Source: Pseudomonadota bacterium | GTDB lineage: Bacteria; Pseudomonadota; Alphaproteobacteria; Rhizobiales; Xanthobacteraceae | Assembly: GCA_023432885.1 (NCBI GenBank) | Contig: JAEZEU010000116.1 | Location: forward strand, 1-59,055 | DNA: 59,055 bases | Direction of reading: 5' to 3' | In this document: piece by piece, positions 1 to 59,055 of the stretch | Layout: each line of letters opens with the position of its first letter | Position numbering within the stretch: the stretch's first letter is position 1 | Made by a program: the position numbers and the translations under genes | Notes under the pieces: generated by a model | What the model was told of the DNA's origin: nothing | What the model saw: the letters and a program-made list of their open reading frames with translations, nothing else | The model's database searches: none

Positions 1-79
1 GCCCCCCCCGCCCCCCCCCCCCCCCCCCCCCCGCCCCCCCCCCCCGATTCCGGAGAAAAGGAGAGCAAGGAGTTACGAC

Positions 80-516
80 ATGAGCCAGGCTGATCGCATG
101 ACCGGTGGCGTTGATGCTGGGTTTCACCGCCCCGTCTCGCATTACAATTCACCTGCCAATGTTCTTGAGAACGGATCATACTTTCGTCCTGGGCGTCCGA
201 CATGTATGCCGTTGATTCTTGACCCGCGCTTCGCAAGATTCCTGGCATTGCCCGCCCGATGCGGCTTAAGGCGATACTGGCCGCGCTGCGGCAGCTCGAT
301 GAGCGTTCACTCCCGCTCTCCACCTCGGAGACTCCAGGCAAAGCACACGTTCGTCCCCGGATCGTGGTTTCACCATCGCGGTTGAGCCGCGAGGCCAATG
401 TGAGGCGCTATCGCAGGCTGCTTGCGACGAAGCTGACAGAGCATGAACGGGATTTCGTGCAGCGCAGGCTCACCGAAGAACTGGTTACGCCCTCGTCGGT
501 CGGAGCGCGCGCGTGA
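80..516 (+). pseudogene. Probable frameshifted small hypothetical gene
   Basis: Two overlapping ORFs (80-385, 259-516) with protein-like segments (PVSHYNSPANVL; MRLKAILAALRQLD...NVRRYRRLLAT) in different frames; close to a low-quality contig end. Confidence 0.35.
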
Positions 517-1996
517 GGCTGCTGAAGAAGCGATCGATCACCGGCCAGAACAGTAGCACAATCGCGAGCGTCGTGATCGAGCCGACCAGGTAGTTCGACC
601 AGAACACCTTGAGATCGCCGCCGGAACCGATCATCGACAGGCGGAAGGCGTCCTCCGCGCGGTTGCCGAGCACGAGCGCCAGGGTGAACGGCGCAAGCGG
701 AATGCCGATCTTCTTGAAGACGTAGCCGACCACGCCGAAGCCCAGCATCAGCCAGATGTCGAACATCGCGTTCTGGATCGCATAGGCGCCGATCGCGCAG
801 GATACGATGATCATCGGCGCTACCGCCGCGAACGGCACCCGCAGGATGGATGCGAAAATTGGTACCGTGGTGAGCACCAGCACGAGACCGACGACATTGC
901 CAAGATACATCGAGGCGATTAGACCCCAGACGAAATCCTTGTGCTCGACGAACAACAGCGGGCCGGGATTGAGGCCCCATACCATGAGGCCGCCGAGCAG
1001 AATCGCGGCGGTGCCCGAGCCGGGAATGCCGAGCGCCAACATCGGCAGCAGCGCCGAGGTTCCTGAAGCATGTGCGGCAGTCTCCGGCGCAAACACACCC
1101 TCAATGCGCCCCTTGCCGAAGCTCTCCTGGTCCTTGGCAAAGCGCTTGGCGAGATTGTAGCCCATGAAACTCGCCGCGATCGCGCCGCCCGGCGTGATGC
1201 CTAGCCAGCAGCCGATGAAGGACGAGCGAACGAGCGTCACCCAATATTTCGGCAGGTCCTTCCACACGGACAGTACGACCCGCAGGGAAATACTGGCGGC
1301 GTGCCCACGCAGGGCCAGCCGCTCTTCCATGGTGAGCAGGATCTCGGAGATGCCGAACAGACCAATCACGGCGACAAGGAAGTTGATGCCGCGCAGCAGC
1401 TCGGCGCTGCCGAAGGTCATCCGCAGGTTGCCGGACACCGTGTCCATGCCGATACCGGCGAGCAGAAGGCCGAGCGACATTGAAATGACCGTCTTGTGCT
1501 TGGCTTCGCGACCGAGCCCGACGAAGGAGCAGAAGGTGAGAAGATAGACGGCAAAAAACTCCGGAGGGCCGAATTTCAGCGCAAACGAGGAGATCATCGG
1601 CGCGAGGAAGGTGATCAGGAGCACAGCCACCAGCGAGCCGATGAAGGATGAGGTGAACGCAGCAGTGAGCGCCTCCGCCGCCTTGCCCTGCTGCGCCATC
1701 GGATAGCCGTCGAAGGTGGTGGCAACCGACCAGGCTTCGCCGGGGATGTTGAACAGGATCGAGGTAATGGCGCCACCGAACAGTGCGCCCCAGTAGATAC
1801 AGGAGAGCATCACGATGGCCGAGGTCGGGTCCATGGTGAAGGTGAGCGGCAACAGGATCGCAACGCCGTTGGGACCGCCGAGTCCGGGCAGCACGCCGAC
1901 GAAGATGCCGAGCACGAGCCCTGTCATCATCAGGAGCAGCGTCTTCCAGGTCAACAACACGGCAAAGCCGTGCATCAGAAGGCCGAGGGCTTCCAT
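485..1996 (-). CDS. tctA: Tripartite tricarboxylate transporter large permease
   Basis: Multi-TM; GVLPGLG, ILFNIPG, TTFDGYPMAQQG, PETAAHA motifs; ATG at 1996. Confidence 0.93.
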   Translation of the reverse strand: MEALGLLMHGFAVLLTWKTLLLMMTGLVLGIFVGVLPGLGGPNGVAILLPLTFTMDPTSAIVMLSCIYWGALFGGAITSILFNIPGEAWSVATTFDGYPMAQQGKAAEALTAAFTSSFIGSLVAVLLITFLAPMISSFALKFGPPEFFAVYLLTFCSFVGLGREAKHKTVISMSLGLLLAGIGMDTVSGNLRMTFGSAELLRGINFLVAVIGLFGISEILLTMEERLALRGHAASISLRVVLSVWKDLPKYWVTLVRSSFIGCWLGITPGGAIAASFMGYNLAKRFAKDQESFGKGRIEGVFAPETAAHASGTSALLPMLALGIPGSGTAAILLGGLMVWGLNPGPLLFVEHKDFVWGLIASMYLGNVVGLVLVLTTVPIFASILRVPFAAVAPMIIVSCAIGAYAIQNAMFDIWLMLGFGVVGYVFKKIGIPLAPFTLALVLGNRAEDAFRLSMIGSGGDLKVFWSNYLVGSITTLAIVLLFWPVIDRFFSSLTRALRPTRA

Positions 1997-2015
1997 AATC
2001 GCGCGCTCCGGCCGG

Positions 2016-2558
2016 TTATCGCCCGAGGGCCGCTTCGAGCGGCCCCTTCGGCATGATGACGTCAAATGTGACATCGAAAGTAATGAACATCGCGGCAGTG
2101 AACACGAACGCGGTCAGCAGCGACTTCCACCAGGCGATCTTGCCGACGAAATACATGAAGCCCGAGATCAGCAGAAAGCTTGCGACGTAGAGGCCGAGGA
2201 ATTGGGTAGCGAGGACAAACAGTATCGTCGGGACGAATACCGCGAGCACGCGGCGCAACTGCGCTTGCGTGACGAACGTTTCCCGCGCCTCCTTGCGCGA
2301 CAGGAAAGCTGCGATCAGGCCATAAAGGCTGGCGCCGCCGAGGATGACCGAGAGATAGAACGGAAAGTAACCGGGCTGCGGCCCCGTGGATTCCCACCCG
2401 GCGCCGGTGAGCCAGTTGTCGTACCCGAGCGTCACCGCTAGTGCGAGCAGGAGAATGCTGACGGCGACATCGACGGTGCGATTGCTGGTGACCACGGGCG
2501 AATCCGCCTCAGGCGCGGTCGGATCGTCGACGACGATTTCGATATCGGTGTTGGCCAT
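2016..2558 (-). CDS. tctB: Tripartite tricarboxylate transporter small permease
   Basis: About 4 TM; GPQPGYFP and C-terminal FDVIMPKG; directly upstream of tctA. Confidence 0.88.
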   Translation of the reverse strand: MANTDIEIVVDDPTAPEADSPVVTSNRTVDVAVSILLLALAVTLGYDNWLTGAGWESTGPQPGYFPFYLSVILGGASLYGLIAAFLSRKEARETFVTQAQLRRVLAVFVPTILFVLATQFLGLYVASFLLISGFMYFVGKIAWWKSLLTAFVFTAAMFITFDVTFDVIMPKGPLEAALGR

Positions 2559-2615
2559 GCGCAGGACCCGGCTCGCGATGATTGGAGACCGGGATACGTG
2601 CCGATGAGCCTTGCG

Positions 2616-3719
2616 TCAATGACCCGCGGCGCGCTCGGGAAATGCACTCGCAAGTGCAGCACGGTTGGCGCCAAGCACGCCGCGCTCAGTGATCAGCCCG
2701 GTCACAAGCCGCGCCGGCGTGACGTCGAAGGCGTAGTTGGCGGCTTGCGAGCCCTCAGGAACCACGCGCACCGTCTCGATGCGACCGTCTTTGGTGCGAC
2801 CAGTCATTTCGGTGACTTCGGTCGCCTCGCGCTGCTCGATCGGGATTTCGGCGATGCCGTCACTAATACGAAAGTCGATGGTCGGCGACGGCAGCGCAAC
2901 ATAGAACGGCACACCATTGTCATGTGCGGCAAGCGCCTTCAGGTAGGTCCCGATCTTGTTGCAGACATCGCCATTGGCGGCGACTCGATCGGCGCCAACG
3001 ATGGCGAGGTCGACCATGCGATGCTGCATCAGATGGCCACCCGTGTTGTCGGCGATCACCGTATGCGGCACGCCGTGATGGCCGAGTTCCCACGTCGTCA
3101 GCGAGGCGCCCTGATTGCGCGGGCGAGTCTCGTCGACCCAGACATGGACGGGAATGCCGCGGTCATGGGCCTGGTAGATCGGCGAAGTCGCGGTGCCCCA
3201 GTCGACGGTGGCGAGCCAGCCCGCGTTGCAATGCGTCAGCAGGTTGACGGCCTCGCCTGGCTTCTTGGCCGCGGCGATCTTCTCGATCAGCGCGAGGCCG
3301 TTTTTGCCGATCGCGCGGTTTATGGCGACGTCCTCCTCCGCGATCTCGCTGGCGCGGGCATAGGCCACTTGCACACGTGAGGACGGTGGCTGAGGCATAA
3401 GCGTGCGCATCATCTCGTCGAGCGCCCATTTCAGGTTGATCGCGGTCGGCCGCGACTTCACCAGAATCTCATAAGCACGATCGAGATTGGCATCGGAACG
3501 GTCGTCGCGCATCGCGAGCGCCATGCCATAAGCGGCGGCAGCCCCGATCAGCGGCGCGCCGCGTACCAGCATGGTGCGGATGGCCTCGGCCGCCGCCTCC
3601 GCAGTTGGGATTTCCACGACAACGAATTCATGTGGCAGGCGGCGCTGGTCGATCGCGCTCACCGAGAAACCGTCGGGCGCAAGCCAAATGCTGCGGTAGG
3701 GTTTGCCGTCGACCTTCAT
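2616..3719 (-). CDS. mtnA: Methylthioribose-1-phosphate isomerase
   Basis: [41 protein letters not shown] motifs. Confidence 0.95.
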
Positions 3720-4591
3720 CTGAACAGCACCCTTCCGGCCACCGCATCGAGTTTCCTCACCAGTGCAGGATCGCGCGCTTCCGGCGCGGTGATCAGTGCG
3801 GCGTCGAGGGCGCGGTCAGAGCCGATAGGACACGGCTCGTGCTCCCGCGGAAAATCGCGCGCCAGCCGCGCTACAAGAGCTTTCGACCTGTCCGCGTTGG
3901 AGTTGAGCACACGGATAATGTCCTGCACCGTGACCGCCTCATGATGCGGGTGCCAGCAATCGTAATCCGTGACCATGGCGACGCTGGCGTAGCAAATCTC
4001 CGCCTCCCGGGCGAGTTTCGCCTCCGGCATGTTGGTCATGCCGATCACGGAATAGCCGGCCGCCTTATAGGTCAGGCTTTCGGCGAGGCTGGAGAATTGC
4101 GGGCCTTCCATGCAGAGATAGGTGCCGCCATCCACTGCGTCGATACCCTCGGCCTTGGCGGCGGCGGCGAGACGCTCGCGCAGGCGCGGCGACACCGGAT
4201 TCGCCATCGAAACGTGGGCGACACAGCCCTTGCCGAAGAACGAGCTCTCGCGCCGGTAGGTGCGGTCGACGAACTGATCGACCAGAACGAAGGCGCCGGG
4301 CGGCAGCTCCTCCTTAAAGGAGCCGCAGGCCGAGAGCGCAACTAGGTCGGTGACCCCTGCCCGCTTCAGCGCATCGATATTGGCGCGGTAATTGATATCG
4401 GAGGGCGACAGTACGTGGCCCTTGCCATGGCGCGGCAGGAACACGATCGGCAGGCCCCCGAGGCTGCCACACCGGAGCGGCGCCGACGGCTCGCCCCAGG
4501 GAGTTTCGACCGCCTCGTCATGGATATCCTCAAGGCCCGGCAGGTCGTAGATGCCGGACCCACCGATGATGCCGAGCACGGAGCGGGTCAT
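3716..4591 (-). CDS. mtnP: S-methyl-5'-thioadenosine phosphorylase
   Basis: [41 protein letters not shown]; 4-bp overlap with mtnA. Confidence 0.95.
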
Positions 4592-4681
4592 GACTTCTCC
4601 AGATCAATCGTGTCGGAGCAATGTTCGACTATACTGCGGCGCAATAATCAACCCTTGTTCTCAAACGCGAAGCACGTTGAT

Positions 4682-5332
4682 ATGACGACCATGAAAGACC
4701 GCGACAAGCGACAATCCATCATCGACGCCTGCCTGCGCATGAACATGCTGGGCATCAACCAGGGCACCTCGGGCAACATCAGCGTTCGCCATGGCGAGGG
4801 GCTTTTGATAACGCCGACCGGCACGCCCTATGAGACGATGCGCCCCGAGCAGATCGTCCATATGGGCCTCGACGGCTCGCACGACCCGGCCCAGCGCCCG
4901 TCGAGCGAATGGCGCTTCCACCGCGATATCCTGAAGGCCCGGCCCGACGTGGAGGCCGTGGTGCATGCCCACCCGACCTACTGCACGGCGCTTGCGATCA
5001 TGGAAATGGAAATTCCGCCGGTGCATTACATGATCGTCTGCGCCGGCGGCGACAGCATCCGCTGCGCGCCCTATGCTACCTTCGGCACCCAGGAATTGTC
5101 GGATCATGCCGTGCGCGCGCTGGAGGGACGGCTCGCCTGCCTGCTCGCCCATCATGGCATGATCGCGGTTGGGCCATCGCTGGCGAAGGCGATGTGGCTC
5201 GCGGTCGAGGTCGAGACGCTGGCCCGGCAGTATCACGCGAGCTTCCAGCTCGGGAACCCGCCGCTGCTGTCGAAGGAGGAGATCGAGAAAGTGCGTGTCC
5301 GCATGGCGGGTTACGGCCATGCGGACACCTGA
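4682..5332 (+). CDS. Class II aldolase (FucA-like; likely methylthioribulose-1-P aldolase of the DHAP shunt)
   Basis: GTSGNIS, PSSEWRFH, VVHAH, LLAHHG metal-binding motifs; divergent from mtnP-mtnA. Confidence 0.85.
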   Translation: MTTMKDRDKRQSIIDACLRMNMLGINQGTSGNISVRHGEGLLITPTGTPYETMRPEQIVHMGLDGSHDPAQRPSSEWRFHRDILKARPDVEAVVHAHPTYCTALAIMEMEIPPVHYMIVCAGGDSIRCAPYATFGTQELSDHAVRALEGRLACLLAHHGMIAVGPSLAKAMWLAVEVETLARQYHASFQLGNPPLLSKEEIEKVRVRMAGYGHADT

Positions 5333-5350
5333 AGGTTCAAGCGGCTAAGG

Positions 5351-6337
5351 CTATTTCGCGACGAAGCCGGCTTGGTTCATCAGCGTGGCGTTCAGCTTGT
5401 CGTCCTCCTCGAGGAACTGGACCATGTCCTTGCCGGTGAGGAAGATCGGTTTCAGCGCCTGCTTCTCCATGTATTCTTTGTATTCGGGGGTCTGCGTCAC
5501 CTTCTGGAACAGGTCGACATAGAAGGCCTGCTGGTCGGGCGTCACCTTGCCGGGCAGGAACATGGCGCGCAGCATCAGGTATTGCACATCGAGGCCCTCC
5601 TCCTTGCAGGTCGGGATGTCGTTCCAAGACTGCGTCTCAGTTACCTTGGTCTTGTACGAGATGCGCTCCTTGTCGAACACGCAGAGCGCGCGGACCTGGC
5701 CGGCGCGCCAGACTTCGAGGTTTTCGGAGGGATTATTCACGTTCGACTCAGTGTGACCGCCGACCAGTTGCGTGGCCGCCTCGCCGCCGGACTTGTAGGG
5801 CAGATAGGAGAACTTTGCGCCGGTCTTCTGCTCCATGAACACGGTCAGCACATGATCCTCGCGCTTCGACCCCGTGCCGCCCATCTTGAAGGGGGAGCTG
5901 GCGGCCTTGGCGGCGGCGATGAAATCCTTGACCGTCTTGGGGCCGCTCGCGTTGTCCCAGAGCACGAACTGGTCGAGCGCGATCACCGACACCGGCGTAA
6001 GGTCGCGCCAGTTGAACGGGATCTTGGCCGACAGCGGCAGCATGTAGATCAGCGAATAGGCGATCAGCACCTTGTTGGCGTCGCCCTCGCTGGACTTCAT
6101 ATACATCAGGGCTTCCGCGCCCGACGCGCCGCCCTTCAGCGACACCACCATCGGCTGCTTCATCAGATTATTCTTTTGGATCGCCGCCTGCATCATGCGC
6201 GCCATCTGGTCCGACGCTCCGCCCGCGCCGGCGGCGACGACGATCTCGACGGGCTTGGTCGGCTCCCAGGCGGCGGATGCCGGTGCGGCGACGATGAAGG
6301 CCGCACCAGCGGCCGCGGCTTTGAGAATCTGTCCCAC
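5351..6337 (-). CDS. tctC: Tripartite tricarboxylate transporter substrate-binding protein (Bug family)
   Basis: Signal peptide; PTKPVEIVV, GGASD, PYKSGGEA; GTG start at 6337. Confidence 0.88.
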   Translation of the reverse strand: MGQILKAAAAGAAFIVAAPASAAWEPTKPVEIVVAAGAGGASDQMARMMQAAIQKNNLMKQPMVVSLKGGASGAEALMYMKSSEGDANKVLIAYSLIYMLPLSAKIPFNWRDLTPVSVIALDQFVLWDNASGPKTVKDFIAAAKAASSPFKMGGTGSKREDHVLTVFMEQKTGAKFSYLPYKSGGEAATQLVGGHTESNVNNPSENLEVWRAGQVRALCVFDKERISYKTKVTETQSWNDIPTCKEEGLDVQYLMLRAMFLPGKVTPDQQAFYVDLFQKVTQTPEYKEYMEKQALKPIFLTGKDMVQFLEEDDKLNATLMNQAGFVAK

Positions 6338-6501
6338 GCGTTTCTTCCCTATGTCATTGGACCAGCTAAGGAAAAACACCTCAGCACGATCGCCTATTGT
6401 GCGGGGTCCACCGTCCAAGTTCAAGGTAAGCTGGCGTCGCGGCCCTATGACTTTCGGATGATCTCGCGCGCCGCCGCATGGGGCGAGCCGATCTATGGGA
6501 G

Positions 6502-7299
6502 CTACTTGCCTTTCCAGTTCGGCGGCCGCTTGTTGAGGAAGGCCTCCATACCTTCGCGGAAATCCTCGCTCATGTAGGCCTTGAGGATCAGGTCTTCGCC
6601 CTCGTCGCGCGAGAGCGTGCGGCGGATGCGGCGCACCGCTTCCTTGGTGACTTCGAGCGTGATCGGCGCGTGGCCGGAGACGAGCTTTGCGGTCTCCTCC
6701 GCACGACGCTGCAGCACCGTTACATCGGGCACGATTTCGTTGAGCAGGCCGAGGTCCAGCGCTTCCTGCGCCTCGACGAGGCGCGCCTTGAAGATCAGGT
6801 CCTTGGTGCGCGCGGGACCGATCAGCGAGACCAGGCGCGAGATGTTCGACATCGACAGGCAGTTGCCGAGCGTGCGCGCGATCGGAAAGCCCATGCGCGT
6901 GTTTTCCGTGCCGATGCGGATGTCGCAGCAGGCGGCGATGCCTGCGCCGCCCCCGGTGCAAGCACCGGCGATCGCCGCAATGACTGGCACACGGCAGGAT
7001 TCCAGCGTGCCCAGCACGCGGTCGATCCGCGCTTCATAATCGAGCGCGTCCTGCGCCGTCTTGAAGGCTCGAAATTGCGATATATCGGTGCCGGACGCAA
7101 ACGCCTTGTCGCCAGCGCCGGTGATAATCAACGCCTTGATCGAGCGGTCATGGTTGATGGACTCGCAGATGGATGCCAACTGCTCGTACATCGCAAAGGT
7201 CAGCGCATTGCGCGCCTGCGGGCGGTTGAAGATGATCCGGGCGATGCCGTCCTGGACGGCATAGATGAGGTCTTCGCTAGCGGCGACCGGCGCATTCAT
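6502..7299 (-). CDS. Enoyl-CoA hydratase/isomerase family protein
   Basis: NRPQARNAL, FASGTDI, GACTGGG, DFREGMEAFLNKR. Confidence 0.9.
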   Translation of the reverse strand: MNAPVAASEDLIYAVQDGIARIIFNRPQARNALTFAMYEQLASICESINHDRSIKALIITGAGDKAFASGTDISQFRAFKTAQDALDYEARIDRVLGTLESCRVPVIAAIAGACTGGGAGIAACCDIRIGTENTRMGFPIARTLGNCLSMSNISRLVSLIGPARTKDLIFKARLVEAQEALDLGLLNEIVPDVTVLQRRAEETAKLVSGHAPITLEVTKEAVRRIRRTLSRDEGEDLILKAYMSEDFREGMEAFLNKRPPNWKGK

Positions 7300-7338
7300 C
7301 CTGGCTCTTTCTCTATTCGGGCTACGACCGCGACCGCC

Positions 7339-8556
7339 TCAGGCAACTGCCGCCTTCGGCATCGGCACGACGTCGCGGCCCTTCAGCACTTCCATGGCTG
7401 CCAGCACACCGCCGCTGCGATGCGGCACCTTGGCGAGGTCCAGCCCCATTTCGACACCCGACAGCGTACCCATCAGCATCAGATCGTTGAAGTGACCGAT
7501 ATGGCCGATGCGGAACAGCTTGCCCTTGACCTTGTTGAGGCCGGTGCCGAGCGACATGTCGAAATTCTCGAGCACAACTTTCCGGAAATTGTCGGCGTCA
7601 TGGCCCTCCGGCACGCGCACGCCGGTGAGTGCCGGCGAATGCCCGTTCGGATCGAGGCACTGTGTCTCCAACCCCCACACCTTGATTGCCGCGCGCGTGG
7701 CGGCGCTATGGCGCTTGTGCCGGGCGAACACGTTCTCCAGACCCTCTTCCTCCAGCATCTTGACCGCTTCGCGCAGGCCGAACAGCAAGTTGGTCGCCGG
7801 CGTATAGGGCCAGGTGCCCGCCTTGTTGATGTTGATGACTTCCTGCCAGTCCCAATAGGACCGCATCGCCGTGTTGGCCTTGGCGGCGGCTATCGCCTTT
7901 TCGGAGATGGCGTTGAAGCCGAGGCCCGGCGGCAGCATCAGGCCTTTTTGGGAGCCTGCGACCGACACGTCGATGCCCCAGGCGTCGTGCTCATATTCAA
8001 GCGAACCGAGACCAGAGATGGTGTCGACCATCAAGAGGGCCGGATGCTTGACGGCATCCATGATCTTGCGGACTTCCTGCGGATAGGTGACGCAGCCGGT
8101 AGAGGTCTCGTTATGGACGATGCAGACCGCCTTGATCTTGTGCGCCTTGTCGGCCGACAGCCGCGCCTCGATCTGGGCAAGGTCGGCGCCATGGCGCCAG
8201 TCGCCGGGGACGAAATCGACGTCGAGCTTGAACTTGTCGGCGATGCCGCGCCACAGCACTGCAAACTGGCCGGTTTCGGCCATCAACACCTTGTCGCCGG
8301 GCGCGAGGGTATTGACGATCGCCGCTTCCCAGGCACCGGTTCCCGACGACGGGTAGATAATCACCGGCTGCTGGGTACGAAACACCCGCTGCATGGCCGC
8401 CAGCACGGCAAAGCCGATCTCGGCGAACTCAGGACCGCGATGGTCCAGGGTCGGCATGTCCATAGCGCGCAGAACCCGGTCCGGCACGTTGGTAGGTCCC
8501 GGAATCTGCAGAAAATGCCTTCCAGTGTGCACGGTCATGGGCGTCCTTCCGGTCAT
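7339..8556 (-). CDS. Class V aminotransferase (serine/alanine-glyoxylate aminotransferase-like)
   Basis: LQIPGPTNVP, VHNETSTG, GSQKGLMLPPG (PLP lysine), FRIGHIG. Confidence 0.92.
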   Translation of the reverse strand: MTGRTPMTVHTGRHFLQIPGPTNVPDRVLRAMDMPTLDHRGPEFAEIGFAVLAAMQRVFRTQQPVIIYPSSGTGAWEAAIVNTLAPGDKVLMAETGQFAVLWRGIADKFKLDVDFVPGDWRHGADLAQIEARLSADKAHKIKAVCIVHNETSTGCVTYPQEVRKIMDAVKHPALLMVDTISGLGSLEYEHDAWGIDVSVAGSQKGLMLPPGLGFNAISEKAIAAAKANTAMRSYWDWQEVININKAGTWPYTPATNLLFGLREAVKMLEEEGLENVFARHKRHSAATRAAIKVWGLETQCLDPNGHSPALTGVRVPEGHDADNFRKVVLENFDMSLGTGLNKVKGKLFRIGHIGHFNDLMLMGTLSGVEMGLDLAKVPHRSGGVLAAMEVLKGRDVVPMPKAAVA

Positions 8557-8706
8557 GCATTAATTTCACGAGCCGCTCGAATACCACTATTCGGTTGAGT
8601 TGTCCCACGGCTGGGGGAGGCCGCCAATGCGTTGGCGGTAGGGCTCGCCTTGCCAAGCCGGGAGCTGGAAGGCAAGACAGTTCAAGCACATCAGGTGAGA
8701 CTACCC

Positions 8707-11700
8707 ATGGCGGCGGGCAAGGCCGAAAAATCGTGGAATTCGGCAGAAAACGGCGCGCTTGCCGCGCGGCTTTCGCGCGAGATCACCGGCGACGTCCTGT
8801 TCGACGCCTTCAGCCGCGGCCGCTACGCCACCGATGCCTCCTTCTATCAGATCATGCCGGCGGGGGTCGTGGTGCCCCGCAACATGGACGAGGCGCTAAG
8901 AACATTGGCGATTTGCCACGATGAGGGCCGAATAGTCACCCCCCGCGGCGGCGGCACCTCGCAATGCGGCCAGACTATTAATGAGGGAATCGTCGTCGAT
9001 TTCTCAAAGCACCTGAACGGGCTAGTCTCCCTCGATGTGGCGAACCGGACCTGTGTGGTCGAGCCCGGTATCGTGCTTGACGATCTCAACCGGCAACTGA
9101 AAAAGCACGGGCTGTGGTTTCCGGTGGATGTCTCCACCGCCTCGCGCGCCACGATCGGCGGCATGGCCGGCAACAATTCCTGCGGCGGCCGCAGCTTGCG
9201 GTATGGCACCATGCGTGACAACACGCTGTCGATGGATGCGGCGCTCGCCGACGGTACGCTGCTGCATTTCGGCGAGGTGTCGCGGAATCTGGCACAGGTG
9301 AATTCGCCTGACAGCGGGTTTTCGCTTTTCCGCGACATGCTCGATCTCGGCGAGCGCGAGGCAACCGAGATTGCCGCGCGCTTCCCGAAGGTGCAGCGCC
9401 GGGTCGGCGGCTACAATCTTGACGCACTGGTGCCACGCAACGCGGCGAACAACATGGCGCACCTGCTGGTCGGCTCCGAGGGCACCCTCGCCTTCACGAC
9501 CCGGGTCGAGTTGAAGCTGTGGCCCGTGATCCGCAACAAGGTGCTCGGCGTCTGTCATTTCGGCAGCTTCTATGAAGCCATGGATGCGGCCCAGCACTTG
9601 GTGAAGCTGCGGCCTATCGCGGTGGAGCTGGTCGATCGCACCATGATTGCGCTCGGGCGCGACATCGCGATGTTTCGGCCGGTGATCGAGGTGACCGTGC
9701 GCGGCGACCCCGACGCGCTTCTGATCGTCGAATTCGCCGAGGAAGACCAGGCCGACAATCTGCAGAAGCTGAAACAGCTTTCGGAACTGATATCAGACCT
9801 CGGCTTCGGCTGGAGCAACCCGCAGCGCAAGTGGGGCGGCGTGGTCGATGTCATCGAGCCCGCGACGCAGACGGCGATCGCGGATTTCCGCACCTCCGGC
9901 CTCAATGTCATGATGTCTATGAAGCAGGAGGGCAAGCCCGTCTCCTTTGTGGAGGATTGCGCGGTGCCGCTGCCGCATCTGGCCGACTATACCGAGCGGC
10001 TGAACGCGATCTTTGCCAAGCACGGTACCCGCGGCACTATGTATGCACATGCCTCCGAAGGCTGCCTTCATGTGCGCCCCGTGCTCAATCTGAAGCTTGA
10101 CAAGGACGTGAAGGCGATGCGCGCCATCGCCGAAGAAGCCTTCGCCATGGTGCGGGAATACAAGGGCTCGCATTCCGGCGAGCATGGCGACGGCCTGGTA
10201 CGGTCCGAGTTTCACGAGCAGATGTTCGGCGAGCGCATCATCGCCGATTTCAGGGAAGTCAAGCGGCGCTTCGATCCCGAAGGCATGCTCAACCCCGGCA
10301 AGATCGTCGATCCACCCAGGATGGATGACCGCTCCCTGTTTCGTTATGCGCCGGACTACCGCGTGGGTGGGCTGAAGACGCAGCTCGACTGGTCGGCCTA
10401 TCCTGGTGCCGGCGGCGGTTTCCAGGGCGCGGTCGAGATGTGCAACAACAACGGCGCCTGCAGAAAACTCGAGGGTGGCGTGATGTGCCCGTCCTATCGC
10501 GCTACGCGCAATGAAAAGGACGTCACGCGCGGCCGCGCGAACACGCTGCGGCTGGCGATCTCCGGCCAGCTCGGACCCGATGCGCTCGCCTCCGACGAGA
10601 TGATGGAGACGCTGAAGCTGTGCGTCTCGTGCAAGGCCTGCCGCCACGAATGCCCGACCGGCGTAGACATGGCCAAGATGAAGATCGAGGTGCTGGCCGC
10701 CCGCGCGGCAAAACACGGGCTTTCGCTGCGGGACCGGCTGGTCGGCTACCTGCCGCGGTATGCCGGCCTTGCCTCGCGTTTCGCGCCGATCGCGAACTGG
10801 CGCAATCGCAGCCCGCTGCTTCGAAACCTGTTCGAGAGATTTGCCGGCATCAGCGCCAAGCGCGCGCTGCCCGCCTTCCGCCGCGATGTGTTCGCGCGTG
10901 ATACGGAAGTGTTCGGCCCCCCCGCTGGACGCGAGGTCGTGCTGTTTGCCGATACGTTCAATCGCAGCTACGAGCGTGAAAACCTCGATGCGGCGCTGCG
11001 AGTGCTGGTCGAGGGCGGCTACCGCGTCCACCTGCCAAAGCCAGCCGATCGAGGCAGGCCGCTATGCTGCGGGCGCACGTTCCTGTCTGCGGGCCTCGTC
11101 GATCAGGCACGCGACGAGCTGGCGCGGCTGGTCTCCACCTATGCGCCGTTCACTGCGCGCGGCGTGCCGATCGTGGGACTGGAGCCGAGCTGTCTCCTCA
11201 CCCTGCGTGACGAGTTGCTGTCACTGCGCTCGGACAATGAGGCGAAGACGATCAGCGCGCACGCGCTACTGTTCGAGGAATTTCTGGTGCGCGAGGCCGA
11301 GGCCGGCCGCCTGAAACTCCCGCTCGGCCCTATAGCCGGCCAGGCGCTGGTGCACGGGCACTGTCACCAGAAATCGTTCGGCGCGTTCAAGCCGGTGGAG
11401 AAGACGCTGCGCCTGATCCCGGAGCTGAAGGTCGAGACGATCGAGTCCAGCTGTTGCGGCATGGCCGGTGCTTTTGGCTATGGCGCCGACACCTATTCGG
11501 CTTCGATGGAGATGGCGGAATTATCTCTGTTGCCGGCCGTACGCCGCGCCGATAGCAACACCATCGTCGTCGCCGACGGCACATCGTGCCGCCACCAGAT
11601 CAAGGACGGCGCCGCGCGCGAAGCCGTTCATGTCGCGCGCGTGCTGGCCTTGAGCCTCGACAACGCAAAATCAACAAGCTCTGCCAATACGAAGGAATAA
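8707..11700 (+). CDS. FAD-linked, Fe-S-containing oxidoreductase (GlcD/GlcF-like fusion)
   Basis: PRGGGTS, GSEGTL, GEHGDG, CNNNGAC, CVSCKACRHECP, CCG motifs; start uncertain. Confidence 0.9.
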   Translation: MAAGKAEKSWNSAENGALAARLSREITGDVLFDAFSRGRYATDASFYQIMPAGVVVPRNMDEALRTLAICHDEGRIVTPRGGGTSQCGQTINEGIVVDFSKHLNGLVSLDVANRTCVVEPGIVLDDLNRQLKKHGLWFPVDVSTASRATIGGMAGNNSCGGRSLRYGTMRDNTLSMDAALADGTLLHFGEVSRNLAQVNSPDSGFSLFRDMLDLGEREATEIAARFPKVQRRVGGYNLDALVPRNAANNMAHLLVGSEGTLAFTTRVELKLWPVIRNKVLGVCHFGSFYEAMDAAQHLVKLRPIAVELVDRTMIALGRDIAMFRPVIEVTVRGDPDALLIVEFAEEDQADNLQKLKQLSELISDLGFGWSNPQRKWGGVVDVIEPATQTAIADFRTSGLNVMMSMKQEGKPVSFVEDCAVPLPHLADYTERLNAIFAKHGTRGTMYAHASEGCLHVRPVLNLKLDKDVKAMRAIAEEAFAMVREYKGSHSGEHGDGLVRSEFHEQMFGERIIADFREVKRRFDPEGMLNPGKIVDPPRMDDRSLFRYAPDYRVGGLKTQLDWSAYPGAGGGFQGAVEMCNNNGACRKLEGGVMCPSYRATRNEKDVTRGRANTLRLAISGQLGPDALASDEMMETLKLCVSCKACRHECPTGVDMAKMKIEVLAARAAKHGLSLRDRLVGYLPRYAGLASRFAPIANWRNRSPLLRNLFERFAGISAKRALPAFRRDVFARDTEVFGPPAGREVVLFADTFNRSYERENLDAALRVLVEGGYRVHLPKPADRGRPLCCGRTFLSAGLVDQARDELARLVSTYAPFTARGVPIVGLEPSCLLTLRDELLSLRSDNEAKTISAHALLFEEFLVREAEAGRLKLPLGPIAGQALVHGHCHQKSFGAFKPVEKTLRLIPELKVETIESSCCGMAGAFGYGADTYSASMEMAELSLLPAVRRADSNTIVVADGTSCRHQIKDGAAREAVHVARVLALSLDNAKSTSSANTKE

Positions 11701-11703
11701 TTC

Positions 11704-12132
11704 ATGGCTGAACTGACCCTCGACGTCGCCCGCAAGATCCTGGATGTCGCCCTGGCAAAAGCGGTCGAGAAGAGATTCAAGCCACTGGTCATCACCATTC
11801 TGGATGCACGCGGCGCGGTGAAGGTCACGGCAGCGCAGGACGGCACCAGCCTGATGCGGGCGGAGATCGCCCATGGCAAGGCCTATGGCGCCCTGGCGCT
11901 CGGCATGGGCTCGCGGGCGCTGTTCCAGCGCGCGCAGGAGCAGGCCTATTTCGTCAATGCCGTGAACGCGCTGGCGCGGGGCCGGCTGGTGCCGGTGCCC
12001 GGCGGCGTGCTGATCCAGGACGGCTCGACGCTTCTGGGCGCCGTCGGCGTCAGCGGCGATACGTCCGACAATGACGAGATTTGCGCGGTGGCGGGAATCG
12101 AGGCTGCCGGGCTGAAGGCGAACGCCGGCTAA
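11704..12132 (+). CDS. glcG: GlcG/HbpS family heme-binding protein
   Basis: AHGKAYGA, PGGVLI, GAVGVSGD, DEICA. Confidence 0.85.
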   Translation: MAELTLDVARKILDVALAKAVEKRFKPLVITILDARGAVKVTAAQDGTSLMRAEIAHGKAYGALALGMGSRALFQRAQEQAYFVNAVNALARGRLVPVPGGVLIQDGSTLLGAVGVSGDTSDNDEICAVAGIEAAGLKANAG

Positions 12133-12915
12133 TTACTTGCCCGGCCAAGTCGGCTTGCGCTTCTCGCCGAAGGCCTTCATGCCTTCCTTGGCGTCCTCGG
12201 TCATGGCGAGCAGCGCAATCTGGCTCTCGGTGTAGGCGATGCTTTCGTCGAACGACATCGAGGCGATCGCGCGCATGGCGTATTTGCCGCGACGGATCGC
12301 GGTCGGTGACTTGTCGACAATGCGGCCGATCAGCCAGTCAATTTTGGCGTCGAGCTCGGCAGCGGGAACGACATAATTGAGAAGGCCGGCGGCGAGCGCG
12401 GCCTTCCCATCGAAGGGCTCGCCGGTCAGCGCCCATTCGTTGACGAGGCGCGGCGGCGCCATCGATTGCAGAAGGCTCATCACCTGCATCGGAAACACGC
12501 CGACCTTCACCTCGGGTAGCCCAAAGATGACGTTGTCGGCGGCCACCGCCATGTCGGTCATGCAGAGCAGCCCCATGCCGCCGGCCATGCAGACGCCCCC
12601 GACGCGGGCAATCGCCGGCTTGGTCGCGTTCTGAGACAGTCGCAAGAGATCGGCGTAATCGACATTGGGACGAGAAAAATCCATCGCAAAGGCGGCACCG
12701 CTGTTCTGCAGATCCGCGCCGGCGCAAAAGGCCCTGTTGCCCGCGCCGGTCAGCACGATCACCCGCACTTCCTTGTCGTCGTGAGCATCGCGATAGCCCC
12801 TAGCGATACCGGCGATAACATCGCCATTGAGCGCGTTGCGCTTGTCCGGCCGGTTAATGGTGATCCAGAAAGCCTGGCCGCGCTTCTCGCGGATAACGCT
12901 GCTATGATCGGTCAT
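12133..12915 (-). CDS. Enoyl-CoA hydratase/isomerase family protein
   Basis: NRPDKRNAL, FCAGADL, GGMG, GLPEVKVG. Confidence 0.9.
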   Translation of the reverse strand: MTDHSSVIREKRGQAFWITINRPDKRNALNGDVIAGIARGYRDAHDDKEVRVIVLTGAGNRAFCAGADLQNSGAAFAMDFSRPNVDYADLLRLSQNATKPAIARVGGVCMAGGMGLLCMTDMAVAADNVIFGLPEVKVGVFPMQVMSLLQSMAPPRLVNEWALTGEPFDGKAALAAGLLNYVVPAAELDAKIDWLIGRIVDKSPTAIRRGKYAMRAIASMSFDESIAYTESQIALLAMTEDAKEGMKAFGEKRKPTWPGK

Positions 12916-12987
12916 GGTCCCACTCGCCTGTTCGCCAAAATGCTCGCAAGCATTTGCGACAGGACAACGGCGGACTGCAAGCGCGAT

Positions 12988-15090
12988 CTAGCTCTTGTTC
13001 GCAGGCGCTGCCTTCCTGATCCAGACCTTGTTGTCGTGGAACGCGGCGCCGCCGACGGGCGCTACCGTCTCGGCCCCGGTCAGCACGTTGATGCCGCGTC
13101 CACCGATATGGGACTTGTTGGGGTGGATCGATTCCGCGATCAGCACGCCGCGACGCAGGCCGTCGAACACCTTTGCGGTGAGCGTGGTTTCGCCGCGCCT
13201 GTTGCCGAGCGTTACCGCATCGCCATCGGCGATCGAAAGCGCGGCGGCATCTTCGGGATGGATCATCACGGTCGGCACGCCTTCGCGCGCCTGCGAGCCG
13301 GGCGTCTCGTTGAAGCTGGTGTTGAGGTAGCTGCGTGACGGGGATGTCGCGAGCCGGAACGGATGCTCCGCGTCTGCTTCCTCGATGATGGTCCAGTGGT
13401 CGGGCAACCCAGGCATGTCCATCCATGGTCCGAGGCCTGCTGTGCCCCAGGGTGGATTGGCCCAGTCGGCCTTGAAGTGGAATTTCTTGTCGGCGTGGGC
13501 AAAGCCATCGAGATAGTGCGAGGTGCGGAAGTCCGGCTGAATGTCGCGCCAGAGATCGGCCTCCAGCGTCTCGATGTCGCCGTGGCCGCTCTTCTTCAGC
13601 GTTACGTCGATCAATTCGCGCGGCGTCATCTCGAAGCCCGGGTGCACCGCGCCCAGACGCCGGGCCAAGCCCTGAAGCACCTCGTGATTGCTGCGGCATT
13701 CGCCGGGCGCCTCGATCAGCTTGGGACCGACCGAGATATGCTGATGGCCGCCGCCATAGTAGAGATCGTCATGCTCCATGAACATGGTCGCCGGCAGCAC
13801 GATGTCGGCCATCGCGGCCGTCTCCGTCATGAATTGCTCGTGCACAACCATGAACAGGTCTTCGCGGGCAAAACCCTGGCGGACCAGATTCTGCTCAGGC
13901 GCCACCGTCACCGGATTAGTGTTCTGAACGAGCATCGCCTTGACCGGCGGGCCGCCTTTCAACGCAACCGCATCACCGGTGAGGATGCGGCCGATCTGCG
14001 ACTGATCCAGCCAACGCGTGTTGCGGTCAATCGCGTCATGGCCTTCGATGACGGACTCGTTGAATTTCCAGATCGCCGCATTGTTGAAGAAAGCGCCGCC
14101 GCCTTCATATTGCCATGCGCCGGTCACGGCCGGAATGCACAACGCGGCGTGCATCTGCGCTGCGCCATTGCGGCTGCGGGTAAAGCCGTAGCCGAGGCGG
14201 AAGAAGGTGCGTTTGGTCCGGCCGACGAGGCGGGCAAAGGACTCAATCTCCTCGACCGGCACGCCCGAGATAGCGGACGCCCATTCCGGGGTGCGCGTCT
14301 TGAGATGCGCTTCAAGCTCATTCGGGCAGTCGGTGTAGCGGTCCATGTAGGCGCGATCGGCAAAACCCTCGCGGAACAGCACGTGCATCACGCCGCAAGC
14401 AAAGGCAGCGTCGGTCCCGGGCCGCAACAGTATCCTGATATCCGCCTGCCTCATGGTCTCGTTGTTGTAGACGTCGACTGCCGCGATCTTCGCGCCGCGT
14501 TCCTTCCGCGCACGCGAGGCATGCGTCATCACATTCACCTGGGTGTTGACGGGATTGGTCCCCCAGATCACGACCAGATCGGAGATGCCCATTTCGCGCG
14601 GATCGACGCCGGCGATCTTGCCGGTGCCGATCGAGAAGCCGACGCGCGCGACGTTGGCGCAGATAGTGGAGTAGAAGCGCGAATATTTCTTCACGTGCGA
14701 CAGGCGATTGATGCCGTCGCGCATCACCAGTCCCATGGTGCCCGCGTAGTAGTAGGGCCACACCGACTGAGCGCCGAATTCGCGTTCCGCCGCGTCAAAG
14801 CGCGCCGCGACTTCGTCGAGCGCATCATCCCAGGAGATGCGTGCGAACTGGCCGGAGCCTTTCGGTCCGGTGCGGCGCATCGGATAGAGCAGCCGTTCGG
14901 GATGATGAATCCGCTCGGCATAGCGCGCAACCTTGGCGCAGACGACGCCGGCTGTGTAGGTCTGGATCTTTGACCCGCGCACCCGGCCTATGGAGCGGCC
15001 GTCGATCACCTCGACATCGAGCGCACAGGCCGACGGGCAATCATGCGGGCACGTGGAATGGCGGATATCGATCTTGGCGGGCTGGTTCAT
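12988..15090 (-). CDS. Molybdopterin oxidoreductase (DMSO reductase family)
   Basis: N-terminal CPHDCPSAC, WGTNP, TETAAMADIVLPA, C-terminal molydopterin dinucleotide-binding region. Confidence 0.9.
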   Translation of the reverse strand: MNQPAKIDIRHSTCPHDCPSACALDVEVIDGRSIGRVRGSKIQTYTAGVVCAKVARYAERIHHPERLLYPMRRTGPKGSGQFARISWDDALDEVAARFDAAEREFGAQSVWPYYYAGTMGLVMRDGINRLSHVKKYSRFYSTICANVARVGFSIGTGKIAGVDPREMGISDLVVIWGTNPVNTQVNVMTHASRARKERGAKIAAVDVYNNETMRQADIRILLRPGTDAAFACGVMHVLFREGFADRAYMDRYTDCPNELEAHLKTRTPEWASAISGVPVEEIESFARLVGRTKRTFFRLGYGFTRSRNGAAQMHAALCIPAVTGAWQYEGGGAFFNNAAIWKFNESVIEGHDAIDRNTRWLDQSQIGRILTGDAVALKGGPPVKAMLVQNTNPVTVAPEQNLVRQGFAREDLFMVVHEQFMTETAAMADIVLPATMFMEHDDLYYGGGHQHISVGPKLIEAPGECRSNHEVLQGLARRLGAVHPGFEMTPRELIDVTLKKSGHGDIETLEADLWRDIQPDFRTSHYLDGFAHADKKFHFKADWANPPWGTAGLGPWMDMPGLPDHWTIIEEADAEHPFRLATSPSRSYLNTSFNETPGSQAREGVPTVMIHPEDAAALSIADGDAVTLGNRRGETTLTAKVFDGLRRGVLIAESIHPNKSHIGGRGINVLTGAETVAPVGGAAFHDNKVWIRKAAPANKS

Positions 15091-15164
15091 GGGGCAAAAG
15101 TTAGCATCAAAATCGGGCCCGGCCGAGTGGCTTTCCCTGGCTAATTTGGCGCAGAGGCCATGCG

Positions 15165-15790
15165 TCAGCCGCCGAGATAGGCCCCGCCGTTGGCGTGGAT
15201 GGCCTGCCCGGTGATGTAGCGTGCCGCGGGGCCCCAGAGGAAGCTAACCATGGCGACAACGTCGTGGTCCGGCCCGCTTTTGCCCGTTATGGGTTGGTGG
15301 TTCGGTGGCGCCGGTTCCGGCCAGCCTCTTCCGCTGCGTGCCGATGAGCCCGGGAACGAAGCAGTTGGCGATGATGCCGTCGGCGGCCAGGCCACAGGCG
15401 AATGCGCGGAAGCCCCGACAATGCCGGCCTTGACCGTCGTCACATGGGTGCATTCGCCGCCCCTGTGCGCTGAGACCGCCGATGTCGCACCCGCGCTCAA
15501 CGCATCCACGATTTGCTCGGCGTTCAGGCCGAGCGCTGCGCAACGCCGGCCGACGGCCCCCATCGCGCCGAACACCGCGGGCACGACGACAGCGCCGGCA
15601 TACACCGGGCCGCCTTCGAAGGTATCTTCGAAGTCCGCGCCGTGCGCCGCGGTGCCGTTGACGAAGCGATGCCCGCGGCGGTCAGGGTGCGCCCGTGCCC
15701 GATGGCGGTGCAGGGACCGTCTTCGCAGCCCGCAAGCGCACTACGCATATCTGCCTCGTTGCGCGCGGCGATGCAGAGGCCTATCACATC
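15165..15790 (-). pseudogene. Remnant: MmgE/PrpD N-terminal fragment joined to a short-chain dehydrogenase C-terminal fragment
   Basis: FVNGTAAHGADFEDTFEGGPV (MmgE/PrpD-like) followed by ANCFVPGLIGT and ARYITGQAIHANGGAY (SDR-like) across frameshifts. Confidence 0.7.
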
Positions 15791-15929
15791 GATCAGATCT
15801 CGTGAAAGGCGAAGTTGCGTACACCAGAGCCTATCCTTTATTCCGAGACGGGGCTTTTAGTCTATCGTCGACAGCACGTTCCCAGTGCAGCTAGATTGGC
15901 GGCACAAGAAACAGAACGGGGAGAGACGA

Positions 15930-16910
15930 ATGGGCGGCCAAAGGCTCGTGCTGGGGCTGATTGCCGCCCTTCTGGCGGCACCGGTTGCCGCGCCCGCATC
16001 AGCGCAGGATTATCCGGCGCGCCCCGTCCGGATTGTCGTGCCCTTTGGCGCGGGCGGGCCGGCGGATGTCACCGCCCGCCAGATCGGCAACATCCTGCAA
16101 GAGACTTTTGGTCAGCCTTTCGTGGTGGAAAACCGCACCGGAGCTGGCGGCGTGATCGGCACCATCGAGGCGGCCAACTCCCCGCCGGACGGCTACACAT
16201 TACTGATGATGTCGAACACGCAGACCGCGAATGAATCGCTGGTGCCGCCGGCGCAGCGCAAATATGAACTGATGCGCAACCTGGCGCCAATTGCGGCGGT
16301 CAACTATTCCGACCTCGTAATCGTGGTGCATCCATCGGTGCAGGCGAAGACGCTGGCCGAATTCATTGCACTGGCGAAGTCGCAGCCGGGCAAGCTGAAC
16401 TACGCCTCCTCCGGCCAGGGCACGCCCTATCACATGGCGGGCGAACTCTTCAAGACGATGGCGGGGATCGAAATGGTGCACGTGCCCTATCGCAACAGCG
16501 GCGAGGCACGCAGTGGTGTCATTGGCGGCCAAGTGCAGATGATGATCGACGCGCTGCCGGCGATGGCGCCGAATGTCAACGAAAAGCAGGTGCGCGCACT
16601 TGCCACCACCGGCAAGACGCGCTCGGCCGTCCTGCCCGACGTGCCGACCGCCGATGCGACCGCCGTACCCGGCTACGAGGCGACCATTTGGCTGGGCCTT
16701 ATGACGCCGGCCGGAACACCGAAGCCTGTCATCGACAAGCTGAACGCCGCGGTGAATGCGGCAATCAAGCGGCCGGATATCGAGAAGCTGTGGACCGCAC
16801 AGGGCGCGGTGCCGATGTCGATGACACCGGAAGAATTTGACAAGTTCCTGCGCAGTGACATCGTGAAGTGGGCAGAAGTCGTCAAGAAGTTCGCCGACAA
16901 GCCGCAGTAG
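15930..16910 (+). CDS. Bug/TctC family substrate-binding protein
   Basis: Signal peptide; YPARPVRIVVPFGAGG, VENRTGAGG, HVPYR. Confidence 0.92.
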   Translation: MGGQRLVLGLIAALLAAPVAAPASAQDYPARPVRIVVPFGAGGPADVTARQIGNILQETFGQPFVVENRTGAGGVIGTIEAANSPPDGYTLLMMSNTQTANESLVPPAQRKYELMRNLAPIAAVNYSDLVIVVHPSVQAKTLAEFIALAKSQPGKLNYASSGQGTPYHMAGELFKTMAGIEMVHVPYRNSGEARSGVIGGQVQMMIDALPAMAPNVNEKQVRALATTGKTRSAVLPDVPTADATAVPGYEATIWLGLMTPAGTPKPVIDKLNAAVNAAIKRPDIEKLWTAQGAVPMSMTPEEFDKFLRSDIVKWAEVVKKFADKPQ

Positions 16911-16917
16911 GTTCTTG

Positions 16918-17388
16918 ATGCCGCAAATTCGCTTCCGGCTGAATGGCCTCGAGAAATCCGTCGATGCCGATCCGGACCGTTCGCTGCTGGATATCCTGCG
17001 TAACGAGTGCGGCCTTGCGGGGCCGCATTTCGGCTGCGGCGCCGGCGAATGCGGGGCCTGCAACGTCATCGTCGGAGATCGCGCCGTTAACTCCTGCGAC
17101 ATGCCGATGTGGTCGGTCGCAGACAAGGACATCACCACACTGGAGGGGCTCGGCAGCGCAGAGCGGCCGCATCCGCTACAACGGGCCTTCATTGCCGAGC
17201 AAGCGATGCAATGCGGATACTGCATTTCCGGCATACTGATGAGCGCGGCGGCGCTGCTTCGGCAAAACTCCTCGCCTTCCAACGGCGATGTTAAGGCGGC
17301 ACTCGACCGCAATCTCTGCCGCTGCGGCTCGCATAACCGCATCGTGCGCGCCGTACTGCGCGCAGCCAGCGACATGGCTGCAAAATGA
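16918..17388 (+). CDS. (2Fe-2S) small subunit of a xanthine/nicotinate/isoquinoline dehydrogenase-family enzyme
   Basis: GCGAGECGAC, QCGYC, NLCRCG. Confidence 0.92.
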   Translation: MPQIRFRLNGLEKSVDADPDRSLLDILRNECGLAGPHFGCGAGECGACNVIVGDRAVNSCDMPMWSVADKDITTLEGLGSAERPHPLQRAFIAEQAMQCGYCISGILMSAAALLRQNSSPSNGDVKAALDRNLCRCGSHNRIVRAVLRAASDMAAK

Positions 17389-19514
17389 ACAAGCCCTCTC
17401 CGCCCCAACTGCCGGTCAGCGTTGCAGCCAATCCACGGCTTTCTTCCTGGCTGCAATTTTCGTCCGATGGACATGTCGTGGTCTCGCCCGGGAAGGTGGA
17501 AATCGGCCAAGGTATCATCACGGCGCTGGCACAGATTGCTGCCGACGAGTTCGATGTCGACATGTCCCGGGTGCGGATGCAACGCGCCTCGACGCCCGCA
17601 AGTCCCAACGAGGGCGTGACCTCCGGCAGCCTTTCAATCCAGCAGTCCGGCCGCGCACTGCGGCATGTCTGCGCCGAAGTGCGCCGCATCTTTCTGGAGA
17701 AGGCGTCCGAGCGGCTCGGCGCGGATGTCGACGCGCTCGGCATCGAGGACGGCACGATCAAGGGGCCGGGCAATGTCAGCACCAGCTATTGGGAGCTGGC
17801 CAATGAGGTCTCGCTGGAACGTGAGGCAAGCGCCGATGCGGTCGCAAAGCCGATCGCGCGGCGAGCACTTGCCGGAAGCCCGGTGCAGCGGATCGACATT
17901 CCGGACAAGGTGTTCGCGCACGCGCGCTTTCTTCAGGATTGCGCGCCGCCCGGCACACTGCACGGACGCGTGCTGCGGCCGGAAGTTTCGGGTGCCAAGC
18001 TAGGGGATTTGAAGGAGGGCGACACTCGCGACGTTTCGGGCCTTGTCGCCATCGTGCGAGACGGCAGTTTTGCAGGCGTCGTCTGCGAGACGGAACATGC
18101 CGCGGAAGCTGCGTTGAAGGCGCTGCGGAGGGGCGCGAGGTGGTCCGGCGGCGATACCCTGCCCGACGAGAACGACCTCGCGTCCTTCCTGAAATCGCAG
18201 CCAGTGGAATCGACCGTCATCGACACAAGGAAGGCGGCCTCGTCTCCTGCGACGGCGCGCACGATCAGGCGGCAATATGTCCGCCCCTATATCGCGCATG
18301 CCTCGATGGCGCCGTCTTGCGCGATGGCGCGATGGGAAGGCGATCGCGTCCATGTCTGGACCCACAGCCAGGGCGTCTACCTGCTGCGCACCGATCTCGC
18401 GCTTGTGCTGAGGGTACCGGAAGAGAACATCACGGTCGAGCACATGGAGGGGGCCGGCTGCTACGGCCACAACGGCGCCGACGACGTCGCACTTGACGCT
18501 GTCCTGTTGGCGCGGGCCACGTCCGGCCGGCCGGTGCGCGTGCAATGGTCGCGCGCAGACGAGATGTCCTATGCACCGTTCGGCGCGGCGATGGCGATCG
18601 AGATCGAGGCGGATCTCGACACGAACAACGAGATCGTCGGCTGGCGTCACCGGATATGGAGCAACGGACATGCGGCGCGTCCGGGGCGCGCGGCACGGCC
18701 GGCGCTGCTTGCGGGCACCGAGCTCGAAAATCCTTTCCCGCGCATGATCTCGTCCAATCCGCCGCAGGCCAATGGCGGCGGCGCCGACCGCAATTCGGTC
18801 CCGCTCTACGATTTTCCTTCCTGGGTAATCGAAAGCCATCGCCTCACAGCCATGCCGGTTCGTACCTCGGCCCTGCGCACGCTGGGCGCACAGGGTAATG
18901 TCTTCGCGATCGAGTCGCTGCTCGACGAAATCGCCGGCGATCGTGGCGAAGATCCGGTGGCGTTCCGGTTGCGCCATTTGCGCGACGAACGCGCAAAAGA
19001 AGTGATCCGGGCCGCCGCGAGGCGCGCGGGGTGGAAGCCGGCGAAGCGGCCAGGCATCGGCCACGGTATCGGCTTCGCCCGTTACAAGAACACCGGCGCC
19101 TATTGCGCCGCTGTCGCCGAGATCGAGGGCGCGGAAGATATCAGGGTGAGGAAACTAACGCTGGCCATTGACGTCGGGGAAGTCATCAATCCCGACGGCG
19201 TGATCAACCAGATCGAAGGCGGCGCAATCCAGGCAACAAGCTGGGTCCTGAAGGAACGCGTTCGCTTTGATCGCCGGCGCATCACCAGCACGAGCTGGTC
19301 CGACTATCCCGTCCTGCGCTTCACCGAAGTGCCGGACGTGGAGGTCGAACTGATCCAGCGTAGCGAAATAGATCCCGTCGGAGCCGGCGAAGCCGCGCAT
19401 GGGCCCGTGACCGCCGCGATCGCAAATGCCGTGTTCGATGCGCTGGGAGTGCGGGTGCGAAAGCTGCCGATCACGCGCGACGCCCTGATCGCGGCGATGG
19501 AAGAGAGTGCATGA
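17385..19514 (+). CDS. Molybdopterin-binding large subunit (xanthine dehydrogenase family, NicB/IorB-like)
   Basis: GKVEIGQGI, GAGCYGHNG, INPDGVINQIEGG, GAGEAA; overlaps the small subunit. Confidence 0.9.
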   Translation: MNKPSPPQLPVSVAANPRLSSWLQFSSDGHVVVSPGKVEIGQGIITALAQIAADEFDVDMSRVRMQRASTPASPNEGVTSGSLSIQQSGRALRHVCAEVRRIFLEKASERLGADVDALGIEDGTIKGPGNVSTSYWELANEVSLEREASADAVAKPIARRALAGSPVQRIDIPDKVFAHARFLQDCAPPGTLHGRVLRPEVSGAKLGDLKEGDTRDVSGLVAIVRDGSFAGVVCETEHAAEAALKALRRGARWSGGDTLPDENDLASFLKSQPVESTVIDTRKAASSPATARTIRRQYVRPYIAHASMAPSCAMARWEGDRVHVWTHSQGVYLLRTDLALVLRVPEENITVEHMEGAGCYGHNGADDVALDAVLLARATSGRPVRVQWSRADEMSYAPFGAAMAIEIEADLDTNNEIVGWRHRIWSNGHAARPGRAARPALLAGTELENPFPRMISSNPPQANGGGADRNSVPLYDFPSWVIESHRLTAMPVRTSALRTLGAQGNVFAIESLLDEIAGDRGEDPVAFRLRHLRDERAKEVIRAAARRAGWKPAKRPGIGHGIGFARYKNTGAYCAAVAEIEGAEDIRVRKLTLAIDVGEVINPDGVINQIEGGAIQATSWVLKERVRFDRRRITSTSWSDYPVLRFTEVPDVEVELIQRSEIDPVGAGEAAHGPVTAAIANAVFDALGVRVRKLPITRDALIAAMEESA

Positions 19515-20215
19515 CCGACCTGAACCTCCTGGGCGGCGGCGCGGTACAAGGCCTCGTCGCGAGCCTCGCGCCCGCCTTCAAGGCGAAGTCCGGGCTTGAG
19601 ATCGTCGGTGAATTCGGCGCCGTCGGCGCTATGGCGGACAAATTGCGCGCTGGCCGGCCCACCGACATCATCATCCTGACCGAGACCCTTGTCGGCATCC
19701 TCGCCAGCGAGCAACTGGTTGTCCCCTCTTCCCTCGGGAATGTCGGCACGGTCGAAACCGCCCTCGCCGTCCGCGCCGGCGATCGCCCGGTGTCGGCGCC
19801 GAATCACGCAGCGCTGCGCAAGGCATTGCTCGCTGCGGACGCCATCTATGTTCCTGATACCAAGGCTTCGACGGCAGGCATCCACGTCGTACGGGTTCTC
19901 GCCCTGCTCGGTGTCCTCGGAGAGGTCGAGAGCCGCCTGAAAATCTACCCCAATGGCGCGACGGCGATGCGGCATCTGGCAGATTCGTCTGCGAGGCACC
20001 CTATCGGCTGCACGCAGACGACGGAAATCATCAGCACGTCGGGCGTGGTGCTTTCGGGTGCGCTGCCGCCGGGCTGCGAACTTGCCACGATGTACACCGC
20101 GGCCGTTACGACGGACGCCGCCCGGCCGCGAGAGGCACAAGCACTGGTCGATCTTCTGACGGCGGCCGAGCATGGCGAACTGCGCAACCGCGCGGGGTTC
20201 CTGGAGCCAGCGTGA
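19511..20215 (+). CDS. ModA-like periplasmic-binding-fold protein
   Basis: FGAVGAMADKL, PDTKASTAG, LPPGCELATMY; coupled to the Mo enzyme genes. Confidence 0.75.
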   Translation: MTDLNLLGGGAVQGLVASLAPAFKAKSGLEIVGEFGAVGAMADKLRAGRPTDIIILTETLVGILASEQLVVPSSLGNVGTVETALAVRAGDRPVSAPNHAALRKALLAADAIYVPDTKASTAGIHVVRVLALLGVLGEVESRLKIYPNGATAMRHLADSSARHPIGCTQTTEIISTSGVVLSGALPPGCELATMYTAAVTTDAARPREAQALVDLLTAAEHGELRNRAGFLEPA

Positions 20216-20216
20216 G

Positions 20217-20985
20217 TTACCGAATACCGCGCCGGTAAGCGAGCAGCCGAGCCTCGGCAAAGGACATCAGCAACGACGTAAGATATCCGATAACGCCAAG
20301 CAGGATCACGCCGGCAAACAGGTCGGCCGAGCGGAAAGCACGCGCTGACAGCAGCACTGAATGGCCGAGCCCGTCGAGACCCCGCGAGGATTTCGCAGAC
20401 CACCGAGAGAATCAGCGCCACGGTCAAACTAAGACGCATCCCAGCGAGAATATCTGGCGCCGCAGACGGCAGTCCGATCTTGAAGATCACGGCGAGTCGC
20501 GACATCTCAAGAGACCGCGCGACCTTATGAAGTCTCGGCTCGACGGCCGCCAAGCCGTGAATGGTTGCGAGCAGCATGGGCCAGATAGCGCCGAATGATT
20601 TCACAAAGAACGCCATCGCCTGCGTAAGGCCGAACATCGCAATCGCGAGCGGGATGATAGCCGAGATCGGCAACGGGCGAAGAAATTCCAGCGACGGCGC
20701 GATATAGCTGCGCGCAGCACGCGACGAGCCGATGATGGCACCGAGCGCGATGCCGGCGACTGACGCAAGGAACCAGCCATAGACCATGTGCTCCAACGTA
20801 CCGAGCAACTTGCTTGCCAGATCGCCGCTGGTGAAGCCGCGCACCAGCGAGGCCCAGGCGCGGTCTGGACCAGGTAGAAAAACCGGCGAGACCAGCCGGA
20901 GGTCGGCAACGAGTTGCCAAAGCCCGACAAAGCTGGCAGCGACAAAGAAGCTGGCGATTCGCCAATAAATCGCTTGGCGCCTCAT
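20217..20985 (-). pseudogene. Nitrate/sulfonate-type ABC permease, frameshifted
   Basis: EFLRPLP and EAA-like loop; C-terminal TM continues in another frame after ~20385 to TAA at 20217. Confidence 0.75.
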
Positions 20986-21744
20986 GCACGCTCCCTGACC
21001 AGCGCTGCCCGGCCAAACAGCCGCGCTTGCATCAGATTGAGAGCGGCGTTGAGGCCAAAACCGATCAGGCCGATCCAGATCAGATAGGCCAGCATCAGGT
21101 CTGCCTGCAGGCCCTGTTGCGCCGCCATGATCGCAGCACCCAGCCCGATCGGGTTGATGGCGATTTCGACGGTGACCGCGACATCAGCGCGATGCCGGCA
21201 GCGAGACGAAAGGCGACAAAGATGCGCGCAGCGCCGCAGGGACCACGATCTTGCGCACACGGTCCGCCGGCGAGAGTTTCAGCGCTCGCGCCACTTCCAT
21301 CAGACGCGGCTCGACCTGGCGGACCGCCGCGCGAGCAAGGATCAGCACCGGCCAGATGCAGGCAAAGGACACGATCGCAATTTCCATCCGATAGCCGAAA
21401 CCGAGCGCGATAAGCGCGATCGGCAACAGCGCGATGGAAGGAATGGGACGGATCGCTTCGATGGTTACTTCCATGAGTCGATCCAGAGACTGGACTAGAC
21501 CGAGAAGAATACCAAGCGTAAGCCCGATGGTTCCCCCGAGGAACAGGCCCGCAAAGGCCGATATAAGGGTGTCACGGGTCGCCGTGAGTATGGCACCGTC
21601 GGCGAAGGCGGACCACAGCGCGACCAGAATGGCGCTTGGCGGCGCCAGCGAGTCGCTGTGAAGATCGACCGTGCGCGCCCAGATTTCGAAGGCCAGCAGG
21701 ACGGCACCTGGCAGCGCCAGCGCCTTGACGCGATCCGCCGTCAT
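20982..21744 (-). pseudogene. Nitrate/sulfonate-type ABC permease, frameshifted
   Basis: EAIRPIPSIALLP; split between ORFs 21184-21744 and 20982-21260. Confidence 0.75.
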
Positions 21745-22310
21745 GCCTCGGATGCCTTGATGAAATCGAACAATTCTCGACGCAGGCCCAAGAACTCGGG
21801 GTTTTCACGCGTGGTCAGTTGATCGCGCGGGCGCGGCAGGTCGATCGCAAGCTCGATGCCGATGCCCCGGGATTGGGCAAGAGGCCAATCACGCGGTCGC
21901 CGAGGTAGATTGCTTCTTCCAGGTCGTGGGTGACGAAGATTACAGACGTGTTGGATGCCGCAACGAGCGACAGCACTTCGTCCTGGAGCCCCTGGCGCGT
22001 CATCGCGTCGAGCGCGCCAAAGGGTTCGTCCATCAGCAGGGCCTTCGGCTCCTGTGCCAGGCAACGCGCGATCTGCAAGCGCTGCTGCATGCCGCCGGAC
22101 ATTTCAGCGGGATATTTGCTGGCGTGGTTCGGTAACCCAACCTTCTTCAGCAACGCATCGATACGGCCTGCGCGTTGAGCGCTAGGAACACCGGTCGCTT
22201 CCAGGGCCAGCGAGATATTGCCGGCCGCGGTGCGCCAAGGCAGCAACGTCTTGCCGTAGTCCTGGAATACGATCGCTATGTCGCGCCGTGGCGACAACAT
22301 ATCGCTCTGG
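21741..22310 (-). pseudogene. ABC ATPase, 5'-truncated and frameshifted
   Basis: [23 protein letters not shown] present; no Walker A; C-terminus in another frame. Confidence 0.75.
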
Positions 22311-22369
22311 AGGGAAGGAACAGGTTGGCTTGGTCCACGAGAGCGATACCCGGCTCTTTGATTTGGCCA

Positions 22370-23250
22370 ACGCCGCAGGCGGGAGGGCAAGGCGGACGCT
22401 GCCTTCGCATCAATGCTATCGTTGATCGATGCCGGCCCCGCCGCGCTCGATGAAGCGCGCACGCTGTTCGACAAGCACGGCCGCGATGCCACCCTCTCCG
22501 AAGACGTTGGTCGCGTCGAGATCCTGGCGCCGGTGCCGGAGCCGCGTCAGATGCGCGATGGCATGTCCTTTCCCCTGCATATCCTCCAGGCACCGCGCGG
22601 TCAGTTGAAGCTCGCCGCGCGTGCCAAGGGCGACATGGCCGAACTCGTGCGGATCGACGCGGAGCCGCCCGGCGAATTGCCGGAGGTCTATCGAAAGCAG
22701 CCGATTTTCTACATCACCAACCGCTTCAACACGACGGCCGCGCTACAGCCAAGTGATGGATTACGAGCTCGAGTTCGGCATCATCACCAGGAACAAGGGC
22801 GCCAATATCTCCGCCGCCAGGGCGAAAGATCACATCTTTGGCTATACCATCTTCAATGATTTCTCCGCGCGCGATGCCCAGCGCGTCGCGATGGAGGGGC
22901 GTCTTGGGCCCGCCAAGGGCAAGAGCTTCGACGGCGGCAACGTGATGGGGCCGTGGATCGTGACGCCGGACGAGATCGGGGATCCCTACAAGCTGAAGAT
23001 GGAAGCGCGCGTCAATGGCGAGGTACGCTCCCTGGGCGTCTCTGACGGCATGCTGTTCTCCTTTGAGGAGATCATCGCCCACGTCACCAAGGACGAGCCC
23101 CTGATGCCTGGCGAATTTATCGTCTCCGGGACAGTCGGCAATGGCTGCGGGCTCGAACTCGGCTAGTATCTCGAACACGGCGATACCATCGAGCTTGAGG
23201 TCGAGAAGATTCGCGTGCTGAAGAACCGGGTTGAACGGCAGAACGCCTGA
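22370..23250 (+). pseudogene. Fumarylacetoacetate hydrolase family protein, disrupted
   Basis: DYELEFG, FNDFSARD, KGKSFD, SGTVGNGCG; frameshift near 22740 and in-frame TAG at 23164-23166. Confidence 0.8.
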
Positions 23251-23294
23251 GGGCTTAACTGCAAATAGTCAACAATCAAACGAGCGAGACGCCA

Positions 23295-24071
23295 ATGGCG
23301 CGCAAACTGATCGACATCTCCGTACCGCTGCAGAATGACGTTCCGGCCGACCCGCCGGGCGGGCATCCAACGATTCAATACATCGATCACCAGCAGGGCC
23401 TGCCCCGCATGCTGCAGTTTTTCGAGGGATTGAAGGCCGAGGATTTGCCGGACGGACAGGGCTGGGCGGTCGAGCAGGTGCAGCTCTCGACTCATAACGG
23501 CACGCATCTTGATGCACCCTGGCACTTCCACCCGACCATGAACCGCGGCGAGCGTTCTTGGACTATTGACGAAGTGCCGCTGGAGTGGTGCTTGCAGCCT
23601 GGCGTGAAACTCGACTTCCGCCACTTTCCCGACGGCTATGTCGCGACGGCCAGCGACGTGGAAAACGAGCTGAAGCGTATCGGGCACGCCCTGTCGCCAC
23701 TGGAGATCGTGGTGGTCAACACCAGCGCCGGCGCCAAATACGGCCAGCAGGATTATGTCACTTCAGGCTGCGGCATGGGCTACGAGGCAACGATGTACCT
23801 GCTTGAACGCGGCGTGCGGCTGACCGGCATCGACGGGTGGAGCTGGGATGCGCCGTTCGTCTACACCGCAAAAAAATATGCCGAGACCAAGGACGCGAGC
23901 CTGATATGGGAAGGCCACAAGGCCGGCCGCCACATCGGCTATTGCCACATCGAGAAGCTGCATAATCTGGAGCTGCTGCCTTCGACGGGCTTCATGGTGT
24001 CGTGCTTTCCGGTAAAGATCGAGCGCGCCTCGGCGGGCTGGACCCGCGCCGTCGCTATTCTCGACGGCTAG
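23295..24071 (+). CDS. Cyclase family metal-dependent hydrolase (kynurenine formamidase-like)
   Basis: THNGTHLDAPWH, GIDGWSWD, HIEKL. Confidence 0.9.
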   Translation: MARKLIDISVPLQNDVPADPPGGHPTIQYIDHQQGLPRMLQFFEGLKAEDLPDGQGWAVEQVQLSTHNGTHLDAPWHFHPTMNRGERSWTIDEVPLEWCLQPGVKLDFRHFPDGYVATASDVENELKRIGHALSPLEIVVVNTSAGAKYGQQDYVTSGCGMGYEATMYLLERGVRLTGIDGWSWDAPFVYTAKKYAETKDASLIWEGHKAGRHIGYCHIEKLHNLELLPSTGFMVSCFPVKIERASAGWTRAVAILDG

Positions 24072-24192
24072 GTGACGTATAGACGCAACTCTGAGACGAA
24101 GCCTCCGTAGACGAGCCGACAAAGGCTGCCTAAACTCCCCCAAAAAGCCGCCGGACCGGTGCCAGCGCGGATAGGCGCTAGACGCAGCCGAG

Positions 24193-25509
24193 ATGACAAG
24201 GGAGGATTGGATGAGCCGTTTTTCACGGATTGCCACGCTTGCTTCTGCCACAGCAATATCGCTCGCATTCACAGCGCCGGGCAAGGCGCAGGAAACCTTC
24301 AAGCTCGGCATCGTGACATTTCTGTCCGGGCCCGCCGCCGACAGCTTCGGCGTTCCCGCCCGCAACGGCGCGCAATTCGTCATCGACCAGTTGAACAAAG
24401 GCGCTGCCCCCTCGCCATACGAGAAGGTCGGGTTCGGCGGCATGAAGATCGAGCCCATCGTCATCGATGAGAATGGCGGCGCCACCAAGCAGGTGCAGGA
24501 ACTGCGCAATCTCTACCAGCGCGATAACGTCGATGCCGTGCTTGGCTATATCGGCTCGGGTGATTGTCTCGCGGTCGCCCCCATCGCCGAAGAGCTGAAG
24601 AAGTTTCTGATTCTGATGGATTGCGGTACGCCGCGTATCTTCGAGGAAGGTAAGTACAACTACGTGTTCCGCACCGCTGCACACGCCACGATGGATAATG
24701 TCGGCCTCATCCGCTACATGAAGGCCAAGAACGTCAAGATGGACACGCTGTCGGCTATCAACCAGGATTACGCTTGGGGCCAGGACAGCCGGGCTGACTT
24801 CGTGGCCGCTGCGGGACAGCTCTATCCCAACGCCAAGCTTGCGACCGACTTGCTGCCGAAATTCGGTGCGGGCCAGTATGGCACCGAGATCTCGGCCCTG
24901 GTGAGCGCCGGATCCGACGTGGTTTATTCGAGCCTCTGGGGCGGTGACCTGCAGTCCTTCATCCTGCAAGCAGCACCGCGCGGCCTGCCCAAGCGCAGCC
25001 AACTCGTGTTCAGCGCAGCCGATCACGTGCTGCCGCCGCTCGGCGACAAGATGCCTGATGGAACGATCATCGGCGCACGCGGCGCGTATGGGCTGATGTC
25101 ACAGAAATCGCCGCTGAACGACTGGCTGTTCAAAGGTTATGAAGCGGCCAACGGCGTTTACCCCGTGCAAGCGTCCTATCGTATGGCGCAGGCAATCCTC
25201 GGATTGAAGGCGGCGATCGAAAAGGCGATGGCCAAGAACGGCGGCAAGAAGCCTTCAACTGACGAAATGGTCGCAGCCATGACCGGACTGGAATGGCCCT
25301 CGCCCGGCGGGCTGATCCAGATGAAGCTTGCGGATGGACATCAGGCCATCCAGCCGATCGCGTTCGGCCGCACAAAGTACAATCCCGACTTGAAGCGGGT
25401 CGACCTCGTTGACATCGAGTACTTCGACGCCGAATGCGTCAATCCGCCTCCGGGCGTGAAGTCGCTCGACTGGATCAAGGGCGGCATGCAGGGCGCCAAG
25501 TGCAAGTGA
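24193..25509 (+). CDS. ABC transporter substrate-binding protein (branched-chain amino acid family)
   Basis: Signal peptide; LSGPAA, DYAWG; followed by liv-type genes; start may be 24211. Confidence 0.88.
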   Translation: MTREDWMSRFSRIATLASATAISLAFTAPGKAQETFKLGIVTFLSGPAADSFGVPARNGAQFVIDQLNKGAAPSPYEKVGFGGMKIEPIVIDENGGATKQVQELRNLYQRDNVDAVLGYIGSGDCLAVAPIAEELKKFLILMDCGTPRIFEEGKYNYVFRTAAHATMDNVGLIRYMKAKNVKMDTLSAINQDYAWGQDSRADFVAAAGQLYPNAKLATDLLPKFGAGQYGTEISALVSAGSDVVYSSLWGGDLQSFILQAAPRGLPKRSQLVFSAADHVLPPLGDKMPDGTIIGARGAYGLMSQKSPLNDWLFKGYEAANGVYPVQASYRMAQAILGLKAAIEKAMAKNGGKKPSTDEMVAAMTGLEWPSPGGLIQMKLADGHQAIQPIAFGRTKYNPDLKRVDLVDIEYFDAECVNPPPGVKSLDWIKGGMQGAKCK

Positions 25510-25605
25510 GCGAACCTTCGCAGCTGGATTGACCGAGATGCAGCGGCACGAACCCGAAGCGTTCATGCCGCTGCTTTTATGCCTCTTCGTCGCAAGCGCC
25601 TCGAC

Positions 25606-26502
25606 ATGAATTTCTTTCTGACCATCATCCTTGACGGCCTGATCCAGGCCTCGTGGCTGTTCGTGGTGGCGCTGGGGCTGACGCTGGTGTTCGGCGTCCT
25701 GAAAATACTCAACATCGCCCATGGCAGCCTCTACGCGCTCGGCGCCTATGTCGCGGCAACCGCCGTGACCATGGTTGCGGCGCGCGGGCTGCCGCCCGCC
25801 GTGGGTTTTGTCGCCATGTTTGTTGCAGTGGCCCTGATCGCGTCCGCGGTCGGCCTGTTGCTCGAACGCGGTCTGCTCAGGATGTTCTACGGCCGCGATG
25901 AGGTCGTGCTACTGCTGGTGACCTACGCCGTCTTCCTGATCCTGGAAGACGTCACCAAGCTGACCTGGGGCGTCAATCCGATCTACGCGACGCAGCCCTA
26001 CGAGTTGTTTGGCAACCTCGAATTCGCAGGGCTGTATTACGTCGGCTACGACCTTGTGCTGATTCCGGTCTCCGCGGCGATCGGATTTGCGATCTGGTAT
26101 GGCCTCAATCGCACCATCACAGGCAAGATCGTGCTGGCCGTGATCCATAACCAGGAGATGAGCGTCAGCATGGGCGTGCGCGTCAACCGCGTCTATGCAT
26201 TCGCTTTCGCGCTGGGAGCGCTGCTGGCGGCGATCGCCGGGGCGTTGACGGCGCCAAAGATTTCGATCCAGCCCGGACTGAGCTCGGATGTGATCATCCT
26301 GAGCTTTGCCATTGTGGTGATCGGGGGACTGGGTAGCGTCGAGGGAGCGGCGGTCGGCGCAGTTCTGGTCGGGCTTGCGCGAGCGGCTTCCGTGCATCTG
26401 ATCCCGCAAGCCGAACTGTTCGTGATCTACCTCGTAATGGCCGGCGTCCTCATGTTCCGCCCTGAAGGCCTGTTCAAGCGCGAGACGGCGAGGCGCATCT
26501 GA
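25606..26502 (+). CDS. Branched-chain amino acid ABC permease (LivH-like)
   Basis: GLTLVFGVLKILNIAHG, VVIGGLGS. Confidence 0.9.
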   Translation: MNFFLTIILDGLIQASWLFVVALGLTLVFGVLKILNIAHGSLYALGAYVAATAVTMVAARGLPPAVGFVAMFVAVALIASAVGLLLERGLLRMFYGRDEVVLLLVTYAVFLILEDVTKLTWGVNPIYATQPYELFGNLEFAGLYYVGYDLVLIPVSAAIGFAIWYGLNRTITGKIVLAVIHNQEMSVSMGVRVNRVYAFAFALGALLAAIAGALTAPKISIQPGLSSDVIILSFAIVVIGGLGSVEGAAVGAVLVGLARAASVHLIPQAELFVIYLVMAGVLMFRPEGLFKRETARRI

Positions 26503-27482
26503 TGAACAAGGGAATGCATCCCCTTCTCATGATCGCGCTGGTCGCAACCGTCACGCTGTGCGGCCGCGTGCTGCCGACATGGACGCTGTCGCTGGCCACC
26601 ATAGCCGCCGCCAATGCGCTGATCTCACTCGGTATAGTGGTGTTGGCGCGCACCGGCAACGTTTCCTTCGGCCAGGGCCTGTTCTACGCTGCCGGCGGCT
26701 ACAGTGTGGCCTTGATTGCCAATGCCTGGGGACTTACCGACGCCGTCGCGCAGGTGATGATCGGAGCCGTCTGCGGAGGCCTGCTCGGCCTCGTCATAGG
26801 TCCCCTGATCGCGCGCTACAGCGGCATCTTCTTCGGCATGCTGACGCTCGCGCTATCCATGGTGTTCTATGGCGCGCTGGTGAAATCCACCGCGCTTGGC
26901 GGCTCCGATGGCTTTAATGTCGGCAGGCCGACCCTGTTCGGGATGAGCATTGCCGATCCACGCGAGGCCGACTTCATGCTGTATGCCGTGGCGGTCATCA
27001 CGACCGGCCTTGCCGGCATTGCAGCGACCGTCCTGTTCCGCTCCGAATTCGGGCTCGCGAGCCTTGCGGTCCGCGGAAACAACCTGCGCGTCGAGTATCT
27101 CGGCCTCTCGGCCAATCGCATCGTCTCGATCAATTTCGTGATTGCGGCGGTTTTTGCCGGTGCCAGCGGCGCCTTTGCGCTGATGGCGCAGCGGCACATC
27201 GACCCGCAATTCGCCTACTGGACCACCTCGGGCGAGTTCGTTTTCGTGGCGGTGCTGGCCGGAAATCAGAGCGTCGCCGCGGTGTTCGTCGCATCAATGG
27301 CGCTGGAGCTGGTTCGATCCTTCTCCAACCTGTACCTGCCCAACACCTGGCAGCTCGTGCTTGGCGTATTCCTTCTGGCCGTGATCCTGTTCCTGCCGCG
27401 CGGCATCGGCTCGCTCTGGGTTCGCGGCAAGCGCGGCAGCAGCAAGCAGGCCATAGCCGTCGAAAAGGAGTTGGTGTCATGA
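26502..27482 (+). CDS. Branched-chain amino acid ABC permease (LivM-like)
   Basis: GNVSFGQGLF, FFGMLTLA, GGSDG, FLPRGI. Confidence 0.9.
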   Translation: MNKGMHPLLMIALVATVTLCGRVLPTWTLSLATIAAANALISLGIVVLARTGNVSFGQGLFYAAGGYSVALIANAWGLTDAVAQVMIGAVCGGLLGLVIGPLIARYSGIFFGMLTLALSMVFYGALVKSTALGGSDGFNVGRPTLFGMSIADPREADFMLYAVAVITTGLAGIAATVLFRSEFGLASLAVRGNNLRVEYLGLSANRIVSINFVIAAVFAGASGAFALMAQRHIDPQFAYWTTSGEFVFVAVLAGNQSVAAVFVASMALELVRSFSNLYLPNTWQLVLGVFLLAVILFLPRGIGSLWVRGKRGSSKQAIAVEKELVS

Positions 27483-28225
27483 ATCCGGTGCTCTCCGTGC
27501 ACGGGCTCAACAAGCGTTTCGGCGCCGTCGTTGCCGCCGATGCACTGACGCTGGACATTCCGGCCGGCCAAAAGGTCAGCCTGATCGGCGCCAACGGCGC
27601 CGGCAAGACCACGTTTGTGAACCTGGTCACTGGCTATCTCACGCCGGACAGCGGCTCGATTGCGCTCGATGGTCTGCACATTGGCGGGCACTCGCCGCGA
27701 AAGGTCGCGCGGCTCGGCATCTCGCGTTCGTTCCAGATTCCGCAATTGTTCGTCGAGCTCACTGCCGCCGAAAACCTGATCGTGGCCCTATCCGGCGCGG
27801 GTACCAGAACGCTGTCATTCCGTTTGCCCGCACGGGCGCATCTTCATGACAGAGCCGTCGAGTTGCTGGGCAGGTTCGGCCTTGCCGATCTCGCTGAACG
27901 CCCGATCTCGGAGCTGGCAGGCGGTGTGCGCAAGTTGATCGATATCGCCATGGCGCTGGTCCGCCGGCCGAAACTGCTGCTGCTCGACGAGCCCACCTCG
28001 GGCGTCTCGGCGGAAGATAAATTCGCCACCATGGACCGCGTGATCCATGCCGTCACGCCGGATGCTGCCACGATCGTCTTTGTCGAGCACGACATGGACA
28101 TTGTCAGCCGCTATGCCGACCGTGTGATTGCCTTCTATCAGGGCCGCATCCTCGCCGATGGCGAGCCCGGCCATGTGCTGAAGGACAAGGACGTCCGTTT
28201 CTACGTCACCGGAGGCGCCAGATGA
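27479..28225 (+). CDS. ABC ATPase (LivG-like)
   Basis: GANGAGKT, LLLDEP, VEHD. Confidence 0.9.
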   Translation: MNPVLSVHGLNKRFGAVVAADALTLDIPAGQKVSLIGANGAGKTTFVNLVTGYLTPDSGSIALDGLHIGGHSPRKVARLGISRSFQIPQLFVELTAAENLIVALSGAGTRTLSFRLPARAHLHDRAVELLGRFGLADLAERPISELAGGVRKLIDIAMALVRRPKLLLLDEPTSGVSAEDKFATMDRVIHAVTPDAATIVFVEHDMDIVSRYADRVIAFYQGRILADGEPGHVLKDKDVRFYVTGGAR

Positions 28226-28887
28226 CTGCCGGCAAGCCGCTGCTCGAGATCGATAATCTCGTGGTCGAAATCCAGTCTATGCCGGCGCTGCGCGGCTTTT
28301 CCATGCGCATTGACCGTGGCGCCATGGTGAGTCTGGTCGGCCGCAACGGCGCCGGCAAGACCACGCTGATGCGCTCCATCATGGGACACCTCAAGCCGGT
28401 ACGCGGCTCGATCCGGTTCGAAGGCGCCGATCTAGCCCCGCGTCCGCGTCATGCCCGCGCTGGGCTCGGGATCGGCTATATGCCGGAGGACCGCGGCCTC
28501 GTGCCGCAACTAACCGTCGAGGAAAATATCCTGCTGCCGCTGTGGGTCGCCGATCATCTCGATCGCAAGGCACGCCTCGAGCTTGTCTATGACGTGATCG
28601 GCGAACTCGCGGAGTTCAGGCATCGCAAGGCACTCCTGCTCAGCGGCGGCCAGCAGAAGCTGGTCGCGCTGGGCCGTGCGCTCGCCATCGGGACCAAATG
28701 CCTGCTGCTCGACGAGCCCTTCGAGGGGATCGCGCCGGCCCTGTCGGAACGCCTGTCGGAAGTGCTCGCCTCGCTTCGGGGCAAGGATCTCACCTTGCTG
28801 ATGTCCCAGTCGGACATGAACCATTCGCGGGGGCTGATCGACGTCGAGTTCACTATCGAGCGCGGCGCCAATCTGTTGCCCGCCTGA
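28222..28887 (+). CDS. ABC ATPase (LivF-like)
   Basis: GRNGAGKT, LSGGQQK, LLLDEPFEG. Confidence 0.9.
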   Translation: MTAGKPLLEIDNLVVEIQSMPALRGFSMRIDRGAMVSLVGRNGAGKTTLMRSIMGHLKPVRGSIRFEGADLAPRPRHARAGLGIGYMPEDRGLVPQLTVEENILLPLWVADHLDRKARLELVYDVIGELAEFRHRKALLLSGGQQKLVALGRALAIGTKCLLLDEPFEGIAPALSERLSEVLASLRGKDLTLLMSQSDMNHSRGLIDVEFTIERGANLLPA

Positions 28888-29259
28888 CCCGTAGTCTCAC
28901 GTGCGGTGATGGCCCGAGCCTGGTTGGACGGCTCCGCGGCCCGCTTCGACAACGTAGCGCCGATATCGGTATCAGCGAGCTCGCCCAGCACGCCGTCCCT
29001 AACTCACTTGACGACATCGGGATGGCTGACAACGGTCCAATCAGCGCATGGGAAACAGTACCGACAAGGCGACGAGCTTCATGGTCCAGTTTTCTAGATG
29101 TTCGGTTCGCTTTTTGGAAATTTGTACATGGACGCCAGACGCAGGTATACTCCCCATGTCCCTCGCATACTGCAGTGCACACAAAGTGCTCGTGAAGGGT
29201 GTCACAACCAACGTCAATTTCACCCCTTGTGAGATGTAATCCCTTGGGACGTACCGGGC

Positions 29260-29991
29260 TCAGTCGCTGTCTTCGGATCCCGCGCCGATCAGCGCCTGCA
29301 GGGGCTCGGGCTTCAACACCACGATGGCGCCATGCTCGAGGCGCACCAAGCCGCGCGCCGCCCAAGCGCGCAATTGCTTGTTGATGCTTTCGCGGGTCAT
29401 GCCGACCATCTCGCTGATTTCCTGCTGCGTGATAGCGATCTTGCGCTCACCTTCCGTCAGCTTGCGGCGCTCGGTCAGCCTGAGCAGCGCGCTGGCGAGC
29501 CGGCCGGGCAGATCCTGCAGGATCACCTGCTCGACCTGGTCGCTGGTCCGGCGCAGCCGCTCGCAGAGCAGTTCGATGAACTTCATTGCCAGTGTCGGCT
29601 GGCTGCGCACAAACGGCACGAATTCGCGGCGGTCGATGGTGAACATCTCACAGTTCGTGTTTGCGGTGGCATCCGCGCTTCGGTCGTGGCCGGAGAGCAG
29701 CGCCATCTCCCCGAAAATCTCGCCGGGGCCGATCAGGTTGAGGATGGCGTTGCGGCCGTCGGGCGAGGAAATGCTGATCTTCACGGTGCCGCTGATAACG
29801 GCAAACAGGCTCGTTGGCGGATCACCCTTGGCAAAGATTGGCGTGCCCCGCTTCAGCGTCGAGTGCTTGGCATAGCGGCAGAGTTGCTCGAACGCCTCCG
29901 GTTCAAGGTCGGCAAAATAGGGGTGCTTGCGCAGGACTGACAGCTTGCTGCTTGCAAACCCGCGGGCTTCGCCTTTGTTGTCCTGAGGCAC
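29260..29991 (-). CDS. Crp/Fnr family transcriptional regulator
   Basis: cNMP-binding FGEMAL...RSA; HTH ITQQEISEMVGMTRESINK. Confidence 0.93.
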   Translation of the reverse strand: MPQDNKGEARGFASSKLSVLRKHPYFADLEPEAFEQLCRYAKHSTLKRGTPIFAKGDPPTSLFAVISGTVKISISSPDGRNAILNLIGPGEIFGEMALLSGHDRSADATANTNCEMFTIDRREFVPFVRSQPTLAMKFIELLCERLRRTSDQVEQVILQDLPGRLASALLRLTERRKLTEGERKIAITQQEISEMVGMTRESINKQLRAWAARGLVRLEHGAIVVLKPEPLQALIGAGSEDSD

Positions 29992-30563
29992 GCTGGTTGT
30001 CTCCCGGAAGGATGCCGCGCCGACAATTCCTCCGTAATCAAGGCAGCTCCGCTTTTCAACCGGAAACCGGCTTTTTGGGCCGCCCTCGGGGGACGAAGGA
30101 GAAATATGAGGGCCAGCGTCGTCGCCGCCGCCTCGACGAGGGCAGCAGCAGCCGAAAAGTAGAGCCAGTCGAGTTTAGCGTCCGGAAGCTGCAGAGCGCC
30201 CCACCCTCCCACGAGCACGATGGCCAGACGAAGCAGACCTGGCCAGCAAGGAAGCGCCGCCACCCCTGGTAAGTCGAGCATAATCCCGTAGCACAGGCCA
30301 TGAATCCGTAAACCGATCCGTCACGCGGAAAGTATCCGTCTGCCGCAGCGGCCACGGCCTCAGTGCGTGAGTAGCTCGGCTATCAAGTATCCAAACACGG
30401 CAACCCCGCCTCAAGCGCGACGAAAATCGCGCCCGACAACACGCAAAAGATGAGGCTGGCCCAGCGAGCACGCGCTGAGAGACGCAACAAAAAAGCCGAC
30501 TATCTGGGACCACCTGCATCCGTATGTGCAAATGGATCGATGGCAGCCCATCAGACACTCCAC

Positions 30564-30603
30564 AAAAGCAAAAAAGCCCGGCGGCCGAGAGGCCACCGGG
30601 CTT
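30564..30603 (-). terminator. Rho-independent terminator closing the phage-like operon
   Basis: Minus strand AAGCCCGGTGGCC-TCTC-GGCCGCCGGGCTT followed by TTTTGCTTTT, ~60 bp after the GNAT stop. Confidence 0.85.
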
Positions 30604-30664
30604 GAGAAGACGCGACCATCCACGAACTGCGCTATCCGTAGCGGCTCCAACGATTTCGAATGCG

Positions 30665-31093
30665 CTAGATCATGCGTTTGCGCCAGTAGAGCGTGTGCGG
30701 CCATGCCCAAGGGCATTTTGGTTGATACAGCAGATAACCCGCCTTGATGAAATTGTTCGAAGAGACAACATTGTCAGTGGTGTCCGAGACGACCGCACTC
30801 CAGCCGTTTCGACGAACCTGCGCTTCGACGGCACGCATGAACCGTAACTGCAGGTTGTTGCCGCAGTGGTTCCTCAGCACCCCAACTCGCGAAAAATACC
30901 CCGCGTTGTGTGCATGAGTTGCAGCGATGACTCCGGCAAATCCAACCGGCATGTCGCCCCGATAGGCCAGCCACCAATGCCCCTGTTCGAAGTCCGGAAT
31001 GGCGGCCGCGTCGAAGAATGTAAGACGGTGGACCTCGGTCAGGATGTCAGCGATATCCTCGTCCTGAGCGTCGACGGCTCGAATCCGATACAT
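30665..31093 (-). CDS. GNAT family N-acetyltransferase
   Basis: PVGFAG, SRVGV...HCGNNLQ, SNNFIKAGY. Confidence 0.8.
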   Translation of the reverse strand: MYRIRAVDAQDEDIADILTEVHRLTFFDAAAIPDFEQGHWWLAYRGDMPVGFAGVIAATHAHNAGYFSRVGVLRNHCGNNLQLRFMRAVEAQVRRNGWSAVVSDTTDNVVSSNNFIKAGYLLYQPKCPWAWPHTLYWRKRMI

Positions 31094-31178
31094 TTTGCAC
31101 AACCCTCAAAATGCGCCATCGCTGGCCTGCACGAACCAGCAAGATGGATCGTGAGAGCATGCCGCCTTAATATCCTGA

Positions 31179-31472
31179 CTACTTTCCCAACATGACCTTG
31201 AAGCCAAGCCAGGCTGCCCCGACTAGACCCGTCACGATCACGGTGATTACCGCTTTGAAGGTATAGTTTTGCGCCTGCTCGACGCTCTTGCGCCAACGCC
31301 GAAGGTGCTGGAGGTCGGCGCGCAGTTCCTTTCGATCCTCTTCCTCCATTCCGAACGATGTCAGGATGGCAGCGACGGCCTTCTGCACTGCGCTTTCGAT
31401 ACTGCTGTATTGCAACCTTTGCTGCTCGGCCAACGTTTGCGCAACGATGGCCTTGATATGCTCCTCGCTCAT
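31179..31472 (-). CDS. Phage lysis-region protein with C-terminal TM helix
   Basis: Coiled-coil plus VITVIVTGLVGAAWLGF; in operon. Confidence 0.65.
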   Translation of the reverse strand: MSEEHIKAIVAQTLAEQQRLQYSSIESAVQKAVAAILTSFGMEEEDRKELRADLQHLRRWRKSVEQAQNYTFKAVITVIVTGLVGAAWLGFKVMLGK

Positions 31473-31475
31473 CGC

Positions 31476-31859
31476 TTACCGCCTGATGATACGCGCGACG
31501 TTTTCGAATCCGCGTTTTGCGAAATAGAACGATACGACCAGGTTAGAGGTCACCGCTGCAAAGCCGGCGAGCGGATCGGTGATCCCAAGCCCGAGCACCT
31601 TGTCAAAGATTAGCAGCTTCGCGAAATAGACAGCCACACAGTAGCCCATCAGCTTGTCGGGCTCGTACCAACGCCCCAGTTCAGCTGTGCGATATTGCAG
31701 GATCGCGTTTGCCTCGGCCGATTGGGCCGCGATCTCGCTTGCCGCCAGATCAGCGGCGATCTTGTTGTCGGCGTTCCCGGCTTTCAGCTTCGCATTGTAA
31801 GCGTCGATCAGGCCTTTGATGACCGGTCCTCCGAGGAGGGAGATGATTGCCATCCACAT
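31476..31859 (-). CDS. Holin-like membrane protein
   Basis: Hydrophobic N-terminus, two C-terminal TMs, basic tail; downstream of the lysin. Confidence 0.6.
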   Translation of the reverse strand: MWMAIISLLGGPVIKGLIDAYNAKLKAGNADNKIAADLAASEIAAQSAEANAILQYRTAELGRWYEPDKLMGYCVAVYFAKLLIFDKVLGLGITDPLAGFAAVTSNLVVSFYFAKRGFENVARIIRR

Positions 31860-31860
31860 G

Positions 31861-32103
31861 TCAGACCGCCTTCCGCAATGAACGAAGCCGCGCCACGATG
31901 GTGATAAGGGATATTACGAGCAATATTCGCCCAGCAGTTCTGGGCTCGCCGATTGCTGAGCCAATCTGGGTTCTGAATTCGGGATCGGCAAGGGGATCGG
32001 CGATGTAATCGATAACCTGCAACATCGTGCCCGCAAGCGCGAGGCAGTAACTCCATGCGATGGTCAGCGAACTAAGGCAGGCCTTCTTGATCTTGCACAG
32101 CAT
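31861..32103 (-). CDS. Small 2-TM membrane protein (holin-like)
   Basis: Two hydrophobic helices and basic C-terminus. Confidence 0.6.
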   Translation of the reverse strand: MLCKIKKACLSSLTIAWSYCLALAGTMLQVIDYIADPLADPEFRTQIGSAIGEPRTAGRILLVISLITIVARLRSLRKAV

Positions 32104-32261
32104 CACTTATCCCTGAGTTTGGTCCCGAATTGCGCGACGTGTAGCCGAAGCCTGTCGCCCTAGGCTGTCACCAAATTGATCCAGATCTTGATCGCCGCCC
32201 AGGAACAAACTGAGGCCGAATACCCGGCGGCGAACAGGGCGGCGCAAGACAATAACCACAT
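32103..32261 (-). pseudogene. Small membrane protein with an internal amber stop
   Basis: MWLLSCAALFAAGYSASVCSWAAIKIWINLVTA*GDRLRLHVAQFGTKLRDK*; TAG at 32160-32162; final TGA overlaps the next ATG (TGATG). Confidence 0.6.
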
Positions 32262-32263
32262 GA

Positions 32264-32977
32264 TCACTTCCCTCCGACAATGGCGCCGAGAAGCGACTTG
32301 ATAAGTGCGCCGATCGATCCGCTCGATGGATTGCGGACCGACGGACTTGTCGATGACGGCTTGCCCAGTGACTTCGGCGCCGACGTCGCCTTTGATGCGC
32401 TGGCGCCGGGCGCCACACCCGCACCGAACTGGATTGATGGGTCAAGTCTCATCATCGCCGTCAGCAAACCGGCGCACCCTGGCTGGCGATCGACCGCGTT
32501 GGGGTCGTAAACGCCGTCACGAACGTACTTGCCGGATTGATACTGATTGGTGCCTGCCCAGACATACGGAGATGGTTTGCCGCGCGCGGCATAGCCGAGA
32601 CCGTTATATTCCTCGAGCTTGGTGAGGGCGGCCGCAATGCTCCAATCCTTGTTGCGAGCCGCATGAGGCGCACAGTTCACCAAAGCATCGATTGCTGCAT
32701 CTTCCCAGGACTCGAAGGGCCCTCGCCCCGCAGGCACATGAATCGAGACCCTATCCCAGGGGTCTCCCTGCGCCAGTGAACGCGACCAGTTCTGCGAAGA
32801 CTCCCGTTCATGGATGACTGCAATAATGGACCAGGGAACGCCGGTCCTGGCCTCTACGGCCTGATAGCGCGTCTTTGCTGCGACCAATCGCTTGGCAGCG
32901 GCCGAGAAATCGCGGGTCATCCGGGCGTTGGCCCAGCGTTTCCCGTTCGCTGCCTTGAGCGTTACAACGTCAACCAT
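32264..32977 (-). CDS. Endolysin, lysozyme-family
   Basis: TGVPWSIIAVIHERES, LEEYNGLGY, SPYVWAGT, GKYVRDG. Confidence 0.85.
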   Translation of the reverse strand: MVDVVTLKAANGKRWANARMTRDFSAAAKRLVAAKTRYQAVEARTGVPWSIIAVIHERESSQNWSRSLAQGDPWDRVSIHVPAGRGPFESWEDAAIDALVNCAPHAARNKDWSIAAALTKLEEYNGLGYAARGKPSPYVWAGTNQYQSGKYVRDGVYDPNAVDRQPGCAGLLTAMMRLDPSIQFGAGVAPGASASKATSAPKSLGKPSSTSPSVRNPSSGSIGALIKSLLGAIVGGK

Positions 32978-33100
32978 GTGTTCGCCTATGAAGAACAGCC
33001 GCCCTCTCGGAGGGCTATTGCTCGGGGTAATGGTGAACAAGCCTGCTGTAGCTAAGTGGCAGCTTGCTCGGCTTGGTTGTGGATGATAAGAAGGCGCGCT

Positions 33101-33703
33101 ATGAGACGCGCATTTCCGTGGATTCTATCGACAATTCTGCTGGTTGCCTTTATCGCTTCGTTTTCTGAACTTCAGCGTATGCGAATGCGATTCGGCGAAG
33201 TCACACGCCACACTTTTCACGACCACGCAGGTATTCGACTGTCAGTCATCAAATCGGCGATGGCTCAAACCCACCGCCCTATCGTTCTACTTGGCGATAG
33301 CGTCGCCGAACTCGCTGCGCTTCCCGCAACCGTTTGCGGCAGATCAATTGTCAATGCCGGAATAGGAGGCGCAAGGCTTGAAGAACTCGCCCGTCTCGCC
33401 AGAGAACTAAGCGGCGCGTCGCTTGTTATCGTCGTAGCCGGAACGAATGATGCGGGGTCGCCTACCTTTGAAGCGGACTATTCCCGCCTCATAGCCAGCA
33501 TAGAGCCAGCGACCATTGCTGTCCCCTCAACGGCATTTCAGAGCGTCAACAACCAAATTGTCGCTGCGGCGAAGAAGTCTGGAGCCAAGATTGCCGCGAT
33601 TGGCTTTTCAGAATTCGATGGCGTTCATCCGACCCCGAAAGCTTATCAGGAATGGACGAAAGCAATCTCTGATAAACTTCTTTGGGAGGAATGCTCTAGA
33701 TAA
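33101..33703 (+). CDS. SGNH/GDSL hydrolase with N-terminal membrane anchor
   Basis: Blocks LLGDS, NAGIGG, GTND, DGVHP. Confidence 0.85.
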   Translation: MRRAFPWILSTILLVAFIASFSELQRMRMRFGEVTRHTFHDHAGIRLSVIKSAMAQTHRPIVLLGDSVAELAALPATVCGRSIVNAGIGGARLEELARLARELSGASLVIVVAGTNDAGSPTFEADYSRLIASIEPATIAVPSTAFQSVNNQIVAAAKKSGAKIAAIGFSEFDGVHPTPKAYQEWTKAISDKLLWEECSR

Positions 33704-34703
33704 TCCTCAACAGCTTATTGCAGATAATGGTCGGCTGGACGGCAGAAACCGGAGTACTAGCGCCACCCTGCGCGGTACCCAAAAACGACGCAGTCATTCC
33801 GTTGACCGGCTCATCGAAAGTACCAAGGTTGTTTGTCTCTGTTTGCTTCTGCGCACAAATCAGAGCGCCACTAGCGCCGTTCTGAAACGCGGAACGAGCC
33901 AAGCGAACAGAGCCACCAGATACGCTAATGGAGCCAGCTGGCGTATACGGCGGAAGGTTGGCTGTGAGAAGCGTTTTGCTCTCACCGCCGCCAACCGCGC
34001 CTAGCGCCGCAGCGCTGGTCCCAAAGAAACTAGACGTGAGGCGAGATGCGGCTGAACCGCCCATGTCATCCTTGCCCGCAATGACGCGCCCCCGCAGATC
34101 CGGAATGTTAAATGTGGTTGCACCGTCGCCACTCCCATAAGCAGTACCGAATAGTGCGAAGAGGCCCGAATAAGTGGCGCGCGAAATCGCCTGACCGTAA
34201 GCCAAGGCGAATGCGCTGTGAGGCGAAGAGTTTCCCCAATAGTCAATGCTCGCGCCAAGCGGAATCCCATAAGGGGAGGCGTAGAAGTCCCGTAAATAGA
34301 ATGCCGCATCCGCGTTGCTGTAGGTGCAAGTATACGGCGTGCCCTGGACAAGCATTCCGGCCAGTAGGTCCGTCGCGGGAGCCGGTCGCAACGGCTTGGC
34401 GCCCAGGCCATCCACATTCAGCGTCACGACGGCACCGTTTGTTACATGTGGCGTGAATGCGATCGTCTGTCCGTTGAGTCGGGTCAGTGAGTCGAACGCC
34501 TGGAACGATGACACGGTGTAGGCGGTGGAGGTGCCCCCGGTTGTGAGCGATCCGGCAATGTCGTCGCGATATTTGGCCAATGCGGCCATCATCGCGCGGG
34601 CAGAATCGTTGATGCTGGACGGCGCTTGGCCTTCCTGCCAGTTGATCGATGAATCCGCAGTCGCATCGGCTGCAGCGATCTGGGACCATTTGTAGAATGT
34701 CAT
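33696..34703 (-). CDS. Tail fibre protein with phage tail collar domain
   Basis: GQAISRATYSGLF...GDGATTFNIPDLRGR; C-terminal VQPTIICNKLLRI. Confidence 0.88.
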   Translation of the reverse strand: MTFYKWSQIAAADATADSSINWQEGQAPSSINDSARAMMAALAKYRDDIAGSLTTGGTSTAYTVSSFQAFDSLTRLNGQTIAFTPHVTNGAVVTLNVDGLGAKPLRPAPATDLLAGMLVQGTPYTCTYSNADAAFYLRDFYASPYGIPLGASIDYWGNSSPHSAFALAYGQAISRATYSGLFALFGTAYGSGDGATTFNIPDLRGRVIAGKDDMGGSAASRLTSSFFGTSAAALGAVGGGESKTLLTANLPPYTPAGSISVSGGSVRLARSAFQNGASGALICAQKQTETNNLGTFDEPVNGMTASFLGTAQGGASTPVSAVQPTIICNKLLRII

Positions 34704-34763
34704 CTGCGAAATTCCTGGATGAAGGGACGCGGCGCGCCGGCTCGCCCAACTCTGTTCGTTGCT

Positions 34764-34976
34764 TCAAGAGGTCTTCTGCGCTTCTGAAAACAGCTCAAGA
34801 TACTGTGCGCAGGAGCAAGCCGGCGCGCGTGCCGTAAGCATGTTACGAATAACGCCGATCGGCACGCCCGGACTATCCCGAGCGACCGCTTGTGCGCGCG
34901 CATCGATCAAGGCATCGATATCGGCGCGAATCTGCCTGATCCTTTGTTCAATTGCCGGGGCGCTGGCTGGCTTCAT
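34764..34976 (-). CDS. Hypothetical phage protein
   Basis: MKPASAPAIEQRIRQIRADIDALID...CSC; in operon, overlapping the upstream gene. Confidence 0.55.
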   Translation of the reverse strand: MKPASAPAIEQRIRQIRADIDALIDARAQAVARDSPGVPIGVIRNMLTARAPACSCAQYLELFSEAQKTS

Positions 34977-35445
34977 CCGAATGGTTCTCCTGGACGGTTG
35001 TTTCGGCTTGCCGGCTCGCAGAAAGCTTTTGCCTCGCAGCAGCCGCTTCGTTCTGAGCGCGCCGCAGCGCCTTCTCACGTTGCGCTTCATGGGAATCGAG
35101 CAACGCCTGCACGTCATAAGGCAATGACCTGAACCGCTGCTTTAGCCCCTTGGGCCATGACCGGGGCGGACTAATTCCCGCAACATCGCTGACCACTTCT
35201 GCGACCGCCGTGCCGAGCGTCGGATCGGCAAGGCCGAGCGACTGGTGATATTTCGAGATGTCCTGGAGCGCTGCCCAAAGCCGCTCGATGCCGAGCTGGG
35301 CAAAATCGGACACGAATTGTGCGATATCCCCTGGCCGCGCAGGACAGAATGGTGCGCCGTTTAGCTCGCACCACCTAGCGTACAGCGGCGCGGTGCGTGC
35401 CCTCGCCTGCGCGAGCGCCCCGAGCACAGGATTGATCGGCTGCAT
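34948..35445 (-). CDS. Protein with tyrosine-recombinase core-binding-like N-terminus and scaffold-like C-terminal helix
   Basis: YARWC...CPARPGDIAQFV...ISKYHQSLGLADPT; PPRSWPK...LPYDVQ...RRAQNEAA. Confidence 0.55.
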   Translation of the reverse strand: MQPINPVLGALAQARARTAPLYARWCELNGAPFCPARPGDIAQFVSDFAQLGIERLWAALQDISKYHQSLGLADPTLGTAVAEVVSDVAGISPPRSWPKGLKQRFRSLPYDVQALLDSHEAQREKALRRAQNEAAAARQKLSASRQAETTVQENHSDEASQRPGN

Positions 35446-35452
35446 ATGAGGT

Positions 35453-35722
35453 CTATCGCCTGGCCTTGCGGAGCGCCTCATGGACGTCGCCCATCTTCCT
35501 GCGCAGCTCCATCAGCTGCACGCGGCGGCGAAGGCTATGCGGACTGGAATCGATCTCGCCGCGCAGCTCGGCATCCAAATCGTCCAAAGCAACAGCGCGT
35601 TTGCTCAACCCGTAAAGAGCGAAGTTGTCCGCAATCCTGTCGATTGTCATTGGCAGACCATAGAGCTTGTCAGTGACGGACTCCGTTCTCTCGATAAAAT
35701 CGCGATTGTCGTCTGGTATCAT
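35453..35722 (-). CDS. Hypothetical phage protein
   Basis: ATG at 35722 with AGGA upstream; helical; stops 7 bp before the next gene. Confidence 0.6.
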   Translation of the reverse strand: MIPDDNRDFIERTESVTDKLYGLPMTIDRIADNFALYGLSKRAVALDDLDAELRGEIDSSPHSLRRRVQLMELRRKMGDVHEALRKARR

Positions 35723-35827
35723 CGATATCGGTTCCTGCGGTGGCTGCCTTGCGCGAGTGCGGCCTGTGGCGGCCCTCGAACAGAGCCTCAAGCCGGTTAC
35801 GTTCGAACTTGAAGTCAGCTAAGTCCG

Positions 35828-35956
35828 TCACGGAAAGAAGATCGGCGGTCGTGTGACGGAAAAATCGATGGGCTGGTTGCTGAGCAGACCATCCTGTTTT
35901 GCGTAAGGAAGCAGGGAGAAGGACTGGATCAGACGATCGTCGCGGAAGAAGCGCAT
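35828..35956 (-). CDS. 42-aa mini-ORF carrying an orphan type I cargo tail
   Basis: MRFFRDDRLIQSFSLLPYAKQDGLLSNQPIDFSVTRPPIFFP*; ungapped match to the C-terminus of 39456-40436. Confidence 0.5.
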   Translation of the reverse strand: MRFFRDDRLIQSFSLLPYAKQDGLLSNQPIDFSVTRPPIFFP

Positions 35957-36344
35957 GAGCGCTTGATGCGCCGAACAATCCATCTGCAAGCGCAGACTGC
36001 AAAGATCGGAATCAAATTCGTTATTACGAGAAAGGTAGTCCCCGGCGATAGTTCAAAAAATGATCCAGAATCCATCAGCGCAAAGAAAGCGTTCAGCGCT
36101 GCCGCGAACAAGACGCTTCCAATCAGTATTCCAAGCCAGAACTTCACTTCGGAGTAAGCTCGATGTCGACGAACTCCAATGCAACCAGGGCGGTATAAGC
36201 CAGGAACAGACAGCAGAAATGAAAAGGAGAAAGGCATTGCGCTACGACAATGAAAGGGAATGGACTGGTGAAAGTCACAAGCACGCCGATATAAGCGATC
36301 AGCACGGACTTGAATAATGCGTCGAGGACGCAGCCACCAACCAT
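35929..36344 (-). pseudogene. Multi-TM membrane protein, frameshifted
   Basis: Hydrophobic ORFs 36144-36344 and 35929-36237 overlap in different frames; lower GC; directly behind a LexA-box promoter. Confidence 0.55.
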
Positions 36345-36388
36345 AGGGATGCCGAGAAATTCACTTCAAGCGTCCACTGCCGCAGGCT

Positions 36389-36417
36389 CCTATAGAACAA
36401 ATCAAGAACATTGTCAA
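36389..36417 (-). promoter_or_regulatory. Sigma70 promoter with LexA box (copy 1)
   Basis: TTGACA-at-GTTC-ttgattt-GTTC-TATAGG; 17-nt spacer. Confidence 0.85.
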
Positions 36418-36428
36418 TCTCTGCCGTT

Positions 36429-37637
36429 CTATCGTCCGCTCGACTTCCGCGCATGATAGAGAGCGACGGCATCCTTGATGTCACCCGAGTTCGACAGGCG
36501 AGCGTTGAGCGTCCGCAATTCGGCATGCTGTCTTTCAGCGCGGTTCTGAGCAGTGCCCGGCCGCTGCACCGGCGGGACTGCCTTGGCGATCGCGGCATCC
36601 CTGGCCTTCATCATGAGCCGATACTTGCCGGCGTCGTACATCATGCGCTGAAATACGGCGTTCCGCATCAATGGTTCGCTATTCAATAATCTGACCAGCT
36701 CGTTCATCTCGATGCCGCTTGCCTTCGCAGAGGCGGCGATCTCGACGGCGACGGCGCGTTGCGTTTCGCGGGATTCACCCTTCAGCATTGTCTCCAGTCG
36801 GGCGTCCTCGGAGCGGGCGTAGTTCTGGAAATTGATCCGCGCGATCTCGGCCTGTCGCAAGCCTTCCTGCTGCTGTTGCGCGATAAGCCGTTGTCCGGTG
36901 GCAACCATCGCCTCGACGCGCGCGAGCTTAGCCGGGTCCTTCCGCGACATCTGCTCGAGCGCGGCCGGCAACTGCTCAGCCGGCACGCTTGCGAGCTCGG
37001 GAAACTGGTCGAGAAAGCTCATTTGGGCGATTTGCGTCGCTGACGCAAGACCGCGCAGATATTCCTGCCGCGCCTTCTCGACCTCGCCCAGTTGCTCTTC
37101 AATCGCCTGGCGGATCTGCGGATGCTTCAGCGCTTGCTCCACCTCGGGCGCCAGCTCCGAGGACAAGCCATTGCTCTCCTCATTCGAGGCTGCTCCTTCA
37201 GTTTCGGGTGGCTCAGATTCGGCTTGCCCGGCGTGTGACTCCGGCAACTCGAAGCCGTAGAACTCTGTCGCGTCGGGATCGCGAGCTAGCGCCTCGGCGC
37301 GAAGCCCATCGATCCGCGCGGCGAGCGCCTTCGCTGTTTCGCTCTCTGCAACCAGCTTTTCGAAAGCCAAGGCCCCGGAATAATCGCGAGCAGCGCGCGC
37401 CAAGGTAATGGATTCATTGTGCGACACCCGCTTGCCATCCCGATCCCGGTACTCTCTGACCGTCGGCTCAGTGGGTGGATCAGATCGCCGTTCTGCAGCC
37501 GTGCGCAGCGAAGTAGTGTCACTGCCAATCGGTTCGCTGGAGTCTTTTTCTTCGTCCAAGTCCGGCATCGGCACAAAGTCGGCAATAACAGAATCTTGCG
37601 CAGAGGCAGCCGTCTCAGGACCGGTATCAATCGTCAT
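36429..37637 (-). CDS. Capsid scaffolding-like protein
   Basis: Acidic disordered N-terminus, coiled coils, C-terminal PPVQRPGTA...RLSNSGDIKDAVALY resembling podophage scaffold ends. Confidence 0.6.
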   Translation of the reverse strand: MTIDTGPETAASAQDSVIADFVPMPDLDEEKDSSEPIGSDTTSLRTAAERRSDPPTEPTVREYRDRDGKRVSHNESITLARAARDYSGALAFEKLVAESETAKALAARIDGLRAEALARDPDATEFYGFELPESHAGQAESEPPETEGAASNEESNGLSSELAPEVEQALKHPQIRQAIEEQLGEVEKARQEYLRGLASATQIAQMSFLDQFPELASVPAEQLPAALEQMSRKDPAKLARVEAMVATGQRLIAQQQQEGLRQAEIARINFQNYARSEDARLETMLKGESRETQRAVAVEIAASAKASGIEMNELVRLLNSEPLMRNAVFQRMMYDAGKYRLMMKARDAAIAKAVPPVQRPGTAQNRAERQHAELRTLNARLSNSGDIKDAVALYHARKSSGR

Positions 37638-37652
37638 GCTTGTCGCTCACCT

Positions 37653-38264
37653 TCAACGGAGGTTTTTAGAGATGCTCGCAGCCCAGCGTGCCGGACCTCG
37701 ACGCGTGGGCGTGCGAGCGAATGGCTGCGCCGGGGTCACCAGGTTCGCGGCCAAGACAGCCGGGCTCGCGACCGGATTAGTCGCGTCATCTGCCGGCGGC
37801 TTGAGCGGCGGCGCAGCCGTATATTGTCCCGTCTGGAATCCCGTGATCGCGTTCGCAAGCGCAGCGAAGGGATTTCCGACGGGAGTATACGCCCAACTTC
37901 TAAAGCCGGCGCTCAGGCGATCTCCAAGCTCAGGTTGCGCCTGAACAGGCGCAGCTTCGAATTGCGGCATGAGATAGTCGCCTATTGCGATGCCTCCCGA
38001 AGGAATATCGACGGGACGCGGCGTCGGAATCGGCACATTGCCGACGGCAAATGGTGCCGGGTAGCTCGGAGTTGCCGGTACAGGAGCTGGTTGCACGCCT
38101 GGCGCCCTTTCCATGGTTGGATTGACGATCGAGCCAGGCTGCGGCCATCCGCCAAATCTACCAGGCTGATAGGCGTCCTGTTGCTGCAGTGCCTCCAGCC
38201 AGCCCGTCAAACCGCGGCCACTTTCATATTGTTGCGGCTCGAAATAGTCATCGAAGATCCCCAT
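37653..38264 (-). CDS. Pro-rich putative internal virion/ejection protein
   Basis: MGIFDDYF...GRGLTGWL; coupled (TGATG) to the S74 protein. Confidence 0.6.
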   Translation of the reverse strand: MGIFDDYFEPQQYESGRGLTGWLEALQQQDAYQPGRFGGWPQPGSIVNPTMERAPGVQPAPVPATPSYPAPFAVGNVPIPTPRPVDIPSGGIAIGDYLMPQFEAAPVQAQPELGDRLSAGFRSWAYTPVGNPFAALANAITGFQTGQYTAAPPLKPPADDATNPVASPAVLAANLVTPAQPFARTPTRRGPARWAASISKNLR

Positions 38265-39334
38265 CAGCTCACCTCACTCATTTCTCGAGAGCGCTCGGTG
38301 GCGGCACGATAGTCAACAGCCCTGTAACCGTTCATCTCGATCACCGCCTCGGGCGTCGTCCGTTCCACGTCCTGAGCAAGCAGTCCGATATGAAACGCCG
38401 GCGCCCCCTTGTACCGATATCGGTACACCGGTGTGCCATCGAACAGAGCGCCCACCGCTACGATCTCCTCCTTCAGCCGTTCATCCGACGGCAGAAACTT
38501 CAAAAGACCACCGATGCTGCCCGCGAGCGTGCTGAATTGCTGTGCGCCGGACATCTGCTGTGTCCCGGTCGTCGTGCCCGTCGACTGCGAGCCTAGTCCC
38601 GCGATCGGCACGCCGATTTGCGCAAGCAGGCTGAGCGCCTGAACGGGGATGCCGCGGCGCTGCGCTTCTGCAGCGAGCGTCGCATTGGCTCCGTAGTTCT
38701 GCGCATCCAGCGCAGATTGCGCAGCTGCAACGCCCTGCCCCTGATTGGTCAGGTAATTCTGCTGCATGCCCGAGAGCGTGCTGGCCGTGGTGTTGCCGGC
38801 GTTGTAAAGGCCGTTGGCCGCGTTGATCTGATTGTTGACGTCCTGATTGTATTGCGCGGCGATGACCGGCGCCTGACCGGCCGCGACACCGCGGGCATAG
38901 GCCATCTGGTTGGCGCCGCTGAGGTCGCGTCCGGCAGCCGCGAACTGCGAGTTGACATTATTGGCGACGTCGGTCTGGATCTGGGCCAGCTGTGCGGCCA
39001 GCGCCGGGTTGTTGCCGATCATGCTACCGGAGGCGTATGGCTGCAGCCGGCTGGTGAACGCGTCGAGATTCGACTGCACATTCCCGGCCTGCGCATTGGC
39101 GCCGCCGCCATTAAGCAGTGACTGCGCGTAGCTGCCGATCTGGCTGGCATAGGGATTGCCATTCGCGGCATTGTGCGAGAGCTGGTCAAGCGCGCCGGTC
39201 TCTGCGCCGGTCATTCCGGTGTTGTTCAACCCGGTTCCGATCTGGCTGAGCATAGCCTGCAACATCGGCTGCGCCGCCGCCCAGGGAGCCGTTTGGGATT
39301 GCTGCGTTTGCGTCGAGGATGATTCTCCACCCAT
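38264..39334 (-). CDS. Putative ejection/DNA-transfer protein with C-terminal peptidase S74 autocleaving chaperone domain
   Basis: MGGESSSTQTQQS, Q/N/A/G-rich body, SDERLK...VYRYRYK...GLLAQDVE...PEAV...VDY. Confidence 0.8.
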   Translation of the reverse strand: MGGESSSTQTQQSQTAPWAAAQPMLQAMLSQIGTGLNNTGMTGAETGALDQLSHNAANGNPYASQIGSYAQSLLNGGGANAQAGNVQSNLDAFTSRLQPYASGSMIGNNPALAAQLAQIQTDVANNVNSQFAAAGRDLSGANQMAYARGVAAGQAPVIAAQYNQDVNNQINAANGLYNAGNTTASTLSGMQQNYLTNQGQGVAAAQSALDAQNYGANATLAAEAQRRGIPVQALSLLAQIGVPIAGLGSQSTGTTTGTQQMSGAQQFSTLAGSIGGLLKFLPSDERLKEEIVAVGALFDGTPVYRYRYKGAPAFHIGLLAQDVERTTPEAVIEMNGYRAVDYRAATERSREMSEVS

Positions 39335-39455
39335 ATGGTGTGTTCCTTGGTTAGTGAAGTCGATTGCGTCCAACCGGCAAGCAGGCATCATTCGCCGGCC
39401 GCGAGAAGTGACCGTAATGTCGCTCAATCGTTGGAAACGAGCGAGTGTGGGAACG

Positions 39456-40436
39456 CTAATACGGAAGATGGATTTCTGGCTGAATGGACCAGAATTGCAT
39501 TGGCTTTCCACTGACAAGACCGAGATGGTGGTCAGTTGACTGTCGTTGCGGTTTTGCCGGATCCGTCGCGTCGACTCCCGCAAGTCGTGCAATCCAATCG
39601 GCCAGAGCGTGAGTGTTTTGAGTGCCCGGAGACGCAGTTGGTGCCGCTGGCGCGTTGAATTTTGTCCATGGCGCTGGCTGATTGCTGCCAACCTGACCTA
39701 GATACTGTAGATGCTCGCCAACGCTTGGCAGCGGTGGTTGCCCCGTAATGCTGGGTAGCAGCCACGGCGGCCCACGCCCGGGATAGGCAAACTCCCTGCG
39801 AAGCGCCGCACCGAGCTGAGTGTCTGTGAAATGGTCGTAGATGCGTCCCACTCCATGATCGGGACCAGGTCCACGATACTGGATATCGTACGAGATACCG
39901 ACATTGTCGGGATCGATGCTTCGTCGGGCAAGCTCGCGTGCCGCTTCCAGAATGGGTTGATACGTGTTGCGCTTGAAATCAAAGTTCGTGTCCAACGGAC
40001 GAATTTCAATCTGCTTGAACGTCTTCGAGCCACCCGGATCAACTACGACCTGACCAGATATAAGTGCACTCTCTTTACCAAACACCAGTGCTCGCAAATG
40101 GTGATCGGCCGCGCTCATGTCTCTCGTGTAATTTGAAAGCTTTGCCGTCAGAGACGGATGCTTGGCATATCGATTGGGAACGAAGTCCAGGAAGTCGTAC
40201 GATCCTGGAGGAATCGTTCTGTCCTCGACAATCTGATTGATGATCGGAAACATGCCTGGATGATAAAACCGTCCCGGTCCCTCACTCATGTACCATGATC
40301 GATCAACGTCAACCGGATCCGGACGACCCGCGACGGGCGTCGGCGTGCCCGATGCAGAATGCCGAAAATAATGCTCAATGAATTGTTGGGCAGCCCAACG
40401 CTGCCCATTCGATAATCTTACTTTGCTCTCTTCCAT
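39456..40436 (-). CDS. Cassette protein: globular N-terminal domain plus Pro-rich type I tail
   Basis: 326-aa ORF ending ALADWIARLAGVDATDP...GLVSGKPMQFWSIQPEIHLPY. Confidence 0.7.
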   Translation of the reverse strand: MEESKVRLSNGQRWAAQQFIEHYFRHSASGTPTPVAGRPDPVDVDRSWYMSEGPGRFYHPGMFPIINQIVEDRTIPPGSYDFLDFVPNRYAKHPSLTAKLSNYTRDMSAADHHLRALVFGKESALISGQVVVDPGGSKTFKQIEIRPLDTNFDFKRNTYQPILEAARELARRSIDPDNVGISYDIQYRGPGPDHGVGRIYDHFTDTQLGAALRREFAYPGRGPPWLLPSITGQPPLPSVGEHLQYLGQVGSNQPAPWTKFNAPAAPTASPGTQNTHALADWIARLAGVDATDPAKPQRQSTDHHLGLVSGKPMQFWSIQPEIHLPY

Positions 40437-40442
40437 CTAGGT

Positions 40443-40865
40443 TCATCTCTTCGGTGAAGCCGATACAAAGGACTCGCTCCTGAAAACAACACCGCAATTC
40501 GACAAGGCCATATAGGCGCTGCCGTAACGCTTCTTGGATTCGTATGTCTCGCCCTCCAGCTTGACTTCCCACACGATGACGCCGGACAATTGCCGAGTAC
40601 GCTTCGCAGAACAGCAATTGTCGGTGCGACTGTAATCCAGAATACCGGGCTTCGTATCCTCATACCCTGGTATGTCGTGCGGCATGTACCGCGCCTCGAA
40701 GGTTTGATTCTTCGCCGCCTCGATGGCGTCGGCTTCAGACGCGATCATGTGCCGGTCAGGACCACAGACATTATTGAGATCGTACACACCGTAGACATGC
40801 AAACCCAGAAGCAAGACGAACGGCGCAAGGAGCACGGCGACAATCACCCGACGAAGAATCTTCAT
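40443..40865 (-). CDS. Membrane-anchored/periplasmic protein with 4 Cys (putative partner or immunity protein)
   Basis: GAGGAGGT RBS; MKILRRVIVAVLLAPFVLLLGLHV anchor; stops 6 bp before the next ATG. Confidence 0.75.
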   Translation of the reverse strand: MKILRRVIVAVLLAPFVLLLGLHVYGVYDLNNVCGPDRHMIASEADAIEAAKNQTFEARYMPHDIPGYEDTKPGILDYSRTDNCCSAKRTRQLSGVIVWEVKLEGETYESKKRYGSAYMALSNCGVVFRSESFVSASPKR

Positions 40866-40974
40866 GCTGAGATACCTCCTCACGGAAGACAAACTTCATG
40901 CCCAATCTCGTAGGTGCCGAGACTGCCGAGACCGCTAGAGGTTAGCTAAGGGGCAGTGGTGTGATCGTCTCGCA

Positions 40975-41003
40975 ATGAGAGAACAGAAAGAGAACATTGT
41001 CAA
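40975..41003 (-). promoter_or_regulatory. Sigma70 promoter with LexA box (copy 2)
   Basis: TTGACA-at-GTTC-tctttct-GTTC-TCTCAT; -10 weaker. Confidence 0.8.
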
Positions 41004-41189
41004 GACGAGAGGCTAACGGAATTCAGTTTCTCGGCAAGAACGCGAGCGCGATGATATCGCTCAACGTATGAGGCCGGCGTGAAGCGCTGCGAACCTAGCG
41101 GCTGCTGTCGGCGTACTGATCGCGGATAGACCCATCGGCGATCAGTTGACGCGTGCGGCCCTTGAAGCCTTCTCCCCTTGCTGCGCTTC

Positions 41190-41640
41190 CTGAGCATCAC
41201 ATCCTGAAACAGGCCAAGCAGGCCGCCCGCATACCCGTCGGTATTTGCGGATTCGGTGCCGATGTCCTCGATGCCGTTCGATGGCAAAGTGGCTAGAACC
41301 AGTCGGTCATATCTGCCTACTGATTGAGGTGACCGAGTGATGCAGTTGAAGCCGCTCCAGGAACGCATCAACTTCGTCCTGGCCTTGCGAATAGACCTCG
41401 AAAAGATCTTCGTCCTAACTCCACCGGCATAGTGGCGCGGGTTACAGCTCCAGAACATTTCGCGGGTGTTTGCCCATTGCTTCAAACTTCCGCTTCAGGT
41501 CCCTGCGACTGCAGACTTTCCCGTGGTCCGTTGAACGAATTGACCAGCATTCTCCTCAATAAGAATTCCAGTGGGTACCTCTCGCCCAACTTGATGCACC
41601 CATTGTTCAAATTCTTTGAATGCATCGGACGGTTCTATGA
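41190..41640 (-). pseudogene. Decayed cassette with internal stops and an orphan GGLLGL tail
   Basis: KFEAMGKHPRNVLEL*PAPLCRWS*DEDLFEVYSQGQDEVDAFLERL, then YAGGLLGLFQDVMLR in another frame. Confidence 0.4.
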
Positions 41641-41670
41641 GGCACTCCTATCGCAAAGGTTGCAGTCTCC

Positions 41671-41699
41671 AAAATAGAACAAATAAGGAACACTGTCAA
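41671..41699 (-). promoter_or_regulatory. Sigma70 promoter with LexA box (copy 3)
   Basis: TTGACA-gt-GTTC-cttattt-GTTC-TATTTT. Confidence 0.85.
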
Positions 41700-41756
41700 C
41701 ATGGACAAATCCCAACCGAGTGACGGCGCAGCCGACTGAAGAAGCCTGAACCACAC

Positions 41757-42374
41757 CTAGCGATCGAAGTTGCGCCACGTCTCTTCGTCCTTAGGCCCCC
41801 ATTCCGGTGGCTCATCCAGACGCGGACGCCCCTTATTTCTGTTGCAAAGATCCCGCCTGTTCTTCGCTCTCTCCAAGCAACCTGCAAGAAAATCTTGATG
41901 ATGATAATCATCAAGACGATCGCCGCATCGCCTGTTCTCTTTCCCGTACCGGCTATAGCAATCATTGTCGTCGTCTTCGTCACGAGCTCGGTCCCGCCTG
42001 CGACCGCCGCCGCCGCCGCCCCCGCCCGATAGGCGGCCTCGGAGGAATTCGAGAATTGGCCCCACTGCCTTTGACGCCGCCCCCGGATCGAATGGGATGG
42101 GTCGCGGGAATGGTCCCGGACGCGTTGACCCGAACCCTCCTCGGAAACCCGCCAGTACGGGGGTCGTGGTCGATGGCGCAGTCGGCTCGAAGCGGCCCTT
42201 AGATTGTTCGCCCGCGGCAATCTCTTGCAATTTTTCAACAAACGGCGCACGCGAGAGCTGCCTGTAATTCCAATTCTGACGCATCGCGTCTGAGCCCGAC
42301 TTTGGGTACGCGTTATCTCCCGCGTGCCCATTCACTTCATCGAAAAACAACTCATACAAACTTGGAGTGGCCAT
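41757..42374 (-). CDS. Cassette protein with Gly linker and C-terminal C-x10-C-x15-C-x10-C domain
   Basis: 205-aa ORF; TAATG coupling to the upstream gene. Confidence 0.7.
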   Translation of the reverse strand: MATPSLYELFFDEVNGHAGDNAYPKSGSDAMRQNWNYRQLSRAPFVEKLQEIAAGEQSKGRFEPTAPSTTTPVLAGFRGGFGSTRPGPFPRPIPFDPGAASKAVGPILEFLRGRLSGGGGGGGGRRRDRARDEDDDNDCYSRYGKENRRCGDRLDDYHHQDFLAGCLERAKNRRDLCNRNKGRPRLDEPPEWGPKDEETWRNFDR

Positions 42375-42799
42375 TAGTCCAGTTCCCTATCTAGAATAAC
42401 GTATCTTTGCTCATATCCATCTAGTGCACGCAGCCAGCCCTTGCGCCCGTAGAGACGGACGCAGGTGCAGCCTTCGTTCCTCGCGAATTCTTCAATCCGG
42501 CCGACCAAGCCCAGCCACCGCGGCATGTCATTGCCGCCGCACGCTGTAATCACGCACACTTTGCCCACATCGGTTCGTTGCAGGCGCGTCGAGGCCGCCG
42601 CAAGAACCGCGATGTTGCTCCCATCACCCACCACGGCGAGCCAGAGCAATGCATTGCCGCAGAGGATCTCCCGCTCAATATCGCAAAATGCCGAGAGGCC
42701 CGTCCGCTCTATCGCGCGACGCAACAGCGGTTCGGCAAGCGGCCAGACCTCGTGAACCCATGCGGGATCGACGCAGATCAGCTCAGCCGAGGATGGCAT
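42374..42799 (-). CDS. Phage protein with acetyltransferase-like fold (position of T7 gp13-like genes)
   Basis: VITACGG...IEEFARNEGC..VRLYGRKGW; follows the nozzle region. Confidence 0.65.
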   Translation of the reverse strand: MPSSAELICVDPAWVHEVWPLAEPLLRRAIERTGLSAFCDIEREILCGNALLWLAVVGDGSNIAVLAAASTRLQRTDVGKVCVITACGGNDMPRWLGLVGRIEEFARNEGCTCVRLYGRKGWLRALDGYEQRYVILDRELD

Positions 42800-43097
42800 A
42801 GAAGAACGTGCGGCCCGCCGTCGCGCTGTTCGCATGCGTGACCGTGAACGAGCCATTGGCGACAGCGCTCACATACATGGTGCCGCTGCCGAGCTCGGCT
42901 GCAGCGTTCGACGTTGCCGGTGTCAGGATCGGGGTGGAGCCGGCCGCGCAGTTCGGCGTCGAGACGGTCGTCGTCGAGGAACCTGTCGCGAGCGTCAAGC
43001 TGCCGACCGCATTCGAACGCCCGGCAGCGAGTTGCTGGATGGCGAGCACGATCTTCTTCAGATCAGTTTCGACGAGACCGGGAGCATAGGCTGTCAT
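42783..43097 (-). CDS. Small virion structural protein
   Basis: Thr/Ala/Ser-rich beta-type sequence; coupled to the nozzle gene. Confidence 0.6.
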   Translation of the reverse strand: MTAYAPGLVETDLKKIVLAIQQLAAGRSNAVGSLTLATGSSTTTVSTPNCAAGSTPILTPATSNAAAELGSGTMYVSAVANGSFTVTHANSATAGRTFFYAILG

Positions 43098-44566
43098 AGC
43101 GTGCCACTCGCTGTCAGGTCCGGCACCACGCCGGCGCAGAAGGACCAGGATGTCGCGGCTGGTATACGCACTCTGAACCGAGAATAACGGGTATCGCGCA
43201 TCACATCGCAGCGGCCGGTTCTCGGATTGACGAGCACCTCGCTGCCCGCGACGGCAGTCGCCGAGGGCGTGTCGCGATACGATACCGAGCCATACAAGGT
43301 TGCAGCGTCAGTGACCGGACGAAATCCACGGATCGTGATGCGATTGTCGTCTGTTCCCTGCTCTGCGCTCTCGATGGTCGCCTCCAGGCTCGTGCCGCGG
43401 AAGAAGCCGAGCGCATGAGAGCCGCTGAACTGGGCGATCTCCGGCTGCACGGCCGTCGCGTAGGCGTCGAGACTTAGCATCAACGCGTCCAGAGAGCTGG
43501 AAATGCTGTCGAGATTTTCCAGCGTCAGCCCGGTCTGGGACATACCGAGCAAAAATTCACCGGAAATCGATACCGGAAAGAAGCGGTCGAGCAGGAAATC
43601 GTATCCCAGCAATTTGTCGAAATTGCCGACCGCTCCCGAGACCGACTTGTACGCCCAGTAAACCCGCGTACTGCGCGGATCGGCTGCACCCATAAAAAGT
43701 TGCAAACTGCCCTTGTCGAGATCCGCGAGGAAGGTCCGGTCGACCTTCTCGCGTCCGATCTGCTCTGGCACGCCCCCCGGTTCGATCTTGTGAAATCCCT
43801 GCCCGGCGTAGAAGAAAATGCGCTCGCCAGCGCGGATGATCGAGTACGGCGCATACAATCCCTTGTCCTGGGTGATGCGGTCGATCTGAAAGATGATTGG
43901 CGATCCCGGCACGTAGGACATGCGCCTGATCGCCTGATCCTGGAAGATGATGCCTGACTCGCCGCCGGCGACGCCGCGAACGATGCCGCCGTCCGGAAAG
44001 TCCTGGAAGTCCGACGAATTGATGCCGCTGGTCCAGCTGGTGGCTGCATTGAAGTTGTTCAGTCCGGACCATTGGATCCGGTATGGCGTTGATAGCAGGC
44101 CGGACAACACCAAGAAGCGCCCGACCACGCTGATATAGGCAGCTTGAGGCGGCGAACCGGCAGCATCGGCAAATGCACTCGAAGATGAAAGATCGAAGAT
44201 TTGCAGAACCGTATTGGCCTGTGTCGCAAAGACGAAATTGCCGGTCTGCGCGAACTGCCACTGCGCGCTGGAGGAAAGCGCCGGATAAGTCGATCCACCC
44301 TTGGAGACATCGGCCCAGGTGAAATCCGTGTTGTTCAGCCTGTAAAGCTTGTCACTGGTGCCGGCAAACGTGACGACGGTCCCGTCGAATTTCAGTGCAT
44401 AGAATGCGCCGCGGCAGGGCGCCGGCAACGCCGCCGTGTAGGCCGAGAACGAGGGAAACGGACCGTAACCGTCGCCGCGCGGAATCACGTTTAGGATGTT
44501 GCGCGTCGCTTGTCCCTCATAGTCGCTGACGTCCGGACGATAATCGCCAATGGCAAGAAGGGGCAT
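43094..44566 (-). CDS. Podovirus tail nozzle/DNA stabilisation protein (P22 gp10/T7 gp12-like)
   Basis: 490 aa, beta-rich; RIQWSGLN, SDFQDFPDGG; position after adaptor and fibres. Confidence 0.7.
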   Translation of the reverse strand: MPLLAIGDYRPDVSDYEGQATRNILNVIPRGDGYGPFPSFSAYTAALPAPCRGAFYALKFDGTVVTFAGTSDKLYRLNNTDFTWADVSKGGSTYPALSSSAQWQFAQTGNFVFATQANTVLQIFDLSSSSAFADAAGSPPQAAYISVVGRFLVLSGLLSTPYRIQWSGLNNFNAATSWTSGINSSDFQDFPDGGIVRGVAGGESGIIFQDQAIRRMSYVPGSPIIFQIDRITQDKGLYAPYSIIRAGERIFFYAGQGFHKIEPGGVPEQIGREKVDRTFLADLDKGSLQLFMGAADPRSTRVYWAYKSVSGAVGNFDKLLGYDFLLDRFFPVSISGEFLLGMSQTGLTLENLDSISSSLDALMLSLDAYATAVQPEIAQFSGSHALGFFRGTSLEATIESAEQGTDDNRITIRGFRPVTDAATLYGSVSYRDTPSATAVAGSEVLVNPRTGRCDVMRDTRYSRFRVRIPAATSWSFCAGVVPDLTASGTL

Positions 44567-45168
44567 TACTCTACATCCCATGTCTCGGATTGCTTGTCGG
44601 CGTGGGTCCAGGGCATCGGTTGATTGCCCTGGATGCTCCAACCGGTTGGCAGGCCCGCATTCGGATTCCAGGTTGATTTCTCGATTGCCCGTATTGACCA
44701 GTCGTCGGAATCAAAGGAGCGTGGGATCCAAGCCTCGAAGTCCCGTATGAAGGAGGCATTCGAGGCAGCAGTGAAATAGCTGTCCCCACTCGACGCCAGG
44801 GAAGTCGCGAACGATTGCGAACCGCCCGCTATTCCGTAGCTGCCTGCCGCGAGGGAATGCCTGACGCCGAAGGCTCCCCCAACCGTATTGGCTGAACAGT
44901 TGCCGAGACCCGCTGAAACGGTAGTTCGAACAATGGCTGGCGTACCGGCGACAGCGAACACGACGGAGCCGGCCGCGTGCTTGATATTCAATGCGGCGGA
45001 AACGGCCGTTGGCGCAAATGAGCCCGAGACAGCCGCCTGCGTGAACTTGAACGTCGCCGCCCACCCGGTTGCGGACGACAAGCCGCGTGCAGCCATGAGC
45101 GCAGCGGAGCCCGCTGCCGGGAATTGCAACAGGCCGTAGCGGCCGAGCGTGTCAAATCCGAGAAGCAT
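44566..45168 (-). CDS. Virion structural protein
   Basis: MLLGFDTLG, Ala/Gly-rich, Trp-repeat C-terminus; coupled to the nozzle gene. Confidence 0.55.
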   Translation of the reverse strand: MLLGFDTLGRYGLLQFPAAGSAALMAARGLSSATGWAATFKFTQAAVSGSFAPTAVSAALNIKHAAGSVVFAVAGTPAIVRTTVSAGLGNCSANTVGGAFGVRHSLAAGSYGIAGGSQSFATSLASSGDSYFTAASNASFIRDFEAWIPRSFDSDDWSIRAIEKSTWNPNAGLPTGWSIQGNQPMPWTHADKQSETWDVE

Positions 45169-45188
45169 CTTCCGCCCTGTCCACTACT

Positions 45189-46058
45189 TTACGGCGCTAC
45201 GCGCGCGCCATAAGCGAACGACTCAAACGCTACATCTCCACGCACGTCCCGCGCTGAGGCAGTTTCGTGATAGATGTAAAACTCAAGGTAATCGGTACTG
45301 CCGTTCAGATCGACCAGGCAGGTGACCGCACAAGTGCCGGTGTTGGTCACCGCACCCATCGTGTCGCGACCGCGCTTCCATTCCGAACCGTTCTTGAAGA
45401 CGGACACGAAATAGGTGATGCCGGCTGGAATGTTGAGCAGCGTAATCGAACAACCAACATGATATTTGCCGGCAACGGCGGGCTGAAACCTGTAGTTGGT
45501 CGCGTTGTCGAACGCTCCAGCTGTGTCCCATTCCTCGACATTGAACTGTACCTTGGTCTGTATGCCGGAAGGAATGGATTGCGTACCGCTGCGACGGACG
45601 TGGAATGAGGGAATGTCCGCGACGCCCGTACCGCCTTCGGCCACTGAAACGGGCGTGCTCAATCCAATGTTGGACTTTGCCTGCGTCTTCTGCGCCGCGG
45701 TGAAGCTGTTGGCCTCCTCGACCGAAATCAAATCGCGCTTTGAGGCGACTACCCATACCTGCGGTGCCACGGTGAAGCTGATCTTCGCGCCCGCCCCGCC
45801 CTGCAAGGTTCCGGTGCCGGCCGAGTTATAAAGCACCGTGGTCCGGGCAAACGAGCCCGCGCCGGCCGAGCTATATGCGCCTTCCGAAACTTCCCATTGC
45901 GTCAAATCGGCGCTTTCAGCGCGCACTTTGTAGACGCGGCCGTTTACGGCGCCGGCGGCTGCCGGCGAAATGTACGGACTTACCGTGGACGAATACGTCC
46001 AATCGGCAGTCCCACCCGCCGCGGCGATGAAGCGGCAGAGATCGAGAAAAGCAGCCAT
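45189..46058 (-). CDS. Tail fibre/receptor-binding protein with C1q-like C-terminal domain
   Basis: QKTQAKSNIG, VAEGGTG; FDNATNYRFQPAVAGKY...LVDLNGSTDYLEFY. Confidence 0.75.
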   Translation of the reverse strand: MAAFLDLCRFIAAAGGTADWTYSSTVSPYISPAAAGAVNGRVYKVRAESADLTQWEVSEGAYSSAGAGSFARTTVLYNSAGTGTLQGGAGAKISFTVAPQVWVVASKRDLISVEEANSFTAAQKTQAKSNIGLSTPVSVAEGGTGVADIPSFHVRRSGTQSIPSGIQTKVQFNVEEWDTAGAFDNATNYRFQPAVAGKYHVGCSITLLNIPAGITYFVSVFKNGSEWKRGRDTMGAVTNTGTCAVTCLVDLNGSTDYLEFYIYHETASARDVRGDVAFESFAYGARVAP

Positions 46059-46059
46059 T

Positions 46060-46491
46060 TTAGGTGATCGTCAGAATGCCGTTGGTCTGGTCAAGGTCGA
46101 CGGTGAATGTATTGCCGTTGGTGAGTGTGATCGGCACGCCATAGTCCCACCACCCGATCAACGGTTTGGTCGCCGATGTGGAATTGTAGAGTACTGCGTA
46201 CTGAAACGGTCCGATCGAGCCGCCTGACGCTGTCCAGGCTGGATCCGCAGCGCCGAGAAATTTGAACGTGCCCGATGTCTGCGATCCCGTGATGGCGCCG
46301 ATCGAGGCGCCGCCCGATGAATAGCCGTTGGCGGCGGAAAGATCGGCCGGCGTGTTGTAGACCGTATTCGTCACGGACGGCGCCGTGCTGGTGAGATAGA
46401 CCTTGTAGACATGAGAGGTCCCCGTCTTCATGTCGTGCAGCGCAGTGGCAATGTCCTGCACGAAGCAATTGAATTTGTTGAATGCCGCCAT
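46060..46491 (-). CDS. Virion structural protein
   Basis: MAAFNKFN..., WTASGGSIGPFQYAVLYN, LIGWWDYG. Confidence 0.7.
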   Translation of the reverse strand: MAAFNKFNCFVQDIATALHDMKTGTSHVYKVYLTSTAPSVTNTVYNTPADLSAANGYSSGGASIGAITGSQTSGTFKFLGAADPAWTASGGSIGPFQYAVLYNSTSATKPLIGWWDYGVPITLTNGNTFTVDLDQTNGILTIT

Positions 46492-46501
46492 TGTATCCTC
46501 G

Positions 46502-47155
46502 CTAGACTACCAGACCAGAGACACGAACCGTCATCGGCCCGGCATTGAAAGTTGACGTCAGCCCCAGACCGTTGAGGTCGTTGATCGCCGCGGTGAACCC
46601 GAGGCCCCAGGTCTGGATGCGGCCGTCTTCCTTGATGTACGGCGCCGACTCCAGTAGCGCGCCGTACAGATAAAGATCAGGCGCCACCATCAGCAGCCAG
46701 TTCGGATCACTTTCGGCAAGCGGCGGAATATTCCGCCGGTACACCATTTCAATGGTGTAGGCAGCATCCGGCGTCGGAGCGATCTCGAGTTCGTCACCAA
46801 ACACCGTGAAGTAGCGCGGCCGGCCGCTGACGTTGAACGTCTCGAACCGGTACTCGTCGATCTGCGCACCGGATCTGAACTCGAGCGCCGGCTTCCCCGT
46901 GACGCTGGACAGGCGAACTCGGCGCATCGACTGGAAGTCGGATGGCAGCGAAATGAACTCCGGCTCGCTGCAAGCGAGGTTGACCAACGCCGTCGCGCGC
47001 TGCTCCATCTGCCTCACAAAGAGCTGGCGGTTGAACTTGGCTTCGGCGAGCTGGATGAAAGTCGGAATCCGCGCAATCAGCGTTGGGTCCTGATCTCTCG
47101 CCAAATATTCCGTCACCGCCGATTGCAGCGACGCGTAGTCCACGATTTGCGTCAT
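46502..47155 (-). CDS. Head-tail adaptor (tail tubular protein A-like)
   Basis: IPTFIQLAEAKFNRQL, LPSDF, APTPD, APDLYLYGAL. Confidence 0.8.
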   Translation of the reverse strand: MTQIVDYASLQSAVTEYLARDQDPTLIARIPTFIQLAEAKFNRQLFVRQMEQRATALVNLACSEPEFISLPSDFQSMRRVRLSSVTGKPALEFRSGAQIDEYRFETFNVSGRPRYFTVFGDELEIAPTPDAAYTIEMVYRRNIPPLAESDPNWLLMVAPDLYLYGALLESAPYIKEDGRIQTWGLGFTAAINDLNGLGLTSTFNAGPMTVRVSGLVV

Positions 47156-47484
47156 TTCAGCTCCGCTAACCAGCCGGCCTGTAGCCGCGGCCGGTCGGTT
47201 CGCAAGTAGGCCCATTCCGGATCATTGAGCTTCTTCTGCACGACCCGGTCGAAATCCGGTGTGAACATCCGTAAGCCGGTGTTGCCCCGTGCATGCTCCT
47301 CATCCAGCCACCGGACGTAAATGACATTGGGAATGCGCGCGATGTGCCGGCCCCATTCGGAGCGTTGCTCCTCTCGGCGCGCCTCCCTGTTCCATTGCAG
47401 AATCGGTTCGACGTCCTGCACGTGCTCGATCACGAGATCCTGGCCGTTGCTGTCGAGATGCGGCCGGATCAAGACACCGTCCAT
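47152..47484 (-). CDS. Conserved-type phage head-region protein
   Basis: QDVEPIL...WGRHIARIP...KKLNDPEWAYLRT. Confidence 0.7.
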   Translation of the reverse strand: MDGVLIRPHLDSNGQDLVIEHVQDVEPILQWNREARREEQRSEWGRHIARIPNVIYVRWLDEEHARGNTGLRMFTPDFDRVVQKKLNDPEWAYLRTDRPRLQAGWLAELK

Positions 47485-47795
47485 CACGACATCTCCGTGA
47501 TCCAGAGGGTGCCGGCTGTTGCCGTGACCAGACCGTTGGTCGCGGCCTTGATCGCCGATATGCGCTGACCGGGGCTGACGATGACGTACTCGATCACATA
47601 AGCCGGCAGAAAGTTGTCGGCGTTCGTGGCCGTCTGGGCACCGTCGCCGATCCGGTAGCAGCAGGCTGCATTGGAGACCAGGCGCAGCTGATAGGTCCCG
47701 GGTCCGAACGCGTTGGCAATCGCGGCGCTTGAATCGAAGGCGATAGTCTGGGTTACGCCGGCGCGCGAAGCGTGTTGTTTGGGAAAGAACGACAT
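47484..47795 (-). CDS. Small beta-rich virion protein
   Basis: Coupled ORF ending GTLWITEMS. Confidence 0.65.
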   Translation of the reverse strand: MSFFPKQHASRAGVTQTIAFDSSAAIANAFGPGTYQLRLVSNAACCYRIGDGAQTATNADNFLPAYVIEYVIVSPGQRISAIKAATNGLVTATAGTLWITEMS

Positions 47796-47796
47796 T

Positions 47797-48159
47797 TTAG
47801 GCAGCCCTCACAGCTACGGAGAAATGCATGGGAACTGCGGAGCCGGACGCGCCAGACGGCGTCAGGGCGATGACGTCGTCTTCGTTCAGGTAGGCCGGCG
47901 AAGGCGGCGTGGCCGTAAATAGCTGACCTGCGGCAGAGCCCGCTTGCGTCACGGTGAATGTGGCGAGCGTGGTGGAATTTGCCGACACTGTTACGGTCGC
48001 GTTGGCGGTGGTAATCGCTCCCCCGAGTACGCCCGTAGCCCTCAAGAGGCGACAGCGGAACGGCACGCGGATATAGGCGGCGACGGGCGATGCCCCACAG
48101 GAGGGCGTATAGGCCGTGAGATCGATAGTATTGAGCGTATGATGGCCGGGAAGCGGCAT
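47797..48159 (-). CDS. Putative capsid decoration protein
   Basis: 120 aa, Ala/Thr-rich, immediately after the capsid terminator; GGAG RBS. Confidence 0.6.
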   Translation of the reverse strand: MPLPGHHTLNTIDLTAYTPSCGASPVAAYIRVPFRCRLLRATGVLGGAITTANATVTVSANSTTLATFTVTQAGSAAGQLFTATPPSPAYLNEDDVIALTPSGASGSAVPMHFSVAVRAA

Positions 48160-48171
48160 TTTCAGATCTCC

Positions 48172-48200
48172 AAAGAGAAAGGGCGGCCCGAAGGCCGCCC
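48172..48200 (-). terminator. Terminator after the major capsid gene
   Basis: GGGCGGCC-TTCG-GGCCGCCC followed by TTTCTCTTT. Confidence 0.85.
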
Positions 48201-48224
48201 TGGATGCGGGATGATGGGGAGGAC

Positions 48225-49187
48225 TCAGGACGATGTGTTGTCGAACACGCCGCCGGAGGCTTTCTCGTTGCGGGCAACGAGCGCATATTCCGCCAGGATC
48301 TGGCAACGATCGGAGTCGCCCGTCTTGGCCAGCGGGATCGAGATCATGTTGCGGCCGTTGAGATATGCCACCGCCCACTTGTCCATCTCCAGCACGAGCA
48401 CGTCGCGCGGGCGCTGAAAGCGGTTGGCGATCACCTTCAGCTTGCCGAAATCGGACTCATAGGCGTCGACGGAGGCGACGATCTTCTTCGATTTCGCCTC
48501 TTCGATCGCGCTTGCCCGGCCGGTAAAGGTCGAGAACACCTGCTTGTTGAAGGCGCCGGTCATGATCGTGCCAGGCTTGCCGCCGTTGCTCCAGATCGAA
48601 GACAGCACCGACTTGAGCCGCGCCTCGGTGAACGCGATCTGCGTGCCATCCGTTCGCGTGCCGGTGCCGTCGGCCGCGGCCGGATCGGCGGCACCGCCAG
48701 CCGTCCCCTTGGAGGTGTTGGAGGAGATCCACGACAGCACCGATGCCGTCTTGCGTGGCGTCGAAGTGTCGCCGACCACCTTGGCCTGGTTGGTGCCGAC
48801 CAAAATGGTCTCGATATCGCGCTTCAGCTCGAGGCCCTTGAGCATTTCCTGATAGGCAAGCTCATTGTCGCGGCCAGCGTGATCGACCGCCTGCTGCGTG
48901 CCGGAGACGCGGGCCACCTTGTAGGAAATCTGACAGAGATTGCCCAGCCGCACGGTAGGCGTCGTAGCGGTCGTGGTGGGGTCGTCGCCTTCAAGCTGAG
49001 CGTTGGCGCTTGACGCCGGGGCGAGCGCCTGCGTCTGCCATTCATGATTGACCGCAGTCGCTTTTTCCTTCTCGGCGGCGCTCATGAAGGGCGTATCGGT
49101 CGGGTCGATGCGATAGATCATATCGGAAAGATCTTCGCGGTTGCCGACCGCCTGGTAGGTAACAAAAGTAGAAGCCGGTAAGGCCAT
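48225..49187 (-). CDS. Major capsid protein (DUF5309/SU10-like)
   Basis: GNREDLSDMIYRIDPTDTPF, HEWQTQAL, ELKRDIE, YESDFG, LAKTGDS. Confidence 0.88.
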   Translation of the reverse strand: MALPASTFVTYQAVGNREDLSDMIYRIDPTDTPFMSAAEKEKATAVNHEWQTQALAPASSANAQLEGDDPTTTATTPTVRLGNLCQISYKVARVSGTQQAVDHAGRDNELAYQEMLKGLELKRDIETILVGTNQAKVVGDTSTPRKTASVLSWISSNTSKGTAGGAADPAAADGTGTRTDGTQIAFTEARLKSVLSSIWSNGGKPGTIMTGAFNKQVFSTFTGRASAIEEAKSKKIVASVDAYESDFGKLKVIANRFQRPRDVLVLEMDKWAVAYLNGRNMISIPLAKTGDSDRCQILAEYALVARNEKASGGVFDNTSS

Positions 49188-49604
49188 GGTTTGCTTTCCT
49201 GATGTGTGCCCGATACCCGGGGTGATGTGCGGGGATCAAATGACGATCGGGACCGGATGGATGTGGAAGTCGGCGTCACGACAGTGCGATTGCGCGGAAG
49301 CAAGGCCTCCGGTTCGCCTCGGTCAGACGTAGTTGCCGGGAGCCTGCGCGAGTGCAAGGGCGGCGCTGGTGGTGAGCGAGTATGATTGACCGCAAACGGC
49401 AATGCCGGTCACGGCGACTGATCCTTGGAGCGATAGGTCAGGAAGCGGCATGCCGATCTCGCTAGATCACACTTGGCGAGATTGACGATACGTCAGACGT
49501 TGTCCAGCCGTATAAAATACGGCCTTCTGACCGGGAAAACTCAAGAACCTTCTATCGACTACTTCTCCTGAGGTTGCGCTCCTTTGATGCCGCACAACAG
49601 GACG

Positions 49605-49904
49605 TCAAAGAATCCCAAAGCGCTTCCTTCGCTCCGCCGTCCGCGCGAGCTCCGCCAGTTCTGCCTGCGCCAGCCTGCCGTTGGCAAGGATGGCGTTGAG
49701 ATGATCGCGCACCTTGCCCACCACGTTGATGGCGAGGAACAGCTTTTCGCGGCCCTGCACATCATCGATCGCGGTGGAACGCCACGCCGACGCATAACTG
49801 TCTTCCAGCGTCTTGAACGCGTCAGTGAGCAGTTCGTTGTCGAGAAGCTCCTGCGCTTGCAACGCCCTGGCGCTAGCTGCGGCAAGATGGCTTTCGTCAG
49901 TCAT
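49605..49904 (-). CDS. Small phage protein following the portal
   Basis: AQELLDNELLTDAF...REKLFLA; overlaps the portal-C stop. Confidence 0.75.
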   Translation of the reverse strand: MTDESHLAAASARALQAQELLDNELLTDAFKTLEDSYASAWRSTAIDDVQGREKLFLAINVVGKVRDHLNAILANGRLAQAELAELARTAERRKRFGIL

Positions 49905-51591
49905 TGGCGCACCCTTTGCATTCCTGTGTCGTCGCGCCTTGATGGCTTGCGGCCGCAGCTGCCGGATCGAGCGCCGCCTCAGCCACCTCCATTTCGTGAT
50001 GCGTCTGCGCGTGATCGAACTTCTGCTGCTCCATTGCAGCCTTCAAATGCGCATCGAGCACTTTCATCCTTGCGTGGATCTCCGCCTTGACCTTGGCGAT
50101 CTCGATCTCGGCCTGGGCCTTGATCTGCTGATGAATCGCATCGTTCTGCGCTCGCTGTTGCTCGGCCTGCGCCTTGTGCGCGGCGGCGGCCTGGTCGGCC
50201 TGCGCTTTCGCGTGCAACGCAAGCACCCTTGGATCGGGTGGCGACGATGGCGGCGGCGATGGCGGTGCCGGCGGTGGATGCAGGAGCTGGCCTGTGCGCG
50301 GATCGCGTGCGGTCGGGTCGTTGAAGAAGCGGTCGGGGTTCTTGTGGCCCATGATCCGCGTCAATTCGGCTGCGGTGTTGTAGAGCTCGCGATCGCCGAC
50401 CAGGTGGAGCTTGCCGCCCATCACCAGTTCCTTCTGGATATTGGCCAGCGCCATGGCTTGCGCGAACTGGGCGGCTTTGCCGCCGCTGCCAAGACCGACA
50501 TTGATGGTCATGTCGTTGCGCGTCTTCCAGTTGCGTGGGTCGACATCGACCCACGCGTTGCGCAGCCGCACGGTCTGCAGCTGTTGGCCGTGCTTGCGGA
50601 TAGTCCCGTGCAGGAGGGCAAAGATGTCGCGCACGCCCTCCGCCATGATCCGCGCGATCAGCTTGATGCGCATCTGCGAGGCGGAAAACACTTGGGCAAC
50701 GGCCGTCGCGGACTGGTTTTGCAGCGCATTGGCATCGATCCCCTGCGACTGCCTGCTGAGACCCGTGCGCGCCTCGAGTTCGGCATCAAGGTACTGCATC
50801 ATCGGATAGATCGACGAGGTGATGTCGGGCACCACCTGCCAGTTCAGGCCGCCCGGCGTCTTGGTACGCACGACTCCGCCGGGCCGCGACACCAGGAGAT
50901 CGTCCAGCGTGTTGGGGCCGGCGTTGGCTTCTGACACCTCGACCCGAGGGTTGTTGTGCAGATAGAGATTGTCCAGCGCAGCGCGCTTGAGCGCCGTCTT
51001 CTCCCGCTGCAGCGGCATCACGAGATCCGCGATCGAGCGGCCGAAGAAGCGATGCGTCATCGGGACCGGCGTCGTTGTCGCAAACGGGATGCCATCGAAC
51101 GGCGTGATGCATTCGCGGCCGTCTTTGCGCAGGATCTCGCCTTGGTCGCCGCCGGTGACGACTTGATAGAGGCCCGGCCGCCCGTCGCCCTCATAGTCCA
51201 TTCGCACATAGTGCTCGGTGATACGAACCAGCCGCGCCGCCGAATTGGCGCCGCCCACAGTCGTTGCGAAATGCTCGCCGGTGGTGTTCCGCGCCAGCGT
51301 TTCGCTGTCGGTACTGCCGGTGTAATCGCCGAGCGCCCTCACCTGGGTGGCATCAAAGCCTTCGGCGATCAGCTGCGCTTCCGTCTTGGTCACCACCTCG
51401 TGGAAGCAGTAATTGCAGTCACGGATGCTGCGCGCACCGCGCTCGATGCCGAACTCTTCCGGCGGCACGCCGAGCACCTTTGCCTGCGCAAGCTTTCGCG
51501 TGGTGACAATGGTGACGTCGTGCATGGCCGGCAAGGCCAGCGGCGCCGGCGACACCGGGGAAACAGGAGCGTTCATTTTCATGGATACCAT
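49897..51591 (-). CDS. Portal protein, C-terminal part
   Basis: HDVTIV, VPPEEF, PMTHRFFGRS, LDNLYLHNNP, SRPGGVVR, NVGLGSG; Q/A-rich coiled tail; start 51576-51591. Confidence 0.85.
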   Translation of the reverse strand: MVSMKMNAPVSPVSPAPLALPAMHDVTIVTTRKLAQAKVLGVPPEEFGIERGARSIRDCNYCFHEVVTKTEAQLIAEGFDATQVRALGDYTGSTDSETLARNTTGEHFATTVGGANSAARLVRITEHYVRMDYEGDGRPGLYQVVTGGDQGEILRKDGRECITPFDGIPFATTTPVPMTHRFFGRSIADLVMPLQREKTALKRAALDNLYLHNNPRVEVSEANAGPNTLDDLLVSRPGGVVRTKTPGGLNWQVVPDITSSIYPMMQYLDAELEARTGLSRQSQGIDANALQNQSATAVAQVFSASQMRIKLIARIMAEGVRDIFALLHGTIRKHGQQLQTVRLRNAWVDVDPRNWKTRNDMTINVGLGSGGKAAQFAQAMALANIQKELVMGGKLHLVGDRELYNTAAELTRIMGHKNPDRFFNDPTARDPRTGQLLHPPPAPPSPPPSSPPDPRVLALHAKAQADQAAAAHKAQAEQQRAQNDAIHQQIKAQAEIEIAKVKAEIHARMKVLDAHLKAAMEQQKFDHAQTHHEMEVAEAALDPAAAAASHQGATTQECKGCAND

Positions 51592-51658
51592 CTGAAGAAG
51601 CGGCTGACGGCGGTGGACTTGCCGTCCTGTCGAAGCGCGAATGGGAGCCAATCCCGCT

Positions 51659-52210
51659 CTAGTTGCCGCGAAGCGAATTGTAGCGCAGATATTCCCAAAT
51701 GAGGTCAGCAAGCCCGCCGGCTGCTGCCAAATCTGGATCCTGAGGATCGTTGAGTCCGGCTTCAAGTAGCAGGCCTGGAAGGCCGCGCGGCACATTGTCA
51801 GTAGCAGGACGAACGAAACGCATGGGAGACGCGCCCATTCCGAAAGCACCGGGTCGATCGTTGACCTTACCTAGCGGCTTGGAGCTCGGTCCGGGGAAAT
51901 CGTACTCAAACACATTGTTCCGATTACGTATGTTGGCGTGAGTAGCGGAATCGCGCACTATGACGTCGGCTGCTGCAGGTTCGTTGGGAGGCGGATCGTA
52001 GTATCTCTCCCAATAGGCGGGATCGGATGTGTAAAGGGTCCAGGCGTCAGCATAGTCCGGAATCCGGAAGTCCCGCTTTATCCGATCTGCATACTTCTCT
52101 GGCGCGTTTGCTTCATCGCTGAAGAGACTGGCCCCGAGCTTGCTCCCCAACCTCTTGAAAGGTTGTCGCGCGACTTCCTTGAGAGCCTGTCTAGCGATAA
52201 AATCCCACAT
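51659..52210 (-). CDS. Cassette protein with type II tail
   Basis: Ends PRGLPGLLLEAGLNDPQDPDLAAAGGLADLIWEYLRYN. Confidence 0.7.
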   Translation of the reverse strand: MWDFIARQALKEVARQPFKRLGSKLGASLFSDEANAPEKYADRIKRDFRIPDYADAWTLYTSDPAYWERYYDPPPNEPAAADVIVRDSATHANIRNRNNVFEYDFPGPSSKPLGKVNDRPGAFGMGASPMRFVRPATDNVPRGLPGLLLEAGLNDPQDPDLAAAGGLADLIWEYLRYNSLRGN

Positions 52211-52311
52211 GAACTAAACCCCGCACGGATGAAACGAGCGCTCAGCGCTCGCAGCTGCTCGTCCTTAGGAAACAGACAGGTTTGGGCGCTGGCAGGCCTG
52301 GTACCGACCGA

Positions 52312-52566
52312 CTAGACAGAAAATCCAATCAATAGGCTGACCAAGAGCAACAACATCAGGCCGGCCGCGAGTCCGATCACGGCCGTCAATGACGTTTCTA
52401 TCTCAATCTGTCCCACTTCATCGCGGCGATAGCCGAACCAATTGAACTTCCCCATCGGCCCCGTCAGCGGCTCGGCACGCGCTCGTCCAAGGGAAATCAG
52501 CGGCAGCAGGAGCCGCCCTATTGGATAACCAACCACTTCAAGCAGGAAATCCATGAGTATCGTCAT
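52312..52566 (-). CDS. Small 2-TM membrane protein (cassette partner)
   Basis: GAGGT RBS; two hydrophobic segments. Confidence 0.7.
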   Translation of the reverse strand: MTILMDFLLEVVGYPIGRLLLPLISLGRARAEPLTGPMGKFNWFGYRRDEVGQIEIETSLTAVIGLAAGLMLLLLVSLLIGFSV

Positions 52567-52574
52567 ATCGCACC

Positions 52575-53009
52575 TCAGCTCGCTCGTGCTGCCTGCGTGT
52601 CGCTGCGCTTGCGATTGCCGCTTAGGTATTCCTGAAGAAGCGCGACAAGGCCGTGTGGAGCCGAAAACTCGAAGACGCCTGCTCGCTCCAGCATGCCGAG
52701 CAGCCCTCCGGATGGGCGGCGGGCAAATTCACTCATCGAGTTCAAACTGTCAGGTGGCACGGACTGTGTGAGCGGCAGTTCGAACGAAGGGCTGTACGTT
52801 GGCGCCCCTGTTATCAGGTGAGGACGAGACGGCGGATCAACCTCGATCGGGGCCGGTATAATCGGGTCCGGTTCATCCGGTATAACCGGGACCGGATCAT
52901 ACCAGTTCTTGCCCCGCGGCGCCGGTGGCGGAAGAAACCACCGCCAATCTACTGGCGGTGGTGCCTGCCGCTTCTGTCCGGAGTCGGGCTGATCAACCGA
53001 GCGCGCCAT
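52575..53009 (-). CDS. Pro-rich cassette protein with type II tail
   Basis: Ends PSGGLLGMLERAGVFEFSAPHGLVALLQEYLSGN; GAGGA RBS. Confidence 0.7.
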   Translation of the reverse strand: MARSVDQPDSGQKRQAPPPVDWRWFLPPPAPRGKNWYDPVPVIPDEPDPIIPAPIEVDPPSRPHLITGAPTYSPSFELPLTQSVPPDSLNSMSEFARRPSGGLLGMLERAGVFEFSAPHGLVALLQEYLSGNRKRSDTQAARAS

Positions 53010-53143
53010 GGGGCGTCCTCAAACTGCAGGTGGACAATATACAAAGATTCTCGGCGTATGATTTTGGATCAGGACCCGCGCGCAACCGGACTGGATTTTT
53101 TTGCCAGCTGATGAATTGGATCATTGTCCCCACGGGATCGACA

Positions 53144-53953
53144 CTAAGGATCGTAGATCACTCTTCCAAGACCTCGTCGCGCCGCCATCTTATCCACCTC
53201 TTCCTGGCTTTGAGGATAGGCCTCGTAGAAGATCTTTGCCTTGAACAGAACAGGATAGTATCTCGGGTGAAGGGTCCACAAGACATCGCGAAAGACGCCG
53301 GTGTCCCCGTACAAGTTTCTCAGAATCCTTCTCACGTAAAGGCTGTCCGGAGGATGATCGAATAACGGATCGATTACTCTCTCCGCAAAAAACCGCGCCA
53401 CTTCAGGCGAATACCCCGCGCCGTGCTCGCCGCCGGGTCGACACGACCCACGTTGCAGCTTCTTTAGCTTGCCGTCCGGGGGTTCGATCACATACGTACA
53501 ATCGGGGCGGGCGGGATCAACGCTTCGAGGGTAGTGCCAGGCGACCAAGACTCCCTTCAACACATAGCTCTGATGCGACGCAATAAGAAAAAAGCTCGCG
53601 CAGGCTGAGAGGCAGTAGCCATGGACGACCACCGTCGCTTGACGGTCGCGAACAATGCGCGAAAGCGCCACCGCAACGTCCGGGTTTCCTCCGGGGCTCC
53701 TGACGACAAAGAGCCCATTCTCCTTCAGACCCAGTGCCGAGGACACATCCAAATCATCTGTAGCTTTACCGTCAAAACACAAGATCTGCTCATCAGGACT
53801 GAGCGCCATCGGCCGCGATACGTTGCCGCGGCAATATTCCACGGCGCGGTAGTACCGTTCCCTGTCAAAATCCTGCTCAGCGCGGCTATGACCCGAAGAA
53901 AAAAGGAGCCCCCAGGCCGCAACAGCAAGAAGACATCGTGCTTCCCCGCTCAT
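53144..53953 (-). CDS. Exported ClpP/crotonase-fold protein (COG3904-like)
   Basis: Signal peptide; VRSPGG, CLSACA, VAWH. Confidence 0.7.
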   Translation of the reverse strand: MSGEARCLLAVAAWGLLFSSGHSRAEQDFDRERYYRAVEYCRGNVSRPMALSPDEQILCFDGKATDDLDVSSALGLKENGLFVVRSPGGNPDVAVALSRIVRDRQATVVVHGYCLSACASFFLIASHQSYVLKGVLVAWHYPRSVDPARPDCTYVIEPPDGKLKKLQRGSCRPGGEHGAGYSPEVARFFAERVIDPLFDHPPDSLYVRRILRNLYGDTGVFRDVLWTLHPRYYPVLFKAKIFYEAYPQSQEEVDKMAARRGLGRVIYDP

Positions 53954-53973
53954 CAAAGCGCAAGGTCTGCCCG

Positions 53974-54141
53974 TCAGGACTGATTAGACCGAGCAGGCCG
54001 CCGGAGGGCCGCGCGGGGTAGTCGATAGTTCCGCTTTATCCGATCAGCATACCTCTCGCCCTCATTCAGTTCAGTAGGCCAGCGCGTAGCAGCCTGGCCT
54101 GTGACGGAACCAAGTTTCTTCCTCAAGAAGTGACCGCGCAT
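53974..54141 (-). pseudogene. Truncated paralogue of 51659-52210
   Basis: GGAGG RBS; KKLGS...ELNEGERYADRIKRNYRLP versus KRLGS...EANAPEKYADRIKRDFRIP. Confidence 0.65.
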
Positions 54142-54398
54142 GCGAACCTCCGTCACGGCGACGACGGCCCCGAGAATGCAAGTGGGCGTAACACAGGGCA
54201 CCGGATACGTGGGCGATGCAGTCGCGCCTACCCGGCGCAACCGGCATCCCGAGCCGTAATTCAAACAGCGTGCCCGATTCCGAGCACATGATCCTCAATG
54301 TCGCACGCGAGGCCAATCGTCCTAATAACCGTCATGGGAAACAACGAATTCATCTGCATTGCCAGACCTGTCAGTTTGGCGAACTTCCATCTTTGGTT

Positions 54399-54427
54399 GA
54401 TATAGAACAAAACACGAACTGTGTCAA
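54399..54427 (-). promoter_or_regulatory. Sigma70 promoter with LexA box (copy 4)
   Basis: TTGACA-ca-GTTC-gtgtttt-GTTC-TATATC. Confidence 0.85.
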
Positions 54428-54577
54428 TTTCCGTGCATGTGAAGATGCGGAGCGAGAGATGCATGTGGCAGAATGATCGCCGACTTGCACCGGCGCCACG
54501 CACGATGCCGCACGACACAAACTGCTTGAGGGAAAATGGTTGCTGCGAGCTTCGATCCACCTCCCGGGAGGAGACCT

Positions 54578-54627
54578 GTTGCGCAGATCCTCTGAATCAG
54601 TCCGGAAAGTCCACCAGGCTCCGGCGG
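54578..54627 (-). pseudogene. Orphan type II tail remnant
   Basis: PPEPGGLSGLIQ then, after a 1-nt deletion, DLRN (compare GGLADLIWEYLRYN). Confidence 0.55.
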
Positions 54628-54907
54628 GCCTGAATAGCGCGGACCGGAGAAGCCAGGGAAGAGTCACAAAATGGGACCGGACTTGAAATGAAGAAGCATC
54701 AGGTCAAAGCACTATTGGTTGCTTGAATGCCCTACTCACCTTCAGTGTCTGGACCGCTTTCGGACGTTGCGTTGCGTATTTCCTTCTCGGACCAAAGGGA
54801 ATTCTGATGGTACTTGCGGCTATTCCGGTTATGCGCTTCGCAGACTTCTTCCACGACGTCTTCGCACCCCGCAAGAAGTAGCTGATGCTGTTGGCGAGAG
54901 CTGATCT

Positions 54908-55471
54908 CTAAACGACAGCGTCCTTTCTTTCTGCCTCATGCACCGTGTGCTCGATGATCTTAATCGCACCACCGGATTCCGCCACTGCCTGCGCCAGCAG
55001 CGCGAACTGATCATCGGTCAGATCGTAATACGTCTCCCGGCTTTCCTCCTCGCGCTCCTCCCACCAAACCTTGACGATACCGACCTTGGAGAGCAGCGCG
55101 TCCTTGATGAAGGAGTAGAGGATCATGAAGCCCGGGTTCTGCTGCATGAAGACGTGATTGACGTAATCCGTCTCCTGCTGCGCCGCTGCCTCGTCCTCAG
55201 GACCGACCGGCTCGAAACGCACGACTTCGTCGCCGCCGGCGAAGATATCCATCAAACCCGGCATCATGCCTTCGATGGTATCGGCGACTTCGGTCGACAC
55301 GGCGCGTGAGCGGCCATCCTGCGCTGGCATGTCCTTGCGCATGTCGCCAAGATAATAATCCATCGCATCGGCGCGATCTTCCATCAGCTTGGCTGCGGAG
55401 ATCGCTGCGAGTGCGCCTGCCTTCTCGGCCGCGAGCATCGCCTTGAGGTCGGATGTCGACATTTTGGGCAT
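54908..55471 (-). CDS. Portal protein, N-terminal part
   Basis: AMDYYLG, GRSRAVSTEVADTIE, FEPVGPEDEAAAQQETDYVN, KDALLSKVGIVKVWW; own stop after KIIEHTVHEAERKDAVV. Confidence 0.85.
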   Translation of the reverse strand: MPKMSTSDLKAMLAAEKAGALAAISAAKLMEDRADAMDYYLGDMRKDMPAQDGRSRAVSTEVADTIEGMMPGLMDIFAGGDEVVRFEPVGPEDEAAAQQETDYVNHVFMQQNPGFMILYSFIKDALLSKVGIVKVWWEEREEESRETYYDLTDDQFALLAQAVAESGGAIKIIEHTVHEAERKDAVV

Positions 55472-55587
55472 GATCAATCTCGATGTTGCAAGGATGTGGT
55501 GCGATAAGGCTGACGAAGCCGCTATCTGGACAAAGCCGACTCGGGCAGGTCGGATGCTTCACCAACCATGACCGCAGGAGAAGACGC

Positions 55588-55902
55588 TTGGCCAACCCTC
55601 CCGATATCGATCCGCCCGGCAAGGGGCAGGTGCCAGCCTTCGAGAACCGCAACGACGTCCCGACCATCTATTTCGATATCGCTCCGGCCTACGGCGTGAT
55701 GAGCGGGATCGTGCAGGTGGAGCTGGGCGCGCGCATTCTGGTGCCGCATCAGGATGACTCCGTCGATGTCAGGTTCGTCTCATGCGGCAGGCTGCGCTGC
55801 AGCGCCGCGGCCGCCGTGCATCTGCGCAATGCGATCGATGCGTCGCTGAAAATGCTGGAGCAGCCGCAGCCCAATCCGGTCGGCACCTCGAAGCTGAATT
55901 GA
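55588..55902 (+). CDS. Hypothetical protein, antisense to the phage operon
   Basis: AGGAG RBS with TTG start; host-like high GC. Confidence 0.65.
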   Translation: MANPPDIDPPGKGQVPAFENRNDVPTIYFDIAPAYGVMSGIVQVELGARILVPHQDDSVDVRFVSCGRLRCSAAAAVHLRNAIDASLKMLEQPQPNPVGTSKLN

Positions 55903-56236
55903 GCGGGGCTGTGCTTCGGTACAGACCATCTGCTACGCGAACGAAAGAGATCGCAACGGACAGCGAAGCAAGTCGTTGCACGCGCGGCGCGACTCTATCT
56001 GCCGGCGAGGATTAGGGGAGCGGGCACAGTCGCCGACGCCCCGTCCGGGCCATCGCACCCTGCGTTCTTGCTCTGCCATCACACCCGTCCTGAATTGAAA
56101 ACCCGGCAGAAGTAACTATGCTCATGAAGCCATCAGTGCTGGACCTGCTATCAGCACCGGGCGATCAACCCGGCCCAGCCACGGCGGAGATGCTGCGGCG
56201 AGCGGGTGCGCACGGAGCAAGGACTGCGAGCCAGGA

Positions 56237-56638
56237 ATGACGTATCTAGCTATAGGCGTTGTCGTGGTCTGGCTTGGCGGCCTGCTTTTTCTTGCCGGGG
56301 TCCACTTGAACGATCTTCGTCTGTTGCACAACAACTTCGCTCCCGGTAAGCGGCCTACAGGAGATTCGTTACAGCTCCCACCTGCCCATATCGCGGTAGC
56401 AGCACTGCTTTCTCCCTTGCTGGACCTCGTGCTGTCTACGGCATGGCTTCTTTCCAGCCGCTCGACTGGACGAGATCGCTTCCGCGGTCACCTTGCCGGG
56501 GTCGACCGCTCGCAATTGACCGAAGCCGGCCGCGCCTATCTCGAAATAGCGATCCGCCACGAACGGATCTTCTTCGCTTGGATGATCGGCGGGGTCGTGC
56601 CGATCATCTGGGCAGGCTATCTTCTCTCGAAATCGTAG
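56237..56638 (+). CDS. Membrane protein (2-3 TM), antisense to the phage operon
   Basis: Hydrophobic N- and C-terminal helices. Confidence 0.6.
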   Translation: MTYLAIGVVVVWLGGLLFLAGVHLNDLRLLHNNFAPGKRPTGDSLQLPPAHIAVAALLSPLLDLVLSTAWLLSSRSTGRDRFRGHLAGVDRSQLTEAGRAYLEIAIRHERIFFAWMIGGVVPIIWAGYLLSKS

Positions 56639-56705
56639 CAGGCCGAGATACGTCATTCAGCCGCCAGATAAAGAACCCGCGGCACGAATTCGCCGGCATG
56701 CCCCC

Positions 56706-58016
56706 TCACCTCCACCCATTCTCCGCATAACGGATCGGCCGGTTGAAATTTCCCGCCCTGTCCGGCTCTTCGTAACAGATCGCCATCAGACCCAGCGCGT
56801 CCGCGGCGTGACTTGACCAGTCGTGCTCCGGTCCAAGGCCGATGTTGCGCTCATCGTCTTTGCGCTCGTGATAGAACCCGATCGCATCGCGCCCTGCTTC
56901 GGTCGTCGCCTCGTTCCACCAGATCTGGGGCCCAAGCCGGCGCAATGCTTCGATGCGCATCATCGCGGCGCCCCTGCCCTGGTTCTTCACCGGCGGTTCG
57001 ACCGCAAAGCCGGCATCGCGCAAATGATCCTCATAGCGCTTGCCGGTGATGTTGTTGGCGGCGACGCCGTCATGCGGCAGATAAAGAATCGCATTCTGGT
57101 AGCCGCGCGAGCGCAGCCAGTTGACGTGAAAAGCCAGCACCTGCCCGACGCTCTCATAGTAGTCGAGCACGCGGACCTGGTTGCCGGCCCACTGCACGAT
57201 CCAGATGGTAAAGGCGTCGGCGGTTGCGCCGGCGCCGCCGATGTCGATGAAGGCGCGCAGTGGCAGCAGCGGATCGGCGGCGACCTTTCCGATCCTGCCT
57301 TGCGCCCTCGCCTCCAACAGCATGGTCGCGAAGTACGCGCCCTCGAAAGCCTTCACGTAGTCCCCTTCCCAGATGTGCTCGTAGCGATGGGGATAGAGTT
57401 CTAGATCAAGGCTCCGCTCTTCCTCGAGCACCGAAGGAAACCACGGATTGTCGCGCCAGCTCGCCTTCACTACGATGGCGCCGGCGGGCTGGCGCGCACG
57501 AAGAAAATCATCGATCGCGTCAGACTTGCGGCAGGGATTCCAGCTCGCCCACAGCTCGGAATTTTTCGCGCGGATGGTCGGCCGCAGCAGCGCCAGACTG
57601 CGAGCGCTCAGCGACTGCGCCTCGTCGATCCAGGCGATGCGGAAACCTTCCAGCGACTTGATTGATTCGGCCGTGTGATCCTGCATTCCGCGAAAAATGA
57701 TGACGCCGTCGCCGGGCGTCTCGATCTTGTCGGTGAAGATCCTAAAACCCTGGCCGAGACCGAGCGAAACGATCTTGCTTTCGATCAGCCGCTTGCTCGA
57801 TTGCGCTAGTGTGCGCTGCGCCTCGCGAATGCAGACCGCAAGCGTGCCGCGCTCGGCCTGGCAGGTCTCGACCAGCAACTCGCCGAAGAAATGCGACTTG
57901 CCGGACCCGCGCCCGCCGTACACGCCCTTGTAGCGCGCTGGCTTGAGCAGCGGTTCGAACGCTTTTGCTGTTGGGATTTTCAGAGTGGACAATGGCAGGC
58001 TCGATGCGACGGGCAT
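56706..58016 (-). CDS. terL: Terminase large subunit (PBSX-like)
   Basis: Walker A GGRGSGKS, Walker B WIDEA, SWNP, nuclease DIG...HDWSSHAADA. Confidence 0.93.
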   Translation of the reverse strand: MPVASSLPLSTLKIPTAKAFEPLLKPARYKGVYGGRGSGKSHFFGELLVETCQAERGTLAVCIREAQRTLAQSSKRLIESKIVSLGLGQGFRIFTDKIETPGDGVIIFRGMQDHTAESIKSLEGFRIAWIDEAQSLSARSLALLRPTIRAKNSELWASWNPCRKSDAIDDFLRARQPAGAIVVKASWRDNPWFPSVLEEERSLDLELYPHRYEHIWEGDYVKAFEGAYFATMLLEARAQGRIGKVAADPLLPLRAFIDIGGAGATADAFTIWIVQWAGNQVRVLDYYESVGQVLAFHVNWLRSRGYQNAILYLPHDGVAANNITGKRYEDHLRDAGFAVEPPVKNQGRGAAMMRIEALRRLGPQIWWNEATTEAGRDAIGFYHERKDDERNIGLGPEHDWSSHAADALGLMAICYEEPDRAGNFNRPIRYAENGWR

Positions 58017-58312
58017 CAGTTGCTCTCATCGGGCGCGCAATCGCGCTCTTGATCCAGCATCTTCCCGGTCGAACCTTCGGGATGAACGATCACGCGCTCG
58101 ATGCGGTGAATCATCTTGAGCGGATCGTCTCCGCTTTGCAGCGGTTGCGCCGCCTTGCCCCAGCCGCGATCCAGGATGGAGTTCGCGGCCGAGACGCGCG
58201 CGGCAGGCGTCGCATCGTTCGAGCGCATGATGCCGACCAGCACGTTGATCGCGGTCCTGGTGTGACTCCGCGCGATGGAGCGGATTTCGGTCAGGGTTTT
58301 GGCTCGTCTCAC
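58016..58312 (-). CDS. Terminase small subunit-like protein
   Basis: ARVSAANSILDRGWGKAAQ; TGATG coupling to terL; GTG start. Confidence 0.75.
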   Translation of the reverse strand: MRRAKTLTEIRSIARSHTRTAINVLVGIMRSNDATPAARVSAANSILDRGWGKAAQPLQSGDDPLKMIHRIERVIVHPEGSTGKMLDQERDCAPDESN

Positions 58313-58443
58313 TCGAAGCATTCCCAGATGGCGATGGCGAGGATTCCTGCGAGCGCAAGCGAAATGAGATAGGCGGCCACGGACAACTCCAAGCAGCAGA
58401 AGAAAGTGGCGGCATGATCGTCGCGATCGTCTTGTCCGATCAT
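58309..58443 (-). CDS. Small membrane peptide upstream of terS
   Basis: MIGQDDRDD...YLISLALAGILAIAIWECFE; GTGA overlap with terS. Confidence 0.45.
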   Translation of the reverse strand: MIGQDDRDDHAATFFCCLELSVAAYLISLALAGILAIAIWECFE

Positions 58444-58630
58444 TTCCGGCGCGAACCGTATCCCCGAAGGGGCCGCATGCGGCGGAGGGGCTCGCCGCAA
58501 GGCCGGCGCGTTCGCGCGCACCGGCCAGTAAGGTGGTGCCGGAGTTCGGACGGCGGCTCGCTCCCGACGCAGGCAGGACAAGGGAGATGTGGCGTCGTGA
58601 CGTGCGGCCGCCGTCCGATTGGTGAAGGAC

Positions 58631-58667
58631 AAACAAAAAGCCCGCTGCGGATGTCTCCGCTCGGGCT
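58631..58667 (-). terminator. Terminator in the leader of the phage operon
   Basis: AGCCCG-A-GCGGA-GACA-TCCGC-AG-CGGGCT followed by TTTTGTTT. Confidence 0.7.
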
Positions 58668-58692
58668 CATCGATATTTCCTGCGATGATGGA

Positions 58693-58722
58693 GCTATACT
58701 GCTGATTTGCCCGACGGGTCAA
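58693..58722 (-). promoter_or_regulatory. Candidate sigma70 promoter for the phage operon
   Basis: TTGACC-N18-TATAGC. Confidence 0.45.
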
Positions 58723-59055
58723 GTTATAATTCGTATTTTCGGCAATCATGGACCGGGTGCCAATCCAAACTAATGCTGGATCGGATCTTTGAGACACCGC
58801 ACAAGCCAGTCTTTGCACCCGGAATTTTTCGAAATGGCGAGAACTGACTCGTTGTCTGCGGAGGCGGCGATAGATCGAGCCTCACGGCTCGATGAACACC
58901 TTGAGCCACTGCCGGCGAAACGCTTCTCCAGATCGTCGGACGCTGAGAGAGTCGGCGCGCTCGTCTGCGGAAGAAGCCGGGAATCATTCGTTGCAATCTT
59001 TCCGGCGCGAACCATTTCCCTCAACCGGAGGGGCCGCCGCGCGTCGAGGAATCGC

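Follow-up and report, generated by a model that had tools for sequence, protein, structure and literature searches.

A phage portal encoded as two chains, with cassettes at the seam, in a probably domesticated head-tail module of Bradyrhizobium

Results

Two-gene portal in the window

Phage portals are as a rule single-chain dodecamers. In the window, which is the whole stretch of 59,055 nucleotides analysed here, the portal is encoded by two open reading frames (ORFs) which, judged from sequence, very probably act as a two-chain portal. An SU10-type portal is a single polypeptide, whereas here the two ORFs lie 3,316 bp apart (insert at 51592–54907).

54908–55471, minus strand: portal N chain, 187 aa, PF23899 positions 2–163, ending in EAERKDAVV and a stop
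49897–51591, minus strand: portal C chain, 564 aa from its ATG, PF23899 positions 175–590

The two ORFs score 188 bits (N) and 421 bits (C) against Pfam SU10_portal (PF23899, 593 positions), above the curated cut-off and over the family length. PHROG 1216 is covered at 29–178 by the N ORF and at 198–701 by the C ORF, the PaP3 portal is matched at 30–161 by the N chain and at 183–680 by the C chain, and the N chain matches the SU10 portal at 39–175. This collinear coverage bears out the initial annotation of two clean ORFs, and no portal sequence is missing at the junction. The C chain starts with a Pro-rich leader followed by HDVTIVTTRK; initiation at a second ATG (51582) would give 561 aa, and no clear Shine-Dalgarno sequence was found for this ORF. 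The whole source assembly (88% complete) contains only these two portal-family matches, for which the dN/dS relative to the nearest relative is 0.04 (N) and 0.15 (C).

The insert had been described as free of introns, inteins and transposases, in agreement with the scans: no Rfam match was obtained in 29000–59055, and no transposase, intein or homing-endonuclease match in Pfam for the seven insert ORFs scanned. Neither intron RNA nor a homing nuclease, an intein, a transposase or a restored frame, the marks of a mobile intron, intein or insertion sequence, was thus found in the insert.

Recurrence and origin of the break

The same loop is broken in 131 of the 143 related loci showing both halves, and in the portal tree 92 split tips and one re-fusion (locus L027) form one clade with a support of 1.0. 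Both halves are under purifying selection, with dN/dS of 0.094 for the N half and 0.173 for the C half (3,059 and 3,236 pairs), and their distances are correlated (r = 0.86). As a general explanation, a strain-specific break with relaxed selection is refuted by this recurrence. The seam loop could be parsed in 16 of the 23 single-chain portals and measures 5–71 aa in them, which agrees with the earlier placement of the break in a variable loop. The re-fused L027 portal has a predicted fold resembling the single-chain SU10/PaP3/Pa223 portals, with a low-confidence seam between strands 170–178 and 198–217.

In the basal split portals, the halves abut via a stop/start overlap. The portal of the Bradyrhizobium phage ppBeUSDA76-2 (OP596614) is split into 184 and 553 aa with a TGATG overlap and no insert, and these halves are 84% and 69% identical to those of the window. 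OP596614 has the same head and tail gene set as the window, and its integrase and recombination genes mark it as a true temperate phage; the C half of the portal is unannotated in its GenBank record. According to PMC10127595, whose main text nowhere mentions the portal, the OP596614 region belongs to a podophage and is enriched in DNA from DNase-treated particles. The fold, taken with this particle report, points to a putative SU10-type dodecameric ring at the packaging vertex.

Because the basal members are gap-less, the split predates the cassettes; it arose once, in temperate phages without an insert, and cassette insertion is ruled out as its cause. Of the earlier view that a cassette array split the gene, it stands that cassettes fill the seam; the order of events does not. 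The seam likewise receives cassettes, as the hotspot proposal held, but it is one of about nine variable slots in the module and not unique. The proposed functional two-chain portal is supported by the recurrence, the single origin, the purifying selection and the gap-less split in a prophage that is reported to be packaged. A literature search on split portals returned no paper, nor did one on the combination of polymorphic toxins, capsid, Bradyrhizobium and phage, and the available passages of related literature contain nothing on this element.

Head-tail module and its inheritance

The portal genes lie among the following genes, with host genes beyond the last block.

58016–58300, minus strand: small terminase-like gene, PHROG 15261 (conserved part; the ORF call reaches 58636)
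56706–58016, minus strand: large terminase, intact, 436 aa, Pfam Terminase_3/6N
49605–49904, minus strand: conserved 99-aa gene after the portal, PHROG 8161
48225–49187, minus strand: major capsid protein, PF17236 SU10_MCP, dN/dS 0.11
42374–48200, minus strand: head decoration, adaptor, fibre, nozzle and small tail genes, PF24175, PHROG 2941/3287, conserved order
46502–47215, minus strand: adaptor, within the preceding block
43094–44566, minus strand: nozzle, within the same block
38264–39334, minus strand: pilot or first ejection-type protein, S74 domain, PF13884, 54% identity to a prophage homolog
37653–38264, minus strand: 203-aa remnant with weak blastp similarity to a 496-aa phage ejection-type protein, confined to its N-terminal ~150 aa
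36429–37637, minus strand: scaffold homolog, similar to a prophage gene, displaced from its usual site before the capsid gene
30665–35720, minus strand: lysin-like, holin-like and terminal GNAT genes, PF00583
33696–34703, minus strand: collar tail fibre, PF07484, within the preceding block

The small terminase-like gene is kept upstream of the large terminase gene in 12/12 regions, and the latter is intact in 12/12 with a median dN/dS of 0.13. The scaffold homolog shows 35% identity over 88 aa to a prophage gene located between the 99-aa gene and the capsid gene. The lysin and holin labels rest on position and sequence appearance, with no family match. Among the phage genes scanned, NCBIfam named only the terminase, and no sheath, tube or baseplate match was obtained; Rfam, tRNA and promoter scans of the element gave nothing above chance. 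No MuF domain was matched by Pfam in sets of 22, 59 and 110 proteins, a scan separate from the custom MuF3/MuF4 profiles of PMC5576092. A search of sequencing runs gave one matching run, with a share of 0.06, and no RNA run among the matches listed.

Upstream of the packaging genes, early phage genes are within reach at 7 of the 10 basal loci and at none of the 40 derived ones. An intact temperate prophage would carry integrase, recombination and replication genes beside its packaging module; none was found in these 40, and 11 long regions contain two regulators only; the queries came from one related prophage, and the window contig ends 0.4–0.7 kb upstream of the terminase genes. Portal distances follow those of host gyrB in 21 derived loci (rho 0.73/0.78) and not in 8 basal loci (rho −0.11/−0.05). 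The median dN/dS of the 22 genes tested is 0.08–0.28; the core genes of the window are all open, and core genes are lost or frameshifted in 3 of the 11 long regions. Like gene transfer agents (GTAs), this non-replicating module thus shows vertical inheritance under purifying selection. The window copy falls in the derived clade, which has no replication genes near the portal and co-diverges with gyrB, and we infer that this copy is a domesticated head-tail-lysis module.

Cassettes, tags and hook

The insert and a second slot of the window contain the following elements.

54690–54881, plus strand: small membrane ORF, first insert element, on the opposite strand, no Pfam family
53974–54560, minus strand: decayed cassette remnants with sequence repeats
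53144–53956, minus strand: 270-aa signal-peptide-like, ClpP-like protease homolog, candidate immunity partner
52575–53009, minus strand: 144-aa Pro/Trp-rich protein with C-terminal tag, candidate cargo
52312–52566, minus strand: 84-aa two-helix membrane protein, candidate immunity partner
51659–52210, minus strand: 183-aa protein with amphipathic-looking N-terminus and C-terminal tag, candidate cargo
39456–42374, minus strand: second cassette slot, with 205-aa, 149-aa and 326-aa ORFs and remnants, no Pfam family

The small membrane ORF is 60% identical to the ORF at the same position in the relative L111, and 54027–54057 repeats 52069–52099 of the 183-aa tagged gene. The 270-aa protein matches a PHROG 26024 protease (E 4e-7), with an Atlas lead to CLP_protease on 11% of members; its 21 homologous ORFs in 17 loci are mostly followed by Pro/Trp-rich ORFs. 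The 84-aa protein has homologs in 29 loci (37 ORFs); of the 15 ORFs homologous to the 183-aa protein, 12 lie directly downstream of one of them. Both tagged window ORFs escaped a strict regular expression for the C-terminal tag and were recovered by the tag HMM, with E 4e-5 for the 144-aa protein (37,676 genome ORFs) and E 2e-10 for the 183-aa protein. Neither has a Pfam or PHROG family or matched a toxin family, and an Atlas search with the 183-aa protein gave leads of 0.76 only.

The seam inserts combine a membrane or secreted gene with a protein carrying the common C-terminal tag in 55 of 71 cases, and some encode M23 peptidases and Ivy partners by Pfam. Same-strand tag matches number 85 in 173 kb of inserts, whereas the upstream sequence (589 kb) has 15 and the downstream sequence (466 kb) has 7. 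The candidate cargo has no signal peptide and the partners are secreted or membrane proteins; Pfam matches of any kind were few, being obtained for 5 of the 30 candidate cargo proteins and 32 of the 110 ORFs in slots. Cargo does not require the split, since single-chain relatives (L087 and L098) carry cassettes too.

The slot after the portal contains tagged nuclease and ADP-ribosyltransferase toxins (WHH, HNH, NucA and ART) with SMI1 and ComJ neighbours in the relatives; in the window copy, no such toxin gene with its immunity gene follows the portal directly. This slot has the marks of a polymorphic-toxin system: a conserved trafficking part, a variable toxin domain, a cognate immunity gene and orphan cassettes. 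A C-terminal hook is present on 41 of 92 portal C chains, 39 of them with an adjacent tagged gene, compared with 2 of the 51 chains that, like that of the window, have no hook. The same hook and tag join the ejection-type genes gp12 and gp13 of phage Pam5. The seam-tag HMM matched neither OP596614 nor Pam5, the two true phages tested, so that a link of the seam tag to ejection proteins is conjectural. A complex prediction for the hook and the N-terminal tag scored 0.24, from alignments of 39 rows. Of 388 genus genomes, 44 contain the N-terminal tag; in the 20 of these with no portal match it lies at a host locus that is set apart and free of phage genes, and this satellite locus rules out an exclusive link of the tag to the element.

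Discussion

The results are best explained, in our judgement with good probability, by a two-chain portal within a domesticated module whose toxin cassettes are loaded by tags. The stop-start pair would have arisen once, in a temperate Bradyrhizobium podophage with an SU10/PaP3-type portal, at a point in the portal wing where a surface-exposed loop links two beta-strands. The two genes would have been translationally coupled at first, and the N and C chains would co-fold into one subunit, twelve of which form the ring. One such phage may then have been domesticated in a Bradyrhizobium chromosome, losing its integration and replication genes and the two large ejection proteins; purifying selection would have preserved a repressor/Q-like regulator block together with the genes for terminase, head, short tail and lysis. 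In the late operon, the junctions between genes, including the portal seam, would have become slots for exchangeable cassettes, each consisting of tagged cargo without a signal peptide and a membrane, periplasmic or cytoplasmic partner.

On the gene content, it is rather likely that the module makes a capsid-based particle for toxin delivery or transduction. The tags may act as loading signals by which cargo takes over the position of the lost ejection proteins in the head. The particle could then inject related cells with toxins (wall-lytic, membrane-active or nuclease), probably together with packaged DNA, and the cassette partner would protect kin. The fullest version, to which we give an even chance, is a vertically inherited, capsid-based toxin injector made from a short-tailed phage, in which the portal seam and C-terminus would be genetic and physical docking sites, the toxins would bear grafted ejection-protein tags and satellite cassette loci would be loaded in trans.

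It is less probable, though compatible with this explanation, that the module is mainly a GTA or lateral-transduction device in which the toxin/immunity pairs are unloaded addiction or kin-recognition hitch-hikers. A two-chain portal with the intact headful terminase would package host DNA, the derived loci lack replication genes and inheritance is vertical; moreover, a B. japonicum strain, which may or may not carry the module, is reported to make podophage-like particles with DNA mapping evenly over the genome (PMC10127595). However, tags common to cargo and phage ejection-type genes, a portal C-terminus that swaps together with the adjacent toxin, and the secreted or membrane partners of signal-less proteins are all hard to square with cytoplasmic cargo.

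Slow decay of the derived element as a prophage, with a split functional only ancestrally, a silent window copy and cassettes kept for immunity or other secretion, is in our view unlikely. Its patchy presence (a portal match of any kind in 84 of 388 genus genomes, several retaining only part) and the tagged toxins in the 20 portal-less genomes fit such decay, but the co-divergence with gyrB extends across the genus at dS near 0.75, all structural genes remain constrained, and so do the open core genes of the window and its portal halves.

Restoration of a single chain by splicing, read-through, frameshifting or protein trans-splicing is very improbable: a 1-nt stop/start overlap, bridgeable by a frameshift, occurs in 11 of 92 split loci and one natural re-fusion is known, but the gaps reach 7 kb with genes on both strands, fall in all three frames (39/29/24 loci), are followed by a C gene with its own ATG and leader, and give no Rfam or intein match. 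An assembly chimera or strain-specific pseudogene, conceivable for a window from a fragmented assembly, has a negligible probability and is refuted as a general explanation by the recurrence of the break, which is present in complete isolate genomes and, with the same cassette families, in the nearest relatives L111 and L115.

A natural two-chain portal in a particle-producing phage would offer a permissive cut site and a test of wing assembly. Toxin delivery from phage heads, an old and unproven idea, would become testable in cultured, harmless soybean and soil symbionts, with short candidate loading tags supplied by the module. Short-tailed or apparently tailless particles of unexplained origin have been reported in cultures of Bradyrhizobium; the module is a candidate source of these and may bear on inoculant competition.

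Comparison with known systems

Both split halves are collinear with the single-chain SU10/PaP3/Pa223 portals (PF23899; PDB 7z44, 7sxk, 9nwm), from which the present portal differs in its two genes, in the break in the wing loop (about residues 162–182 of PaP3) and, in some split copies, in a swapped C-terminal hook.

As described in PMC3482391 and PMC5576092, MuF phage-head toxins are encoded directly after the portal, with proposed head loading and cognate immunity, also in prophage remnants. The toxin genes of the present relatives likewise follow the portal directly with immunity genes; however, the Bradyrhizobium module lacks a MuF domain, is podophage-type and vertically inherited, and has several slots and short N- or C-terminal tags, one of them common to ejection-type genes.

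RcGTA, the Bartonella GTA and PBSX are chromosomal, non-replicating head-tail-terminase modules; purifying selection maintains them, and their regulator block is separate. The present module, known from its genes alone, shares these properties, whereas its short-tailed SU10-type ancestry, split portal and toxin cassettes set it apart.

Tailocins, eCIS/PVC and T6SS arrays are phage-derived weapons whose effector/immunity pairs are polymorphic and which have orphan cassettes at satellite loci. The Bradyrhizobium module has similar effector/immunity-like pairs and orphan satellites, but it is not a headless tail, since it retains capsid, scaffold, portal and terminase. If the proposed explanation is true, it would be a head-and-portal counterpart to these systems.

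The Portal Is Encoded by Two Collinear ORFs

The portal of the window belongs to the head and tail module of a short-tailed phage, and its N and C halves are encoded by two ORFs spaced by 3,316 bp, as listed below.

~58.3 kb to 30.7 kb, minus strand: short-tailed-phage head and tail module
54908-55471, minus strand: portal N ORF, 187 aa
49897-51591, minus strand: portal C ORF, 564 aa

On the Pfam SU10_portal profile (593 positions), the N ORF covers 2-163 and the C ORF 175-590. The halves are also collinear with the solved, unsplit portals of PaP3 (30-161 and 183-680) and SU10 (39-175 and 186-692), and no portal-family match beyond these two ORFs was found in the 88% complete assembly. These results confirm the initial annotation, which described a portal divided by an insert of about 3.3 kb. 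Its statement that the insert carries no intron, intein or transposase signal also holds, as an Rfam scan of 29,000-59,055 and a Pfam scan of seven insert ORFs returned no family. Two opposite-strand ORFs, at 55483-55902 (+) and 56237-56638 (+), occupy the slot between the terminase and portal genes; the 133-aa membrane ORF of this slot resembles a family recurring on the opposite strand of inserts.

The Split Has a Single Origin and Both Halves Are under Selection

The N half was used to fetch 160 loci (80 genome and 80 viral contigs). Both halves were visible at 143 loci, 131 split and 12 single-chain, in a sample that includes duplicates and is biased to close relatives. A portal profile search of 388 Bradyrhizobium genomes gave a match in 84, where a separate C-half match starting at profile position 146-197 was present in 50 (table count) and a strong unbroken single-ORF match in 5, many others being partial. 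Strong matches in the family's other genera are nearly all single ORFs. The FastTree phylogeny was computed for 115 distinct sequences (92 split and 23 single-chain), leaving out duplicates, N-containing loci, those in which the C half was incomplete, and L041 and L082. The tree unites the 92 split portals in a single clade (support 1.0) nested in the single-chain portals; the breakpoint thus recurs in relatives and has one origin. Deep within this clade lies a single-chain portal, L027 (10001-12136), which is a natural re-fusion of the two genes and offers a ready control for function.

The chain lengths among the split portals are 180-212 aa (N) and 519-583 aa (C). The N-C gaps of the 92 are spread over the three frames (39/29/24); 11 of them are 1-nt stop/start overlaps. 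For the 81 members of the derived clade, which includes the window copy, the median pairwise dN/dS was 0.094 for N and 0.173 for C; between the window and its nearest relative, L111, the values were 0.020/0.454 and 0.072/0.492, respectively. The N and C distances of the derived members correlate with r = 0.86, the best of 500 permutations reaching 0.31.

A distant portal (L210, genome G153) is broken at profile 479/480, by a frameshift or a second kind of split, and about ten genomes (e.g., G368, G384, G242 and G375) keep only profile 2-117, a recurrent truncation point.

The Cut Falls in a Permissive Loop

In the single-chain relatives, the seam between the halves corresponds to a loop, 5-71 residues long in the 16 of 23 that were parseable, with the strands 'IVxHT' and 'HDVT' on either side. 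The AlphaFold2 model of the re-fused L027 portal (mean pLDDT 74; best Foldseek matches, the Pa223, SU10 and PaP3 portals) places strands at 170-178 and 198-217, joined by a loop of low confidence, in agreement with the variable loop proposed initially. From the layout of this model, the two flanking strands would pair, and the cut would lie in the portal wing.

A gap-less form occurs in Bradyrhizobium phage OP596614 (L202), which PMC10127595 lists as a spontaneously produced podophage. After DNase treatment, the particle DNA of that study covered prophage regions at 60,000-150,000x over a background of ~35x; the main text of the paper does not contain the word 'portal'. The N half of OP596614 (19031-19585) is annotated as a hypothetical protein, and its C half (19585-21246, 553 aa), starting in a TGATG overlap, is absent from the GenBank annotation. 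A nozzle-matching gene at ~27004-28716 is missing there as well. Through its genes and particle DNA, this phage gives the strongest evidence for a working two-chain portal. The functional two-chain portal proposed at the outset is accordingly supported and extended by the selection, single origin, permissive loop and packaged gap-less form, and the two chains very probably co-fold into a dodecamer.

The Derived Module Is Vertically Inherited

In the 11 basal split members, the N-C gap is -1 to 322 nt, whereas in the 81 derived members its median is 1.7 kb and its maximum 7.0 kb, with 69 exceeding 150 nt. Prophage early genes lie upstream of the portal at 7/10 basal and 0/40 derived loci, in a comparison limited to loci whose upstream DNA exceeds 6 kb, with one related prophage as the query; L072 and L075 contain other replication genes. 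The order TerS-TerL-N-C-99aa-MCP...lysin-holin-GNAT is invariant in 11 long regions; these have a displaced scaffold homolog and lack the prophage's two large ejection-type proteins. In the window, the scaffold homolog is shifted 11 kb downstream (36429-37637), so that a variable slot now separates the 99-aa and capsid genes (49188-49604). A GDSL/SGNH-like hydrolase gene lies on the opposite strand at 33056-33703 (+), between the collar fibre and lysin genes.

A block of a small gene, a repressor and a Q-like gene lies 15-38 kb upstream in 7 of the 11 long regions. In the window genome, it is on contig C382 (L315, 3886-6249), whose end overlaps the window end by 453 bp at 97%. This block encodes a repressor with HTH and S24 domains, a Q-like protein homologous to a prophage late regulator, and a 181-aa ORF which we take to be GcrA-like from its motif. 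Upstream of the small terminase gene, the sequence recurs in several copies of 78-97% identity (L315, 15094-18346; window, 58200-59055), a further cassette array that probably caused the assembly break.

Portal distances rise with gyrB distances across 21 derived genomes (rho 0.73 and 0.78, p 0.0005), and no such relation is seen among 8 basal ones (-0.11 and -0.05). The median dN/dS was 0.08-0.28 across all 22 module genes tested, and host neighbours recur, namely a CoA-transferase in 9 regions and a phasin in 7. Patchy presence and the loss or frameshift of core genes in G034, G291 and G014 count against domestication. The distances indicate vertical inheritance of the derived module, and the window copy can be read as domesticated. 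In other family members (L083, L087, L090, L098 and L080), host genes rather than replication genes precede the portal; some have a terminase that is displaced, as well as toxin-like/immunity-like cassettes of their own (DUF6572, DUF416). These members are possibly independent domestications.

Tagged Cassettes Occupy the Seam and a Second Slot

The seam had been proposed as an insertion hotspot. It is indeed variable, but it is one of about nine gene boundaries of the module that vary in length, others being fixed. The 71 seam inserts (172 kb) include a cluster of 199 ORFs, all on the portal strand. A C-terminal tag, GGLLG[LM]IQ[DE]Y[ML]R, has 85 matches in the inserts (55/71 loci) against 15 upstream (589 kb) and 7 downstream (466 kb), a count favouring the inserts from which its seeds were drawn. 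Among the 37,676 ORFs of the window genome, only three score for it: the two insert ORFs and, weakly, a further ORF belonging to this element.

The tagged proteins comprise 83 ORFs in 30 N-terminal families. By crude hydropathy, a strongly hydrophobic N-terminus was found in 0/71 of them and a hydrophobic segment in 23/34 assigned upstream partners, the spans differing between the two tests. Most cargo candidates and partners match no Pfam family; M23 peptidase was found in 4/30 cargo candidates, 2 of these below the curated cut-off, and the lysozyme inhibitor Ivy in 2/16 partners. The window seam has two pairs, 270 aa + 144 aa and 84 aa + 183 aa, plus remnants, and the 84/183 pairing recurs with 12/15 homologs. 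No family was found for either window cargo protein, so toxicity is only inferred for both.

The cassette logic of the module is explained by a second slot after the portal. In relatives, all 58 ORFs with SLVPV[DE]HQPDF at the N-terminus are located downstream of the C gene and share its strand. They terminate in WHH, HNH, NucA/NucB, colicin-DNase or Tox-ART-HYD1 domains and are followed by SMI1/KNR4 or ComJ genes; any Pfam match was obtained for 32/110 second-slot ORFs. Where a tagged toxin gene abuts the portal, a 30-residue hook replaces the portal C-terminus: an abutting tagged gene accompanies 39/41 hook portals versus 2/51 others, and the hook occurs in 0/23 single-chain portals. Both hook and adjoining gene are absent from the window and present in L111. 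In cyanophage Pam5, gp12 (annotated as a tail lysozyme) ends in this hook and gp13 begins with this N-terminal tag; from position and annotation, we read both as ejection proteins. For the seam tag, no such phage match was found in OP596614 or Pam5.

The N-terminal tag occurs in 44/388 Bradyrhizobium genomes, of which 24 have a portal match and 20 lack one. In the latter genomes, it lies at a host locus adjoining a phosphomannomutase gene, and the 12 regions examined contain no phage genes except one small portal fragment:

L303-L314, e.g., L303:7722-13116: satellite locus with tagged toxin/immunity cassettes, between the phosphomannomutase and aspartyl-protease genes, present also where the genome lacks a portal match

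Proposed Function and Comparison with Known Systems

The derived module probably makes particles, and the tagged proteins are somewhat more likely than otherwise to be loaded and to kill. The boldest reading, a capsid-based toxin injector, is about evenly balanced. Since the terminase is kept, DNA packaging is likely, and transfer-agent activity may therefore coexist with toxin delivery.

A literature search, covering sources outside subscription journals, turned up neither a two-gene portal nor this module. Bradyrhizobium cultures are reported to yield many icosahedral particles that appear tailless (PMC11599138); a link to the split-portal module is conjectural. Toxin loading into capsids has been proposed for MuF-bearing prophage remnants (PMC3482391), and muf is reported immediately downstream of portal genes, chiefly in siphophages (PMC5576092). 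The Bradyrhizobium module would work like this capsid-loading proposal, but without a MuF match in the Pfam scans.
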